Below, piece after piece: positions 1-64,000 of a stretch of DNA of 64,000 bases; the first letter of the stretch is position 1, and every line of letters starts with the position of its first letter. The notes under the pieces were generated by a model that saw only the letters and a program-made list of their open reading frames with translations, did no database searches and was not told the origin of the DNA. This DNA comes from an uncultured delta proteobacterium. Lineage in GTDB: Bacteria; Desulfobacterota; Binatia; Binatales; Binataceae. The position numbers were made by a program, and so were the translations under genes. The stretch covers positions 1,367,148 through 1,431,147 of the forward strand of contig CAVRVY010000001.1 of NCBI GenBank assembly GCA_963724765.1. Reading direction: 5' to 3'.

Positions 1-244
1 CGATGTCGTCCGGGCGGGGAAATTCGCCGACCAGGAGTCCCGGAAAAATTTCTGTCACCGACGGACGGCCGCGATTGTGCGCCACGTGGCTCTGATGATC
101 GGGTCGTTTGCTGAACCAGTCCATCTTTTGTGAAGTGTGCGATCGCGACAGCCCGCTCCTGCGCGCCGCTAATTTTCATTTTAGCTCATCAGCCTGAGGC
201 TCTAAACCTGGGAATCGCGGCGCTCGGTCAACCCCTTTGACTCC

Positions 245-329
245 TTCCGTCGTCCTGAGCGAAGGCTGCCGGAGCGAAGGATCTCGCGCGGTCTTCCGCG
301 CGTAATCCGCTACCTTCAGGATGACGGAA
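245..329. repeat. REP-like palindromic element (GTC[A/G]TCCTGAGCG...GAAGGATCT...TCAGGATGAC type), degenerate
   Basis: Terminal inverted repeat TTCCGTCGTCCTGA / TCAGGATGACGGAA with internal GAGCGAAGGATCTC; lies downstream of the 1472-aa gene. Confidence 0.6.
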
Positions 330-453
330 CACGGCTTGTGCTGAACGCTTGTATATCAATCTATAACTCAGCCCACTCGTGTCGCTCAGGTGCCAGGGTG
401 GCCGGCGAGCAAACCCTGACGCCGGTGGCCTAGAGCGTCAGCGCATGCTGCGC

Positions 454-3400
454 TCAGCCCTTGGCGCGACGGCCGCCGCGCGCCGACGCGCGGCGCGGCC
501 GATTCGCGGTGCGCGGCTCGTCGCCCGCCTCTCCAGCCGGCTGAGCGGTTTCCGCTGGGGCCACTGCGGTGCCGCCATCGTCGCTGTGCGCGCTATGCGC
601 GCGCATGGAGCGCTTGGCCGCGCTGGACAGCGGCAGTCTCTCGCCCAGCGCCAGCACCGCCGCACGCATCGCGTCGGCGAGCTTGCGATAGGCGCCGGTG
701 CCCTCGGCGTTGTCGGCGAGCGCGCGCAACTCGGCGTTGGTTATCACGCGGCCAATTCGGACTTCGACCGGGCGGCGATGCGGGATGATGCTGCCTTTGC
801 CGAGAACCTCGTAAGTGCCGCTGATACGTACCGGCAGCACGTCGCATCCGCCGCGCAGCGCCAGGTAACCCGCGCCGCTTTTGAATTCGTGGATCGCGCC
901 GTCGGGTGAGCGCGTGCCCTCGGGAAACATCAGGACGCTGCGCCCGGCATCAAGCTCGTCGATCGCGTCGTCGAGCGAGTCAAGCTGCGCGCGCTCGCGG
1001 TCGAACGGAATCAGGCGGGTGAAGTTGCTGACCACGAAGCGGCGCGCGTTGGTATTGAAGAAATAATCCTTGGCGGCGAGCACGACCAGCTCGCGGCCCG
1101 GCGCGCCCAGCGCGTAGCTGGTGAGCGCGAAGTCGAGATGGCTCGCGTGATTGGCGACCACCAGGAAGTTGCGATTCGCCGGCACGTTGCCGCGGCCCAG
1201 CACGCGCGGCTGGAGCCAACCGTCAAACGCCATCCGCTGCGCCCCGCGAAACGCCGCTTCGCCCAGGCGCTTGAGCGCCCCCGGCAAGATCGGCGTGAAC
1301 GGCTCGGCGAAGCGCGCGTATGACGGCAGCCGCGGGCGGTTCTGTCCCTGGCCCACGGCGCGTTGCAGATCGTCGACGGTGCGAAGGTCGCCTAGCTCCT
1401 CGGGGCTCAGCTCGCGCTCGGCGTGAGCCGCGATATGCTCGGCCAGTTCGGCCATCGCCAGCGAGTCGAGTCCGAGGTCTTCGATAAGCCGGGTCGCGGG
1501 CGTGATGCTCTCGATGCCGCTGGAGACCTGGGCGAGCGCCTGGGCTAGCCACGGCTCGACCTCGGAGCTGACCGCCGCACGCTCCTGGGCGTGGCTCTCG
1601 AGCATCCGCGCGAGGATCCCGACGACTTCGAGGCGCTTGACCTTGCGCGTGCGGGTCCGCGGCAGCTCGGTGTCGGTGAAACGCAGGATGCGGATGCGTT
1701 TGTGCGGGCTGAGTCCCGCGCCCACCTTTTCGAAATGCGTACGCAGGTTGTCTTCCACGGCGCGACGGCTTTCACCGCGTGCGTAAGCCGGTACCACCAG
1801 CGCCGCGGCCTGCTCGCCCAGGGCAACCTTAAGCCCGACGATCGCAATCTCCTTGATATACGACGAGTGTCCGTAAACTTCTTCGAGTTCGTCGATATAA
1901 ATATTGTTGCCGCCGGAGTCGACGATCACGTCCTTGGCGCGGCCAACGATGTAGAGCCGTCCGTCTTCGTCGAGGCGGCCGAGGTCTCCGGTGCGGAGCC
2001 ACCCTTCGTGCAACACCTCGTCGGTGGCGGCTTTGTTGTGGTAGTAACCCGCCATCACGTTCGGCCCGCGCGCCAGGATTTCGCCCACTGTGCCGTCGCC
2101 GCTGGAGGCGAGCTTGATTTCGACGCCATTGAGCGGCTTGCCGACCGACCCGGCGGCCATCGGTTCGTCCGGGCGCGCGACGCTCAGCACTGGCGCGGCC
2201 TCGGTCAGGCCGTAACCCTCGAGTAGCCGTATCCCGATGTCGTTGAAGAAGCTGGCTACGCGTTGCGGCAGCGCCGCGCCGCCGCTCACCGCGAGCCGCA
2301 GCCGCCCGCCAAGCGCGGTATGGGCCTGGCGGAAGAGCATCGCGCCGGCATTGAGACCCCATTCGCTGTCGAACCTGCGGTTGAGATCGCGCAGGCGATC
2401 GAACAACGCGTGGAGGAAGGGCCCTTGCGCCTCGACCCCGTCGACGATGCGGCGATGCACCGCCTCCCACAGCGCGGGCACGCCGACCACCGCGGTCGGC
2501 CGCACGTCGGCCAGCGTGCGCGCGAGGCTCGCGGCGTCCACGCCGAGCGGATAGACCACGGTCGCGCCGAGCGCGAGCGGCAACAGCATCCCGCACGTGA
2601 ACTCGAAGGTGTGATGGAGCGGGAGCAGTGAGAGCACCACGTCGGAGGAATCGAGCGCAAAGACCCGCGCGAGCATCGCTACTTCGGCGGCGAAATTCCC
2701 ATGCGTGAGCATCACGCCCTTGGGCGCGCCGGTGGTGCCGGAGGTAAAAACGATGGAGGCGAGGGTCTTGCGCTCGGCGGCGGGCCGCGGGTCGGGCCGC
2801 CCTTTGAGCACGAAGGGACGGCTCAGCTCGGCGAACTCGAACTCGACGATCTCGCTGTTCAGCTCAGCCAGTGCGCCGCCCAGCCGCTTGGCGACGGCCG
2901 CCGAGCATAGCGCCGCAGCGGGCGTAGCGATGCGGCAGATGGGCGCCAGCTCTTCGGGCGAAATCAGATGGTCCAGCGGTACGGCGACCGCACCGGCGGC
3001 GAGAATCGAAAAATATGCGAGCACCCACTCGGGCGAGTTCTCGCCGATGAGCAGCACGCGGTCGCCCGTCTTGACCCCGCGCATCCCGAGCAACAGGCCG
3101 GCGCGATGCGCACCGTCGCGCAGCTCGCGGAAGGTGGACGTGATGCGCTCGCCCGAGGGTTGCCGCGCAACCAGCGCGGGCCGCGAGCCGTAGCGCTCAG
3201 CCGCGCGGTCCAGCATTTCGGCCAGGGTGCGATGGCGCGCCGGAGCGCTGGGGCGGCCGCGGGTATGCAGATCGAGCGAGCCGAAGATGTGCCGGCGCAG
3301 TCCCGGCAGATGCACGTTGATCCAGTAGTCCGCCCAATCGATTCGTTCGGGCGCGTAGGGATGATGCTCGGCGTCGGCACTCGCGAGCGATTTGTAGAGC

Positions 3401-4872
3401 GCGCGGATGTTGGTGCCGTGGAAGGTGTAGACGAGTTCCTGGATGTATGGGCGATAGACCTCAACCAGCTCGCGCGCCATTGCGGTGTTGGCGCCAAACT
3501 TGTCGACGCTCTGCGCGAACTTTTTCGCGCGCTCGGAGTCCTCGCCAAGCAGCGTGCGCGCGGCGCCGGCGCCCTGCTTGAGCAACTCGGGCAGCGTCTG
3601 GCTCGCGAGCTCGTAAGTGCTCTGCGAGACGACCACCGCCTCCAGGTGCGGTGCAAAGCGGCCCATGGGACCGCCCACGCGGCGATGCTCGCGACGGTTG
3701 CTGAGCCCGGTCAGCTCGACCAGCCGGCGCATCGGCAACGGATTCACGTCGGACGTGCAGAGCTGGTAGATGGGTTTGTGGCGTCCGGCGAGCAGTGCCG
3801 CGAGAATCGGGATCATCGCGTGCGCTGCAAGGTCGACCGGAATGACGTCGAGCACCAGCTCGCCCTTGGCCGGGTACAGGCGATAACCGCGGCCGGAAAG
3901 ATAAGTCAACGGAGCGCTGGTGTTGACGCCCTGGTTCCATCCGGGGAACGGGTCGCGGAGCGCGCTTTCGATGATCGAGGGGCGCGCCACCGTGGCGGCA
4001 ATCGTGTCCTGCGCCGCGAACACCAGTTGCTCGCCGAGGCTCTTGCTGTAGCTGTAGGTGTTGGGCCATCCCCAGCGCCGCGCGCGCTCCAGGCCAATCT
4101 CCTTGAGCCGTTCTTCGACCCAGCGCTTGCGCCAGCGCTCGGCCGCCGCTTCGTGGACGTCGCCGCCGTCGGCGTCCGCATTGACCACGTGCAGCTCGTC
4201 GGCCTGGCGCGCCTGGTCGTGGGATTCCGCTTCCACGCGGGCGACCGCGGCGAGCGCGTCGCGGATTTCGCGCCGCAGCGTGAAATTGCGCCGGCCGTTG
4301 GGACACCAGTCGGTCGGTATGTCGTCCTCGAAACGATGGCCGTCCGCGTTGCCCGCGGCGTAGCAGGTCGAAACATGGAGCAGCGCGGCGCCGCGCTTGC
4401 GGCAGAACTCGATCACGTTGGCAACGCCGGTGGTGTTGACCGACAGCGACTTCTCCAGCGAGGCCTCGAAGTTGACCAGTCCCGCGCAATGCACCACCGC
4501 GTCGATCGCGCCGCGGCCCGGCGCCTCGCCCTCGGAGACCAGGTCGTCCTCGGTGATGTCGCCGCAGAGCACGGAAAGCTTTTCCTCGACGTAGCGGTCG
4601 AAGCGGTCGCCAAGGTGTTCGCGCAAAGGACCGAACACGGGCGAGTCGAGAATTTCGCGGCGCAAGCGGCTGAGCGCGAGGCGGCGGTCGCCGCGGATGA
4701 GCAGGTAGATGCGCTCGATCTCGGGATGCCAGCGCAGGAGCAGCGAGAGGAAGACCTTGCCGAGAAAGCCGGTCGCGCCGGTCAGCAGGATGCGGCGGTG
4801 GCGCAGCGTCTGTTCGAGCGGCGCCATCGCGGTGCGCGCGGCGCTGCCGTTAGTTCCATTGCTATTCGACAT
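454..4872 (-). CDS. elbD: Multidomain fatty acyl reductase / acyl-AMP ligase / ACP / acyltransferase (ElbD-like ether-lipid enzyme)
   Basis: N-terminal TGATGFLG and YSYSK (FAR-type SDR); FTSGTTGAPKG, GYGLTE, TGDLG (adenylation domain); LGLDSL (phosphopantetheine site); NHASHLD and FPEGTRS (PlsC-type acyltransferase). Domain order matches Myxococcus ElbD. Confidence 0.85.
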   Translation of the reverse strand: MSNSNGTNGSAARTAMAPLEQTLRHRRILLTGATGFLGKVFLSLLLRWHPEIERIYLLIRGDRRLALSRLRREILDSPVFGPLREHLGDRFDRYVEEKLSVLCGDITEDDLVSEGEAPGRGAIDAVVHCAGLVNFEASLEKSLSVNTTGVANVIEFCRKRGAALLHVSTCYAAGNADGHRFEDDIPTDWCPNGRRNFTLRREIRDALAAVARVEAESHDQARQADELHVVNADADGGDVHEAAAERWRKRWVEERLKEIGLERARRWGWPNTYSYSKSLGEQLVFAAQDTIAATVARPSIIESALRDPFPGWNQGVNTSAPLTYLSGRGYRLYPAKGELVLDVIPVDLAAHAMIPILAALLAGRHKPIYQLCTSDVNPLPMRRLVELTGLSNRREHRRVGGPMGRFAPHLEAVVVSQSTYELASQTLPELLKQGAGAARTLLGEDSERAKKFAQSVDKFGANTAMARELVEVYRPYIQELVYTFHGTNIRALYKSLASADAEHHPYAPERIDWADYWINVHLPGLRRHIFGSLDLHTRGRPSAPARHRTLAEMLDRAAERYGSRPALVARQPSGERITSTFRELRDGAHRAGLLLGMRGVKTGDRVLLIGENSPEWVLAYFSILAAGAVAVPLDHLISPEELAPICRIATPAAALCSAAVAKRLGGALAELNSEIVEFEFAELSRPFVLKGRPDPRPAAERKTLASIVFTSGTTGAPKGVMLTHGNFAAEVAMLARVFALDSSDVVLSLLPLHHTFEFTCGMLLPLALGATVVYPLGVDAASLARTLADVRPTAVVGVPALWEAVHRRIVDGVEAQGPFLHALFDRLRDLNRRFDSEWGLNAGAMLFRQAHTALGGRLRLAVSGGAALPQRVASFFNDIGIRLLEGYGLTEAAPVLSVARPDEPMAAGSVGKPLNGVEIKLASSGDGTVGEILARGPNVMAGYYHNKAATDEVLHEGWLRTGDLGRLDEDGRLYIVGRAKDVIVDSGGNNIYIDELEEVYGHSSYIKEIAIVGLKVALGEQAAALVVPAYARGESRRAVEDNLRTHFEKVGAGLSPHKRIRILRFTDTELPRTRTRKVKRLEVVGILARMLESHAQERAAVSSEVEPWLAQALAQVSSGIESITPATRLIEDLGLDSLAMAELAEHIAAHAERELSPEELGDLRTVDDLQRAVGQGQNRPRLPSYARFAEPFTPILPGALKRLGEAAFRGAQRMAFDGWLQPRVLGRGNVPANRNFLVVANHASHLDFALTSYALGAPGRELVVLAAKDYFFNTNARRFVVSNFTRLIPFDRERAQLDSLDDAIDELDAGRSVLMFPEGTRSPDGAIHEFKSGAGYLALRGGCDVLPVRISGTYEVLGKGSIIPHRRPVEVRIGRVITNAELRALADNAEGTGAYRKLADAMRAAVLALGERLPLSSAAKRSMRAHSAHSDDGGTAVAPAETAQPAGEAGDEPRTANRPRRASARGGRRAKG

Positions 4873-6502
4873 CAGCGATCACCAGCGGCGGTAAGTGGAG
4901 ATAGGTGATACTGGCCGAGCGCCCCAGATCCGACGTCGCCATCGCGATCGCCTCGTCCAGCGTGTCGGCCGACTCCCATCCCATACGCGTTGCGACTTCC
5001 GGCTCCTCGCATCCTGCGGCGATTACCCGTCCTACGTGCTGGCGAGCCGGCTCGCCCCAGTACCACATGTAGAACGGATGCACGCCGTGATAGGCATGGC
5101 CGTAGCGATACATGTGAACGTAGGTCGGGTTGCGTGCGAACTCGGCTTCGAAGTTGCGCTCCAGCTCGGTGGCCTCGGTGGTCTCGCGCAGGCAGCGATG
5201 GAAGAACTCGATGTAACTCGGATGATGCTCGGGGTGAAACTGATCGCGCAACGGATGACAGATGATCACGGTACCGCCTTCGCGTACCAGCGGCTTGCCG
5301 CGGAACATGTTGAACAGGTAGCCAAGACCCGTGCACTGCACCAGCACCGGGTTCATCACCGAGTTGACGTTGTAGGGGCAGACGTAGGGAACGCCTACGA
5401 TCAGCACGTCGGACTGGCCCTTGACCGGCACCGCGTATTGCTGGAACACGCGGGCCAGCGCCTTGCGATGCACCGCGTCGGTCTCGCCCGCCCACACGCC
5501 GGTCATCGAATAGGGCGCGGCGTATTGATTGAGCACCTGGCGGCGCAGTGAATCCGACATGTTGCCGAGCGTCCAGCGAAAGCCCTTCAACCGCATCCGA
5601 TCCCAATCCGAGAAGCGGTCCTCGTTCTTCTGCAGAAAATCGAGCATCCCGCCGTACATCTGGTTGTTGATCGCGGTCTCGATGGTGAAGACATTGACGT
5701 GCTCGTTGACCAGGCGGCCCATCCGGTTGGCCGAGTGATGCAGCGCCGATCGCGTCGGGTCCATGTAGGAATTGCACTGGCGCAGCGTGGCCGGGTTGTG
5801 ATGGTGGCGCAGGCTCTGGTAGGGCGCGAGGCCGACCGCGACGGATTTGTGGCCGCCGTCCATCGGGACCAGGTTGATGTTGAGATAGAGCAGCAGGTCG
5901 GACTCGGCCGCGCGGCGTGAGAGCCATACCTCCTCGCCATGATCGGTCTTGCCCAGCATCGCCAGCTCGGCGCGATTCTCGGCGTCGAAGTTATACAGCC
6001 GTTCGGGCCAGAACTCCTTGAACGCGCGCTCGCCCACCATGCGGCGAATCTCGGCCTCGGTCATGCGCCGATGGAGCGAGGTTGCGACGATCAGATGGAC
6101 ATCGTCGACGCCGTAGTCGGCGAGCGTCTGGAGTACGATGTTGAGCGCGCGCTCGCGGATATCGGGCCGGCGCATCTGCGGCAGCGGCAGGCTGATGTCG
6201 TCGATCGCGATCGTGACGCGCATGTTGGGATTGAGCTGCGCGAACAGCGGATCGGCGTTTTCAGGACGTAACAGCGCGTAGCGGATCGCGGCATCAGGAT
6301 TGGCCAGCGGCTCCAGCGGCGGCGGGGGATAGATCACTCGCGTGCCGGCGGGCAGCTTCTCGTACCAGAAGTCGTCGCCATAGGCGATGAGCCGCGGCGC
6401 CGAGCGCCGGTTGAGCGTCACCACCAGGTCTCGGCGCGCGCCGGGCTCGTGCCGGAGTTCGGCGGTCTTCAGCTCTTTGAGCTTACCTTCCGGTCGCGCC
6501 AT
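4862..6502 (-). CDS. Lactate racemase (LarA/DUF2088) domain protein, ElbC-like
   Basis: VTIAIDDISLP, IVATSLHRRM and DGGHKS motifs of the LarA N-terminal domain; start re-set to MARPEG (6502) behind GGGAGAG; overlaps both neighbours. Confidence 0.75.
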   Translation of the reverse strand: MARPEGKLKELKTAELRHEPGARRDLVVTLNRRSAPRLIAYGDDFWYEKLPAGTRVIYPPPPLEPLANPDAAIRYALLRPENADPLFAQLNPNMRVTIAIDDISLPLPQMRRPDIRERALNIVLQTLADYGVDDVHLIVATSLHRRMTEAEIRRMVGERAFKEFWPERLYNFDAENRAELAMLGKTDHGEEVWLSRRAAESDLLLYLNINLVPMDGGHKSVAVGLAPYQSLRHHHNPATLRQCNSYMDPTRSALHHSANRMGRLVNEHVNVFTIETAINNQMYGGMLDFLQKNEDRFSDWDRMRLKGFRWTLGNMSDSLRRQVLNQYAAPYSMTGVWAGETDAVHRKALARVFQQYAVPVKGQSDVLIVGVPYVCPYNVNSVMNPVLVQCTGLGYLFNMFRGKPLVREGGTVIICHPLRDQFHPEHHPSYIEFFHRCLRETTEATELERNFEAEFARNPTYVHMYRYGHAYHGVHPFYMWYWGEPARQHVGRVIAAGCEEPEVATRMGWESADTLDEAIAMATSDLGRSASITYLHLPPLVIADVE

Positions 6503-7280
6503 CCGTAGCTCTCCCCAGCCAGTCCAGCAGCCACGTCCCGGTTGAGCTGCCGTCGCGGACGGGCTCGGCGTCATGGCTGAAACGAACAATGGGCCATTTG
6601 CGATTGTGCGCGGCGGCGAGCAGGCGGCGATCGGGATTGACGGCCACCGGATGCCCCAGCGCGCAGAGAAAGGGTAAGTCGTAGTATGAGTCGGCGTATC
6701 CCCAGCATCCCGCCATGTCGACGCGGCACGCCTCAGTGAAGCTTTCGCACCACTGCGACTTCTCGGAACCCGCCATCACCGGCTCCAGCATCCGGCCCGT
6801 AGCGAGTCCGCGGCTGTAGACCAGGCGGTTGGCGGCGAAATATTCGATCTTGAGGCGGCGCGCGAGCGGCTCGACCAGGAAATCAGGCGACCCGGTAACC
6901 AGCACCGGTTCGATTCCGGCGGCGCGATTGGCCTCGAGCATTTCGATCGCGCGCGGATACAGATGGCGCATCAGCACCCGGTCGCAATACTCGTCTCCAA
7001 GTTCCCACAGACGGTCGCGCGAGACCCCCTTGTAGGCCTCGAACAGCATCATGTTGAGCAGCCGGCGGTCGTGACGCTCGGCCATGTAGAGCCGCGGAAG
7101 GCTGAGCGCGAGACGGGCGAGATAGCCGGCACGTCCGCTCCATTCGCCCAGGTTGGCCATGTAGAAGACGGTGGCGTGCAGCAGGTTGAGACTGGCCAGC
7201 GTGCCGTCGAGGTCGTAAAAGGCCAGCACCTTAGCCCGGCCGCGGGAGCTGCGTCCCGTTCTGGTCGCATAAACTGACAT
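6483..7280 (-). CDS. HAD-IB family hydrolase/phosphatase, ElbB-like
   Basis: FYDLDGTL motif I, LVTGS motif II, GYADSYYDLPFL motif IV, PVAVNPD. Confidence 0.88.
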   Translation of the reverse strand: MSVYATRTGRSSRGRAKVLAFYDLDGTLASLNLLHATVFYMANLGEWSGRAGYLARLALSLPRLYMAERHDRRLLNMMLFEAYKGVSRDRLWELGDEYCDRVLMRHLYPRAIEMLEANRAAGIEPVLVTGSPDFLVEPLARRLKIEYFAANRLVYSRGLATGRMLEPVMAGSEKSQWCESFTEACRVDMAGCWGYADSYYDLPFLCALGHPVAVNPDRRLLAAAHNRKWPIVRFSHDAEPVRDGSSTGTWLLDWLGRATDGATGR

Positions 7281-7281
7281 G

Positions 7282-7932
7282 TCATTCTACCTTGGGCCCA
7301 GAAACAGCGCGCTCAGCCGTTGGCAATTCGCCACGCCGGCGGGCTTCGTCGAGCAACTCCGGGCGCGCCACGCCACCCAGTCCGAAGGCCAGAATTTCTT
7401 CGACTAGCGAATCGATCTCACGCGGGCGCCGGCGCGCGATCTGGCCGACCACCTCCTTGATTCCGCCCAGGATGCAATAGGCGGCGATGCGCGTGTCGCA
7501 GGGACGCACGAGGTTCATCTGCACGCCCAGGTCCAGCGAACGCTGGATGGCGTCGGCGATGCGCTGGTAGAATTCCAGGATCCGCAAATCGAGGTCGCGG
7601 TCGAAACCCACCGAGTGGTTGAGCAGGATATCGGTCAATTCGCGCTCCGCCAGCACGAAATTCATCACGCGCTTGAGGTTGTCGCGCAGTTGATTGACCG
7701 GGTCGGGTTCATCCGCGCGCAGGCGCTGGATGCGTCGTGAAAGCTCGGTTAGCACTTGGGCGAGCAGTTCCTCGAAGAGATCCTTCTTGTTTTGAAAGTA
7801 GAGGTAGAAGGTACCTCGTGCGATACGAGCGCGGGCGATGATATCAGCGACATTGGTCCGATGATAGCCTTTGCGCGCGAATATCCGCTTGGCATGGCGC
7901 AACACCTGGGCGCGCCGGGCCTGTCGTTCCAT
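7282..7932 (-). CDS. TetR/AcrR family transcriptional regulator
   Basis: N-terminal HTH KGYHRTNVADIIARARIARGTFYLYFQNKKDLF. Confidence 0.92.
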   Translation of the reverse strand: MERQARRAQVLRHAKRIFARKGYHRTNVADIIARARIARGTFYLYFQNKKDLFEELLAQVLTELSRRIQRLRADEPDPVNQLRDNLKRVMNFVLAERELTDILLNHSVGFDRDLDLRILEFYQRIADAIQRSLDLGVQMNLVRPCDTRIAAYCILGGIKEVVGQIARRRPREIDSLVEEILAFGLGGVARPELLDEARRRGELPTAERAVSGPKVE

Positions 7933-7957
7933 TACAAGAAAACCTCAGGAGAATAAG

Positions 7958-7986
7958 ACCCTATCGGCCCGTTCCGGTAGTGTCAA
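7958..7986 (-). promoter_or_regulatory. sigma70-type promoter of the tetR-elb operon
   Basis: Minus strand TTGACA-17 nt-TAGGGT, about 25 nt upstream of the tetR ATG. Confidence 0.6.
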
Positions 7987-7996
7987 ACCTTCCCTT

Positions 7997-8005
7997 TGTG
8001 GATAA
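7997..8005 (-). promoter_or_regulatory. Perfect DnaA-box sequence TTATCCACA
   Basis: + strand TGTGGATAA, 10 nt upstream of the -35 hexamer; single copy only. Confidence 0.35.
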
Positions 8006-8034
8006 CCTCCACGCCGCGGTCGGGCTTTCGATGC

Positions 8035-8511
8035 TCACGGAGAAGGTGGCGACGGCGGGCACGGACTGCAAGCCGACGCCGGCTGTCCGACGCCTATCAG
8101 CACCGGCGGGCTTATCACCGTCCCGGAGGCGGCCGTAATACACGTGCACCCCGTCACCGTGTGCGAGGTGAAGAAGCCTTGACCCTCACTGGTGAGGAGC
8201 GAATTGTTGACGAACCAGTTTGCCGACGGCGAGATATTCTGGAAAGTGCTGATCCCGTTGGAGCTGAACTCACCCTGGGCATAGAACTCGTAGTCGTCGG
8301 TGCTGAGCGGAATCTCAGCCGAGGTGGCTTGTGTACACGCGGCCCCGGTTGATGGAGCCTGCGCGCAGACCCGCATCACTATCAGCGTTATCGGCGTGAC
8401 GGTAGGAGACGGGGCCGAGCTGCTCGAGCCGCCGCCGCAACTGAGCAGCAGCGTCGTCATCACGAAAGCCAGTACAGGCCCGACAATCAAGCATCTTTTT
8501 TGCCACATCAA
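8035..8511 (-). CDS. Lipoprotein, Cys-rich, possible Ig-like domain
   Basis: Lipobox LLSC followed by a GGGSSSS linker; beta-rich body with paired Cys; Pro-rich C-terminus. Confidence 0.65.
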   Translation of the reverse strand: MMWQKRCLIVGPVLAFVMTTLLLSCGGGSSSSAPSPTVTPITLIVMRVCAQAPSTGAACTQATSAEIPLSTDDYEFYAQGEFSSNGISTFQNISPSANWFVNNSLLTSEGQGFFTSHTVTGCTCITAASGTVISPPVLIGVGQPASACSPCPPSPPSP

Positions 8512-9038
8512 GCATCCAGCTATGCCGTGGTAGCTCCAGCGCTGTCAAGCAGAGGCGCCAGAAACTAGACATGCCGGCCCTAAATTCTTCCCGTCAGATG
8601 GGTGGAGAGGCGGGAGTGATTCGAAATCGAAGCTGGAGAGTCGCCAGACAAGGAACGGCGGGCATCGAGAGAGGGGGGAGGCTCCCCGATGCCCGCCCGT
8701 TCGGGCCCGCCTTTCGGCGGACATCGTTCGGCTGCCGGGAGGAGGTTGCAACCGAAGTGCGGTGCAGTGAAAACTGCCAACAAATCCGCACTCAAAAGAT
8801 TCGACGATGACCCGGCGGGATTATTCAGAGGGCTCCGCGGACCGGCTTTTAGGCCGCAGTCGAGCACCACCAGAGAAGTTCCCAGGGAAAAAAGAAAAGG
8901 GCCGGAGGGCAAACTCCGGCCCGAAATCCAGTCCGCCGTCTGTGTCCTTTATCGCGATCCGGCTACTATCCCCGTGAAGCTGCCGGATGCCATACAAAGA
9001 CCTTCAGACGGACGAGGTCTTCCCAGCCAAGGCAACGC

Positions 9039-9227
9039 CTAAAGAGAGGCCACCACTGTGGCAAAAAAAGTTGCAAGATTCTCCGCAAACGCTTTGATCC
9101 CGAGCCCTAATCCCGCATAGGCGGAATAGGCCGCAACGCCGACGAAAAACACGACCATTGAATATTCCGTGAAAGTCTGACCATTGCTCGACTTTCGCAT
9201 CTTTGCCAAAACTCCGTTCAAATCCAT
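9039..9227 (-). CDS. Flp/Fap family type IVb pilin
   Basis: 62 aa; basic leader, G|QTFTEY prepilin motif, hydrophobic helix; GAGGAG RBS before ATG at 9227. Confidence 0.8.
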   Translation of the reverse strand: MDLNGVLAKMRKSSNGQTFTEYSMVVFFVGVAAYSAYAGLGLGIKAFAENLATFFATVVASL

Positions 9228-9330
9228 CGCAATACTCCTCACCACCCCTTTTTTTGTGAGAGACCACGAAGCGTTCTGCGTCCCCATCGACCCTCCGGGC
9301 AGCTGATAGCAGGCCCGACGTGAACAAACG

Positions 9331-9345
9331 GCAAATCTAACGCCA
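9331..9345 (-). promoter_or_regulatory. sigma54 (-24/-12) promoter upstream of the pilin
   Basis: Minus strand TGGCGTTAGATTTGC (GG-N10-GC) in AT-rich intergenic DNA. Confidence 0.55.
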
Positions 9346-9730
9346 CAATAGTAGCATATTTTGCTTTAACTTGGCAAGCTTAGGCTCAATTACGCATTCA
9401 GACTGCTATCTTCCATTCAAAAGGACAGCTTGGGAGGCCTGCACTCCGAATGACAGGCCATCGATGGCCTACGAACAGAAACGAACGTCTCGGGTCCTAC
9501 GTCGTCCGAGCGGTCTCCCAGCTCGCCATTGATTTCACAATTTCCTCACTCGACCGCAGCGACCGGCTGTGTTCAGTTTTTGTATGACGAGGCCGGCGGC
9601 TTGAATCCCACGCCTTTGAATGTGTCGGCAGGTTACCTAAGAGACTTACGCGGTGCATAATTATGATCGCACGTTGATCACGTCGTAACGACTTGCCCGG
9701 CGCGAGCCTTTTATCCAAGGAGCGATAGCA

Positions 9731-10747
9731 ATGCAGATGGGTATGATCGGTCTGGGCAGGATGGGCGCCAACATGGTGCGGCGGCTCCTGCGTGGTGGGC
9801 ATCAGTGCGTGGTCTTCGACGTCAGTCCTGACGCGGTGAAGGCGATCGCCAAAGAGGGCGCAATCGGCGCATCCTCGCTCGATGACTTCGGGGCGAAGCT
9901 CACAAAGCCGCGAGTCGCCTGGATGATGGTGCCGGCGGCGGTGGTGGAAAAGACGCTTGCGGATCTCGCGGCGCACTTCGAGCCGGGCGACATCCTGGTC
10001 GACGGCGGCAACTCCTACTACGTCGATGACCTCCGCCGCGCCAAGACGCTGCGCGCCAAGGGCATCCACTATGTCGATTCCGGCACCAGCGGTGGCGTAT
10101 GGGGATTGGAGCGCGGCTTCTGCCAGATGATCGGCGGCGAGGCCGAGGTCATCAAACACCTCGATCCGATTTTCGCCACGCTCGCGCCGCCACTCGATTC
10201 AGCGCCGCGCACTCCCGGACGCGAGAAGGCCGCACCGGGCACCGCCGAGCACGGCTACCTGCACTGCGGACCCAATGGCGCCGGCCACTTCGTCAAAATG
10301 GTACACAACGGAATCGAGTACGGGTTGATGGCGGCGTATGCGGAGGGGATGAACATCCTGCGCCGCGCCAACGTCGGCAAGCAGCAGCACGTGGCCGACG
10401 CAGAGACCACGCCGCTGCGCGATCCCGAACTGTACCAGTACAATTTCAATCTCGCCGACATTGCCGAGGTCTGGCGCCGCGGCAGCGTCATCGCTTCGTG
10501 GCTGCTCGATCTCACGGCCGACGCGATGGCGGGCGATCCGGAGCTGAAGAAGTTCACCGGCCGGGTCTCAGATTCGGGTGAGGGACGCTGGACGGTGGAC
10601 GCGGCGATCGACGAGGGGGTGCCAGCGCCGGTCCTGACGGCGGCCTTGTACGAGCGCTTCAGTTCGCGCGGCGCGGCCGACTTCGCCGACAAACTGCTCT
10701 CCGCGATGCGCTACGAGTTCGGCGGGCACCTGGAGAAAAAGTCATGA
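9731..10747 (+). CDS. gnd: 6-phosphogluconate dehydrogenase (decarboxylating, short YqeC type)
   Basis: [53 protein letters not shown]. Confidence 0.95.
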
Positions 10748-12120
10748 GCGGCAGTGCGCCGCGCTCGGATGCGCTGGCGTTTTTTGGCGCCACCGGCGAC
10801 CTCGCATACAAGAAAATCTTCCCGGCGCTGCATGCGATGGCGCGACGCGGCCATCTGGAGTTTCCGGTGATCGGCGTGGCGAAGTCGGGCTGGAATCTCG
10901 ATCAGCTTCGCGCACGCGCGCGCGAGAGTATCGAAAAGCACGGCGGCGGTGTCAACGACGAAGCCTTCGCGCGGCTGCTGAAGCGCCTCCGCTACATTGA
11001 CGGCGACTATCAGGACGCGGCGACCTACACGGCGCTGCTCAAGGCGATGGACGGCGCGGAGCGCCCGGCGCACTACCTGGCGATTCCGCCGAGCCTCTTT
11101 GCAACCGTGATCAAGAATCTCGGCAGTTCAGGATGCGCGCGCAATGGGCGCGTTATCGTCGAGAAGCCCTTCGGACACGACTTGCCCTCGGCGCAGGCGC
11201 TCAACGTGACGCTGCACACGGTGTTCGACGAATCCCGGGTGTTTCGAATCGACCATTACCTGGGCAAGGAGCCGGTGCAGAACCTGGTCCTGTTCCGATT
11301 CGCCAATTCCTTTCTTGAGCCGATCTGGAATCGGCGCTACGTCAAGAGCGTGCAGATCACGATGGCCGAGAGTTTCGGGGTGCAGGGCCGCGGCGCCTTT
11401 TACGACGCCAACGGCGCGATCCGCGACGTGGTGCAGAACCATCTGCTCCAGGTCGTGGCGTACCTGGCGATGGAGCCGCCGCTGACCACCTATCCCGAAT
11501 CGATCCAGGACGAGAAGGTCAAGGTCTTCCGCTCGATCCTGCCGCTGAATCCGGATGACATGGTGCGCGGACAATTCAGCGGCTACCTCAAGGAGCCGGG
11601 CGTGAAGCCGGGCTCGACGGTCGAAACTTTCGCCGCCGTGCGGTTGCATATCGACTCATGGCGATGGGACGGCGTGCCGTTCTTCATCCGCGCCGGCAAA
11701 TGCATGCCGGTGACCGCCACCGAGGTGTTGGTCACGCTCAAGCGGCCGCCGCTGCGCAAGCTCCGTCCGGAGGATTCGAACTACTATCGTTTCCGGCTCG
11801 GCCCCGACGTGATAATCGCCGTCGGCGCGCAGGTCAAGCGTCCCGGCGAGCACATGGATCCCGAACCAACCGAGCTCAAGCTCGTGCAGCGGCCCGAAGG
11901 CGAAGAGATGGATGCCTACGAGCGTCTGCTGGGTGACGCGATGGCTGGCGACCACTTGCTGTTCACGCGCCAGGATGCGGTCGAGTCGCAATGGGCGATC
12001 GTTCAGCCGGTTCTGGGCGACGTTACTCCGGCACTGGAGTATCAGCCGGGCACCTGGGGGCCGGCCAAAGCCGAGCAGTTGACCTCGGAGGTCGATGGCT
12101 GGCACAACCCACCCGCATAG
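10744..12120 (+). CDS. zwf: Glucose-6-phosphate 1-dehydrogenase
   Basis: [31 protein letters not shown]; ATGA overlap with gnd. Confidence 0.96.
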
Positions 12121-12222
12121 GTTGATGAATGTATAACCGCTCGGTTTATGCCGATCTCAGTTTAAGCCGAGCCTGCGCGCCATGCGCGTGGAGTGAGGCG
12201 CAAGAGAAGTCAGGAGAAAATT

Positions 12223-13308
12223 ATGAAAGCGACACAAATACTGCATGAGGCCGGCCAGAGCCTCTGGCTGGACAACATCACGCGCGCGCTGCTGGTCGGC
12301 GGCGGGCTCAAACGCTATATCGACGAGTTATCGATCACGGGCCTGACCTCGAATCCGAGCATCTTCGACCAGGCGATCAAGAACAGTAACGACTACGACG
12401 CGGCCATCCGGGAGAAGACCGCCGCACGCAAGGAGGGCGAGGCGCTGTTCTTCGAGCTCGCGCTCGAGGACCTCACGCGCGCCGCCGATCTCTTTCGTCC
12501 GCTCCACGACAAGACCAACGGGGTCGACGGATGGGTCTCGCTCGAAATTTCGCCCAAGCTCGCCTACGACACCGCGGGCAGCATCGCGGCCGCGAAGCAG
12601 TTGTCCGCGCGCGGCGCACGCCCGAACCTGTTCATGAAAATTCCCGGGACTCGCGAGGGCATCCCGGCGATAGAAGAAGCTATCTTCGCTGGCGTGCCGA
12701 TCAACGTAACGCTGCTTTTCTCGCGCGAGCAATACGTCGCGGCCGCCGAAGCCTATATCCGCGGCATCGAGCGCCGTCTCGCGGCCGGCCTCAATCCGCA
12801 CGTCGGTTCGGTCGCCTCGGTGTTCGTCAGCCGATGGGACGTCGCGGCGGCGAAGAAAGTGCCGCCGGCTTTGCACGACCGCCTCGGCATCGCGATGGCC
12901 AAACGGATCTACAAGGCCTACCGCGAGTTGCTCGCCTCCGACCGCTGGCTCAGACTGCTCAACTTCGGCGCCCGCTCGCAGCGGCTGCTATGGGCCAGCA
13001 CCGGCACCAAGGATCCCAAGGCTTCCGACGTGCTCTACGTGAAGTCACTGGCGGCGCCGCATACGGTCAACACTATGCCCGAGAATACTCTGAAGGCGCT
13101 TGCCGACCACGGCGAGGTTGGCGCGATGATGGCGCACGATGGCGGCAACGCGGAGGCCGAGCTGGCCGAGTTCACCAGGGCTGGAGTCGATATCGACGCG
13201 CTGGCCGAGCAGCTTCAGCGCGAAGGCGCGGACGCTTTCGTCAAGTCATGGGAAGACCTTCTGGTCTGCATCACGAACAAGAGCGCGGCGCTCAAAAAGG
13301 CGAGCTGA
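12223..13308 (+). CDS. tal: Transaldolase
   Basis: [40 protein letters not shown]; AGGAG RBS before ATG at 12223. Confidence 0.95.
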
Positions 13309-13328
13309 TCGCGAAGGGGAACGGACCG

Positions 13329-14972
13329 ATGGAGACCAAAACCGCGCCGCTCACCGGACGGCCTGCCTGGAAGGCTCTGAGTGAGCATTACCAGAAGATT
13401 CGCGACATTCATCTGCGCACGCTCTTCAGCGAAGACCCGAAACGCGGCGCGCGCTTCGCAGCCGAAGCCGCCGGGCTCTATCTCGACTACTCCAAGCATC
13501 GCATCACGGACGAGACGATGCGCCTGCTGCTGGCGCTGGCCGGGGAGGCGGGGCTGCGCGGGCGGATCGACGCAATGTTCGCGGGTGAGAAGATCAACGT
13601 CACCGAGCGGCGCGCCGTTTTGCACGTGGCGCTGCGCGCGCCGCGCGGCGCGTCGATCATGACCGACGGCAAGAATGTGGTGCCCGAGGTTCACGAGGTG
13701 CTTGAGCGGATGGCGGCCTTCAGCCGCCGCGTGCGCGACGGTTCGTGGACGGGCCACACCGGCAAGCGCATCCGCAACGTCATCAATATTGGAATCGGCG
13801 GCTCGGACCTCGGGCCGGTGATGGCCTACGAGGCGCTGCGCCACTACAGCGATCGCAATCTCACCGTGCGCTTCGTCTCCAACGTCGATGGCACCGACTT
13901 CGTCGAGGCGACGCGCGACCTCGACGCGGCCGAAACGCTATTCATCATCTCCTCGAAGACCTTCACCACGCTCGAGACCATGACCAACGCGCACAGCGCG
14001 CGGAAGTGGAGTCTCGATGCGCTCGGCGACGAGAAGGCGATCGCGAAACATTTCGTCGCGGTCTCGACCAACGCCGCCGAGGTGACCAAGTTCGGCATCG
14101 ACGCGCAGAACATGTTCGGGTTCTGGGACTGGGTGGGCGGCCGTTACTCGATGGACTCGGCGATCGGGCTCTCGACGATGATCGCGGTCGGACAGGAGAA
14201 CTTTCGCGCGATGCTCAACGGGTTCCACGCGATCGACGAGCACTTCCGCACCGCGCCGTTCGAAAGCAACCTGCCGGTGATCATGGGGTTGCTCTCGATC
14301 TGGTACAACGATTTCTTCGGCGCGCAGACGGTCGGCGTCTTTCCATATGAGCAATATCTAAAGCGCTTTCCGGCCTACCTGCAGCAGCTCACGATGGAAT
14401 CCAACGGCAAGCATGTGACGCTCGACGCCGCGGCCGTCGACTATCAGACCGGGCCGATTTTCTGGGGCGAGCCGGGAACCAATGGGCAGCATTCGTTCTA
14501 CCAGTTGATTCATCAGGGCACGAAGCTCATCCCCTGCGACTTCATCGCGTTTTACCGCTCGCTCAATCCGCTCGGGCGCCATCACGATATGCTGCTCGCC
14601 AACGTCTTCGCCCAGGGCGAGGCGCTCGCCTTCGGCAAGACTCCCGAGCAGGTCAAGGCCGAGGGTACGCCCGACTGGCTGGTGCCGCATCGCGTGTTCG
14701 AGGGCAATCGCCCCTCCACGACGATTCTGGCCGAGCAGCTGACGCCCGAGACGCTGGGCAAGCTGGTGGCGCTCTACGAGCACAGCGTGTTCACCCAGGG
14801 CGCGATCTGGGGCATCGACTCGTTCGACCAATGGGGCGTCGAGCTGGGCAAGGTGCTGGCCCAACGAATCATCCCCGAGCTGGAAAGCGCCGGCGCGCCG
14901 CAACTCAAACACGACAGCTCGACCAACGCGTTGATCGCGCGCTACCGGGAGCATCGACAAAAGAGCGGATGA
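13329..14972 (+). CDS. pgi: Glucose-6-phosphate isomerase
   Basis: [40 protein letters not shown]; real start METKT at 13329. Confidence 0.96.
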
Positions 14973-15568
14973 AACTGCCCCGCAGTTTCTACGCCCGTCC
15001 GGTGTTGGTGGTAGCGCGCGAATGTATCGGGATGATGCTGGTGCATCGCACGGCCGAGGGCGAGGCGGCAGGCCGCATCGTTGAAACCGAGGCGTATCGT
15101 GGGCCGCTCGACCTCGCGGCGCACAGCGCGCGCGGACTTACCAAACGGACCGCGGTGATGTTCGGGCCGCCGGGCTACGCCTACGTCTATTTTATTTACG
15201 GATTGAGTTGGGCGATGAACATCATCGCAGCCACCGAGGGCGAGCCGCACGGGGTTTTGATCCGGGCACTCGAACCGGTTCGCGGATTGGAGCTGATGGT
15301 GCGCCGGCGCGGCGGCGGGAAATCTCCCGGCGCTCGCGAGTTGACCAATGGCCCGGGCAAGCTGACGCAGGCGCTCGGGATAACCGGCGAGGACTACGGA
15401 CGCGACCTTTGCGGCGACCGGCTTTTCCTGGAAGAGGCCGATCGGCGGGTCGGAAGAGTAGGGCGCTCGGCGCGTATCAACGTGGATTACGCCGGCGCGT
15501 GGGCCACGAAGCGATGGCGATTTTACGAACGCGGCAATCGCTACGTATCGGTCCGCCCGCGTGACTGA
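14969..15568 (+). CDS. mpg: DNA-3-methyladenine glycosylase (AAG/MPG family)
   Basis: [44 protein letters not shown]; ATGA overlap with pgi. Confidence 0.92.
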
Positions 15569-15631
15569 CGCGTCGGCGATGCAGTCTGGACAGACCGCGC
15601 GCGTCTGCTAGTTTGTTGAGACTCCGGTCGC

Positions 15632-15708
15632 GCGCCCGTAGCTCAACTGGACAGAGCATCGGACTTCGGATCCGAGGGTTGGGGGTTCGACTCCCTTCGG
15701 GCGCGCCA
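15632..15708 (+). tRNA. tRNA-Arg (anticodon TCG)
   Basis: GCGCCCG/CGGGCGC acceptor stem, D-arm AGCTCAACTGGACAGAGC, anticodon stem TCGGA/TCCGA with loop CT-TCG-GA, GGTTCGACTCC T-arm, encoded CCA. Confidence 0.95.
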
Positions 15709-15842
15709 ATAATTTCCGGATGCTGGGCTCGCCTTTTCGTTGGACGCGTTCCATGTATCGTCCTCTTGCAGACGAGAGATCTCTCAGTTTCGCACGGACT
15801 CCTGCTGCCAATCGGTGCTTCTGGCACCTTAAAAACAGCCGG

Positions 15843-16328
15843 CTATTTAGCGGCCACGAGCCATACCAGAACGAGCAGACCAGTCACGAACACAATCGTC
15901 GCGGCGTTGTCTGCTAACCATCGAAGCCGCTTAGCCCGCCGACGACGCTGTTTGAGAGTAGCGGCGAACTTGCGATTCGCCTTATGCAGGTCGGCTTCGG
16001 TGATAGGTCCAGGAGCGAAAAGAACAACGTGCTTGCGGCTGCGGTGATCGGACTTTCGAACAATGCCCGTCTCTCCCGCTAAGTCGCGTGGCGCCGCGGA
16101 CGGGCTTGCGGACGCAACCGGCTCAGTCTGAGGTCCGGCGCGAAGGGGGTCCGCGGACGGTTCACTGAAATCCTCTACGATCGCGTCACCCGCTCGTCGG
16201 ACTACACGACATTTGTCTGAGAAAAAACGACCGGCCAGCGGTGTGGACCGCATTGCCGATCGCGCGGTGGAAAACCATCGAAGCGCGCGTCGATCCCCCG
16301 TCTCTCGCCATGTTTTCTGCATTCTCAT
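15843..16328 (-). CDS. Hypothetical protein with C-terminal transmembrane anchor
   Basis: ORF ends in a basic stretch plus a hydrophobic helix (TIVFVTGLLVLVWLVAAK); start uncertain. Confidence 0.4.
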   Translation of the reverse strand: MRMQKTWRETGDRRALRWFSTARSAMRSTPLAGRFFSDKCRVVRRAGDAIVEDFSEPSADPLRAGPQTEPVASASPSAAPRDLAGETGIVRKSDHRSRKHVVLFAPGPITEADLHKANRKFAATLKQRRRRAKRLRWLADNAATIVFVTGLLVLVWLVAAK

Positions 16329-16684
16329 GCTAACCGGACGTAGAGCGTTTCAAGTTTGCGATTCGCTCAGGAGCTTCAGCGTACAGGCGTTTGACACTTG
16401 CGAAAACAGGGTCAGTGGATAAAGCAAAGCAAGCATAATCATGCATAATGCGAGAGGCCTTTGTTATCGGCTGCATTGAAGACGAAAATCCGGCATCCGA
16501 TTCGGTCCTCTTGCTGTGAATAACGAACTGCGCAGCAGCGCGCAGAGCGCTTTCAAATGCCGACGGCATGCCCGGTTTCTATAGATTATGCTGTCTAAGT
16601 AGGACTTTTATTAGGTGTTTAATCGGTTTGATACAATATCAAGCAGTTTGAGATGAAAATATGGACTTTACCGGTCAAGCAGAT

Positions 16685-16699
16685 TGGCACTCGACATGC
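16685..16699 (+). promoter_or_regulatory. Putative sigma54 promoter with upstream IHF-like site
   Basis: TGGCACTCGACATGC (GG-N10-GC); TATCAAGCAGTTT at 16637-16649 is a near match to the IHF consensus; AT-rich upstream DNA. Confidence 0.45.
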
Positions 16700-16845
16700 C
16701 TCATCGGATTGCGCTATCAAGGCGCGTTCTACCTCGCGCAATTGATGTCCGGTCGCGTCGCACCGCGACCGAATAATGATGAAGGGCTTAAATGCTGAAG
16801 ATATTAAGAAGACATCAGGGAGATATTAAGTTCAGGAGATACCGG

Positions 16846-17178
16846 ATGAAACTTCGAATGGTCCTTGCACTGGTTGCAACTGTGGCGGTCGTGGGAGCAG
16901 CGCCGGCCCGCGTGGCACACGCGCAGCCCTATGGACATCAGGGGTGGGGTGCCTACGACGAACATCACAGATGGCACGACGCCAATTGGTGGCACGTGCA
17001 TCGTCCCGGATGGGTGTGGCAGTATCATCCGGAATGGGTCCAACACTATCCGCAGTGGCGGCTCACTGATGGCGACTATGACAACCACCATCACTGGCAT
17101 GACCGCAACTGGTGGTACAAACATGATCCGAGATGGGTCGAGGCACATCACCCGCAATGGCAGCCGTGGCATAACTGA
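16846..17178 (+). CDS. Secreted His/Trp-rich two-repeat protein
   Basis: AGGAG RBS, Sec signal ending AHA, two copies of GxYDxHHxWHDxNWWxxHxPxWVxxxHPxW. Confidence 0.8.
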   Translation: MKLRMVLALVATVAVVGAAPARVAHAQPYGHQGWGAYDEHHRWHDANWWHVHRPGWVWQYHPEWVQHYPQWRLTDGDYDNHHHWHDRNWWYKHDPRWVEAHHPQWQPWHN

Positions 17179-17238
17179 CCGCCGCGACGGCCGCGATGAC
17201 GGACGCAGCTAAGTTGAACGCGGGATCGCGAATCGAGT

Positions 17239-17288
17239 TCAGCGAATCAACCATCATTGGTGGATTCGCTCGTTGGTTGATTCGCTGA
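17239..17288. terminator. Inverted repeat between convergent genes
   Basis: TCAGCGAATCAACCA...TGGTTGATTCGCTGA perfect 15-bp arms; a third partial copy (TGGTGGATTCGCT) lies in the loop. Confidence 0.6.
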
Positions 17289-17295
17289 TCGAGCT

Positions 17296-18165
17296 TCAGG
17301 AGTGACCGTGGCCACCGGACCGCGCCGCGATATGAGCTGGCGCGGGTCGGGATCCACTCATACGCATGGGCGCGAACGCCCTAGTCTGCGCGGCACGCCG
17401 GCGTCCGAGGGCTTGCATCTTCTCCGCGCGCGCCCGCTGCAGGTTCTGTTGTTGCGCCATATGCTGTCGTTCGCGCGCCTGTTGGTCGGTCAGGCGCCCG
17501 CGCGGCGCCGCATATCTCCCTTGATCGTTCTGGCGCTGCAGCGCCGCGGTCTGCTGGGTATGAGGATACTCGACATGGTCGTCGACGCGCGTCCAGTCGT
17601 CGTCAGGAGTGTCGCGGACCGCATCTAACTCGCGAGGTTCTTTGGCAACCGCCGCTTGCGTCTGCGCTTTCGTTTGATTGTTCGTCTCGTTGCCAGGAGT
17701 ATGTTTCCAGGCGCCGTGATGCTTGTTCGTGGGGATGATAATCCGGTTCACCCACAGAGCGTAAGGCGATCGATTCCCGTAGCCATTGTTGCCGCACCAG
17801 CCGGAACCGTACGGATACGGTAGCTGCTGGCCGGTTGGAAACCAGGCGTTGGTGCTCGGAGCGTTCCACCATTGCACGGCGCCTCGGCCCGTCCCTGCCG
17901 ACCATGATCCGCACGACCCCAGCCCGAGCCCATACCCTCCGGGGAGGTAGCCGAACGACAAGCCGTCGTTCTCCCCCCACCAATCGCTTTCGGTCAGGTC
18001 CAGCCTTGCGTCGGTCGAACTCTGGCCCTCGTCCTGAGCGCTGGACGCTGAGCCCGAGGATGCTTGGGCGGTCTCTTGCGGCTCCGCCGGATTTTGAGCG
18101 AACGCAGGCACCTTCATTATCAGGAGGAAGCCCGCGGCCGCGGCTAGAATCTTAAGTGTGCCCAT
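17296..18165 (-). CDS. Secreted hypothetical protein, G/W/Y-rich middle and Q/R-rich tail
   Basis: Signal peptide MGTLKILAAAAGFLLIMKVPAFA; low-complexity composition. Confidence 0.6.
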   Translation of the reverse strand: MGTLKILAAAAGFLLIMKVPAFAQNPAEPQETAQASSGSASSAQDEGQSSTDARLDLTESDWWGENDGLSFGYLPGGYGLGLGSCGSWSAGTGRGAVQWWNAPSTNAWFPTGQQLPYPYGSGWCGNNGYGNRSPYALWVNRIIIPTNKHHGAWKHTPGNETNNQTKAQTQAAVAKEPRELDAVRDTPDDDWTRVDDHVEYPHTQQTAALQRQNDQGRYAAPRGRLTDQQARERQHMAQQQNLQRARAEKMQALGRRRAAQTRAFAPMRMSGSRPAPAHIAARSGGHGHS

Positions 18166-18319
18166 CGTCGCTACCCCAGTGGCTGCATGCTTGTTCCCAT
18201 TGGAAGCTCCGCGATCTTGGCGCCGCATTCCCCTCCCCGCATTTGACGGTTTCCGTCCCGCAAACGTTTACATCGACGTCGCGTAGACGCGCCATATCTA
18301 TAAATAGCGCGTTTGTGAC

Positions 18320-19303
18320 TCATCGTCCAACGTGGCGCAGCACCTCGTTTGCCAGGCGGCGCGTGGTCTCGGGGGTGCCAGCCCCGAAGATGAATTGTCC
18401 GACGCCCCACTCGGCCGCGCGGCGGTTGAGTTCCTCGATACACTGCTGCGGCGTGCCGATTAGAAACAGCGCCGAGCGAGGCGCCTCGCGCGCCGGGATG
18501 CCGAACATCCGGCCGATCTCGCGTGCGCTGGCCTCGGCGGCGGCCACTGAATCCGTGAGCATCACCGAGAAGACCGCATTGCTGATCGTGATCGCGTTGG
18601 GGTCGCGGCCCAAACGTGCGGCCTCGGCGCGTACGAACCTGGCCCTCTCTCGAAACGCCGCATCGCCGACCTGGCTCATGTTTTTCAGGGTCAGCTTTGC
18701 CGATTTGCCGGTGTCCACGGCGATATTCGCGACATCGGCGTGCTTGGCCATCAGGCGCAGCGCTCCGCGGCCGCTGCCGCCGATGATGATTGGCGGATGA
18801 GGCCGCTGGAGCGGCTTGGGCCACAAAATCGCGTCCTTCAGCCGATAAAACTCGCCCTCGAAGGTCGTACGTTCTTCGGTCCACAGCGAACGAATACAGG
18901 TCAGCGACTCGTCGAGCATCCGCAGGCGCGTGGCGATATCCGGAAAACCAATCCCGGTCATCCGGAATTCGGTCTCGGTCCACCCTGCGCCCAGGCCGGC
19001 CACCAGGCGTCCGCCGCTCAGATGGTCGAGCGACATCAGGGCCTGCGCCGTCACTGCGGGATGGCGAAAGAGGTTGCATAGCACGAGGTGCCCGATTCGA
19101 ATCGTACGGGTCGCCTGCGCGGCGACCGCAGCCAGCAGGATCGCCTCGTGGGCGATAGCGTGCGGGTCGTATTCCCCGCCGGGCGGCTCGTGGACGAAAT
19201 GGTCGGGAAACACTACGAGGTGATAGCCGAGTTCCTCGGCGATCCGCGCTGACTCGCGCACGGTTTCGAGATCAATCTTGGCCAGAAACAGTCCGAAATC
19301 CAT
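18320..19303 (-). CDS. LLM-class (luciferase-like, probably F420-dependent) oxidoreductase
   Basis: FPDHF, IRIGHLVLCNLFRHPA, LDHLSGGRLVAGLGAGW, PKPLQRPHPPIIIGGSG; AAGGAG RBS. Confidence 0.9.
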   Translation of the reverse strand: MDFGLFLAKIDLETVRESARIAEELGYHLVVFPDHFVHEPPGGEYDPHAIAHEAILLAAVAAQATRTIRIGHLVLCNLFRHPAVTAQALMSLDHLSGGRLVAGLGAGWTETEFRMTGIGFPDIATRLRMLDESLTCIRSLWTEERTTFEGEFYRLKDAILWPKPLQRPHPPIIIGGSGRGALRLMAKHADVANIAVDTGKSAKLTLKNMSQVGDAAFRERARFVRAEAARLGRDPNAITISNAVFSVMLTDSVAAAEASAREIGRMFGIPAREAPRSALFLIGTPQQCIEELNRRAAEWGVGQFIFGAGTPETTRRLANEVLRHVGR

Positions 19304-19393
19304 CCCAAGCTCCTTTCGATGAATCGCGCAGTTTAGCACAACGCCGCAGCAGCGCATCGGCGCAACGGAAACCATCGATTTCGAGGGATATTG

Positions 19394-21505
19394 CTATTCG
19401 TGGTCAGGCACGAGATCGAGCGCTGCGAGCCAGGCCGCGGCTTCGCTGTCCGAGGGCGCGCGCCAGTCGCCGCGCGGCGAGAGCGATCCGCCCGAGCCGA
19501 CCTTGGGCGAGTTGGGTACGGCGCTGCGCTTGAACTGGCTGGTCTGGAAGAAGCGGAAAAGAAACGTGCGCAGATGCTCCTTCAGTTGGCCAATCGCGTA
19601 CTGGTGGCGAGACTCGGATGGCACGTCGGGCCATCCGCCGCGCCGCGCGTCGTGCCACGCGCAGTAAGCGAGAAACGCGACCTTGGCCGGCGGATAGCCG
19701 AAGCGCAGGACGTGGTAGAGGCTGAAGTCGTGCAACTCGTAGGGGCCGATCATCGCCTCGGTGTCCTGCGCAGGGCCCTCGCCGCCATCGCCGCCGGGCA
19801 CCAGTTCGGGGCTGATGGGAGTGGCCAGGATTTCGTGCAGCGTGGTGCTCGTTTTGGCGCCGAGCCGTCCGGTGCCGGCGACCCATCGGATGAGATGCTG
19901 GATGAGCGTCTTGGGCACGCTGGCGTTGACGTTGTAGTGCGACATCTGGTCGCCGACCCCGTAGGTACACCATCCGAGCGCGAGTTCGCTCAGATCGCCG
20001 GTGCCGACCACCAACGCGCCGTTGAGGTTGGCGAGGCGGAACAGATGACTGGTGCGCTCGCCGGCCTGCACGTTTTCGAATGCGATATCGTAAACCGCGG
20101 CGTCTTCGCGATGCGGATGGCCGATGTCTTTGAGCATCTGGTGCGCGGCGGGCCGGATGTCGAGTTCGTGCGCGGTGCATCCGATCGCCCGCATCAGGTC
20201 GCGCGCCTGCTCGAGCGTGCGCGCGGAGGTCGCAAACCCGGGCATCGTGTAGCCAAGGATGCTGGCGCGCGGATAGCCGAGCAGATCCATCGCCTGCGCA
20301 CAGACCAGCAGCGCCTGGGTCGAGTCGAGGCCCCCTGAGACGCCAATCACGACGCGTTTGATTCCGGTCGCGCGCAGCCGCGTCGCCAGTCCCTGCACCT
20401 GGATTTCGTAAACCTCTGAGCATCGCTCGTCGCGCACTGCCGGGTTGGAGGGTACGTAGGGGAAGCGCTCGGGCCGGCGCTCGGGTAGCATCCGGTCGCG
20501 CCGCGCGAGTTCGGCCGGGAATTTGATCGTGCGAAAGCCCCGCAGCTCATCGCGATGATGCCGCACTGTCTGGGCGAAGCTGGTCTGGCGCATCCGTTCC
20601 TGGGACAGGCGTTCGAGATCGATCTCCGAGCAGACGAGTTGCGGCTCGAAGCTGAAGCGATTTGACTCGGCGAGCAGGTTTCCGTTTTCGCAAATGAGCC
20701 CCTGGCCGTCCCAGGCGAGGTCGGTGGTCGATTCTCCGGCGCCAGCGCCGGCAAAGAGATAGGCCGCCATGCATCGCGCCGACTGATTTTCGACCAGCGC
20801 ACGCCGGTATTCAGCCTTGGCGACGGTGACCGGCGAGCCCGAGAGGTTGAGCAGCACGGTCGCGCCGGCCAGCGCCGCATAGGACGACGGCGGAATCGGC
20901 ACCCACAGGTCCTCGCAAATCTCGACGTGAAAAGCGAGCAACGGTTGTTCCTCGACCGCAAACAGCAGGCGGGCGCCGAACGGAATCGCGGATTGGCCGC
21001 AAAACTCGATTTCATTGCGCAGCGCCACGTCGCCGGGCACGAACTGGCGCATCTCGTAGAACTCGCGGTAGTTGGGCAGATAGGTCTTGGGCGTCACGCC
21101 GAGGATGCGTCCGCGATGAAGGACGGCGGCGCAATTGAAAAGCTGATGGTCGATCGCAAGCCCGAAGCCAACGACCGCGACGGTGTCGAGCGCGCGGCTC
21201 GCCTCGACGATCCTGCTCAGCGCCGCGACGCATCCGTCGAGCACGACGCGCTGCTGATGCAGGTCTTCACAGGAGTAGCCGGGAAGTCCGAGTTCCGGGA
21301 AGAGTACGAGGGCCGCGTGACGCTCGGCCGCCTGGCGCATCAGGGCGATGGTCTGCTCGGCGTTGAAGGCCGGGTTGGCGACGCGCACGGCCGGGATAGC
21401 GACCGCGACGCGGACCATGTCGTGATTATGGAAATTGAAGAAATTCTCGCCCGCTCTCAACGTGTCATCCTCGGCTAGACTTAGTGTATATCGGACGCAT
21501 CGCAA
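19394..21505 (-). CDS. nadE: Glutamine-dependent NAD+ synthetase
   Basis: Nitrilase domain [23 protein letters not shown]; synthetase domain [24 protein letters not shown]; start approximate. Confidence 0.95.
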
Positions 21506-21557
21506 AAAGAACTCAAGCTTCGCATGATCCGATGGGCCGCGCGCACGAACACGTTCT

Positions 21558-21968
21558 CTAGTTGAAGTGGCGCTCGATGTAGATCAGCGCGCTTTCAAGG
21601 TCGGGCAGGATCTTGGTGCAAAACCGCACCATCCAGGGCGAGCAGTCCTTGAAGCCGAGCGGGCTGAATGCGATCACGAACTTGCCGAGGTCGTGGCTGG
21701 CGTAGAAGACTTCCATCGCGGTGCCCAGCGAAGGCTTGCAATAGTTGACCAGCAACAGGTCGGCCTCGCGGACGTCCTGCAGATCGAACTCGACGATCTC
21801 GTTGGAGGAGTCGAGCTCGTTGTCGCGGAAATTGCGACGCAGCGGATCGAGCAGGATGAAGCGGCCTGCCAGACGTTCCTTGGCGCGGGTGCGCCAGTCC
21901 TTGGCCGCCTTCGGGTCGGCGTCCATGATCGGTCCGCAGAGGTAGATTTTCCGCACGCTCTCCGACAT
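21558..21968 (-). CDS. Nucleoside 2-deoxyribosyltransferase-like (NDT/Rcl) protein
   Basis: [39 protein letters not shown]. Confidence 0.75.
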
Positions 21969-22196
21969 AGGCAGGCAAATTAGCACAGCTTCGCGTCTTC
22001 CGCCGCATCGCACAGGAGAGAGCCGGAAGACCTAACTCCCGGCCTCTTCCCGTTGCGGAAGGGGCGTAAACGCGTTGCTACGAAACCGGCGCGGGCGGAT
22101 TGCGTATTATTCATGGGAAAGTGCGGCCGCTTTCTTCATTCAGCATCGGAAACCGGGTAAGTCTTTAAGAGGCGGCTGGTCGAGCGCCTGATCAGG

Positions 22197-22988
<792 letters not shown>

Positions 22989-23040
22989 CGCCGCCCGGCG
23001 GAGGATGCGGCGCGGGCGCGACGATGGTATTGTTCATCAT

Positions 23041-23700
23041 ATGAGCTTGCTGATTCCAATGGTGGTCGAACAGACCGGCCGCGGAGAGCGCGCGTACGAC
23101 ATCTACTCGCGCCTGCTGAAGGACCGGATAGTTTTCATCGGCGGCCCGATTCATGACGAGGCCGCCAACCTGGTCACGGCGCAACTCCTGTTCCTCGAAT
23201 CCGAGGATCCCGAGCGCGAGATCAACATATATATCAACTCGCCGGGCGGCTCGGTGACGGCGGGGCTCGCGATTTATGACACCATGCAGTTCATCAAGCC
23301 TCCGGTGTCGACGCTATGCGTGGGGCAGGCGGCAAGTATGGGAGCGGTGCTGCTGGCGGCAGGCGCCAAGGGGCGGCGCTACGCGCTGCCGCACTCGCGC
23401 ATCATGATCCACCAGCTCTCGGGCGGCTTCGAGGGCCAGGCGACCGATATCGAAATCCAGGCGCGCGAGGCGCTGCGCCTGCGCGAGATACTCAACAACA
23501 TCCTGACCAACCATACCGGGCAAGGGCTCAAGCGCATCGAGAAGGACACGGACCGCGACTTCTTTATGCACGCCGCGCAAGCGGTCGAGTACGGGCTCAT
23601 CGACGAGGTGATCGCCAACCGCCAGGGCAAAGCCGGCAGCGATCATGCCAAGCCAGCCGAGCATCCCAAAGCAGCCGAACATCCCAAGCCCACGCCTTAG
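23041..23700 (+). CDS. clpP: ATP-dependent Clp protease proteolytic subunit
   Basis: [36 protein letters not shown]; repetitive C-terminal extension. Confidence 0.96.
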
Positions 23701-23724
23701 GTGGCGGGGATTTCCGAAAAGCAA

Positions 23725-23762
23725 AAAAGGCCGGCATCCGTCAGGGCGCCGGCCTTTTCTTT
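23725..23762. terminator. Bidirectional intrinsic terminator
   Basis: AAAAGGCCGGC...GCCGGCCTTTTCTTT between convergent clpP and encapsulin genes. Confidence 0.8.
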
Positions 23763-23778
23763 CTATCCCGTATCGCTC

Positions 23779-24582
23779 TTATCCCGCGGGTGTAAGCGCC
23801 ACCGCGGCTTCAGATGTAAGCAGGAGGAAGGTGAGCGTTTCCTGCAGGTACAGGGTAACGGCTGTGTCCGAGTGCTTCGAATAACCAATCGAGACGTCCT
23901 GGCCGATGTGCAGATCGAAGTCGCCGCCACGGGTGGTAAGGACGAAGGCTCCGGCGATTGCCGGCGCCCAGATAATTTCCTCGTTGACCAGGCGCTGGAT
24001 GTGCTGGATCACCGGATAGCCGTGATCGCTGGTTTCGCTCAACGCCGTGTAAGCGTCCGCGCCCAGTAATACCGAATAGGGACCGTTGACGCCGACGAGA
24101 CGCAACTGGCTGAGCGCTCCGGCGATCGCGTCGGGATATTGAATTACTTCGGCGGGCAGAGTTGCCACAGGATTGCTGGTCCCTTGCCGGATACCCTGGA
24201 TGCCGGCTGCGGCGTAGCCTTCGAAGATGGCGCGGTCTTCGGCAAAGGCGATGCGCTTCGCGGCGTCTTTTAGCGGCTGCCAATCAGAATCGTTTGCCCC
24301 CCGCTCGACGTCGTCGATCGCCTGGCGTTCCAGTTCGAACGGTACCCGCAACTCCACCAGGGCCTTCACTTCGCGCTGGCGGGCGATGATTCCATCTCCG
24401 GGCGCCTCGACCGTGCGCAGGTGGCCGGTGCCGACGGCGGACAAGGCGACTCCGCCGGGTCCTTTGACGTCCACGACACGTCGTCCCGCAAGATAGCGTT
24501 TTAGCGTGCGCGCCGCCTCCGCCTCGATTTGGGCCCACGCGCTCTCGGAAAGCGGGGCAAGCTCGCGGTGCAGGTTATTCAT
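23779..24582 (-). CDS. Family 1 encapsulin shell protein (linocin M18-like)
   Basis: MNNLHRELAPLSESAWAQIE, LAGRRVVDV, ELRVPFEL, AFAEDRAIF, GQDVSIGY; real start at 24582. Confidence 0.95.
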   Translation of the reverse strand: MNNLHRELAPLSESAWAQIEAEAARTLKRYLAGRRVVDVKGPGGVALSAVGTGHLRTVEAPGDGIIARQREVKALVELRVPFELERQAIDDVERGANDSDWQPLKDAAKRIAFAEDRAIFEGYAAAGIQGIRQGTSNPVATLPAEVIQYPDAIAGALSQLRLVGVNGPYSVLLGADAYTALSETSDHGYPVIQHIQRLVNEEIIWAPAIAGAFVLTTRGGDFDLHIGQDVSIGYSKHSDTAVTLYLQETLTFLLLTSEAAVALTPAG

Positions 24583-25651
24583 TGCGGGGTTCTCCTTTGA
24601 GGGAGCCGATGCCCAGCGAACCGTCGCTGGTCGGCGGAGCGGGAAGTGATGAATCGGTCTCCGAAGCGGCGGTAGTCTCAGGTGCCTGGAGTTGGTCCGG
24701 CGCCACGCTCTCCAAGAACGAGAGCGAAGGCACGAAGAACAGGTTGCCTGTGACCGCACGGCTGAAATCAAGCAGTCGATCATAATTGCCCGGCGGTCGC
24801 CCCACGAACATGTTCTGCAGCATCTGCTCGATCGTGCGGGGTGAGCGGGCGTAACCGATGAAGTAGGTGCCGAACTCACCTTGTCCAACTTGCCCGAAGG
24901 CCATGTTGCTGCGGAGGATCTTAATCTCTTTGCCGTTCTCCACGATTGTCGTCAGTTCACTATGCGCGGAAGTCGGCCTGATCCCATCGTCCAACTCGAC
25001 ATCGGAGAGCTTGGTGCGGCCGATGATCCGTTCCTGGGCGGCGATAGGCAGAGCGTCCCACCCCGCCAGGTCGTGCAGGTACTTCTGCACGATTACGTAA
25101 CTCCCGCCGGCGAAGGCGGGATCTTCCTCGCCAATGAAAGTGGCGTCGATAGCGGCTTGATTCGCGGGATTTTCCGTTCCGTCGACGAATCCGAGCAGAT
25201 CGCGCGAATCGAAGTAACGGAAGCCGTGGACCTCATCCGCCGGACTGACCGCTTTGCCTAACTTCATCATGATCTGCGTCGCCAACTCGAAGCACAGATC
25301 CTCTCGTTCGGCGCGGATATGGAAAAGCAGATCGCCTGGCGTGGCGACGGCATGGCGCGACTCGGCCTTGATCTCGCGGAAGGGATGAAGCTCCGCCGGC
25401 CGCGGTTGCCCGAAGAGCCGGTCCCATGCGTCCGATCCAAAGCCGAGCACGCACGAGAGCTTTCCCTCGGGCTCGCGGAAACCCACCGCGCGTAACAGCT
25501 TGGACAGGTCTGCGCATAGCGATCGGACAGTCGTCAGGCTCTCTACACCCGGGTTCACCGTTACGATCAGAAAGATCGCGGCGCGTGTGAGCGGCCTGAC
25601 CACTGCCTGTGGCAGGAGGTGCGGCCAGGTCATCCCCTCTGCGCCGTTCAT
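24575..25651 (-). CDS. Dye-decolorizing peroxidase (DyP), encapsulin cargo
   Basis: TPGDLLFHIRA, GFVDGTENP (GxxDG), YVIVQKYLHD, QERIIGRTK; C-terminal targeting peptide DGSLGIGSLKG; start between 25633 and 25669. Confidence 0.93.
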   Translation of the reverse strand: MNGAEGMTWPHLLPQAVVRPLTRAAIFLIVTVNPGVESLTTVRSLCADLSKLLRAVGFREPEGKLSCVLGFGSDAWDRLFGQPRPAELHPFREIKAESRHAVATPGDLLFHIRAEREDLCFELATQIMMKLGKAVSPADEVHGFRYFDSRDLLGFVDGTENPANQAAIDATFIGEEDPAFAGGSYVIVQKYLHDLAGWDALPIAAQERIIGRTKLSDVELDDGIRPTSAHSELTTIVENGKEIKILRSNMAFGQVGQGEFGTYFIGYARSPRTIEQMLQNMFVGRPPGNYDRLLDFSRAVTGNLFFVPSLSFLESVAPDQLQAPETTAASETDSSLPAPPTSDGSLGIGSLKGEPRNE

Positions 25652-25748
25652 CGAATCGAAGACACGCATCGGGAGACGAGGCGGTTCCGATCCATCGTCA
25701 TCATCGCAGCAGCCACGCCGAAGCGGCGGGTTGGGAGTTGGCGAAAGA

Positions 25749-27050
25749 TCATTGGCCGCCGCCGGCCGCCGCCACCGACGGTTCGGCCGGATACTGCGCC
25801 AGTTCATCGAGCGCGGGTTTGATCTCTTTCATGAAAATATGAAGCTGGCGCAGCACCTCTTCCTTCGGCATCTGCGCGTAATGATAAATCAGCGTCAGGT
25901 ACTCGCTGGGGAAGCGTTTGTATTCCTCGACCAGCGTGTTGCGCACGCTCTCGACCGTGCCCGGCACCCATAGTCCGAACTTGGTCACCGCCTTGACCAC
26001 GTCCTTCGGCTCGACCGTGTGCCGGCCCATCGCGGCGTAGAAGTTGCGGAAGATGTCGGAGTCGTACTTCATCACCGACTCGTGCGCCTTCTCCATCGTG
26101 TCGCCGATATGCGGCATCCGCACCAGCGCCTGGTTTTGCCCGAGCGCCATCGGGCGGCCGAGCCGGTTGGTTTCCTTGACGTAGGCGTTGCCCAGCGTGA
26201 GCGCCGTGTCGAGCGAGGTGAAGTAGAGCGGGATAAAGCCGCGGCTGGCCGCATACTCGGCGCTCTCGGGCGAGCCCGCGGTGGCGACGAAGACCGGGGG
26301 ATGTGGCCGCGTGTAAGGCGACGGCACCACGCATACGCGCCGCGTGTTGCCCTCGGCGTCGACCTCGCCATGCGCACCGAGCCGTCCGGTCACGCCGAAC
26401 TTGCCGAGCGGCCAGTCGTCGACGCCGCTCTCGTAGGGGAAGGGGATCTGCCAGGTCTTGCCGTTGTACTCGATACTCTCCTGGGTCCACGCTTTTACGA
26501 CGATGTCGATTTCTTCCTCGAAGATGCGCCGGTTGATGTCGTCGTCGTCGACGTCTTTTTTGACCACGTCCTTGCCGAACAGCCGCGCCGGGTCGACCTT
26601 GGCGGCCGAGGGCGAGGTGGTGGCGCGCGTGCCGAGATGCTGGCCGATGACGTTGGTCCAGCGCGACTGGTAGCCGCGCGCGAAGCCGACGAAGAAGCGT
26701 CCGTTGGCGAGATGGTCGAGGATCGCGGTTTCCTCGGCGACCCGCAGCGGGTTCTGCGTGCTCATCACGTAGCCCATCTGGCCGACGCGAATTTTCTTGG
26801 TGATCGCGGCCCAGTAGGCGTTGAGCACGCCAGGGTTGGGACCGACCTCGTAGCCCTCGGACCAGAAGTGATGCTCGATTGTGGCGGCGCCCCACAGGCC
26901 CATCTCGTCGGCGGCCTTGATGATATCGTGCCATCCGAGCAGGGTTTGGTGGTACAGTTCGCGATTGCGCCCGATCGGGCGCAGCGCCGCGCGCTCCTCT
27001 TCACTGGCCGCAGGAATCACCGGGTAGAGCTGAAGAATTATTTTGACCAT
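25749..27050 (-). CDS. LLM-class flavin-dependent oxidoreductase
   Basis: EHHF, NPLRVAEETAILDHLANGRFFVGFARGYQ, PSPYTRPHPP. Confidence 0.88.
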   Translation of the reverse strand: MVKIILQLYPVIPAASEEERAALRPIGRNRELYHQTLLGWHDIIKAADEMGLWGAATIEHHFWSEGYEVGPNPGVLNAYWAAITKKIRVGQMGYVMSTQNPLRVAEETAILDHLANGRFFVGFARGYQSRWTNVIGQHLGTRATTSPSAAKVDPARLFGKDVVKKDVDDDDINRRIFEEEIDIVVKAWTQESIEYNGKTWQIPFPYESGVDDWPLGKFGVTGRLGAHGEVDAEGNTRRVCVVPSPYTRPHPPVFVATAGSPESAEYAASRGFIPLYFTSLDTALTLGNAYVKETNRLGRPMALGQNQALVRMPHIGDTMEKAHESVMKYDSDIFRNFYAAMGRHTVEPKDVVKAVTKFGLWVPGTVESVRNTLVEEYKRFPSEYLTLIYHYAQMPKEEVLRQLHIFMKEIKPALDELAQYPAEPSVAAAGGGQ

Positions 27051-27127
27051 GACTTCCTTATCGTTGCTGTCGGAAATTGCCGCTTACGACGGCGTTAGCA
27101 TGCGGCGCACGCAGGCGGCAAGTGCCG

Positions 27128-28024
27128 CTACGGTGTGGCGCGAAAGATGCCCTCGGCGCCCTTCGTGGTTCGCCCGAGGGCGTGGTCAATAAAGGCGTAG
27201 TCGCCCGCTTCGTGAACGCGAAATTCGAACACTGCGCCGTCGCCGGGGCCGACCTCGAAGCTCGCGAGATCGTGCATCGCGTCGGCCGGGTTGCCGCCGC
27301 GATAGACCGTGCTGAAGATCGCACCCGACACGTGAAAGGTCGAACTCAGGTTGGGACCGGCGTTGACAAAGAAGACGCGCACCAGTTCGCCGGTCTTGAT
27401 CGTAATCGGATGCTCGACGTAGCGATCCACCATCCCGTTGAAGACCACGAAATCGGGCCGCTCCTCGACCTCCTTGCGGCTGTCGCCGGCCACCAGCCCA
27501 TTTTTGTCGGGCGTGCCGTAGTACTCGCCCTGTACGATCATCACTTCGTGCGCCTTGGGCCAGCCCTGAGCCGGGTCGACGATCATCATCCCATACATCC
27601 CGTTGGCGACGTGCGAGAGCGCCGGGATGGCGCTGCATTGGTAGAGGAACGCGCCGGGGACGCGCGCGCGAAAGCTGTAGCTCAGGTTGCGCAGGCCATC
27701 GGGCGCGGTGAAATGGAGCTTGGGCGCCAGCTCAGCGGCGTGCGTATCGATCCCGTGCGCCATCGTGGTCGGATTGACGAGCTTGAGCGTGACTTCGTCG
27801 CCCTCGCGCACGCGTAGTAACGGCCCCGGCACCTGGCCGTCGTAGGTCCACGCGTCGTAAGTCAGATCGAGGCCAATCTCGATACGCTTGTTCTCGACCG
27901 TCAGTGTGAAGCTTTTGTTTCCGGCGGGGGCGGCCGGCGTCGCCGGCGCCAACAGGATCAGGATGAGGACCAGAATAGCGATGCGCGGCAATGCGATTGG
28001 GGCGACGGATGCCGCCGTAGTCAT
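27128..28024 (-). CDS. Copper nitrite reductase (NirK)-like two-domain cupredoxin, exported
   Basis: WTYDGQVPGP, HGIDTHAA, YQC...H...GMYG, NAGPNLSSTFHVSG, DHA; signal peptide; start MTTAAS at 28024. Confidence 0.82.
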   Translation of the reverse strand: MTTAASVAPIALPRIAILVLILILLAPATPAAPAGNKSFTLTVENKRIEIGLDLTYDAWTYDGQVPGPLLRVREGDEVTLKLVNPTTMAHGIDTHAAELAPKLHFTAPDGLRNLSYSFRARVPGAFLYQCSAIPALSHVANGMYGMMIVDPAQGWPKAHEVMIVQGEYYGTPDKNGLVAGDSRKEVEERPDFVVFNGMVDRYVEHPITIKTGELVRVFFVNAGPNLSSTFHVSGAIFSTVYRGGNPADAMHDLASFEVGPGDGAVFEFRVHEAGDYAFIDHALGRTTKGAEGIFRATP

Positions 28025-28062
28025 CGATCGATTGGGTCTCGCGCGCAACGCTTGACCGGCGC

Positions 28063-28605
28063 TCAGCGCGGCGCGCCCGCCGTCTTTCCCGAGGCCTTTT
28101 TGGAGGACGCGGCCGCCTTGACCGTCTCGGCTGGCTTGGCCGCCTGCGGTTGGGTCTCGGGTTGCGGCGTAAAACGCAGGGTCAGGACCGGGCACACGGC
28201 GTTGCGCACTACAGCCTCGGTCACGCTGCCGAAGAGCAGATGCCCGATCGCGCTGCGCCCATGCGTCGCCATCACGATCAGATCGGCGGCGAGTTCGCGC
28301 GAGAAGGCCAGGATGGTTTTCGGCACTTCCGAGACGAACGTGATACGCGTATGGGTCTCGCAGGGGGTGCGGGACAGCCGGCGGCGCACGAGGTCCTTGA
28401 GCTTGCGCTGAGCCTCCTCTTCCGCCTCTTCATCGGCGCCGATGTTGACTCCGTGGTCCGCGAGCATCGGCAGGATCGGCAGCACGTGAAGCAGATGGAT
28501 CGTTGCGCCCATGTCGGTCGCGAGGCGGCGCGCATGCGTGAGCGCGGCCATCGAGTTGTCGTCGAAATCGACCGGGCAGAGGATGATCTTGTACGGATAT
28601 CCCAT
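28063..28605 (-). CDS. Universal stress protein
   Basis: ILCPVDF, DLIVMATHGRS, LFGSVTEAVVRNAVCPVLT. Confidence 0.92.
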   Translation of the reverse strand: MGYPYKIILCPVDFDDNSMAALTHARRLATDMGATIHLLHVLPILPMLADHGVNIGADEEAEEEAQRKLKDLVRRRLSRTPCETHTRITFVSEVPKTILAFSRELAADLIVMATHGRSAIGHLLFGSVTEAVVRNAVCPVLTLRFTPQPETQPQAAKPAETVKAAASSKKASGKTAGAPR

Positions 28606-28651
28606 GAAGATGTGCTCCTGTTCTCTGCCGCTGGACGGCCCGGGTGGAGCG

Positions 28652-29659
28652 CTACGCGCCCGCCATCGCGCGCATTGTGTTCTGGAAGTCGCGCTCGGCC
28701 GTGCGTCCGGGGCCGATCGGAAAGATCACTGGATGGTTGACGCCCGCGGCGCGAAAGCTGGCGACGAAGTCGCGGCCGCTACTGGCGGCACCGAAGGCCC
28801 CGATACGGCGCATGTCGGCGTCGCTCAGCGCCTTGTACGCGTCGTCGCGCTTGCCCTCGCGCCAGAGCCGTCGCACTTCGGCGAACTGGTCGCCGAGCCC
28901 GTAGCGCGCAAACATCTCGTTGTACGCGTCGACGAAGGCGTAGCCCGCGAGTTCGCGCTTGAACGATTCGAGCGCCTTGTCCTCATCTTCGGTGATGCAC
29001 ATGCGGAGATAAATCGCGATATCCACGTCGGCGGGATTGCGGCCGGCCTGCTCGGCGCCCGCGCGCACCTCGGCGATCATCGCGGGCACGGCCTCGGACG
29101 GCGAATAGTTGAGCAGGACGCCGTCGGCGACTTCGCCCGCCAGGCGCAGCATCGGCGGGTTGAGCGCGGCGAGATAAATCCGCGGCGGGCGCGGCGCACT
29201 GGTGACGAAGCTGTGGCGGAAGTCGCACTTGTAGACCTTGCCCTCGAACTTGCAGCGCCCCTTGGTGAAAAGCTCGCGCATGATATGGACGCACTCGCGC
29301 ATCGCGGTCACCGGCTTGCGATACGACGCGCCATGCCAGCGCTCGACGATCACCGGGCTGGAGACGCCAAGACCGGCGATCGCGCGGCCGCCCGAAAGCT
29401 CGTTGAGCGCCATCGCTTCCATCGCGAGCACGCCGGGCGTGCGAATCTGGATCGGCACCACGCCGGTCGCCAACTCGACGCGTTTGGTCGCCATCGCGCA
29501 CGGCGCCAGGGCCACGAAGGCGTTGGGGCCGGCGACCTCGGCGACCCATAGCGAGGCATAACCGCTCTCTTCGGCTTCGAGCGAAAGCTTGCCCAGTGAA
29601 CCGAAGAGCGACGAGACGACCGAAAGATGCAGTCCGAGCTTGTTGGTTTGCTTTGACAT
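28652..29659 (-). CDS. LLM-class F420-dependent oxidoreductase (Mer-like)
   Basis: LWVAE, ELATGVVPIQIRTP, LSGGRAIAGLGVS, IYLAALNPPMLRLAGEVADGV. Confidence 0.88.
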   Translation of the reverse strand: MSKQTNKLGLHLSVVSSLFGSLGKLSLEAEESGYASLWVAEVAGPNAFVALAPCAMATKRVELATGVVPIQIRTPGVLAMEAMALNELSGGRAIAGLGVSSPVIVERWHGASYRKPVTAMRECVHIMRELFTKGRCKFEGKVYKCDFRHSFVTSAPRPPRIYLAALNPPMLRLAGEVADGVLLNYSPSEAVPAMIAEVRAGAEQAGRNPADVDIAIYLRMCITEDEDKALESFKRELAGYAFVDAYNEMFARYGLGDQFAEVRRLWREGKRDDAYKALSDADMRRIGAFGAASSGRDFVASFRAAGVNHPVIFPIGPGRTAERDFQNTMRAMAGA

Positions 29660-29801
29660 CGGGTATCCGGCGTTGATGGAATTGCGGTCAAGCGAGATTT
29701 TGCCGCTATCGCGCGCGCCTGCGCAAGCCGCGAAGGTTGCCGGGATGGGGTGGCGCGAATTATAAGATCAGCCGGAGCGCCCGCAGCGATCCATCAGCAC
29801 G

Positions 29802-30575
29802 ATGCCTTTCTTCGATTCCGACGGCGTAAAAATTCATTACCTGGACCAGGGATACGGCGCGCCGGTGCTCATGATCCACGGCTTCGGCTCCAGCGCGGAT
29901 GAGCACTGGGTTAAGACCGGTATGGTCGAGCGGCTGGCGCGCCGATGGCGGGTTATTGCCTACGACGCGCGCGGCCACGGCCATAGCGACAAGCCTCACA
30001 ACCCCGCCGAATACGGACTTGCGCACATGTGCGCCGACGCCGTCGCGCTGCTGGACCATCTGAAGATCGTGCGGGCGCGGATGATGGGCTACTCGATGGG
30101 CGGGCGAATCACACTCGAGGTGCTGTTGCGCCATCCGCAGCGCCTGAGCGCCGCAATATTCGGCGGCTATGGCGAGGGCGGCCAGATCGCGACGCCGGGC
30201 CAGCGCCATCGTATTGCGGCCGCGCTGTTGGCCGAAGATCCCGCGGTAATCGAGGACGTGCTGGCGCGCCGCTTTCGTCGTGGCGCCGAGCGCAATGGCA
30301 AGGACCTGCGCGCGCTCGCGGCCTGCATCGGAGCCGAAGAGACGACCGATGCGGACTCGACCATCGACTACGACGCGCTCAGACGCGCGGCGGTGCCGGT
30401 GCTAATCGCGACTGGCGACAAGGACACGATAGCGGGCGATCCGCGGTCGTTTTCGGGATGGTTCCGCGACGCGCGCGTGGTGGTGCTGGAGGGCGGCGAC
30501 CACATGACGATCCCCGCCGATCCGCGTTTCCATCAGGCGGTCGAGGACTTCCTCGCGACGATCTCCGACGCGTGA
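29802..30575 (+). CDS. Alpha/beta fold hydrolase
   Basis: IHGFG, YDARGHGHS, GYSMGG nucleophile elbow, GDKD, GDH. Confidence 0.9.
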   Translation: MPFFDSDGVKIHYLDQGYGAPVLMIHGFGSSADEHWVKTGMVERLARRWRVIAYDARGHGHSDKPHNPAEYGLAHMCADAVALLDHLKIVRARMMGYSMGGRITLEVLLRHPQRLSAAIFGGYGEGGQIATPGQRHRIAAALLAEDPAVIEDVLARRFRRGAERNGKDLRALAACIGAEETTDADSTIDYDALRRAAVPVLIATGDKDTIAGDPRSFSGWFRDARVVVLEGGDHMTIPADPRFHQAVEDFLATISDA

Positions 30576-30644
30576 CTCTCTCTCCCTCAAAACTGAGGGG
30601 GGGGTAGGGAGTCAGAAACGACGGCCGCTGGCTCTCATCGGTTC

Positions 30645-31508
30645 TCAGCTAATCGACGGAGTCAGCAGTGGGCCGCTGAGCATATATGGGCGCGTGTCCG
30701 GCGGATGGGGCAGTAGTCCGAACAGCACGCCGAGACGCTTGCGCCCTTCGGCTGAGGGTTCGAGCGTAAGCGCGAAATCAATACGGCTTTGTCTCGCGTC
30801 GGGACCGAGACGGATCGTGCCCTGTCCCTGGATCGCGCCGTCGAGGCCCTTTCCGCTGAGCTTGCTCACCCGTAAAGCGCCGCCGCGCGCCAACTTGAGA
30901 GAGCCCTGGACGTTGCCGAGCCGGATTGGCGCGAAGCCCTGCGCCACCTGGATGGTGAGGTCGGCGGTGCGAAAATCGAGTTCGCCGCTGGTCGCGGCCG
31001 TGTCGTTGCCCGCAAGCTCCGCCCATCCGGCGCCGGAAATTCGCCCGAGCACGTTGCCGCCGAGCCCGCGTAGCGCAGCCATCCGCGCCAGTCCCATGTC
31101 GCTCAATTCGAAGCTGACGCCGATTTGCGCGCCCTTGCGATAGATGGTCGCGCGCAGCGCGCCGCCGTAAAGCTGCGCATGCACGCGCACGCCGGGTTCG
31201 CCGAGCAGCAGTGCGCCGAGCGCCGGGGCGAGCGTCACGTCGGGGCTTTCGATCTCGAATGAAGAGGCGGGCTCGAGCGAGACCACACGCACGTCGCTAA
31301 GCGCCGCGCCCAGCGGCAGGTTGAGGCCTTGGCCCGAAGAGCTAAACCCGATGCTCAGCGGCCGCAGCAGCGCCGCGAGCGTCGCCGCGTAGGGAAAAGT
31401 CGCGGCGAGCGAGGCGATAAAGACCGCAGCGCCGAAGGCGGAGTAGACGATTGCGTTGCGATGCTCGCGCGCAAAGCCGCCCAGCCATGTGCCTGGACCG
31501 TCAGCCAC
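30645..31508 (-). CDS. gspN: Type II secretion protein N
   Basis: N-terminal TM followed by TFPY, beta-rich repeats, last gene of the gsp cluster. Confidence 0.75.
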   Translation of the reverse strand: MADGPGTWLGGFAREHRNAIVYSAFGAAVFIASLAATFPYAATLAALLRPLSIGFSSSGQGLNLPLGAALSDVRVVSLEPASSFEIESPDVTLAPALGALLLGEPGVRVHAQLYGGALRATIYRKGAQIGVSFELSDMGLARMAALRGLGGNVLGRISGAGWAELAGNDTAATSGELDFRTADLTIQVAQGFAPIRLGNVQGSLKLARGGALRVSKLSGKGLDGAIQGQGTIRLGPDARQSRIDFALTLEPSAEGRKRLGVLFGLLPHPPDTRPYMLSGPLLTPSIS

Positions 31509-32163
31509 TGCGGCCCAGCGCGACGCAGGTCATCTCGACATCGAAGCTATGCTGGTCCTGCGAGCGACGGGTGATGTGCAGAGTCGACACCGTCACCGGT
31601 ACGTTGAGGGCGCTCAGCCCATAAAGCGTGTTTACGATCTGGGGGAGGCTGAGCCCGTTGAGCTTGAGGTCGACGGTGTACTGCGTCATCCCGCCCGGGA
31701 TGGTCTTTTCGGCGGGTGTGATCGAGCCAATCTTCTCCTTGCCCGGCGCACGGGTGAGAGCCTGCTCGACCACCGAGAAGAGCGAGAAGTCACCACTTGC
31801 CGCGACCGTACGGGTGCGCATCGTGGCCAGGTCGATGCGCAGGCGCTGGTACGTGCGCATCATGTGCGCGACCTCAACAGCGTCGTGCTGGCGCTCCTGG
31901 ATGCGATCGCCAAGGCCGCCGAGCGCGCCCTGGATCGGCAGGTAGATAAGATTGAAGACGATGAAGAGTGCAACCAGCGCGCCCGCGATTTGCAACAGGA
32001 CGCGCTCGCGCGATTCGAGCTTCTGATAACGTGCCCGCGCGGCCTCCGCCGTAGGAGCGGCTGCTGTGCGTACGCGCGCGGTCCCGGCGCTCCAAATTGC
32101 GGACACGCGGTTTCCGATCGCGCCGGCGCCTTCGCCGAATATTTTTCGCATCCGCTCCAGCAT
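31501..32163 (-). CDS. gspM: Type II secretion protein M
   Basis: LESRER + TM + coiled coil + ferredoxin-like C-terminus; position after gspL. Confidence 0.8.
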   Translation of the reverse strand: MLERMRKIFGEGAGAIGNRVSAIWSAGTARVRTAAAPTAEAARARYQKLESRERVLLQIAGALVALFIVFNLIYLPIQGALGGLGDRIQERQHDAVEVAHMMRTYQRLRIDLATMRTRTVAASGDFSLFSVVEQALTRAPGKEKIGSITPAEKTIPGGMTQYTVDLKLNGLSLPQIVNTLYGLSALNVPVTVSTLHITRRSQDQHSFDVEMTCVALGRSG

Positions 32164-32172
32164 CGGTGTCGC

Positions 32173-33624
32173 CTACTCGATCAACTCGCCGCGGACCGCC
32201 GCGGTGAGCCGGAACTCGACCTTGCTCGGATCGGAGCCGGCGGTGGCATGGGTTACCTGGATATCGCGGAAGTAGCCGCTTAGGTCCAGCGCCTTCTTGA
32301 CCCGGTCGACGGTCCCGAACGAGTCGGCCATGCCGTCGAGCTTGATGGTGCCTTCGTCGAGCGTGAAGTCGACGATCTCCGCGCCGAGATGCGGCGGCAG
32401 CGCGCGCGCGAGCGCGAGCAGCGTGTCGAGCGGCGAGGCCGAGGCGCCAGCGCCGCCCATCACGTGCAACTGTTTCTCCATCGCGGCCACTTGCGCGGCG
32501 AGTTCGGCCTTGGCGTCGGCGCCGGAGACGCGCGGGCCCAGCGCGGGTGCGGCGATAGCGGCGATTTCTCCGTTGACCTGGGCCAGACGGCGCAGGTTGT
32601 AGGAGACGTTGATTCCGGCGTGCAACGCGATCGCGGCCGCCGCCGCGCCGGCCAGTATGAAGCTCGTGCGCCACGGGCGGAGACTGCCCGTGCGGCCACG
32701 GAAGGCGAATTCGCCCTGGCGGAAATTGAGCAGCTCGACCGCCGCGCCCGGCGCCTCGCCAAGCAGCATCGCCAGGCATCCCGCAAACCGCGTCGAGCGC
32801 GCGGAAAGCGGTCCAAGAAGCGCCGCGCAGTCGAATTCGTCAAGCGTATGGACCGGCACGGCGAGCGCCTCGGCCATCCGGCGGCGCACGTCGGGCGTGG
32901 CCGCCATCGGTCCGGTCAGCACCAGCGCAGGCTGCTCGTGGTCGGAGCTGTGGGCGAGCAGCGTCTGGCGCACCGCACCCAGAATCGCCGAGGCGCCCTG
33001 CGCCGGCGCCCCGTTTACCGGGCCGAGTTCGGCGACGACGGTGCGGATCGCCCGTGGCATCCCGGTGTCGTCGAGCAGCACCATCGAGGTCGAGTCCTGG
33101 TCGAGGTCGACCAGCAGATGTGCGCCGCCGTCTCCGTTGCGCACGCGCGCCAGCAGGGCGGCAAGCGCGAGCGCGCTCAGAGTAACGGTCGTGGGGTTGA
33201 TTCCGGCGCGCGCGAGCAAATCGAGATGGCGGCGCAGGTCGTCCTTGCGCACCATCGCGGCCATCACCAGCGTCTTGTCGTCCTCCTGGCCCACCCGGGT
33301 GAAGGCGACCACCGATTCGTCGACGCCCACGGGCAGATGTTCTTCCAGCGCGAAGGGTACGGTCTGGGTAAGGCGGCGCTGATCCTTGAACGGCAACGTG
33401 AGCATTCGCTTGACCACCAACTCGCCGGGCAGCGCGCTCAGGATGAGGTCGGGCTTGCCGGCTTCGTCGAGCAAGCGGGCAAGCGCGGGCGCGAGATCCG
33501 CCTCGTCGGTTCCTCGGTGCTCCTCGACCACCTCGAGCATCGCGAGCGAATTCCAGTTGCGCTCGGCCAGTGCGCCGCGCACCGAGTCGCCGGCGACTTC
33601 GATGGCTAGTATTCGCTGCGCCAT
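32173..33624 (-). CDS. gspL: Type II secretion protein L (PilM/PilN-like)
   Basis: Actin-like cytoplasmic domain (LPFKD...VPFALEEHLP), LNFRQGEF, TM, PilN-like periplasmic domain. Confidence 0.85.
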   Translation of the reverse strand: MAQRILAIEVAGDSVRGALAERNWNSLAMLEVVEEHRGTDEADLAPALARLLDEAGKPDLILSALPGELVVKRMLTLPFKDQRRLTQTVPFALEEHLPVGVDESVVAFTRVGQEDDKTLVMAAMVRKDDLRRHLDLLARAGINPTTVTLSALALAALLARVRNGDGGAHLLVDLDQDSTSMVLLDDTGMPRAIRTVVAELGPVNGAPAQGASAILGAVRQTLLAHSSDHEQPALVLTGPMAATPDVRRRMAEALAVPVHTLDEFDCAALLGPLSARSTRFAGCLAMLLGEAPGAAVELLNFRQGEFAFRGRTGSLRPWRTSFILAGAAAAAIALHAGINVSYNLRRLAQVNGEIAAIAAPALGPRVSGADAKAELAAQVAAMEKQLHVMGGAGASASPLDTLLALARALPPHLGAEIVDFTLDEGTIKLDGMADSFGTVDRVKKALDLSGYFRDIQVTHATAGSDPSKVEFRLTAAVRGELIE

Positions 33625-33630
33625 CGGCCG

Positions 33631-34584
33631 TTAGCCCTCTTGCCAGCTCGCCAGCATCGAGGTGCCGTTGGCGTTGCGGCGAAAAGTGCCGGTGATGCGC
33701 CGGCGCGCACCGGCGAAGACGCCGATGCCGGTAAGCGTGAAGTAGGCGCTGCGGGTGGTGATGAGCTTCATCAGGTCGGTGGCGGCGTCGCCCAATCCGG
33801 ACAGATTGCCGACGTCGGTGACCATCAGGAACGGCTGCACCGTTCGGGCCTGGATGATTTCCTTGACCATCGAGACATCGTTGGACAACTGCGGCACCAG
33901 CGCGGCGATGACCTCGGGCGACGCGGTATTTATGTTCACGCGCGGCTCGGGCGAAGCGGTCAGAAACTGTTGCAGCCGGAAAAAGGTTTCGTCGTCCACC
34001 CCCCGAATCATTCTCAGATCGCCAATGGTCGGCATCGGGCCGTTGCGCGGCTCGTACGGCGGTATGAGCTGCAGGTAATAGTCGGCCTCGGCTCCCCCAG
34101 GTGATTCGACACTATCGGGGTCGAGCCAGTCAACTATGGCCGGGACGAGGGCGGGGTTGACTCCGATGTTTGTGAACAGTCGCTCGGTGATCGCGACGTA
34201 CACGGGATTAGGCTGTCCGGTGCGCGGATTGATGAGCAGATTGATGTCGAGTTTGCGCGCCTCGTCGACGATCGAGATCTGGGCGAATCCGCCGCCCAGC
34301 GGCACCGGCGGAAAGGGTTGGGCCCACGGCTCGTCCAGCCCGTCGTGCGGAGTTTTGGCGAGCGCGTCCTGCTGCGCGTCGGTCGAGAGCAGCGAGAGGC
34401 CGACGCTTATCGCCGAGCGGGCGAGGTACTCGGACCGCACCTGGTTGGCCTGGCCGGCCGCCGAGCGGTAGCCCAGCGACGCCGTGGTGGTGAAGTCCAT
34501 CACCAACAACGTCATCAGCGCGAGCGCCATCATCGTGACCAGCAGCGCGACGCCGCGCTCGCTCGTTTTCGCCGCGCCTACCAT
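33631..34584 (-). CDS. gspK: Type II secretion minor pseudopilin K
   Basis: ERG|VALL, DEARKLDIN, AIVDWLDPD, GAEADYY, VNINTASPEV; real start at 34584. Confidence 0.9.
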   Translation of the reverse strand: MVGAAKTSERGVALLVTMMALALMTLLVMDFTTTASLGYRSAAGQANQVRSEYLARSAISVGLSLLSTDAQQDALAKTPHDGLDEPWAQPFPPVPLGGGFAQISIVDEARKLDINLLINPRTGQPNPVYVAITERLFTNIGVNPALVPAIVDWLDPDSVESPGGAEADYYLQLIPPYEPRNGPMPTIGDLRMIRGVDDETFFRLQQFLTASPEPRVNINTASPEVIAALVPQLSNDVSMVKEIIQARTVQPFLMVTDVGNLSGLGDAATDLMKLITTRSAYFTLTGIGVFAGARRRITGTFRRNANGTSMLASWQEG

Positions 34585-35339
34585 TGCGTGAACGCCATCG
34601 GCAGCGTGATCTGGGTCGAGAGCGCGACCGGCGCGCCGCCGGGGCCCGCTATCAGGATGTCGATCGCGACCGCCTGCGGAAGCTGCAGGCCCGGCGGCAG
34701 GCTGGCCGAGTTCCAGCTCTCCTGCCAGATGTTGCCGTTGAAGTAGCGCACGTGAAAGGCCAGCACATTGGCGGCCAGCACCACCGGCGGCGCGATTTTG
34801 ATGCCGGCGGTGGCGCTCAGCAGGGCGCTCTGCTGCTGGCGCATCAGCATGCACCATCCCTGGTGCTGCGGATTGGCCTGGCCGCTGTAAGAGATTAGCT
34901 CTTCGGCGCCGAAGGAGCTGATGCTGCGGCGATGGCCGGAGTCGAGCGTCGAGATGATCAGGCTGTCCAGCGGCGCGCCATTTTGCATCCGGCCCTGGCC
35001 GACCAGCATCACGTTACTCGCGACGAGCGGGGTCTGGACCGCACCGCGCAGCTCGTTGGCCAACTCGGCCAGGATCGCGCGTGCCTGACGGTTGCTCAGC
35101 AGGCGGCCCTCGGCGTGGATCTTGCCCCCAGCCACCGCGTGGAACGAACTCGCGAGCATCACCATGATGACCCCGAGGATCGCCACCGCGAGGATTATCT
35201 CGATCAGCGTAAAGCCGCGGCTGAAGCCGCGGCGCGGCAGTGCGAGGCCGCGATCCGTGCGGCGTGCGGACCGTGATTCACTGGCAGCAGTCATAAATTC
35301 ACTGGCGCTGGACAATTGATTCACCGACACGGAGATCAA
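34578..35339 (-). CDS. gspJ: Type II secretion pseudopilin J
   Basis: RG|FTLIEIILA, WQESWNS, LPQAVAI; start may be 35294. Confidence 0.85.
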   Translation of the reverse strand: MISVSVNQLSSASEFMTAASESRSARRTDRGLALPRRGFSRGFTLIEIILAVAILGVIMVMLASSFHAVAGGKIHAEGRLLSNRQARAILAELANELRGAVQTPLVASNVMLVGQGRMQNGAPLDSLIISTLDSGHRRSISSFGAEELISYSGQANPQHQGWCMLMRQQQSALLSATAGIKIAPPVVLAANVLAFHVRYFNGNIWQESWNSASLPPGLQLPQAVAIDILIAGPGGAPVALSTQITLPMAFTQW

Positions 35340-35890
35340 TCCACCGGCGCGGCGCCAGGCGCTTGGGCGCCCGGTTGCGAGCCTTGCAGCGCAGGGTTCT
35401 GCGGCGCCTGGCCTTGAGGCGTGACCACCGTCGGCGTCGGATTGTGCATGAACTCGACCAGCGCGAAGTCACGCCCTAAGCGGGGGCCGTAAAGCACGTG
35501 AATTTCGACCTCGCGCAGGTCGGGAAAGACCGACGACGGCTCGACCATGCGGGTCCAGCGGAAGTTGGGATACTGGCCGGAGTATAGCTGGTCGAAGTTG
35601 CCGCTGGTGGTGCCGAGCGGCGGGAAACGCTCGAGCTCGGCCTGCGTCATCATGGCCTGCGCGAGCATCGCGGCGCGCGAGATCTCCTGTCCGCGGATAA
35701 CGCTTTGCAGGTCCTGATGTTCGAGCGAAAGCAACGCAAGCAGTGAGATGCCGAGCACGGCGATCGCGATCAGCACTTCGAGCAGAGTGAAGCCGGCCCG
35801 GCTGGCGGGCGCGACTTTTCCCATCGGCGCGCAGATATCGGCGAAGTTCATTGCGAAAGTCTTAGCCAAAGTTTTGGGCCCGCGACTCAT
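35336..35890 (-). CDS. gspI: Type II secretion pseudopilin I
   Basis: AG|FTLLEVLIAIAVL; position between H and J. Confidence 0.85.
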   Translation of the reverse strand: MSRGPKTLAKTFAMNFADICAPMGKVAPASRAGFTLLEVLIAIAVLGISLLALLSLEHQDLQSVIRGQEISRAAMLAQAMMTQAELERFPPLGTTSGNFDQLYSGQYPNFRWTRMVEPSSVFPDLREVEIHVLYGPRLGRDFALVEFMHNPTPTVVTPQGQAPQNPALQGSQPGAQAPGAAPVD

Positions 35891-36519
35891 TGCGACATCG
35901 CGAGCGCCGTAACCGGCGGCACGTCGCCGCTCACGATTCCGACGTTGCCGGTCAGCGGATTGAAACTCAACGTCAGGACGCTGCCCGAGACGGTGTCGAG
36001 GTGGATGACCGTCGCGTCGACATAGCCCTCGGGATAGAACTGGCAGCTTATCGAACCAGCCTTGGCCCCGCCGATTCCTTCGACCGAGACGTCGCGCAGC
36101 CTGAGCCCCGGCGGCATCGCGACCGCGTAGCCCCAGGGGCCGCTAAAGGGCAGGAACTTGGAATCTGGCCCGTACGGGTCCAGGCGCGTGACGTAGTAGA
36201 GGTTGTGATCGAGGTCGAAGGTCATCCGGTAGATGACTTGCTGGGTTGCGGCTTCATCGTAGAGATAGTTGGCGCGGCCGGCGAGGCGGCGCGCCTCGCT
36301 TTTGAGTTGAGCGCCATGGAAGCCGCCCAGGTAAGGAATTGCGAGTGTCGTCACCAGTCCCATGATGAAAATTACGACAGCGATTTCGAGCAGCGTGAAG
36401 CCGGGCGCACCGCTGGCGGAAGTCCGCCGCTTAAGGCCCGCACGCGCCGCGCCTGGGCGCGCACGAAACGACAGCGGGCCGCGCCGCCATCGCGCGAGCT
36501 TGAGGCGAGAGCGGGTCAC
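35887..36519 (-). CDS. gspH: Type II secretion pseudopilin H
   Basis: PG|FTLLEIAVV, FYPEG, FNPLTG; probable GTG start overlapping the gspG stop. Confidence 0.82.
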   Translation of the reverse strand: MTRSRLKLARWRRGPLSFRARPGAARAGLKRRTSASGAPGFTLLEIAVVIFIMGLVTTLAIPYLGGFHGAQLKSEARRLAGRANYLYDEAATQQVIYRMTFDLDHNLYYVTRLDPYGPDSKFLPFSGPWGYAVAMPPGLRLRDVSVEGIGGAKAGSISCQFYPEGYVDATVIHLDTVSGSVLTLSFNPLTGNVGIVSGDVPPVTALAMSQ

Positions 36520-36977
36520 GACGAACTGCCGTCGATATCCTCGTCCTTGCCGGTGCCGCCGGGCTTGCCGTCGGCGCCGAACGATTTCAGCACGTAGGCG
36601 TTGCCATCGCTCTGGTAGAAGTATGGGGTACCCCACGGATCGAGCGGCACCTTCTCGATATAGCCGCCTTCCTCGTAGTTGGCGGGCTGCCGGCCGCCAG
36701 TCGGCGCGCTGACCAGCGCGGTCAGGCCCTGGTCACTGGTCGGATAGTAGCCGTTATCGAGATAGTAGCGGTCGAGCGCGGTCTTGATTTCGGAGATGTC
36801 GGCCTCGGCCTTGGTGCGCTTGGCCTTGTCGGTCGCGCCTTTGAGGCTTTGCACCACGATAGTGGCGAGCAGCCCGAGGATCAGGATGACTACCATGATC
36901 TCGATCAGCGTGAAGCCTTCTTCGAGCCTGCGCCGCCGCGTCATTCGCTCCATTGTCATGCGCCCCCATATCGTCAT
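36516..36977 (-). CDS. gspG: Type II secretion major pseudopilin G
   Basis: EG|FTLIEIMVV, LDNGYYPTSDQGL, DPWGTPY, SFGADGKPGG. Confidence 0.95.
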   Translation of the reverse strand: MTIWGRMTMERMTRRRRLEEGFTLIEIMVVILILGLLATIVVQSLKGATDKAKRTKAEADISEIKTALDRYYLDNGYYPTSDQGLTALVSAPTGGRQPANYEEGGYIEKVPLDPWGTPYFYQSDGNAYVLKSFGADGKPGGTGKDEDIDGSSS

Positions 36978-38194
36978 TTCATCAACTGGTTCAATTGGAA
37001 TATCGGCAGCAGGATCGCCAGCATCATAAACAGGATAATCCCCGCCATCGCCAAGGTCATCAGCGGCTCCAGCAGCGTCGTGAGCTGGTTGAGCGAGCGC
37101 TCGACCTCGCGTTCGTACGTGTCGGCCACCCGCTCGAGCATCGATTCGACCTCGCCCGTACGTTCGCCCACGCGGATCATCTCGATCAGTAGCGGCGGGA
37201 ACAGTCCGCTTTGCGCGAGCGGATGGGTCATCCCGTGACCCTCGCGGATCGAGGTGCGGCTCTCCTCAACTGCGTCGGCGAGCAGCGCGTTGGTGATCAC
37301 GTGTTTGACCGAGGCGAGCGCGGGCAGCAACTGCACGCCGCTTTGCAGCATCGTGGCCAGCGTGCGCGAAAAGCGCGCGCAGATCACACGCGTGACCGTG
37401 GCGCCGATGTAGGGCATGCGCAAGAGCCAGGTGTCGTAAAAGCGCCGCCCGCGCCTGGTGGAGAGCCCGTACATGATTGCGGCAATCGTTCCAACGATCA
37501 GTAGCAGCAGGAGCATCCAGTAGCCCGAGAGGAAATTCGAAATCGCGATCAGGATGACCGTGGGCAGCGGTAGGGCGGCGTTGCTCTGCTGGAAGATGGT
37601 CGCAATCTGCGGCACCACGTAGCTCATCAGGAAAAACATGATCGCGCTGCCCACGCAGACCATGATGATCGGGTAGGTCAGCGCGTGAGTCACCTTGGCT
37701 TTGAACTCGGCCTGATTTTCGCTGAAATCGGCGATGCGGTTGAGCACGGTCTCGAGCGCGCCGGCCGCCTCGCCCGCCCGCACCATCCCGACATACAAGT
37801 CGGAGAAGGTCTCGGGATGGCCGGCGAGCGCGTCGCCCAGCGAAGTGCCCTCACGCACGCGCTCGCGAACTTGCGACAGCAGGCGCTTGGTCACCGGGCG
37901 GGTCGATTGGTCGGCGAGCGCGGCGAGCGCGTCGACCAATTGCACGCCGGCGCCCAGCAACGAACTTAGCTGGCGCGTGAGCAGTGAAAGCTCGGAGGGT
38001 GGGATGCGCCGCCCGAAGGAGGGCAGGTAATCGCTCAGGCTGCGCTTGACCGCGAGCTCTTCCTCCGCCAGGTCGGTGGGAAAGATGCCGCGCTCGCGCA
38101 GCTTGCCGCGCGCGGTGCGTACGCTGTCCGCGTCGACGACGCCGGCTACCGAGCGGCCATTGGCGGCCAATCCGCGATAGGCGAAAACAGGCAT
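36974..38194 (-). CDS. gspF: Type II secretion inner-membrane platform protein F
   Basis: MPVFAY, TRQLSSLL, MVRAGEAAG, ALTYP, GERTGE, LLEP. Confidence 0.95.
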   Translation of the reverse strand: MPVFAYRGLAANGRSVAGVVDADSVRTARGKLRERGIFPTDLAEEELAVKRSLSDYLPSFGRRIPPSELSLLTRQLSSLLGAGVQLVDALAALADQSTRPVTKRLLSQVRERVREGTSLGDALAGHPETFSDLYVGMVRAGEAAGALETVLNRIADFSENQAEFKAKVTHALTYPIIMVCVGSAIMFFLMSYVVPQIATIFQQSNAALPLPTVILIAISNFLSGYWMLLLLLIVGTIAAIMYGLSTRRGRRFYDTWLLRMPYIGATVTRVICARFSRTLATMLQSGVQLLPALASVKHVITNALLADAVEESRTSIREGHGMTHPLAQSGLFPPLLIEMIRVGERTGEVESMLERVADTYEREVERSLNQLTTLLEPLMTLAMAGIILFMMLAILLPIFQLNQLMK

Positions 38195-38224
38195 CGGTGG
38201 TGAACTTGGAGCGTGGTCCGCGGC

Positions 38225-39946
38225 TTACAGAATATCTTCCTGAGTGACGCGCAACAGTTCTTCGACGGTGGTCTCGCCCAGGAGAATCCGTTGCGCGCCG
38301 TTTTGGCGCAAAAGCGTCATCCCGTGCGCGGTGCAGGCGCGTCGGATGGTCGCCGCGTCCGCCTTCTGCATCACCAACGATCGCACCTCATCGTCCATCA
38401 GCATCAACTCCTGGATCGCCATGCGCCCGCGGTACCCAGTGTTGCGGCAAGCCCGACATCCGTTAGCCGCCGGCCGATAGATTGGCCCCTGCAAAGTTTC
38501 GGGGCGCACGCCGATCCGCGCGAGTTCGGTGGCGCTCGGCGTGTAAGGCTCGCGGCAGGTCGGGCAGACAATGCGCACCAGACGCTGCGCCAGCACGGCC
38601 AGGATCGACGAGGAGACCAGGAAGGGCTCGATTCCCATATCGACCAGCCGGGTCAGCGCGCCGAAAGAGTCGTTGGTGTGCAGCGTCGAGAACACCAGAT
38701 GGCCGGTCAGTGCGGCGTGGATCGCAATTTCGGCAGTCTCGCTGTCGCGGATTTCGCCGACCATGATCACGTCGGGGTCCTGGCGCAGGATCGAGCGCAG
38801 GCCGCTCGCGAAGGTGAGCTCGATCTTGGGATTGACCTGCATCTGGCCGATACCGCGCAACTGGTACTCGATCGGGTCTTCGATCGTGATGATATTTTTC
38901 TCGGGCGAATTGATCCGCGCGAGACAAGCGTAGAGCGAAGTAGTCTTGCCCGATCCGGTCGGCCCGGTGGCCAAAATGATGCCGTGACTCTGGCGAATCA
39001 GCCGGTCGATGCGGGTCAGGTTGTCGCCCGAGAAACCCAGGCGGTCCAGGTTGAGATCGACCAGCGCCTGCGCGCGATCGAGCAGGCGCAGCACGATCCG
39101 CTCGCCGAAGGCGGTCGGGATGGTGGAGACGCGGATGTCGATATCGCGGCCGGCCACGCGCAGCCGAATACGCCCGTCCTGCGGCAGGCGCTTCTCGGCG
39201 ATGTTGAGGCCCGCCATGACCTTGACGCGCGAGGTGATCGCCGGCTGGAAACGCTTGGGCGGCGAGATCACGTCGTAGAGCATGCCGTCGACCCGAAACC
39301 GCACCAGCAGGTCGCGCTCGAACGGCTCGACGTGAATATCGCTCGCGCGGTCCTTGACCGCCTGCGAGAGCAATCCATTGACGAGCTTTATGATCGGCGC
39401 GGCGTCGTCGGAATCGAGCAGGTCGAGCGGCTCCTGGGCCAGCTCGTTGGCGACCACGTCGAGGCGGTCCTCTTCGAGGTCGATCATCAGGTCCTGCGCG
39501 GTGGTGGTGGTGGCTTGGTCGTAGGAGCGATTGATCGCGTCGTTGAGGATCTCGAGCGGCACGACGACCGGATGCACTGGCATCCCGAACAGCATCCGCA
39601 GGTCGTCGAGCGGCTCGTAGTTGGAGGGGTCGGCGATCGCTACGGTCACGCTATGGCCATCGCCGTTGAGTGGCAGCACGCCATTCTTCTTGGCGTAATT
39701 GATCGGCACCTTGCCGAGCAGCGCCGAATCGATCGCGTGCTCGTCGACGTGGGCCTGAAAAGGAAGCCAGTATTCCTGGGCGATCGCGCGCGCCAGGCGC
39801 TGCGGCTCCAGCGCGCCCATGTCGACCAGCACGTCGGCCAAATCCTGGCCGGGCTTCTTGCGCTGGCGGGCACGCTCGAGGTCCTGCTCGGATACCCACG
39901 AGCGATCCAGCAGGATTGACTCGAAACTTTTTTTCGCAGTCGCCAT
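38225..39946 (-). CDS. gspE: Type II secretion ATPase E
   Basis: ASDIHVEP, EKRLPQDGR, GPTGSGKTT, LRQDPDVIMVGEIRD, TGHLVFSTLHTN, CxxC...CxxC. Confidence 0.96.
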   Translation of the reverse strand: MATAKKSFESILLDRSWVSEQDLERARQRKKPGQDLADVLVDMGALEPQRLARAIAQEYWLPFQAHVDEHAIDSALLGKVPINYAKKNGVLPLNGDGHSVTVAIADPSNYEPLDDLRMLFGMPVHPVVVPLEILNDAINRSYDQATTTTAQDLMIDLEEDRLDVVANELAQEPLDLLDSDDAAPIIKLVNGLLSQAVKDRASDIHVEPFERDLLVRFRVDGMLYDVISPPKRFQPAITSRVKVMAGLNIAEKRLPQDGRIRLRVAGRDIDIRVSTIPTAFGERIVLRLLDRAQALVDLNLDRLGFSGDNLTRIDRLIRQSHGIILATGPTGSGKTTSLYACLARINSPEKNIITIEDPIEYQLRGIGQMQVNPKIELTFASGLRSILRQDPDVIMVGEIRDSETAEIAIHAALTGHLVFSTLHTNDSFGALTRLVDMGIEPFLVSSSILAVLAQRLVRIVCPTCREPYTPSATELARIGVRPETLQGPIYRPAANGCRACRNTGYRGRMAIQELMLMDDEVRSLVMQKADAATIRRACTAHGMTLLRQNGAQRILLGETTVEELLRVTQEDIL

Positions 39947-40178
39947 CAGACTAAACTCATCGCCAGCTTCCCGCCGCCCCTTGCTGTTATCGCGGGGCGT
40001 TTATAGCCCTGCCAGACTTACCCATCCCGGGGCGCCGGTTACACGTCCGCCATCTTCAATTAGACATGATGGCTCGGTCGGGTTGCAACATGCCCGCTTG
40101 GATCGGCGCGTTGCGGTCCTTCGGGCCGGCTTTGCGAAGCTGCGAGCGGGTTCCCAAGCCTTCTCGGCGGCGCATAGT

Positions 40179-40601
40179 CTAGTAATGACGCTGGTTGCCG
40201 GTGGTCGAGCCTGGGCCTGCGACGCCAAAACTGAGCCCCGGGCCACCCTTCTTGGAGGGCATCGTGTGGGTCGCCTCCTTCCACGAGGTCAACTTGCCAT
40301 CGACGAAAGTCAGATCGACGAACTCACCCTGGTCGCCCTCCTTGGTGTTGGTGTAGAGGATGGTTGCGGCGACGTCATTGGTGTTGGAGCGCTTGGCGTA
40401 GCTCCAGATCTCGGTGCTCTGGTCGGCGTCCTTGCGCAAATCGGGCTCGCCCCATTGCTGATGCACGGCGACGGCGCTTTCGCCGACCTTGAGGTCGCGC
40501 TGCATGCGCGCGGCGCGCACCTCGGTCGAGGCCTGGTAGGCGACGCCGCATCCGCTCACCACCAGCGCGAGAGCGGCGACGAAATACAATCGGAGTTCCA
40601 T
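40179..40601 (-). CDS. Lipoprotein, SmpA/BamE-like
   Basis: Lipobox VSGC; LKVGES...WGEPD...WSY...LTFVDGKL. Confidence 0.65.
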   Translation of the reverse strand: MELRLYFVAALALVVSGCGVAYQASTEVRAARMQRDLKVGESAVAVHQQWGEPDLRKDADQSTEIWSYAKRSNTNDVAATILYTNTKEGDQGEFVDLTFVDGKLTSWKEATHTMPSKKGGPGLSFGVAGPGSTTGNQRHY

Positions 40602-40704
40602 GACGCAAAATTTCGTCATCATCCGAGCCCGAAGTCAACTTGCGGACCCGAACTTAACTTGAGGTCCGAAGAGAACTCGCTTCGCTCAAAAAATTCACAA
40701 ACTC

Positions 40705-41886
40705 TCAAACGAAAATGTCCACCGGGAAGCCGCGGTCGTTGATGAAGCTGCCCATCTCGGCCATTGCGAAGGTCCGGCCGGCGCGCTGCGGATTGTTGAG
40801 CGCGTGGGCGCGGATCGCATGCACGTCGCGGAAATAGCGCTGGATCGGATTGTCGAGGAAGATCGCGCGCCCGCCGCTTGACTCGAACATCAGGTCAACC
40901 GCGTGCACGCTAAGACGCACCGCATTGGCCGCGTCCCATCGAAGCCGCGCGCGCCGCTCGACGCTTATTTCGCGCCTATCCACGGCGAGCCGCATCATCT
41001 CGTCGAACGTGTCGAGCATCCGCTGGCGAGCGCCGTCGACCTCGGAGGCGGCCTCCGCCAGGCGCATCTGCGCGAACGGATCCTCGGCGACCATCTTGTG
41101 GTCGTACGCGGTGCGCCGCGCGCGGATGCCCTCGCGCCAGCAATCCAGCGCGCCGGTCGCGGCGCCAATCGCCGGGGCCGCTATCGCGTACGCGAACACA
41201 GACGCCCACGCCAGACGATAGAGCGCGCCCTGGTTGACCGCCTGGCCGGGATTGTCGCGATTATAGGCGTCGAGGAATTTGTGCGTCCGATATTCGGGAA
41301 CGAAGGCGCCGTTGACCACGATGTCCTTGCTGCCCGACCCGGTGAGCCCCATCACGTGCCAGTTGTCGTCGATCTCATAGTCGCTGCGCGGCAGCAGGTA
41401 GCTGCGCGCATCCGGCGTGCCGTCGGGATTGCGCGTCGAGCCGCCCAGGATCGCCCACTGACAGAAGTCGCATCCACTCGAAAACGACCATCGCCCGCTC
41501 ACCCGAAAGCCGCCCTCGACGCATTCAATTTTGCCGGTGGGCGCGTAAGACGAGGAGGCCTGGACGGCCGAGTCGGCGCTCCAGATTTCCTGCTGCGCGC
41601 GCTCGGGGAACGCAGCGATTTGCCAGCAATGGACGCCAAGCACGCCGAGCACCCATCCAGTGGACGGACAGGCGGCGCTGACCTCCATCACCGCGCGATA
41701 AAACGCGGCGGGATGCAGCTCGAAGCCGCCCCATCGCGCGGGCTGCAACGCGCGCAGGAGCCCGGCGCGCTGGAAATCCGCCCAGCTCTCGTCGGGCAGG
41801 CGGCGTGTGCGCTCGGTCAGCGCGGCGCGCTCGCGAAAGACGGGGAGGAGCTTGCGTACGCGCTCGAGGTATTCGTCGCCATTCAT
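40705..41886 (-). CDS. Flavin-dependent monooxygenase, acyl-CoA dehydrogenase fold (HsaA/C2-like oxygenase component)
   Basis: LQPARWGG, SSSYAPTG, GRWSFSSGCD, DNWHVMGLTGSGSKD, IQRYFRDVHA. Confidence 0.87.
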   Translation of the reverse strand: MNGDEYLERVRKLLPVFRERAALTERTRRLPDESWADFQRAGLLRALQPARWGGFELHPAAFYRAVMEVSAACPSTGWVLGVLGVHCWQIAAFPERAQQEIWSADSAVQASSSYAPTGKIECVEGGFRVSGRWSFSSGCDFCQWAILGGSTRNPDGTPDARSYLLPRSDYEIDDNWHVMGLTGSGSKDIVVNGAFVPEYRTHKFLDAYNRDNPGQAVNQGALYRLAWASVFAYAIAAPAIGAATGALDCWREGIRARRTAYDHKMVAEDPFAQMRLAEAASEVDGARQRMLDTFDEMMRLAVDRREISVERRARLRWDAANAVRLSVHAVDLMFESSGGRAIFLDNPIQRYFRDVHAIRAHALNNPQRAGRTFAMAEMGSFINDRGFPVDIFV

Positions 41887-42091
41887 TTCAGCCGCCTCGC
41901 ATGGCCGCCGCCGCTCGCGCCTCCTGACCGGAAACTCGCGCGCCCGGCCCGCCGCCGCTAGCTTCTCGCATCGGGCCGGCTAACTTCAACTCGGCCAGAC
42001 GGATGTCCGGAGCGCCCCGCGAGCCACTGTGACCGGCGCAAAGCCATTCGTGCTATAACCGCTGCCGTTGGTTGGCGAGCAGGAGGAATCG

Positions 42092-42331
42092 ATGCCGCGC
42101 AAGCTACGGCTGGTCAAGGGCGCTGCAGAACGCGCCGCGATGGTTTACGGGATGCGAATCTTCGTTCAGAGCGACGTGGCGGGGGTCGAGGACGCGGAGG
42201 TGCGCTTCAGCGACGGCAGCACGGGACGGGTCACGATGCATTTGATCGAGGGCACGCGCGCGCAGATTCGCCGTCAGCTCATGCAAAGCATCGACGCATT
42301 TTTCGAACTGCTCGCCGACGAGGAACATTAA
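42092..42331 (+). CDS. Small hypothetical protein
   Basis: AGGAGG RBS, extended -10 TGCTATAAC at 42051-42059, host-like codon usage. Confidence 0.65.
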   Translation: MPRKLRLVKGAAERAAMVYGMRIFVQSDVAGVEDAEVRFSDGSTGRVTMHLIEGTRAQIRRQLMQSIDAFFELLADEEH

Positions 42332-42346
42332 ATAGAGAGGCAAACG

Positions 42347-43126
42347 ATGGAGCTCAAGTTCATCAAGTACGAGAAGCGCGGCCACCTGGCCTACATCACG
42401 CTCAACCGCCCCGAGGTCATGAACGCACTGCATCCGCCGTGTCACCTGGAGATGGACCAGGTGTGGGACGACTTCGCCGGCGACCGGGAGATGTGGGTCG
42501 CGATCCTGACCGGCGCGGGCGAGCGTGCGTTTTCCGCCGGCAACGATCTCAAATGGACCGCCGAGCATCGCGGCGAGCGCCCGCAGATGAGCAAGGGCGG
42601 CTTCGCCGGCATCACCTCGCGTTTCGACCTCACCAAGCCGGTCATCGCCGCGGTCAACGGCTTCGCGCTGGGCGGCGGATGCGAGATCGCGCTCGCCTGC
42701 GACATCATCATCGCCGCCGACCACGCGCGCCTGGGTCTGCCCGAGCCACGGGTCGGCCTGATGGCGGGCGCCGGCGGCGTCCATCGCCTGCCGCGCCACA
42801 TCCCGCTCAAGATCGCGATGGGCATGATCCTGACCGGCAAGCATCTCAGCGCCGCAGAGGCCCATCGCTGGGGCCTGGTGAACGAAGTCGTGCCGCTGAA
42901 GGACCTTACGGCGACGGCGGAGCGATGGGCCGGCGAGATCATGGAATGCTCGCCGGTGTCGATCCAGGCAAGCAAGGAGGCCGCGATGAGCGGGCTCGGG
43001 ATGCCGCTGGAGGAGGCGTGCACGCACAAGTTCCCCGGGACGGAGAAGTTGTGGAAGTCCAAGGATGCGATCGAGGGGCCGCTCGCGTTTGCGCAAAAGC
43101 GCAAGCCGCAATGGAAGAACGAGTAG
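42347..43126 (+). CDS. Enoyl-CoA hydratase/isomerase (crotonase family)
   Basis: LNRPEVMNAL, AFSAGNDLK, KPVIAAVNGFALGGGCE, LPEPRVGL. Confidence 0.93.
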   Translation: MELKFIKYEKRGHLAYITLNRPEVMNALHPPCHLEMDQVWDDFAGDREMWVAILTGAGERAFSAGNDLKWTAEHRGERPQMSKGGFAGITSRFDLTKPVIAAVNGFALGGGCEIALACDIIIAADHARLGLPEPRVGLMAGAGGVHRLPRHIPLKIAMGMILTGKHLSAAEAHRWGLVNEVVPLKDLTATAERWAGEIMECSPVSIQASKEAAMSGLGMPLEEACTHKFPGTEKLWKSKDAIEGPLAFAQKRKPQWKNE

Positions 43127-43188
43127 AACGGAAAACCTCGCAGCCGCGGCCGTAAGTCAAAAAGGCCGCAGTAAATGAGATCGTCACG

Positions 43189-43602
43189 ATGGATCCGCTT
43201 GCAATCATCGACGAGAAAAAGATGCCGTTCGCCGAATTGCTCGGCATTCGGATTCTGAGCGCCGCGCCGCAACGCCTCACGGCCGAGATGGTAGTGCGGG
43301 AGAACCTCTGCACGCTGCCCCCGGTGCTGCATGGCGGAGCGGTGATGGCCTTTGCCGATTCGCTCGGCGCCTATGCGACGATGCTCAACCTGCCCGAGGG
43401 CGCGAGCACCACGACTATCGAGTCAAAGACCAACTTTCTCGCTCCGGCTCCCGCCGGCACAACTGTCACCGGCGAGTGCGCGCCACTGCATCGTGGCCGC
43501 CGCACGATGGTCTGGCAGACACGGATCACTAATGCCGAGGGGCGTTTGCTGGCCATCGTGACCCAGACCCAGTTGGTGCTCGAAGCGTCCGCGCGCGGTT
43601 GA
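43189..43602 (+). CDS. PaaI family thioesterase
   Basis: LHGGAVMAFADSLG, TTIESKTNFL, LHRGRRTMVW. Confidence 0.92.
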   Translation: MDPLAIIDEKKMPFAELLGIRILSAAPQRLTAEMVVRENLCTLPPVLHGGAVMAFADSLGAYATMLNLPEGASTTTIESKTNFLAPAPAGTTVTGECAPLHRGRRTMVWQTRITNAEGRLLAIVTQTQLVLEASARG

Positions 43603-43650
43603 CACCGGTGCGACCGAAGGTTTTTGATTACAAATTCCACCTGGAGGAGC

Positions 43651-44133
43651 ATGCGCAGGATGATAACGCGTCGTGAGATGATGAAGGCGATGGGCGATTC
43701 GGCCGCGGTGGCCTCGCAACTGCTCGCCATGATGGCCCTGGTACAGACCGCCGAGGGGGCTGAAATGGGCGAGCGCAAGGCCCCGGCTCCCGGCGCGTCG
43801 GATAAGGGTGTGACCGTGCGTCCGATCCTGCAACACGATTTGCCCGACGTGCCGGGCAAGCAGGTCAGCATGGTGATTGTTGATTTCGAGCCAGGCGCCT
43901 TCTCCGCGCCGCATCGCCATCCGGGCTCGACCACCGTCTACGTGCTGGAGGGTTCTGTGGTGAGCGAGGTCGATCCGGATAAGCCGGTCACCTACCACGC
44001 CGGACAGTCATGGTATGAACTCCCGCTGCACACGCATCGCATCGCGCGCAACGCGAGCAAGAGCCGCCCGGCAAAGATTCTCGCGGTGCTCATCTCGGAT
44101 AAGGGCCAGCAACTGGTTCTGCCGCCGGGTTAG
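43651..44133 (+). CDS. Cupin domain protein with twin-arginine-like leader
   Basis: TRRE leader; PHRHPG...YVLEG...WYE...H cupin motifs; GGAGGAG RBS. Confidence 0.85.
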   Translation: MRRMITRREMMKAMGDSAAVASQLLAMMALVQTAEGAEMGERKAPAPGASDKGVTVRPILQHDLPDVPGKQVSMVIVDFEPGAFSAPHRHPGSTTVYVLEGSVVSEVDPDKPVTYHAGQSWYELPLHTHRIARNASKSRPAKILAVLISDKGQQLVLPPG

Positions 44134-44205
44134 TAGTGGAAGGACGCGGCGTGAAGGTCAGGTCCTTGTCCGGTCGGTAGTAGGCCTATTTTCGGAGTCG
44201 CTGCT

Positions 44206-45066
44206 TTATCGCCAGACCGAGTCCAGCATGAGCAACCGCCGCCGCTGTTGACGCCGAATAAACCTTATAAATTCGGGCGAAACGGCACGCGGATGACGCC
44301 GCAAATAGCCGTTCAGATACCCGGCGAGCAGCATCAGACTCCCAAGGATGGGTGGACGATTTGCCGCCCTGACGGCCGCGCGAGCGAGCATGAAAACAGG
44401 CGAATATCCGAGCGCATACGCAGCGCGGCCGGTGTCAAATCTGCCACGCAGCGCTCCGCCAGCCGTCCCCTGAGGACGATGATGGTAAGCGGTGATATGG
44501 CGGAAACTGCGACTGTTAAAGCCCAACATCATGGCTTGGGCCTCGTCGATCGTATCCCAACCGATTCCAGCCTGTAGCCCACCGATTGCGGCGAAACATC
44601 TGCTGGAGTACATCTTCACCGCGCCTCGCGTGTGAAACCGCGGCGTTCGGATTTCGTGCCATTGCGAGCCAGATGGTTCGTAGAGGACGGCACCCGCGAT
44701 ACCAAGCTTGGGGTCTTTGTCGAATTCGGCGATCAGCACTTCAACCATCTCCGGGCCGAACGTAAGATCCGCATCCAGGCGTAAAATGAAGTCGTACACC
44801 TCCCACTGCTCACGGGGCAGGAATTTCATGACGACCGATTCACCGCCCGGCGCGCGAGCTCGGCGACGATCCAAATGATGAACCTCGAGCCTGGACCATC
44901 TGGCGGCTGCTTCATCGGCGATGGCCGGGGTTCGATCCGCGGATCCATCGTCGATGAGGATCCATCGCTCAGCGGGAACGGTTTGCGCCTCCATCGAGGC
45001 GATTAAACCGGGAAGCAGGCGCTCTTCATCGCGCGCGGGCGTTATTGCGATATAGCGTTTTCTCAT
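44206..45066 (-). CDS. Glycosyltransferase family 2
   Basis: ITPARDEE, IDDGSADRT, RLDADL, GWDTID. Confidence 0.9.
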   Translation of the reverse strand: MRKRYIAITPARDEERLLPGLIASMEAQTVPAERWILIDDGSADRTPAIADEAAARWSRLEVHHLDRRRARAPGGESVVMKFLPREQWEVYDFILRLDADLTFGPEMVEVLIAEFDKDPKLGIAGAVLYEPSGSQWHEIRTPRFHTRGAVKMYSSRCFAAIGGLQAGIGWDTIDEAQAMMLGFNSRSFRHITAYHHRPQGTAGGALRGRFDTGRAAYALGYSPVFMLARAAVRAANRPPILGSLMLLAGYLNGYLRRHPRAVSPEFIRFIRRQQRRRLLMLDSVWR

Positions 45067-45072
45067 TGGTTT

Positions 45073-46419
45073 TCAGTTCGAGTGCGCGCCTGACATTTTA
45101 GCCGGAGTTTTGCGCACGTGCGATCGCGTTCGATCCGTATAACGCCTCATTCCGCTCAGGCGATCTTTCAAGTAGGCCCAGTTTTGGCGTCGAAGCAGGT
45201 AGCGCGGTCGCAAATACACCTCAGCGTTGTTCAATGCGAACAGTGCCTTGTGAGCCTTCCAGTTGCGCACGTCCCTCAGGAGGGCGACTCGGCCAGATAT
45301 CATCAGCGTTCCCATGCCCCAAGTCTGGGTAAAGCAATAGTGCAGAGGCTGCGAGTAGATGACGGCGTCAGCTTCCGCGCTTGTTCCAGTTTCAGTGAAT
45401 GACCCGTTCGCAACCGACATTTCTATTGTCGTATCCAGATCGGGGATGCGGACGCGAAACGGACGCAGCATGCGGAGCAAAAAATGCGGATATCTCTCGT
45501 GCAGCTTCTGGACCAGAGTTTGAAACGAGGCCGCGAGCTGGGGGAGAGGCACAAGCGGGGGTACATCGTAGTTCACGGTCTGGAGCTTGGAATACGACTC
45601 GTGGTACCGGGTTAGCGCCGTGGAAGAGTCGTATGCCTCGTTGACTTCGTACTCGTCGCCGGGAAAGAGAACTACGATCGGTTGTCCGCGGCTTTCGCAA
45701 AATTCAACAACATCCCATGGTTTGTTGGAAAAAGCATTCATATGCTTGTTGTCGACCGACGAGAAATACATGAAGCTCGCAAACGGTATTGTGACCTTCG
45801 TCTCCAAGTTCTGATGGTCGGCGGAGAGACTCTCGAGAACGTTCCTGGCCGCTGCCGGAGCATACTGCTCGTAATTCACGACCGGCTCTTTGACGGCGAT
45901 GGAAAATTGATTCAACACGGCATCGATCGGGCCGATGTCTTTTAAGATTCTTCCGCAGTCAGCCGAGTTCAGCCGAGCGTCGTTGACATTCAAAACGGTT
46001 TTACCACCGCTCGTGACGCCGAGGCACGAATCCAAGGTCCCAACGCGGTAGCCGTACACGCGGGTTTGGGGAGTTAGATTTATAATGAGGCGATGCGGCA
46101 ACAACCGGAACTTTCGATACCCGATATTGCGTAAAGGCCCGAATATTCTTTCTGCATTTTGGTCCTGGAACATAACCGTGACGCGTTCTTTGAAATCGAC
46201 CGCGAGCGACGCCAGCGTGGGAAAGTTCAGGTGGTCAGGGTGTTCGTGCGAAATCCACAGATATTCGACTTTTTCAAGCAGCGCATTGTCTAACTCGGCT
46301 GGAGGCCAAAGCGTCCAAGAGTCGTTAAACGCTTTGCTGCTCAGCCATGGATCCGTCCAGATTGTAGTGTCGACACAAGTGAGGAAAACCGAAGCGTGCG
46401 ACACTAATCGTATCTTCAT
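45073..46419 (-). CDS. Metallo-beta-lactamase-fold protein (UlaG/CMAH-like, no Rieske domain)
   Basis: VSHAS, TDPWL, AFNDSW, ISHEHPDH, LNVNDA, IPFASF. Confidence 0.75.
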   Translation of the reverse strand: MKIRLVSHASVFLTCVDTTIWTDPWLSSKAFNDSWTLWPPAELDNALLEKVEYLWISHEHPDHLNFPTLASLAVDFKERVTVMFQDQNAERIFGPLRNIGYRKFRLLPHRLIINLTPQTRVYGYRVGTLDSCLGVTSGGKTVLNVNDARLNSADCGRILKDIGPIDAVLNQFSIAVKEPVVNYEQYAPAAARNVLESLSADHQNLETKVTIPFASFMYFSSVDNKHMNAFSNKPWDVVEFCESRGQPIVVLFPGDEYEVNEAYDSSTALTRYHESYSKLQTVNYDVPPLVPLPQLAASFQTLVQKLHERYPHFLLRMLRPFRVRIPDLDTTIEMSVANGSFTETGTSAEADAVIYSQPLHYCFTQTWGMGTLMISGRVALLRDVRNWKAHKALFALNNAEVYLRPRYLLRRQNWAYLKDRLSGMRRYTDRTRSHVRKTPAKMSGAHSN

Positions 46420-46853
46420 CTTGCTTATCTCCGCACGATTATTGAAGATTCTAAAGATTCATTGTGACATTGTATAGAAACGCAGCTTTTGATTGCCTTT
46501 TGTGGCAGCAATATTGGTGCCCGACCGGAGGCCAGCATAAGAAGAGCGCCCCCGTCTTTAGTAATGGCGAGACCGCAGGGAAAACGCTCCGATGGCTCTT
46601 GTAAATTTTGCCGATTACGCGTGCAGAGGGGATGGAATTCTGAAATCTGTGCGGTAAAATCTCCCGGCGAATGGGACTCCCGTCTTCGAAATGAAGTTCA
46701 ACAACTTTCTATACGCAACTCTGCGTAATCGCTTAAGGGCCAATTCCTGCCTGAACCCTTGCAGGCTATCCTGTGCGACACTGAAGCCGGATCCGAAATG
46801 GATCTCTGGGGATAAATGCCTTCCCGGCATTCCCCGATTGGAGAGGCGAAATC

Positions 46854-47543
46854 ATGCCTGATTGGCAACTAGCGGTGAAGCAATCAATACTGCGCCTGGG
46901 TGCACTGACGCCAGGAGCCGCAGCACGCGGTCTTAGGAGGGCATCTGAACTGATCGATTGCGGACGCTGGTTGCGCAAGAATTCGCTATATCCTGCAGCG
47001 ATGTCATTCCACGATCGGTTGAAAGTCTTCGATCGGATAGCGCGTGAAGTGAATGACAAGATGGTTTTGTACTTGGAGTTTGGCGTTTGGGAAGGATTTT
47101 CGATGAGGTATTGGTCGAAGCTTCTCAAGAATCCCAAATCAATACTCCACGGCTTCGATTCGTTCGAGGGACTGCCGGAGGAGTGGAATGAAAACCATCT
47201 TAAAGGGCGTTTTGCTCTCAATGGGAAGATTCCAGAGGTTTCTGACGATCGCATCAAATTTTTCAAAGGCTGGTTCCAGGATACGCTACCTCAATACGTG
47301 ATCCCGCCGCATGAGGTCCTGGTCATAAATATTGATTGCGACCTCTATTCCTCGACTAAGTACGTATTAGACCATTTCAGAGATTCTATTCAGCCTGGTA
47401 CTTGGCTTTACTTCGATGAATTCGGCAGTTGGGATCATGAATGTCGGGCTTTCCGCGAACTGGTAGAAGAGACAAAAATGAAGTTCGAAGCGGTGGCTGA
47501 AGCCCGGGCTATGTGGTCAGTGGCGTTTCGCCGGACTGAATAG
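46854..47543 (+). CDS. TylF/MycF/NovP-type O-methyltransferase
   Basis: LEFGVWEG, GFDSFEGLPE, KGWFQDTLP, IDCDLYSST, FDE. Confidence 0.88.
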   Translation: MPDWQLAVKQSILRLGALTPGAAARGLRRASELIDCGRWLRKNSLYPAAMSFHDRLKVFDRIAREVNDKMVLYLEFGVWEGFSMRYWSKLLKNPKSILHGFDSFEGLPEEWNENHLKGRFALNGKIPEVSDDRIKFFKGWFQDTLPQYVIPPHEVLVINIDCDLYSSTKYVLDHFRDSIQPGTWLYFDEFGSWDHECRAFRELVEETKMKFEAVAEARAMWSVAFRRTE

Positions 47544-47586
47544 ACGCACGGGGCTTTTCACTACTGCTTTGGTGTGGACGACATCT

Positions 47587-48003
47587 TCAAGGAGTGGGCG
47601 TGGCCGCGGGAAAGCCCATCTTCTCCGCCGACTCCGGATAGAGCCACAAGGTCTGGCCCGACAGAGCACCGTCGAGGACGCGCACCTTGGTCGCGCCCTT
47701 TTCGCCCGGACCCGCCTCTGCGACCAGGGTGCCCGCAGGCACCATCGTCAGTTTATGGTGGTAAAAGAGCTGGCTCACTTCCATCGTGCCGAATGCGTCG
47801 AGCGTGCGCAGCGCGCCAACTCCTTCCGTATAGTCTTGCTGGCTGTCCGCGGCCACCGTTTCCTTCGCGACGCGCCACTGCTTGCCGGTGCTTGGCGCCG
47901 CGTCCGCTGGCAGGCTTTTCCTGGTAGCTGAGCCACTGAGCTTGCACGACATCATCAGCAGAGCGACGCAAACAGAAAAGATGGCGGCGGCTATTCTGTT
48001 CAC
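47587..48003 (-). CDS. Hypothetical lipoprotein
   Basis: Signal peptide with MMSC lipobox; GAGGAG RBS; directly downstream of hisG. Confidence 0.6.
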   Translation of the reverse strand: MNRIAAAIFSVCVALLMMSCKLSGSATRKSLPADAAPSTGKQWRVAKETVAADSQQDYTEGVGALRTLDAFGTMEVSQLFYHHKLTMVPAGTLVAEAGPGEKGATKVRVLDGALSGQTLWLYPESAEKMGFPAATPTP

Positions 48004-48025
48004 AGGATCTTTTCGTAGCTCCTCT

Positions 48026-48742
48026 TCAGATGATCTTGTTGAGCGGAAACTCGATGATCCCGACCGCGCCGACTTCGAGCAGCTTGGGGAACAATTCGCG
48101 CACGGTGTGCTCGGCGATTACGGTCTCGACCGCCAGCCATTCCTTGCCCTTGAGATTGGGCGAGGGGTAGAGCGGCGAGACGGTGGGCGCGGTTATCGAG
48201 GGCAACAGCGCGATCACTTTCTCCAGGTTCTCGCGCGCGACGTTCATTTTGATTCCGACCCGGTTCTCGGCGTCGAGCGCGCCGCGCAGAAGCATCCCGA
48301 TTTGCCGAATCTTGGCCTGCTTCCATCCGACCGCCCACGCCTCGGAGTTGGCGACCAGCACCGGCGTGGAGGTCAGGAGCTGCTCGACGATCCGCAGGCC
48401 ATTGGCGCGCAGCGAGGAGCCGGTCTCGGTGACCTCGACCACCGCGTCAACCAGCCCCTCGGCGGCCTTGGCCTCGGTGGCGCCCCACGAAAATTCAACT
48501 TCAACTTTAACTTTGCGCTCGATGAAGACTCGCCGTGTGAACTCGACCATCTCGGTCGCTACCCGCTTGCCTTCGAGATCCTCCAGTCGCCGCACTGGCG
48601 AGGCATCCGGCACCGCAAGCACCCATCGCGTCGGCACCAGCGAGACCTTGGAATAGGTGAATCTTTCAACTTCCATCAACTCGACCGCGTTTTCGACGAT
48701 CCAGTCGCTGCCGGTGATACCCGCGTCGAGCGAGCCGTCAGC
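48026..48742 (-). pseudogene. hisG: ATP phosphoribosyltransferase, N-terminus missing (truncated at the junction)
   Basis: DGSLDAGITGSDW, FSWGATE, ETGSSLRANGL, C-terminal regulatory domain (PTVSPL); no upstream PKGSL-type N-terminal region. Confidence 0.88.
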
Positions 48743-48743
48743 G

Positions 48744-49481
48744 TCAGTGAGGCGCTCGCCGCTGCATTAGAGCGTCGGGCACACCGATGACCTTTGCCGG
48801 ATCAAGCCCCGCAAGCTCCACAGCCATGCGTGCCAACTCGAAGCGTGTACACTGGCCTTGATTGGCCAGGTGATAAAGGCCGCACGGGCCGGATTCCGTG
48901 ACCTCCATAATCTTCCTGCCGGCATCCACGGTGTGGGTGGCGCAACCCAACTGATCGCTTGCGACCTTATACTCCTCCCCCGCCGCGATCTTACGCAGAC
49001 CCTTATCGACAAAGTTGATCTTTCCCGGGCCGAACAATACCGAGACCCGAAAGGTCCAGTGACGGTCGAGAGTTTCGACCGCCTGCTCGGCTTGCAGCTT
49101 GGTTTGGCCGTACACCGTGATCGGGCCTGTGGGGTCGGTCTCTACATAGGGGGTCGTCTTGCGGCCATCGAACACCGCATCCGTCGAGATGTGGGCAAGG
49201 CCCGCGCCCAAAGAACGCGCCGCCTCGACCACGTTGCGCGTGCCTTGGTAATTCACTCGAACGGCCTTGGCGGGATCCGCCTCGCAGAGATCGATGTCGG
49301 GAATGCCGGCGGGATGCACGATCAAGTCCGGGCGAATTCGCTCCAAGGCCGCGCGGATGTTCTCCACATCGGTGATGTCTGCCTCTGCGCGCGTCAAAGG
49401 AAAGACCTCGTGACGCGAGGAGAATGCTTCGACCAACCCATGTCCAAACAATCCTGCCGCACCCGTGATGGCGACTCTCAT
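48744..49481 (-). pseudogene. rmlD: dTDP-4-dehydrorhamnose reductase family SDR, C-terminus missing
   Basis: TGAAGLFG, HISTDAVFDG, YGQTK, DQLGCAT, GLYHLAN; ends abruptly at RRAPH* (245 aa). Confidence 0.82.
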
Positions 49482-49622
49482 AGCTTGATGATCCTTTGTC
49501 TCCGTTCTGATCAGTTAGCGCAGGTTGACCGCGGCCGTACTCGCGTCGCCCTTTACTATACCGTGGGCCGGGATGTTGTGCGCGTCAGATTACATCCATG
49601 CGGCGGAACGGCAGTCTTCCAA

Positions 49623-50570
49623 TCACTTCAGCAGAACCACGGTGCCAGGAGTGTTATAGAGGCGAATCAAGGTATTCAGATCGCGCTGGCTGGGCTTGCT
49701 GACGAGGGACTTCCAATCAAAGGGATATGGCAGTCCCGGGACATAGATACGACGGTTCTTTTCCTGGACCTGCCAATACATGATGTCTCCCTTCGAATCG
49801 CTGTGTCCTTGGATTCCGAGGGCGTGCCCCATTTCGTGCAGCACGATGGCGCGCATCTCATCTTTAGACCATCGGCGTGAGAGGTCTACGGAGATAAAGG
49901 CCACGCGTCGTCCGGTCAGCTCGTCTCCAACGCGGCGAAACTGCACCCAGTCCTTTTCCTCGCCTGCGGCGTTCTCGACGTCCGTGCCCGCCTCCCAATT
50001 GAAGCGAATATCCGCTTCCTCTTCTTCGGCGGCCAACTCCAGAGGGAATAGTCCTTGCCATATCCCAATTGCCTCCCGCGCTCCTTGCGCCCAATTGGCG
50101 ACGGGCACACCTCCAATCAAGACCTTGATGGGAAATGAGCTCCACTTACGGGATTCCGAACTTTCCGAGATCTCCCCATAGTAGTCCGAAGCGGATGCGA
50201 CGTAACGCGAGGGCCGTAGGCCGTCCGGGTACGCTGGCAACATTGTGAGTATCTGGATTCTGGCATTGGCTTGAGCCACCTGAAACTTGAACTCCGAAGC
50301 ATTGGCGGCGATGTCAGCGAACTGTCGCCAATCCGCGATGGCCTTCTGGCGGTCAACCATCTCATCTGCCAGAGCGCGATCGTAGTAAGCCTCAAAGTAT
50401 TGCGGGTCTTGCGAAATGGCCTGACTGTATGCCGCCGAGGCGTCGGCAAACCGGTTCTGCTCAAACAACGCACTGCCTTGCTGAAAGCTTGCCTTCGCCG
50501 CTTCCCGGTCCGCGAATGCCGCCGGGCTGACAATCACCAGGAGTAGCAATCCCAGCATAACGTGGCGCAT
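49623..50570 (-). CDS. Secreted TPR-domain matrixin (M10-like) zinc metalloprotease
   Basis: Signal peptide, TPR-like repeats, HEMGHALGIQGHS zinc motif and DIMY Met-turn. Confidence 0.87.
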   Translation of the reverse strand: MRHVMLGLLLLVIVSPAAFADREAAKASFQQGSALFEQNRFADASAAYSQAISQDPQYFEAYYDRALADEMVDRQKAIADWRQFADIAANASEFKFQVAQANARIQILTMLPAYPDGLRPSRYVASASDYYGEISESSESRKWSSFPIKVLIGGVPVANWAQGAREAIGIWQGLFPLELAAEEEEADIRFNWEAGTDVENAAGEEKDWVQFRRVGDELTGRRVAFISVDLSRRWSKDEMRAIVLHEMGHALGIQGHSDSKGDIMYWQVQEKNRRIYVPGLPYPFDWKSLVSKPSQRDLNTLIRLYNTPGTVVLLK

Positions 50571-50659
50571 GGGTAGTCACCTCCCGTGACTTGGTTCGGT
50601 GACATCATACTGGCACACGAGCTCAGGTTCCAGAGGTATGAAGACGGATCAGAAAGCTG

Positions 50660-51142
50660 TCAGGCAAGCTTCTTCAACTCGGCGAGAATCTCTCCGTTAT
50701 CCGGTTGTTCCCGCAGTTCGTAGATTTTCGACCAGGCGATTTTCCCGCCCTTATCGACAATGAAGACGGCTCGATCGTTGATGAAGGGAATGGGGTGTTT
50801 GGTGGGAGGGAAAACCCCGTACGCTGTTCCCACCTCCGCGTAGGGCCAGCGGTCAGTAGCCAAGGGGAAATTCAGCCCGCCCAAGTGTTTCTGGAACGCG
50901 ATGTGGGCAAAGACGGAATCCGTGCAGATGCCCACTACTTCAGTATTCGCATCCCTAAACTTGGTCAGATCCGCCTGGAACGCCCCCAGCTCGCTTTGGC
51001 AAACCGGAGTGAAGTCGAGGGGATAGAATGCCAGGACGACGTTCTTGCCGCGCTGAGCGGAAAGCTCGAACTCCCCTTGCGTCTCTCCGGTGGCACAGGT
51101 GAGTTTGAAGTCCGGGGCAGGATCCCCTGCTTTCAATGCCAT
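50660..51142 (-). CDS. Peroxiredoxin (AhpC/TSA, AhpE-like)
   Basis: GDPAPDF, FYPLDFTPVC (PxxxTxxC), RAVFIVDK. Confidence 0.9.
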   Translation of the reverse strand: MALKAGDPAPDFKLTCATGETQGEFELSAQRGKNVVLAFYPLDFTPVCQSELGAFQADLTKFRDANTEVVGICTDSVFAHIAFQKHLGGLNFPLATDRWPYAEVGTAYGVFPPTKHPIPFINDRAVFIVDKGGKIAWSKIYELREQPDNGEILAELKKLA

Positions 51143-51467
51143 ATGAACCTCCCAGGTTCAACTTCGAATTGGCGGCCCGCCCGCGAAAAACGCGGGCGTG
51201 CGTAAGTCGTTCAAGTTCGTGATTACCTTAATGTAAGAAGTGGAATTCTACCTGAGGAACCCCGGAAAAGGAAGTCCGACGCGGGATGAGGTTGCCGGCG
51301 AGTTCGGCGAGCGGCCGATCAGGTATACATGGCGGGTGCTAACTGTCGGGAAATCGCCCGTCGGGATTCGGGGTAAGATTCCGCCTGAACCACGTTACGT
51401 GCAGGTGATCCACAACAGGGTCGTCGATGCTACTGACGACGGACAGCGGGTATCCGGCTGCCATACT

Positions 51468-52406
51468 TCAAATCCCGTCGTATAAACTCCAAGCGTGGTC
51501 CCCAGCATTGAAAATCGACAGCTCAGGATCCTTCACCGTCACTCGGCTATAAGGCGCCACCGAGTGGGTAAGCCACACGTTGCCACCGATTACGCTGTGA
51601 TGACCGATGTGCGTGTTGCCTCCTAGAATGGTGGCGTTGGGGTAGACGGTAACGTGATCCTCGATCGTCGGGTGGCGCTTGTTTCCCTGCCCCCGGCGCA
51701 GTTGGCCATTATCGTCCTTGCCGAGCGGATTAAAGGCGCCCAGCGTCACTCCGTGGTACAGGGTTACCCGATTTCCGATGATGGAGGTTTCACCAATCAC
51801 CACGCCTGTCCCGTGATCGATGAAGAATGATTCACCGATGGAAGCTCCAGGGTGAATGTCGATGCCGGTGTGACTGTGCGCGACCTCCGTCATCATGCGG
51901 GGAATGAAGGGAACATCGAACAGGTAGAGGCGATGCGCCAGACGCTGCACGGTGACAGGTTCGATGTAGGGGTAAGCGAGCAGGATCTCCTCAACACTCG
52001 ACGCGGCTGGGTCGTTGTGGTAGGCCGCGTCGATGTCCGTCGAAAGCAGGCGGGCGAGTTCCGGCAACTGCGTGAACAAGCTCTTGTGGACCTCCTCGGC
52101 ATAATGCTCAAGGTCAGAAGGATTTGGCTTACCACTGCGGCGGCACTCAAACCGCACCGCGCGACAAATCTGGTTCGAGAGCAGCGTTTGGATCTCGATC
52201 AAGTGATGACAAGCCAGCGTGCCCGGCACCTCGCGTTCACCGCAGAGGTAGTAAATGGGAAAGAGAATCTCCAGATATCGGCGGCAGAGAGTCTCCACTG
52301 CCTCACGCGTGGGCAAATTGAATTCGCTGCTCTCCTCTCCGGCCAATTGCGCATCCAGATCCGCGCGAAACTCCTGCGCGAGGCACTTCATGTCGTCCGT
52401 ACCCAT
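51468..52406 (-). CDS. cysE: Serine O-acetyltransferase (EpsC type)
   Basis: DPAA...YP, TGIDIHPGA, FFIDHGTGVVIGET, KRHPTIED; start MGTDD at 52406 behind GAGGAG. Confidence 0.93.
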   Translation of the reverse strand: MGTDDMKCLAQEFRADLDAQLAGEESSEFNLPTREAVETLCRRYLEILFPIYYLCGEREVPGTLACHHLIEIQTLLSNQICRAVRFECRRSGKPNPSDLEHYAEEVHKSLFTQLPELARLLSTDIDAAYHNDPAASSVEEILLAYPYIEPVTVQRLAHRLYLFDVPFIPRMMTEVAHSHTGIDIHPGASIGESFFIDHGTGVVIGETSIIGNRVTLYHGVTLGAFNPLGKDDNGQLRRGQGNKRHPTIEDHVTVYPNATILGGNTHIGHHSVIGGNVWLTHSVAPYSRVTVKDPELSIFNAGDHAWSLYDGI

Positions 52407-52476
52407 AGTCGAATCTCCTCGAAAGCTGACTGCAGGGAGCTGATAGCTCACACCACTTCCTTCAGCCTTCGCCTCC

Positions 52477-53430
52477 TCAAATTCCCTCGAACAAGACCGT
52501 GGAGATGTAACGCTCGCCGGAATCGGGCAAAATCACGACAATTGTCTTGCCAGCAAATTCCGCTTGCTTGGCCAGGCGGATGGCAGCGGCCGTCGCAGCG
52601 CCGCACGAAATTCCACTCAGAATACCCTCCTCGCGCGTCAAGCGCCGGGCAAATTCGATGGCCTCGTCGTTTGACACTTGTTCGACGCGATCGACCAGCG
52701 ACAAGTCGAGGGTTTTCGGAATGATGCCAGCGCCGATGCCCTGAATTTTATGCGGCGCGGGCTTCAGTGGCAATCCCTGAAGGTGCTGACTGATAACAGG
52801 GCTCGCGGAAGGCTCAACTCCCACGGAGATGATTTTCTTACCTTTCGTGTTCTTGATAAAGCGCGAAACGCCGGAAATTGTGCCGCCCGTTCCGATTCCG
52901 GAAACAAGCACATCAACCGCGCCCTCGGCATCATTCCAGATCTCCGGTCCAGTGGTTCTCTCATGGATGGCGGGATTCGCTGGATTCTCGAACTGCTGCG
53001 GAAGGAAGTAGTGGGCTGGATCGGATTGGGCGATCTCGGTAGCCCGCCGTATGGCGCCGGGCATACCCTCCGGCCCGGGTGTTAGTACGAGCTTCGCGCC
53101 GAAGGCCGCCAGCACCCGCCGCCGCTCGAGCGACATGGTTTCCGGCATAGTCAGGGTCAGGCTGTAACCCCGCGCCGCAGCCACAAAGGCCAGGGCGATC
53201 CCCGTATTACCACTGGTGGGCTCGATGATTTCCACACCGGGCTTCAAAACACCCCGCTTCTCGGCGTCCAAAACCATCGCGGCGCCAATGCGGTCTTTCA
53301 CCGAATAAGCCGGTCCACGGCCTTCGATCTTGGCCAAGACTGTGGCGGAACTTCCCGAGGCCAGCCGGTTCAATCGCACAAGAGGGGTTCTTCCGATACT
53401 TGCGGCATTGTCTGCAAAGAAATTTGACAT
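52477..53430 (-). CDS. cysK: Cysteine synthase A
   Basis: SVKDRIG (PLP Lys), [32 protein letters not shown]. Confidence 0.95.
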
Positions 53431-53812
53431 GAGTTCTCCTCTGAATGAATTGAGTTGTCAGGATTTTACTAAGGTGATTCGCCTTGAAATCCCCGCCCCT
53501 AGGCAGGAACCCAGGCTAACTACAGATGCAGCGAAGGGCGAGATAACGCAAAACCTGGGGGGCGCGCATGCCCGCCGCGGTTAAGGCGTTCTTCCCAGAT
53601 GCGATGGCTAAGTTATGCACAGGACTTCTCTTCCGGCCCACTTTCTCGACTCGAAATCAGGACGCGTCTGATTCGATGCGGGAATTTGCCCACACCAAAC
53701 CCGCCAACCAGAGATATTGGCAATTTGGCAGCCAGACCCGAGCTACACTCCTTCACCTCAACGCAAACTTCTCATGTCCTGCCCAAACCGCGATCCCCCT
53801 CACTGCAGATCT

Positions 53813-54985
53813 TCAGTACTTCGGCACAGAAGGATCGACCTGATCCGACCATGCCAGGATTCCACCCTTCAAGTTATGAATCTTGAGGAACCCGGATTTC
53901 AGCAGCAGGTCCACGGCCTTGGCGCTGCGCATGCCGGACTTGCAATGCACGACGATCTCGTCGGCTGAATTGAGCTCGTTCATCCGCTTGGGCACTTCCC
54001 CAAGGGGGATAAGTTTTGAACCCGGGATGCGGCAAATCTGATATTCGTGGGGTTCGCGCACATCGATCAGGACAAAGGGCTCATGCGCGTCCATTTTCTT
54101 CTTAACTTCTGCCGGAGTAATTTCCGGAATGCCGGTTTGCACAGGGGTATGCTCCTCTCCTCGAATTCCGCAGAACCGCTCGTAATCAATCAGCTTGGTG
54201 ATTGTACGATTCGTCCCGCAGATCGGGCAATCGGGATTTTTGCGCAGCTTCAGCTCGCGAAACTTCATGCCGAGCGCGTCAAACAGCAGCAGGCGTCCAA
54301 CAAGCGAATCTCCCCGCCCTAGAATCAGCTTGATCGTCTCCATCGCCTGGATGCAGCCCATGATTCCAGGCAGCACGCCAAGCACGCCACCCTCGGCGCA
54401 ACTGGGGACCAGGCCAGGAGGAGGCGGTTCCGGATAGAGGCAACGGTAGCACGGGCCTTGCTCGGCGTAGAAAATCGACGCTTGGCCTTCGAAGCGGAAG
54501 ATGCTGGCGTAGACGTTGGGCTTGCCCAGCAAAACGCAGGCGTCGTTTACCAGATAGCGGGTGGGAAAGTTGTCGGTCCCGTCGGCGACGACGTCGTATT
54601 GACGGAAAATGTCTAGCGCGTTGTCGCTGCTCAAGCGCGTTTCAAAGGTCTCGATCTCGACGTTGGGGTTGATTTCCGCTAGCGTGTCGCGCGCGGATTG
54701 AAGCTTGGTACGCCCCACATCGCTGGTCCCGTGTATAACCTGCCGCTGGAGATTGGTGAAATCCACCACATCGAAATCCACCAAACCGAGTTTGCCGACA
54801 CCAGCCGCGCCAAGATAGAGCGACAGGGGCGAGCCTAACCCGCCGGCGCCAATGCACAAGACCTTGGCCTGCTTCAATTTCAGTTGGCCCTCCATGCCCA
54901 CTTCCGGCATGATCAGATGGCGGCTATAACGCAAGATCTCGTCTTTGCTCAATTGTGCGGGTTGAGTCATCGTCGCGGTGCTCAT
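53813..54985 (-). CDS. moeB: MoeB/MoeZ E1-like adenylyltransferase with C-terminal rhodanese
   Basis: RYSRH, GAGGLG, NLQRQ, DGTDNF, CYRC, SCAEGGVLG, CPIC; rhodanese DVRE...HCKSGMRS. Confidence 0.93.
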   Translation of the reverse strand: MSTATMTQPAQLSKDEILRYSRHLIMPEVGMEGQLKLKQAKVLCIGAGGLGSPLSLYLGAAGVGKLGLVDFDVVDFTNLQRQVIHGTSDVGRTKLQSARDTLAEINPNVEIETFETRLSSDNALDIFRQYDVVADGTDNFPTRYLVNDACVLLGKPNVYASIFRFEGQASIFYAEQGPCYRCLYPEPPPPGLVPSCAEGGVLGVLPGIMGCIQAMETIKLILGRGDSLVGRLLLFDALGMKFRELKLRKNPDCPICGTNRTITKLIDYERFCGIRGEEHTPVQTGIPEITPAEVKKKMDAHEPFVLIDVREPHEYQICRIPGSKLIPLGEVPKRMNELNSADEIVVHCKSGMRSAKAVDLLLKSGFLKIHNLKGGILAWSDQVDPSVPKY

Positions 54986-55156
54986 ATTCAGTCCTTCCCT
55001 CTCATAAGAGCTGTCGGTTATCGATTGACCGTCGTCGCCGTCAATGAAACGAGCCTCCTCGAACTAGTTTCGTGCTGGAAGCTGATGGCTGATAGCTGAG
55101 TACTTTTCGGGGATTCGCCCGGGATTCGGCATCCGCTCGACGGGATGGGACCCAGG

Positions 55157-55456
55157 CTAGCTACAGATACATCGGAGGGGAGTGCCGCCGGCGATGGACG
55201 GAACGATGCTGATCACGTCACCTTCTTTCAGCGGGGTCTGGTCCTTTTGCAGGAAGCGAATGTCTTCGTCGCCGACGTAGACATTCACAAAGCTGCGGAG
55301 CTTGCCTTCGTCGTTGTATAGGTGCTTGCGAAGGTCGCTGTATTGCGCGGTGATGGCGCTAAGGGCCTCAGCAACCGTTTTCGCGTTAACTTCCAGCGAC
55401 TCCTTCTTTTCCGCATACTGTCGAAGCGGAGTCGGGATTATTACTTTAACCGGCAT
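55157..55456 (-). CDS. MoaD/ThiS/CysO ubiquitin-like sulfur carrier with 8-residue extension after GG
   Basis: VIIPTPLR, FVNVYVGDEDIR, IVPSIAGG-TPLRCICS*. Confidence 0.9.
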   Translation of the reverse strand: MPVKVIIPTPLRQYAEKKESLEVNAKTVAEALSAITAQYSDLRKHLYNDEGKLRSFVNVYVGDEDIRFLQKDQTPLKEGDVISIVPSIAGGTPLRCICS

Positions 55457-55610
55457 TCAGTCTCCTTAGTCATTTGTGATCCGCGGTTGGTCATTTGCGG
55501 ATAAAACCAGCAGTGAGCCTCTCCCAATAGCCCGCCTGCTAACGTTCCCATATCATCACCGCTTGGCCCCAAAGAATTCGATGCGGCGCAAAGCCAAAGG
55601 ATTCAACGCA

Positions 55611-55727
55611 ATTGGCGATTTGCGAATGGAGGATTGCGATCAAAGAGGATCACCGAGCTTCGCACGAAACACTAAACCAGCAAACACGAATCGTTCAATC
55701 GCCAATCAAAAATCATCAATCACAAAT
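55611..55727. repeat. Inverted arrays of degenerate heptamers
   Basis: ATTGGCG ATTTGCG AATGGAG GATTGCG versus CAATCGC CAATCAA AAATCAT CAATCAC. Confidence 0.65.
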
Positions 55728-56186
55728 GATTGTTTCTGCACCAAAAGCAGACCGATCCTCGGCTAAAACCCAACTCGTCAAGTCTTTTGGAGCGCCCTGC
55801 TCAACTGCAATTATAACATAGGAATACCAGGGCCAAGCGTGTTCACGATCATAGATCGAGGGCCGCGCCGGGTGGTCGGGATGAGAGTGGTAATAACCCA
55901 ATACGTCGAGCCCACGAGCCCGCGCGTCCTTCTCCACGCGCAACTGGTCGAGCGGATCAATCAGGAACCGATTCTTATCCGTTTCCCTGCCCGGGTCGTC
56001 GAGAGGCAAAAGCTCCTGCGCGCGGCCGGGGTCGTGGCGCAAGTTGGTGAGGGGCACAACCTCCGTCACCTGCTTCGAGTCGCCATCCGCCTTGCCCAAC
56101 AGTATTCCACAGCATTCGGTCGGATAGTCTCGCGCCGCGTGCATGCGGATGGATTCCAATTCTTGTTCGTTCAGTCGGAGAGACAT
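55716..56186 (-). CDS. JAMM/Mov34 (M67) metallopeptidase, Mec-like
   Basis: YPTECCG and YHSHPDHPARPSIYD (E...HxH-x7-S-x2-D). Confidence 0.93.
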   Translation of the reverse strand: MSLRLNEQELESIRMHAARDYPTECCGILLGKADGDSKQVTEVVPLTNLRHDPGRAQELLPLDDPGRETDKNRFLIDPLDQLRVEKDARARGLDVLGYYHSHPDHPARPSIYDREHAWPWYSYVIIAVEQGAPKDLTSWVLAEDRSAFGAETIICD

Positions 56187-56192
56187 AGGTTT

Positions 56193-56382
56193 ATCGGGTC
56201 ATCAAGGCATCGGGTCATCGGTTCATTGGATTACCAACGGATTGGCGGATACGGCGGTCCTTGGATAATTGCATGCTGATTGCCGGCCTGCAAGACTGGC
56301 AGTCGAAAATCGGCAATCAGCAATCGGGAATCGAGAATCGAGAATCCAACGACCCGATGACCCGATGGCCAGATGACCCGAT
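56193..56382. repeat. Nested short tandem repeat hairpin (octamer arms plus heptamer array)
   Basis: Left arm ATCGGGTC-type units, right arm GACCCGAT-type units; internal AATCGGC AATCAGC AATCGGG AATCGAG AATCGAG. Confidence 0.75.
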
Positions 56383-56386
56383 CCAC

Positions 56387-57343
56387 TTACTGTCCCTCAT
56401 CCCAAAACCGCTCGCTCAAATACTTGTCGCCGCTGTCGGGGAATACGGTCACCACCACGCCGCGGGTCAATCGATTTGCCACCTTGAGCGCGGCCACCAT
56501 GGCGGCACCCGCCGAGACACCTACCAGCAGGCCTTCCTCGCGGGCGAGTCGCAGGGTCATGATGTGCGCGTCTTCGGTAGCGATCTCCACGTTCGCGTCG
56601 GCCACTGCCGTGTCGTAAATCCCCGGCTTGATCGCGGTGGGCATGTGCTTCATACCTTCCAGTCCGTGAAAGGGCGAGTCCGGCTGGAACGATAAGCATT
56701 GAATGTGAGGATTCAGTTCCTTCAGCCTCCGCGCGGTGCCGATGAACGTACCGCTGGTGCCGAGCCCCGCGACGTAGTGAGTCACGCGGCCTTCCGTCTG
56801 CTCGAATATCTCGGGGGCACTGGTCAAGTAATGGGCGCGCCAGTTGGCGGGGTTATCGTACTGGTTGGCGTAGAAATAGTCGCCGGAGTTCTCCTGGGCC
56901 AGCGTGCGCACACGCCTAATAGCTCCGTCGGAGCCTTCCATCGGGTCGGTATAAACAATCTCCGCGCCGTAGGCTTTTAGAATGCGCTTGCGCTCCTTGC
57001 TCGCGTTCGAGGGCATGCACAGCTTCAGACGGTAATTCTTGGCGGCGCAGATCATCGCGTAGGCGATGCCGGTATTTCCGGAGGTTGAGTCGATCAGGAT
57101 TTTGTCCCGCGACATCAGTCCGGCAGCCTCGGCCTCGCGGATGATATTCAGTGCCGGGCGGTCTTTCACCGAGCCGCCGGGATTCTCCCACTCCGCCTTG
57201 GCGTAAATCTCCACGTCCGGCGACGCGGGCCGTATGCGCGCCAACCGTACCAGTGACGTGTTGCCGATCAGGTCCAGCAGGCCCACCGGCCCGCGCGGTA
57301 TTTTAAAGTTTTGAATGGTTGCCGCCCTTGCGTTTTCTGCCAT
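56387..57343 (-). CDS. cysM: Cysteine synthase B-like PLP enzyme
   Basis: NPGGSVKDRPA, DSTSGNTG, NQYDNPAN, GLGTSGT, FPDSGDKYLS. Confidence 0.88.
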   Translation of the reverse strand: MAENARAATIQNFKIPRGPVGLLDLIGNTSLVRLARIRPASPDVEIYAKAEWENPGGSVKDRPALNIIREAEAAGLMSRDKILIDSTSGNTGIAYAMICAAKNYRLKLCMPSNASKERKRILKAYGAEIVYTDPMEGSDGAIRRVRTLAQENSGDYFYANQYDNPANWRAHYLTSAPEIFEQTEGRVTHYVAGLGTSGTFIGTARRLKELNPHIQCLSFQPDSPFHGLEGMKHMPTAIKPGIYDTAVADANVEIATEDAHIMTLRLAREEGLLVGVSAGAAMVAALKVANRLTRGVVVTVFPDSGDKYLSERFWDEGQ

Positions 57344-57503
57344 CGCTGCAATAGACTTCTTATTCTAGGGGCAGGTTCGGAACTGTGTCAACCTGCGGCA
57401 CTGGGCATAGTAGACGCATTGGATGGTGTAGCGGCGAGTTTACCTCGCCATAGCGCGGCATCGAGCCGCCAAGCCGAACGGAAAGGGATGATGGGGACCA
57501 TCT

Positions 57504-57903
57504 ATGGCAACAAAAGTCGCAACGGCGCAGATCGTGCGAAAGCAGTTTGAGGAAGCCGCTTTCGTGGTAACCGAATTGTCGCCAGGCAAAATCGAGCTCA
57601 AGAAATCAGGTTGTGCCGCTTACTTGGAGAACCGAAGTGGAAAGCTGATTTACTCGGGCACGCCCTACTTGGTCGTCCATGGAATCAATTGCGAACTCGA
57701 GGATCAAGGCTATCAGAAGTTCTGGTACTCAAAGCCGGAGGGCAAGCGCTTTCCCATTCGCAAGGTCGAGCTGGAAACCCTTCACCGCTTCGATGAGGAA
57801 GTCCGGTACATCTCTGGGAATGACAGACCTGTACAACGAGGCGCTGGGATCCACCAACGCCCGAACCGTATACGACCGGCTTACCGGGCGCCCGGACCGC
57901 TAG
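57504..57903 (+). pseudogene. Hypothetical protein with one apparent frameshift near 57812
   Basis: First frame reads to ...EEVRYI; a natural-looking continuation LGMTDLYNEALGSTNARTVYDRLTGRPDR* lies in another frame. Confidence 0.6.
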
Positions 57904-57945
57904 CAGCAATCTCTTTACAACCTCTGACGCTACCGTACGCAGATT

Positions 57946-58896
57946 CTACTTTTCACCAGAATTAGCCTGCGCGGCGGGAGCAGTCCCTGGCCCGGCCGGG
58001 GGCGAAGTCTTAGCCGAAGGCACAACATGCGTCGGCGCACTGGGTTGGTTGACGGAAGCTGTCGAGGCCAACCTCGGAGCAGCATGAGGTTGCGCCCGCG
58101 CTACGGGTGCAGCAGGCTCCGTGGCTGTGGGTGCAATCGCTCTCGAAATGGAAGCTGCGGCAGCGGTCTGCGCGGGCCGAGCGGTATCCGCGGGCCCGGC
58201 TGCGGGCGGTATTCCGGATTTAGCAACAGAATCGCCATTGTGTCCTGATCCGCCCTGACGCTGCGGGGCGGGTTGCGCCGGACGCTCGAACCGTTTCGGA
58301 ACGCGGGGGTCGTGCCGCTCCGCATGCTGAGGCTGCCGCGCGACAGGCCGGAACAGGATCTCGATCTGGACGTTTTCCTGTTGGCCATCCTGAAGCACCA
58401 CCACTTGGTCAAACCCTTCCTGCGGAGCCGTCACCTTGCTCTGCTCAAAGGCCTGATACTGTCGCTCGACGACGGGCCTGCCCACGGAGCGCTCCCGCTT
58501 TTCATCGCGCTCGATGCAGGTCTCTAGCGGCACATTGAAAAGCAACAATGTGGTGGGAACCTGGTACCGCCTTGCCAGGTCGAGCAACTCTCTCCGGTCC
58601 TGCGGCGCGAGCGCGGTGGAATCAATCACACAAAGGCGGTTCAGCGTAAGCCGCTGATCGACGAGGAAGCGCACGAGCGCAAACGCCTGCGCGTTGTAGC
58701 GCTGGTCGCGCTCGTCGTCGGCCACGCGGGCTCGCGCCCAATCGGAAGAAAGAATCTGGGTCGGGCGGAAGTGCCGTTCGGCAAATGTGGATTTTCCGCA
58801 GCCCGCCGGTCCGCAAAGCACGACGATCGACGGCCTCAGGAGGCGAAGTGGTTTCTTGCCGGCATTCTCGGTGCCTGGAACATTTTGAGGGTCCAT
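57946..58896 (-). CDS. P-loop kinase resembling the Pnkp kinase module, with Pro/Ala-rich tail
   Basis: VVLCGPAGCGKSTFAERHFRPTQILSSD...VADDERDQ...AF...RL...VIDST. Confidence 0.8.
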   Translation of the reverse strand: MDPQNVPGTENAGKKPLRLLRPSIVVLCGPAGCGKSTFAERHFRPTQILSSDWARARVADDERDQRYNAQAFALVRFLVDQRLTLNRLCVIDSTALAPQDRRELLDLARRYQVPTTLLLFNVPLETCIERDEKRERSVGRPVVERQYQAFEQSKVTAPQEGFDQVVVLQDGQQENVQIEILFRPVARQPQHAERHDPRVPKRFERPAQPAPQRQGGSGHNGDSVAKSGIPPAAGPADTARPAQTAAAASISRAIAPTATEPAAPVARAQPHAAPRLASTASVNQPSAPTHVVPSAKTSPPAGPGTAPAAQANSGEK

Positions 58897-59075
58897 AAGT
58901 AACTTCGACGTCCGCAACGCCTCTTTGGTTACCTGAGTCCGCGTGGGAAAGCCGAGGTCAGATCAAAATCCGCAAAGTTCCCCGCCGGGGAGCAAGATCA
59001 CTAGCCGTCGGTGAAATCTACGGACAAGGAGTGGCGAGATCCTCGACGCCGCCGTGGTCGAGTGCCCTTAACGAC

Positions 59076-59140
59076 CCCTCACCCCAACTCCCCTCCCCTT
59101 CTTCCCTCTCCCCGGGGAGAGGGGGTGATAGGGTGAGGGG
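59076..59140. repeat. REP-like palindrome (CCCCTCACCC/GGGTGAGGGG with CCCTCTCCCC/GGGGAGAGGG core)
   Basis: Nested inverted repeats in intergenic DNA. Confidence 0.7.
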
Positions 59141-59968
59141 TTTTTCCCAACGGCGGCGGTCAGTGCCCTTTGAGGCGCCAGCCGCCGAAATGCCTCCGGC
59201 TCTGCGCGTACTTGGCCATGCTCCAAGTGACTTATGTTTCATACACTTATTGGGATACGCGCAATATACGCGAAATACTTAAGCTATAAGGCTATTATTT
59301 TCTGCAATTTAACGGGATAGCGGGAATAAAGCGGAAAAGCGGCGACTTTTTGAGGTCAAAAATCGATGCAACTAGGTTTGCTTTCTATAATCAATCGGCT
59401 ATTTACTATAACTATTGTGTTTTCAAACGCTTAGTGGCTTCCAACATTTTGTCCGAAACTTGTCCGTTTGTTTTCATCAACTTATTGGGACCACCCTTTG
59501 TTTTCGATGTTTTTTCTATTTTGGTGAGCTCGCGCGATTGGCATCGATAAAATGTACCTTCGCGCTGGCTTTCGGAGGGCCAATTCGTCCCTTCCTCTCG
59601 CGACTTCCCGCCCGCTAGAGCAACCTTCGCCACCCGGCCCCGGGTGCGCGATCTGACTCAACCAACTGTAAGCTAAGCAATTTTGCCTCCAAACCTAGCG
59701 TCGAGGCCGACAGACTGCCCGATCATCAACGAAAAAGCGAACGGTACTCCTATTTTCTCTCTACGGCGCCCTGCCGCTTTCGGCTCCATTTCACTTGGGC
59801 TGAGGATACTTCGCGGACTTTGCCTGGTGGGAAAGCGCACATTGCTGATCGCTAGCGAAACCTGCGGTATATTGGAAGGGCGACACGGCACTTTCCGGCC
59901 GAGGCTGCGCCACCAATCCTACGGCTGCAGCTCTCGATGTCGCGAACCCGTCATGGGAGGGCAAAGCT

Positions 59969-60370
59969 TTGGCATCAAACATCGTGGCCTTGGTGGACGA
60001 CCTTTTCTTTCTCGCAAAAATCCGGGAGACGGCGAAAGCTACTGATACAACGGTGGTTACGGGAGACCACCGGCGCGGCGTCGCCGCCATTGCCGAGGCT
60101 CAGCCGCAAGCCATCATCATGGACCTCAATTCCCGCGCTCTGCCCGCCGTCGATTGGATTCGAGCGCTTAAGTCTGACCCCTCGACCCGCTCGATTCGTA
60201 TCGTGGCGTTCGCCTCCCACGTCCAGGAGCAGCTCATTTCCGCCGCCCGTGCTGCCGGCTGCGATTCGGTGATGGCTCGCTCGGCGTTCACGCAACAGCT
60301 TCCCAATCTCCTGCGGAGTCTGCGAAGTGACGCGGCGAAACCGGACGAGAGCCGGACGCCTGAATCTTGA
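59969..60370 (+). CDS. Single-domain response regulator (atypical receiver)
   Basis: VALVDD, IIMDLN, IRIVAFASH, AAGCD; conserved Lys position reads Arg; TTG start after GGGAGG. Confidence 0.8.
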   Translation: MASNIVALVDDLFFLAKIRETAKATDTTVVTGDHRRGVAAIAEAQPQAIIMDLNSRALPAVDWIRALKSDPSTRSIRIVAFASHVQEQLISAARAAGCDSVMARSAFTQQLPNLLRSLRSDAAKPDESRTPES

Positions 60371-60377
60371 GAAATGC

Positions 60378-60406
60378 TTGACCCCCTGCGAATCCCGCCG
60401 TACAGT
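60378..60406 (+). promoter_or_regulatory. sigma70-type promoter
   Basis: TTGACC-17 nt-TACAGT upstream of the gene starting at 60562. Confidence 0.5.
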
Positions 60407-60437
60407 CATCTCGCCCATCGGTAGTGAGTAGACTTCG

Positions 60438-60529
60438 CGTAGAGGCGGCTTTACGCCGCCATTTGGCGAGGTAAGCTCGCGCTACGGATCTCGGCGAGGT
60501 GAACTCGGCGAGGTGAACTCGCCGCTACG
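60438..60529. repeat. GTAG-type REP cluster
   Basis: CGTAGAGGCGGC...GCCGCC, GGCGAGGTAAGCTCGCGCTACG, tandem CTCGGCGAGGTGAA x2 then CTCGCCGCTACG. Confidence 0.65.
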
Positions 60530-60561
60530 TGTTTCATCGGTGGACCCATCGAGGAGGAGCC

Positions 60562-61512
60562 ATGAAAACCCAACTTGCCGCATGCAGCCGTCGAGAGGTG
60601 TTGGGAAATTTTGCGAAGCTCGCCGGCGCGGCGCTCGTCCCATCGGGCTTGCTCCTGGGTTCAACCGACAAGCCCACCGGCGCTTACGCACCCAAGCTCT
60701 CCGTGGAAGGCTACATCTGGATTCAGCACTTCGCGGCCACGAAAGTGACGATCGCCGAAGGCGAGGAAGAGGCGCTGCGGGAAACGCATCAGGCCGGATA
60801 CCCGCGCATCGAGCTCTCGGCGGAGTTCTTCGCGCGGGATGTGCGCCGGCAAACGGCCGACCTGCTGGCCAGATATCAGTTGAGCCCTGAGAGTGTCTAC
60901 GCCGGGACCACGATGCACGAGCCGCGCGCGGCCGAGATGTCCATCCGGTCGGTCATGGAACTGGTCGCATTCCTCAAGCCCCTCGGAACTCGGGTAATAA
61001 TCACCAACCCCAGTCCGTTGCCGCACGAGGGGCGCAAATCCGACCATGAACTGAAAACCCAGGCCCACTACATCAACCAACTCGGCGCGGCGCTCCGGCG
61101 CCAAGGAATCCGGCTGCTGCTGCACCATCACACCCCCGAACTCCGCGAGAACGCCCGCGAATGGTGGTACGAGCTGCAGCACACAGACCCCAAGCTGGCA
61201 GGCTGTTGCGTTGACGTTCATTGGGCCTATCGCGGGGGCCAGCAGGTGATGCCCTTCTTGCAGCGAGTCGGCGCGCGCGTCGAGAGCCTGCACCTGCGAA
61301 ACTCCGAACACGGAGTTTGGATGGAAGACTTCGGGCCTGGCGACGTTGATTACGCCCCGGTGGCTGAATACCTGCACCAGATCAACTATCAGGGCTTCCT
61401 GGTGGTGGAATTGGCGTACGAGAAAGAAACGGCCATGACCCGCGGCTTGGAAGAAGACCTGCGCCGCAGCCGGGTCTACACTGAAAAGGTTTTCGGCCTG
61501 GCGTCCACTTAG
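60562..61512 (+). CDS. Tat-exported sugar phosphate isomerase/epimerase (IolE/AP endonuclease 2 fold)
   Basis: SRREVL twin-arginine leader; HHH..E, DVHW, LHLRN, GPGDVDY, VVEL; GAGGAG RBS. Confidence 0.85.
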   Translation: MKTQLAACSRREVLGNFAKLAGAALVPSGLLLGSTDKPTGAYAPKLSVEGYIWIQHFAATKVTIAEGEEEALRETHQAGYPRIELSAEFFARDVRRQTADLLARYQLSPESVYAGTTMHEPRAAEMSIRSVMELVAFLKPLGTRVIITNPSPLPHEGRKSDHELKTQAHYINQLGAALRRQGIRLLLHHHTPELRENAREWWYELQHTDPKLAGCCVDVHWAYRGGQQVMPFLQRVGARVESLHLRNSEHGVWMEDFGPGDVDYAPVAEYLHQINYQGFLVVELAYEKETAMTRGLEEDLRRSRVYTEKVFGLAST

Positions 61513-62460
61513 CGCGGGTTCTGCGAAACCACTTGCTCCGTCACCCAGTCGGTCCAGAGCGAACTCTCGCCGCTCGCCAGCAGCGGCGCGCCGTCGAGCA
61601 CGGCCGCAACAAAATTCTCGATGCAAGGGAAATGGAAATTCGCGCTTGGGGGCAAATCCTCGCGCCCGCCGGGGTAGACCAGGTCCGGGCCGCTCAGCGG
61701 GGTGAGGTCCATCTCCCCGTCAGTGCCGATGATGCGCAGCTCATCCCGCCTCACGTGCGAGTTCCACCGGACATCGACGATGCCGCGCACTTTGTTGGCG
61801 TAGTCGATCATGACCGTGGCGGAATCCTCCACGTCCAGCGCGTGCACCGCGTTCGACAACTGTCCCGTCACCCGCTGCGGTTCGCCGAAAAGGAAGTTCA
61901 GCACATCGATCCGGTGAGAACCCACGTCAAAGAGCGGGCCGCCGCCTGCCTGAGTGGGATCAAGCAGCCAGTTCCGCTCGGCGTCCTCACCCGAACGCCA
62001 ATCCTGACAGGTAATGTAAGCGAGCAGCGGCTTGCCAATCGCCCCCTGCGCGGATCAGCTCTTTGGCTCGCGCCACCTTGGGATACGTGCGGCGATAGTA
62101 GGCCACTCCCAGCGTCTTGCCCGCCGCGCGCGCCGCCTCCACCATCAACTTCGCCTCGGCGTAGTTCATCGCCATGGGCTTTTCGCAGAGCACCTGCTTC
62201 CCTGCCCTGAGCGCCGCCAGGGTCTGCGGCGCGTGGAGAAACACCGGCGACGCCACATAGACGGCGTCCGCGCCACCCGCCGCCAGTGCCGCGTCGAGGC
62301 TGGTGAAGGCGCGCACCCCATAAGGCGCGGCCTTCGCCGGGTCGCGCGTGACAATTCCCCAAAGCTCGCTGCGTTTTTCCTCGAGCAGCGCCGGGATCAC
62401 CCGCTTCGTCGTGATGTCGCCAATGCCGATCACCAGCCACTTCAACATGGATACCCTCAC
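61509..62460 (-). pseudogene. Gfo/Idh/MocA oxidoreductase, frameshifted
   Basis: IGIGDI, VYVASP, VLCEKPMA in ORF 61987-62460; GSHRID, VEDSA in ORF 61509-61925; frame breaks at about 61950-62050. Confidence 0.85.
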
Positions 62461-64000
62461 CAGAGCTTGCTGGCTTCCGTCCGCACCAGGGTCTGCGTTG
62501 AAACCGTCCAGTCATCCGTCCGGAACGGCGGCGCCGGCAGTCCCAGCTTGTTATAGAGATTGCACTTGGGATCGTTCGCCCAAGCGTAGCGCGCGGCCAC
62601 GGGCTTCGCAACGTGCGGACTGGAAAGCACCACTTCGCTGCCTTCGATTTTCGCCTCCGCGGGGAAGAATTGCTGATCCTCCCCGGCAATCTCAAATCCC
62701 ATCAAGCTCTGTCCGCGAACCACCAACCCTCCGGCCACATGGGTAAATTGCAGGCGCAGGGTTCCCTTGTCCGCGTGCAGGGACTTGAAGGCCGGCCCCA
62801 TGTACTCGATCTTTCCGGCCATAGGCGATGCCTTCGGCAGCCAGAGCCAGACGCCGCCCCACTTCCTGCTTGTTCTTGGGATGAATATCGTAGGACTCGC
62901 CGATATCGATGGCCACGGCCATGCCGGTTTTCGGCAACGCCAAGGTCTTTTCCTGCGATTCCCTCAGCGACGGCCCAGGCATCGGGATATTTTACCGCCG
63001 GGACAAAACTGGCAAGTTGCACGAAGAGAAACGGAAAGTCTCCCTCTCCCCAGGAACTGCGCCATTGTTGAATCATCGTGGCGAAAACCTTGCGGTATTG
63101 GTAGGCAAAATCCGCGTTCGATTCACCCTGATACCAAATGGCTCCGGCGATCGCATAAGGCGTGAGGGGCGCCATCATGCGCGTTCCACAACCCGGCATG
63201 CGCGCCAGGGATGGCTGCGGGGATCTTTGGGAGCGTCGGGAAGGGCGGCGCGACTTTTCCGTTGGCCTCCGCCTCTTCCGCCGCCTTCTCCCATTCTCCC
63301 AGCTTCTGCTTCGTACTGTTCGAGCACGTGGGGGAATTCGGCAATTCTCTGCCGCCAGGAATCCGCCACGACCTTCAAGTCGGGGTCCGCTTCCAAGGCC
63401 GCAGCGCTTGTCCAGGCCTCGGCCTCCGTCCCGCCCCAGGAGGAGTCAATCAGTCCCACGGGAAACTTCATGGCCCGGTGCAAATCCCGGCCGAAGAAAT
63501 AGCCCACCGCGGAAAAATTCCCCACCGTCTCCGGGGCTTGCCACCACCCACTGGCCCTGCACATCGGTTTGGGGTTTGCCCGCCACCGCCTTCTTCACAA
63601 TGAAAAGCCGCATCAGCAGGATAATTGGCCGCCGCCACTTCCTGCTCCGCGTTCTTCACGCCGCCGAACACGCCGTGGTTCCACACGGCAAACTCCATGT
63701 TCGACTGGCCGGAGCACACCCACACTTCGCCCACCAGCACGTTGTGGACGGTCATGGTGTTTTTTCCCGCCACGGTCATTTCAAACGGCCCGCCCTTTTT
63801 CAGCGGCCCCAACTCCACTTTCCACTGCCCATTGGCATCCGCAGTGGCCGTCTGCTTTTGTTCGCCCAGGCTCACCGTAACTTGCTCGCCCGCGTCAGCC
63901 GTTCCCCAAATCGCCACCTGCCGGCCTTGCTGCAACACCATGTTGTCACTGATCAGCGCCGGTAACTTGACGTCAGCGCTCGCGGTAATGACCCCAATAA
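62457..64000 (-). pseudogene. Sialate O-acetylesterase (SASA) family protein, multiply frameshifted, runs off the window
   Basis: [48 protein letters not shown] and RYAW...PFRTD are spread over several frames. Confidence 0.88.

Follow-up and report, generated by a model that had tools for sequence, protein, structure and literature searches.

A TetR-led gene cluster of the elb type, with a predicted role in ether-lipid synthesis, in the bacterial family Binataceae

Little is known of which bacteria produce ether lipids, a group that includes the branched tetraethers serving as climate proxies, and the pathway by which these lipids are made is unfinished. Here, we describe an operon from a Binataceae genome that is, by its homology, a recognisable member of the known elb system. 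It comprises elbB, elbC and elbD behind a TetR gene of its own, and we consider it likely to be an ether-lipid cluster, with alkylglycerol ether lipids as the predicted product. On this reading the Binataceae, a family widespread in peat and soil, would join the likely producers of ether lipids; the cluster, which has no elbE, would cut the essential set down to elbB, elbC and elbD; and its conserved, nickel-pincer-type ElbC would be a concrete candidate for the missing chemistry.

Locus layout and domain content

The four genes lie within positions 454-7986 on the minus strand of the window (the whole 64,000-nucleotide stretch of DNA that was analysed), in the order TetR regulator, HAD-IB phosphatase, LarA-family protein and a 1472-residue ElbD-like enzyme (table 1). 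The initial annotation had called them tightly coupled with motifs intact, and had assigned them to a Binatota-like, non-myxobacterial lineage. Both descriptions hold: a single nucleotide separates the TetR stop from the HAD start, the ElbC start overlaps the HAD stop by 20 nt and the ElbD start overlaps the ElbC stop by 11 nt, and taxonomic placement puts the host genome in the Binataceae. The TTG at 6589 that opens the longest ElbC reading frame was rejected as the start and replaced by the ATG at 6502.

Table 1. Features of the operon and its flanks, in positions of the window
Feature	Position	Strand	Size and evidence
5' end of dual-specificity-phosphatase-type gene, at the window edge	1..124	-	177 aa in full; DSPc E 4.4e-15
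ElbD-like multidomain enzyme	454..4872	-	1472 aa; Pfam domains and motifs
ElbC-like LarA-superfamily protein (LarAH14/15/16 family)	4862..6502	-	546 aa; Lar_N E 2.6e-34
ElbB-like HAD-IB phosphatase	6483..7280	-	265 aa; Pfam HAD E 2.7e-29
TetR-family regulator	7282..7932	-	216 aa; TetR_N E 7e-16
Promoter-like site 5' of the TetR gene	7958..7986	-	read from sequence; putative function

The Pfam domains of ElbD run from NAD_binding_4 (residues 30-353) and Sterile (466-530) through AMP-binding (554-944) and AMP-binding_C (995-1077) to PP-binding (1108-1169) and Acyltransferase (1223-1351), which is the order of FAR, adenylation (ACS), ACP and AGPAT-like acyltransferase domains that marks an elb cluster. 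It is also, as first annotated, the order published for ElbD of Myxococcus xanthus in the available text of PMC9131029, a protein that PMC11868695 lists under accession ABF88003.1. A string search in the translation located the FAR motifs GATGFLG (32-38) and YSYSK (273-277), the adenylation motifs TSGTTGAPKG (710-719), GYGLTE (886-891), TGDLG (961-965), GRAKD (977-981) and RKVKR (1076-1080), the ACP motif GLDSL (1134-1138) and the acyltransferase motifs HASHLD (1242-1247) and FPEGTRS (1316-1322). ESM Atlas look-ups returned the same family assignments as the profiles. ElbD shares 30-46% identity with non-Binatia ElbD proteins, and 38-40% with full-length homologues in Pyrinomonadaceae, Polyangiaceae, Bradymonadaceae and Myxococcota loci; a midpoint-rooted ElbD tree places the Binatia pair as sister to a Myxococcota MAG protein (P0123). 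Among the 30 ElbD cluster representatives, the only organism names were Myxococcota MAG, Fervidibacterota and Gemmatimonadota. The available text of PMC9131029 describes the biochemical role of M. xanthus ElbD as unproven beyond ACS and ACP activity, and reports no detectable acyltransferase or reductase activity in vitro.

The likeness to elb could be confined to shared enzyme modules, and the operon could make or remodel non-ether lipids (for example by feeding wax-ester synthesis with fatty alcohols or aldehydes, or by re-acylating lysophospholipids in the manner of Aas). The adenylation-ACP-acyltransferase part is indeed Aas-like (211.8 bits against NF006386), homologues spanning only residues ~547-1420 are common and are seen in other Binatia and in many phyla, and the available text of PMC11868695 describes organisms, the Pontiella isolates, that have reported elbD homologues and are without ether lipids. 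However, the Aas score falls far below the model's cut-off of 1221, and four-domain ElbD together with HAD and ElbC, in an order kept across three phyla, reproduces the published elb arrangement. The only available genetics ties that arrangement to ether lipids, disruption of elbD in M. xanthus strongly lowering both alkyl and vinyl ether lipids (PMC9131029, in its available text), and we therefore regard a non-ether function as improbable.

ElbB barely passes the TIGR01490 HAD-IB model (98.7 bits; cut-off 98.3), carries the DxDGT motif as DLDGT at residue 23 and is 37-41% identical to HAD genes adjoining ElbC/ElbD in six loci of other phyla. The best NCBIfam match of the TetR protein, the Bacillus-type FadR model NF053878, reaches 64.6 bits against a cut-off of 200, and by sequence the protein is assigned to the TetR family only, not to the FadR type. 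Its position at the front of the operon, pointed out from the start, is real: it is kept in 12/12 Binataceae genomes fetched, at 65-87% identity. Upstream, a promoter-like site (TTGACA at 7986-7981, a 17-nt spacer and TAGGGT at 7963-7958) lies 26 nt 5' of the ATG at 7932, and a TTTGACA and a TAnnnT box align across most of 13 Binataceae upstream regions. A consensus promoter scan did not list this site, and its yield stood at shuffle level (1 promoter-like hit versus a mean of 1.0, and 6 terminator-like hits versus 5.6); no conserved operator palindrome stood out in the 13 aligned regions. The ligand and operator proposed below for the TetR protein are guesses.

Distribution within Binatia and gene order in other phyla

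All 12 of the Binataceae genomes fetched carry these four genes side by side, with order and strand unchanged, so the arrangement is not due to chance. ElbD was matched in 44 of the 49 Binataceae genomes sampled (42 of 47 without the unpublished G595 and G600). Of the 44, 42 have it at full or near-full length, and in G584 and G595 it is split into two pieces at contig ends; the two Binataceae genomes without Lar_N (G204, G474) are likewise without ElbD. Across the 12 genomes, ElbD is 58-86% identical. Among 251 genomes of other Binatia families none has a full-length ElbD, and two match it, only over residues about 547-1411. The cluster is a family-level trait of the Binataceae, and it probably arrived once by horizontal transfer; in an ElbC tree the Binataceae are monophyletic (support 0.87), with the donor lineage not resolved in that tree.

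Near-identical contigs are present in peat and freshwater-sediment metagenomes, and soil runs contain part of the stretch, as judged by shared words only. Soil metatranscriptome contigs of 90-95% likeness align to ElbD, to ElbC and to the junction of HAD and ElbC; these come from relatives, may include DNA carry-over and carry no meaning for the parts left uncovered, and they are weak evidence of expression. To read the cluster as a horizontally acquired island that is now decaying and functionless is hardly credible. Its restriction to one family within the class, the absence of elbE and in-frame stops in the ElbD match of two sampled genomes (G663, G530) would agree with decay, but the frames and motifs at 454-7986 are intact, both the ElbD count and the invariant four-gene order given above run against it, ElbC is kept at 78-93% identity and the RNA-library contigs of relatives cover the operon.

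Beyond the Binatia, most of the matches listed by our scan were generic adenylation enzymes, and at least nine were full-length ElbD loci. Among these nine of the matches listed, an ElbC-like gene adjoins ElbD in seven and a HAD gene stands in front in six of the seven; no Myxococcus locus was among the matches listed. HAD and ElbC directly 5' of ElbD on the same strand, as in the Binataceae and as expected of an elb cluster, recur as HAD-ElbC-ElbD in six Acidobacteriota or Myxococcota loci among the matches listed, plus L124 and L125, and the HAD-LarA-like-ElbD synteny of these two phyla is usually followed by an elbE-type reductase, in line with the published description of elbB-C-D-E in M. 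xanthus. ElbC-type genes occur in 62 of 201 sampled Myxococcota genomes (44-57% identity), adjoin ElbD in three of five large Myxococcota genomes checked and in one Myxococcota locus form part of a HAD-ElbC-ElbD-SDR series. HAD and DUF2088 neighbours, which the initial annotation gave for M. xanthus ElbD, are seen in Myxococcota genomes of 8-9 Mb, which here serve as a proxy for that species.

Homologues of elbD have been reported in Acidobacteriota, Poribacteria, Latescibacterota and many other phyla (available text of bioRxiv 10.64898/2026.06.23.733905 and PMC11868695), and the former covers elb-type clusters of Acidobacteriota (Sinninghe Damste 2018, cited there) and sponge symbionts. Our literature search, with supplementary tables outside its scope, found no paper naming Binatota or Binatia among elbD carriers. 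The operon had been thought to widen the known sources of bacterial ether lipids; that widening is modest, elbD being already recorded in many phyla.

elbE, AGPS and the LarA-type protein ElbC

The window holds 453 nt beyond ElbD, and the downstream gene content was read from the genome contig. The dual-specificity-phosphatase-type gene (DSPc) starts 329 nt past the ElbD stop and is followed by a phosphatidylcholine-synthase-like (Pcs-like) gene, which matches NF045886 at E 1.5e-48, under the cut-off, and by a 619-aa ORF of no assigned function; this block has the same orientation in 9 of the 12 Binataceae genomes fetched. As anticipated, then, no elbE lies immediately downstream. Nor did four ElbE-like queries find one elsewhere in the 97%-complete genome: their only match (32-38% identity) was an SDR at C1:1277026-1278120, rejected as elbE and taken to be HpnA-like because its neighbours are a squalene-hopene cyclase, Dxr, two squalene/phytoene synthases and an amine oxidase, a squalene/hopanoid cluster. 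By comparison with the published M. xanthus operon, elbA is also absent. The PlsA/Ger-type DUF2229 had no match in the genome (a Thermotoga control matched), and CarF (PF10520) had none in this genome and likewise none in any control genome.

A search of the genome for agps, proposed at the outset, did return a homologue, at C1:1286604-1288283, whose best PDB match is 2uuu (E 1.5e-69, versus 7e-24 for D-lactate dehydrogenase). One could suppose that this stand-alone enzyme forms the ether bond, as in the eukaryote-type pathway, and that the elb operon supplies its substrates, the ElbD reductase yielding fatty alcohol, the acyltransferase yielding acyl-DHAP or acyl-G3P and ElbC acting as an accessory, for example by isomerising or inverting the backbone hydroxyl. 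We judge this unlikely. The homologue strongly matches solved alkyl-DHAP synthases, elbD and agps are reported to co-occur in the same genomes (bioRxiv 10.64898/2026.06.23.733905, available text) and ElbD has, by its predicted domains, exactly the FAR and acyltransferase activities needed upstream of AGPS; yet the gene lies 80 kb from the operon among unrelated neighbours, and in M. xanthus ether lipids fell only slightly when the AGPS gene was disrupted, as against the strong effect of elbD disruption (PMC9131029, available text).

The cluster's best-conserved gene is elbC (52-58% identity across phyla, in addition to the within-family range above), and its product is the sole Lar_N protein of the genome. 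The whole protein scores 839.4 bits against NF052592 (LarAH14/15/16; cut-off 740), and among PDB entries it comes closest to two single-histidine LarA homologues, 9q2u (E 6e-31) and 9q3j (E 7e-29). In alignment with 9eia and 6c1w, Asp102, Lys219 and His235 of ElbC correspond to Asp72, Lys184 and His200 of LarA, which hold the nickel-pincer nucleotide, and His144 corresponds to the catalytic His108; all four are unchanged in 32/32 ElbC orthologues. The second catalytic histidine (His174) and the carboxylate/phosphate-binding Arg75 are absent from these 32 aligned orthologues, position 210 being Asn in 30 and Thr in 2, and position 105 being Leu in 24, Val in 7 and Met in 1. This fits the loss of His174 published for LarA homologue groups 14 and 15 (PMC12611868, available text), groups treated by Desguin et al. 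2020; a Frankia LarAH14 was inactive on the 2-hydroxy acids tested (PMC7583248).

The genome also contains larB, larC and larE, each scoring above its cut-off (285, 470 and 327 bits) and each unlinked. Of 151 Binatia genomes, 140 have LarC, among them members of families without Lar_N (8/8 versus 0/8 in f6, 16/18 versus 0/18 in f113 and 8/8 versus 0/8 in f117). We therefore rejected the idea of a larBCE pathway existing only for ElbC, and the presence of larBCE is no specific pointer to ElbC. Our literature search found no paper linking elbC or elbD with the LarA/DUF2088 family, and, among the matches listed, none joining LarA, nickel-pincer and ether lipid.

Proposed pathway and comparison with known systems

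Homology, motifs and synteny together suggest the following pathway, every step of which is inferred. The adenylation domain of ElbD would activate a long-chain fatty acid and load it onto the ACP domain; the N-terminal reductase domain would turn part of the acyl pool into fatty aldehyde or alcohol, and the C-terminal acyltransferase domain would acylate a glycerol-phosphate or DHAP backbone. An alkyl chain would then enter at sn-1, by replacement or addition, to give 1-O-alkyl-glycerol phosphate; at this stage ElbC would transfer a hydride on a hydroxyl substrate that is not an acid. The HAD phosphatase ElbB would remove a phosphate, and head-group chemistry may follow through the downstream phosphatase and the Pcs-like gene. 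TetR repression of the operon probably acts at the ~7986-7958 promoter and may be lifted when the protein binds a lipid such as acyl-CoA.

A bolder version, which we put forward with considerable doubt, makes ElbC itself the ether-forming catalyst through hydride borrowing by its nickel-pincer cofactor. 1-Acyl-glycerol-3-phosphate would give up a hydride from its C2 hydroxyl to ElbC and become a transient, enzyme-bound acyl-DHAP; the acyl group would be exchanged for fatty alcohol made by ElbD, and the hydride returned to the same face. If true, ElbC would do, without flavin and with no net redox change, what AGPS and alkyl-DHAP reductase do together, and this would explain the single catalytic histidine, the lost carboxylate-binding arginine, the top conservation of ElbC and the ability of the Binataceae to do without elbE.

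Among solved structures, LarA_Sp and LarA_Bw (PDB 9q2u, 9q3k, 9q3j; PMC12611868, available text) belong to the same LarA superfamily as ElbC, retain like it the first catalytic His and the Asp, Lys and His that hold the cofactor, and are alike in having no second catalytic His. Their matches to ElbC reach only E ~1e-30, however, and their gene neighbours tie them to sugar metabolism (same source), whereas ElbC lies in a lipid operon; the Arg75 position is hydrophobic in ElbC, Lys in LarA_Sp and LarA_Bw, and Arg in LarA. Aas-type acyl-ACP synthetase/acyltransferase fusions have adenylation and PlsC-type acyltransferase modules in common with ElbD, which differs in its extra N-terminal reductase domain, its domain order and its conserved HAD/ElbC partners. 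From the aerobic AGPS/FAR/GNPAT pathway (of animals, and MXAN_1676-1674 in M. xanthus) the genome has an AGPS homologue, and the reductase and acyltransferase are present as ElbD domains; but ElbD fuses these predicted activities with an adenylation domain and an ACP in one protein, and AGPS is here unlinked, with no FAR-acyltransferase neighbour.

The Acidobacteriota loci L013 (from the Pyrinomonadaceae, which we take to be a family of Acidobacteria subdivision 4) and L018 have HAD, ElbC (58%) and ElbD (39%) in the same order as the Binataceae, with a prolyl oligopeptidase gene between HAD and ElbC in L013. Unlike the Binataceae, both have an Epimerase-family gene directly after ElbD and no TetR among the upstream ORFs tested. 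Ether lipids and elb homologues have been reported from Acidobacteria subdivision 4 (bioRxiv 10.64898/2026.06.23.733905, available text). In the Myxococcota genomes of 8-9 Mb the order is HAD-ElbC (LarA-type)-ElbD(-SDR), with ElbC 51-55% and ElbD 38-40% identical to the Binataceae proteins.

The closest described system is the M. xanthus operon itself, elbABCDE (MXAN_1531 to MXAN_1527; Lorenzen et al. 2014, as cited in the available text of PMC9131029 and PMC13012113), which consists of elbA (NAD epimerase), elbB (HAD), elbC (unknown), elbD and elbE (NAD epimerase), in agreement with the epimerase-type elbE that the initial annotation placed downstream. Inactivation of elbE is reported to have lowered ether lipids in M. 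xanthus, so the lack of this gene in the Binataceae operon counts against the ether-lipid reading. As far as the published description goes, the two operons share the HAD (elbB), elbC, elbD order and an identical ElbD domain order. They differ in that M. xanthus has elbE and elbA, both missing from the Binataceae operon, whereas the Binataceae operon is headed by a TetR gene and has genes for a DSP phosphatase and a Pcs-like protein downstream of it.

Architecture and conservation of the operon

The window (G000:C1:1367148-1431147) lies at one end of a contig of 1.43 Mb that belongs to a Binataceae genome (5.4 Mb in 4 contigs, 97% complete). It carries an elbBCD-type operon that is genuine, intact and conserved in the family and stands under a TetR regulator; its four genes run head to tail on one strand (see table). 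The initial annotation had described tightly coupled genes with intact motifs, and this holds on the Pfam and NCBIfam assignments, the junctions (a 1-nt gap between TetR and HAD, overlaps of 20 nt between HAD and ElbC and 11 nt between ElbC and ElbD) and the translations, in which every catalytic motif sought was found. Along the ElbD-like protein, Pfam places NAD_binding_4 (residues 30-353), Sterile (466-530), AMP-binding (554-944), AMP-binding_C (995-1077), PP-binding (1108-1169) and Acyltransferase (1223-1351), the order previously ascribed to Myxococcus xanthus ElbD and given for it in PMC9131029. A generic promoter scan did not flag the promoter-like site 5' of TetR, and most of the 13 upstream regions compared among Binataceae have similar boxes that align with it. 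Upstream of TetR also lies a 158-aa ORF (8035-8511, minus strand) whose N-terminus resembles that of a lipoprotein and which matches no Pfam family; it is kept only in the closest relative (locus L099, 45% identity). Elsewhere in the window, G+C falls from about 0.64 to 0.53-0.60 over positions 44001-60000, possibly a foreign segment or one distinct in some other way.

Features of the operon, its genomic surroundings and ElbC (window positions unless a locus is named; G000:C1, contig of the source genome; L006, L117, L120 and L122, pieces of that genome)
Feature	Position	Strand	Basis or remark
Promoter-like TTGACA-17 nt-TAGGGT	26 nt 5' of TetR start	minus	read from sequence
TetR gene	7932-7282	minus	Pfam/NCBIfam
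HAD-IB phosphatase	7280-6483	minus	TIGR01490, 98.7 against cut-off 98.3 (bare pass)
LarA-family protein (ElbC)	6502-4862	minus	NF052592 (LarAH14/15/16), 839 bits against cut-off 740
1472-aa multidomain protein (ElbD-like)	4872-454	minus	Pfam
DSPc-type phosphatase gene	after 329-nt gap from ElbD		first gene downstream
Phosphatidylcholine-synthase-like (Pcs-like) gene	L006 13825-14589 = G000:C1:1365972-1366736, just outside window	minus	NF045886
619-aa ORF	L006 11959-13818	minus	no family; weak FGase-like N-terminus, E 0.021
Squalene/hopanoid-type cluster	L117 1678-10039 = G000:C1:1270677-1279038
Alkyl-DHAP synthase (AGPS) homologue, stand-alone, 559 aa	G000:C1:1286604-1288283 (L120 607-2286; L122 3605-5284)
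LarA Asp72 (holds cofactor)	ElbC Asp102		invariant, 32/32
LarA His108 (first catalytic histidine)	ElbC His144		invariant, 32/32
LarA Lys184 (holds cofactor)	ElbC Lys219		invariant, 32/32
LarA His200 (holds cofactor)	ElbC His235		invariant, 32/32
LarA His174 (second catalytic histidine)	ElbC position 210		Asn 30/32, Thr 2/32
LarA Arg75 (binds carboxylate/phosphate)	ElbC position 105		Leu, Val or Met in 32/32

The best 120 homologues of the ElbD-like protein share 67-95% identity with it, and organism names on 14 of them read Candidatus Binataceae/Binatus (13) or Deltaproteobacteria bacterium (1). All 12 Binataceae genomes fetched have TetR, HAD, ElbC and ElbD side by side, with order and orientation unchanged (identity to the window proteins 65-87%, 57-78%, 78-93% and 58-86%, respectively); the closest homologues and these syntenic genomes confirm the proposed non-myxobacterial, Binatota-like lineage, and the dedicated TetR at the operon front, likewise proposed, is kept in all 12. 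In a class-level sample, with a stricter first look and a threshold of 1e-100, an ElbD match of at least 60% identity was present in 44 of 49 Binataceae genomes (42 of 47 when the unpublished G595 and G600 are left out); in 42 of the 49 it is complete or nearly so, and in G584 and G595 it is split into two pieces at contig ends. The 19 other Binatia families sampled gave matches in just 2 of 251 genomes, both spanning residues about 547-1411 only and hence without the reductase domain. The two Binataceae genomes without a match to Lar_N, G204 and G474, are both among the five without ElbD, consistent with the cluster being lost whole. In-frame stops in two ElbD matches (one TGA and one TAG in G663:C418, one TGA in G530:C56) could reflect decay or faulty assembly.

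Library clustering at 50% identity puts the Binatia ElbD proteins in one cluster (70% identity), followed by a Myxococcota MAG protein (46%) and then by full-length proteins at 30-43%; the same MAG protein is sister of the Binatia pair in a midpoint-rooted ElbD tree. An ElbC tree points to no particular donor. From family distribution, clustering and tree together, we therefore conclude that the elb-type cluster is a Binataceae trait, probably acquired once. Contigs identical to the window occur in one peat and one freshwater-sediment metagenome, and the stretch has sequence words in common with soil, peat and sediment runs. One soil metatranscriptome holds contigs of 90-95% likeness on ElbD, ElbC and the HAD/ElbC junction (6312-6674), a weak hint that the cluster is transcribed in the relatives from which these contigs stem, DNA carry-over being possible.

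ElbC as a member of the LarA superfamily

The point of interest in the operon is the role of its nickel-pincer-type ElbC, whose closest matches of known structure are 9q2u (E 6e-31) and 9q3j (E 7e-29), both single-histidine homologues of LarA. LarAH groups 14 and 15 are described as lacking an equivalent of His174 (PMC12611868), and a Frankia LarAH14 was inactive on the acids tested (PMC7583248). Residue equivalences were taken from alignments with the LarA proteins of Isosphaera and Lactiplantibacillus and followed through 32 orthologues, made up of the window protein, 12 from Binataceae, 7 from loci of other phyla and 12 from Myxococcota. Since the cofactor residues are kept and the His174 and Arg75 equivalents replaced, ElbC looks, on these alignments, like a cofactor-binding enzyme with a substrate other than a 2-hydroxy acid.

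The genome encodes larB, larC and larE, and ElbC is its sole Lar_N protein. In class-level samples of 151 Binatia genomes, 140 have LarC and only 73 have Lar_N, and the families f6, f113 and f117 have LarC and no LarA homologue. Because LarC is thus also present where Lar_N is absent, larBCE lends ElbC no specific support, and the distribution suggests that the nickel-pincer cofactor also serves non-LarA proteins in Binatia. Full-text searches returned no paper joining elbD with DUF2088, and none combining LarA, nickel-pincer and ether lipid among the matches listed.

Downstream genes and other possible ether-lipid genes

The genes 3' of ElbD (DSPc-type, Pcs-like and the 619-aa ORF), a block retained in 9 of 12 Binataceae genomes, do not include elbE, as the initial annotation had noted for the immediate downstream region. 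Genome-wide, four ElbE-like queries from other phyla matched one place only, at 32-38% identity, and we rejected this match as elbE; because it is flanked by squalene/hopanoid genes, it is HpnA-like by context. The surrounding cluster encodes a squalene-hopene cyclase, Dxr, two squalene/phytoene synthases, an amine-oxidase-type gene, the HpnA-like SDR and a carotenoid-synthesis-family gene. The Pcs-like gene matches NF045886 under its cut-off (E 1.5e-48, model positions 49-238 of 250) and has no ATG, GTG or TTG 5' of its conserved first helix (CAWGVHLYTALGA), the reading frame being open back to the phosphatase stop; its counterparts in other Binataceae have ordinary starts at the same place. 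Either translation begins at a non-canonical codon or the protein has a shorter N-terminus.

The AGPS homologue lies some 80 kb away from the operon among unrelated neighbours; its best PDB match is alkyl-DHAP synthase 2uuu (E 1.5e-69, against 7e-24 for D-lactate dehydrogenase), and it is a possible second ether-lipid route. PlsA/Ger-type DUF2229 had no match in the genome, a Thermotoga control being matched; CarF (PF10520) had none there or in any control genome.

Comparison with elb clusters of Myxococcus and other phyla

Homologues of elbD are already reported from many phyla (bioRxiv 10.64898/2026.06.23.733905; PMC11868695); in full-text searches, supplementary tables aside, no paper joined Binatota with ether lipid or Binatia with elbD. 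The M. xanthus operon is described as comprising elbA (NAD epimerase, dispensable), elbB (HAD), elbC (unknown function), elbD (FAR-ACS-ACP-acyltransferase) and elbE (NAD epimerase); ether lipids of the alkyl and vinyl type drop strongly when elbD is disrupted, and they fall as well when elbE is inactivated (PMC9131029, PMC13012113). Judged by sequence, the Binataceae operon most likely encodes an alkylglycerol ether-lipid pathway.

M. xanthus elb was compared by published description, and sequences were compared with proxy loci of other genomes. A genome scan gave at least nine full-length ElbD loci among the matches listed; in seven of these nine, an ElbC-type gene (52-58% identity) adjoins ElbD (38-40%), and six of the seven have HAD in front (37-41%; Pyrinomonadaceae, another Acidobacteriota, Bradymonadaceae, two Polyangiaceae and a Deltaproteobacteria MAG). 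In the Pyrinomonadaceae locus L013, a prolyl oligopeptidase gene (4979-7399) stands between HAD and ElbC. Locus L017 has neither ElbC nor HAD in the 1.2 kb of sequence upstream of ElbD, and L019 has a diacylglycerol-kinase-type gene upstream, HAD downstream and no ElbC. Clusters of elb type without ElbC do exist: in Nannocystis punicea, HAD accompanies ElbD in an ElbD-like locus, and the whole genome has no Lar_N gene. In a sample of Myxococcota, 62 of 201 genomes have an ElbC-type gene at 44-57% identity (weaker matches in 2 more), and in five large genomes ElbC adjoins ElbD in three, lies 6.4 kb off in one and on another contig in one.

Clusters of elb type seem to have come under TetR control on more than one occasion. 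Outside Binataceae, among the loci tested, TetR directly fronts the cluster only in L015, and the L015 regulator has no detectable similarity to the window TetR at E 1e-6; none of the tested upstream ORFs of five other loci was TetR. In L015, a Myxococcales MAG, the TetR gene (about 2080-2685) directly precedes ElbC-ElbD-SDR with no HAD between. An Epimerase-family gene lies directly 3' of ElbD in all four loci tested by Pfam, and one Myxococcota genome (9.2 Mb) has HAD-ElbC-ElbD-SDR, the published M. xanthus elbBCDE layout. The Binataceae operon differs from M. xanthus elb in being without elbE, and it is linked to phosphatidylcholine-type head-group genes.
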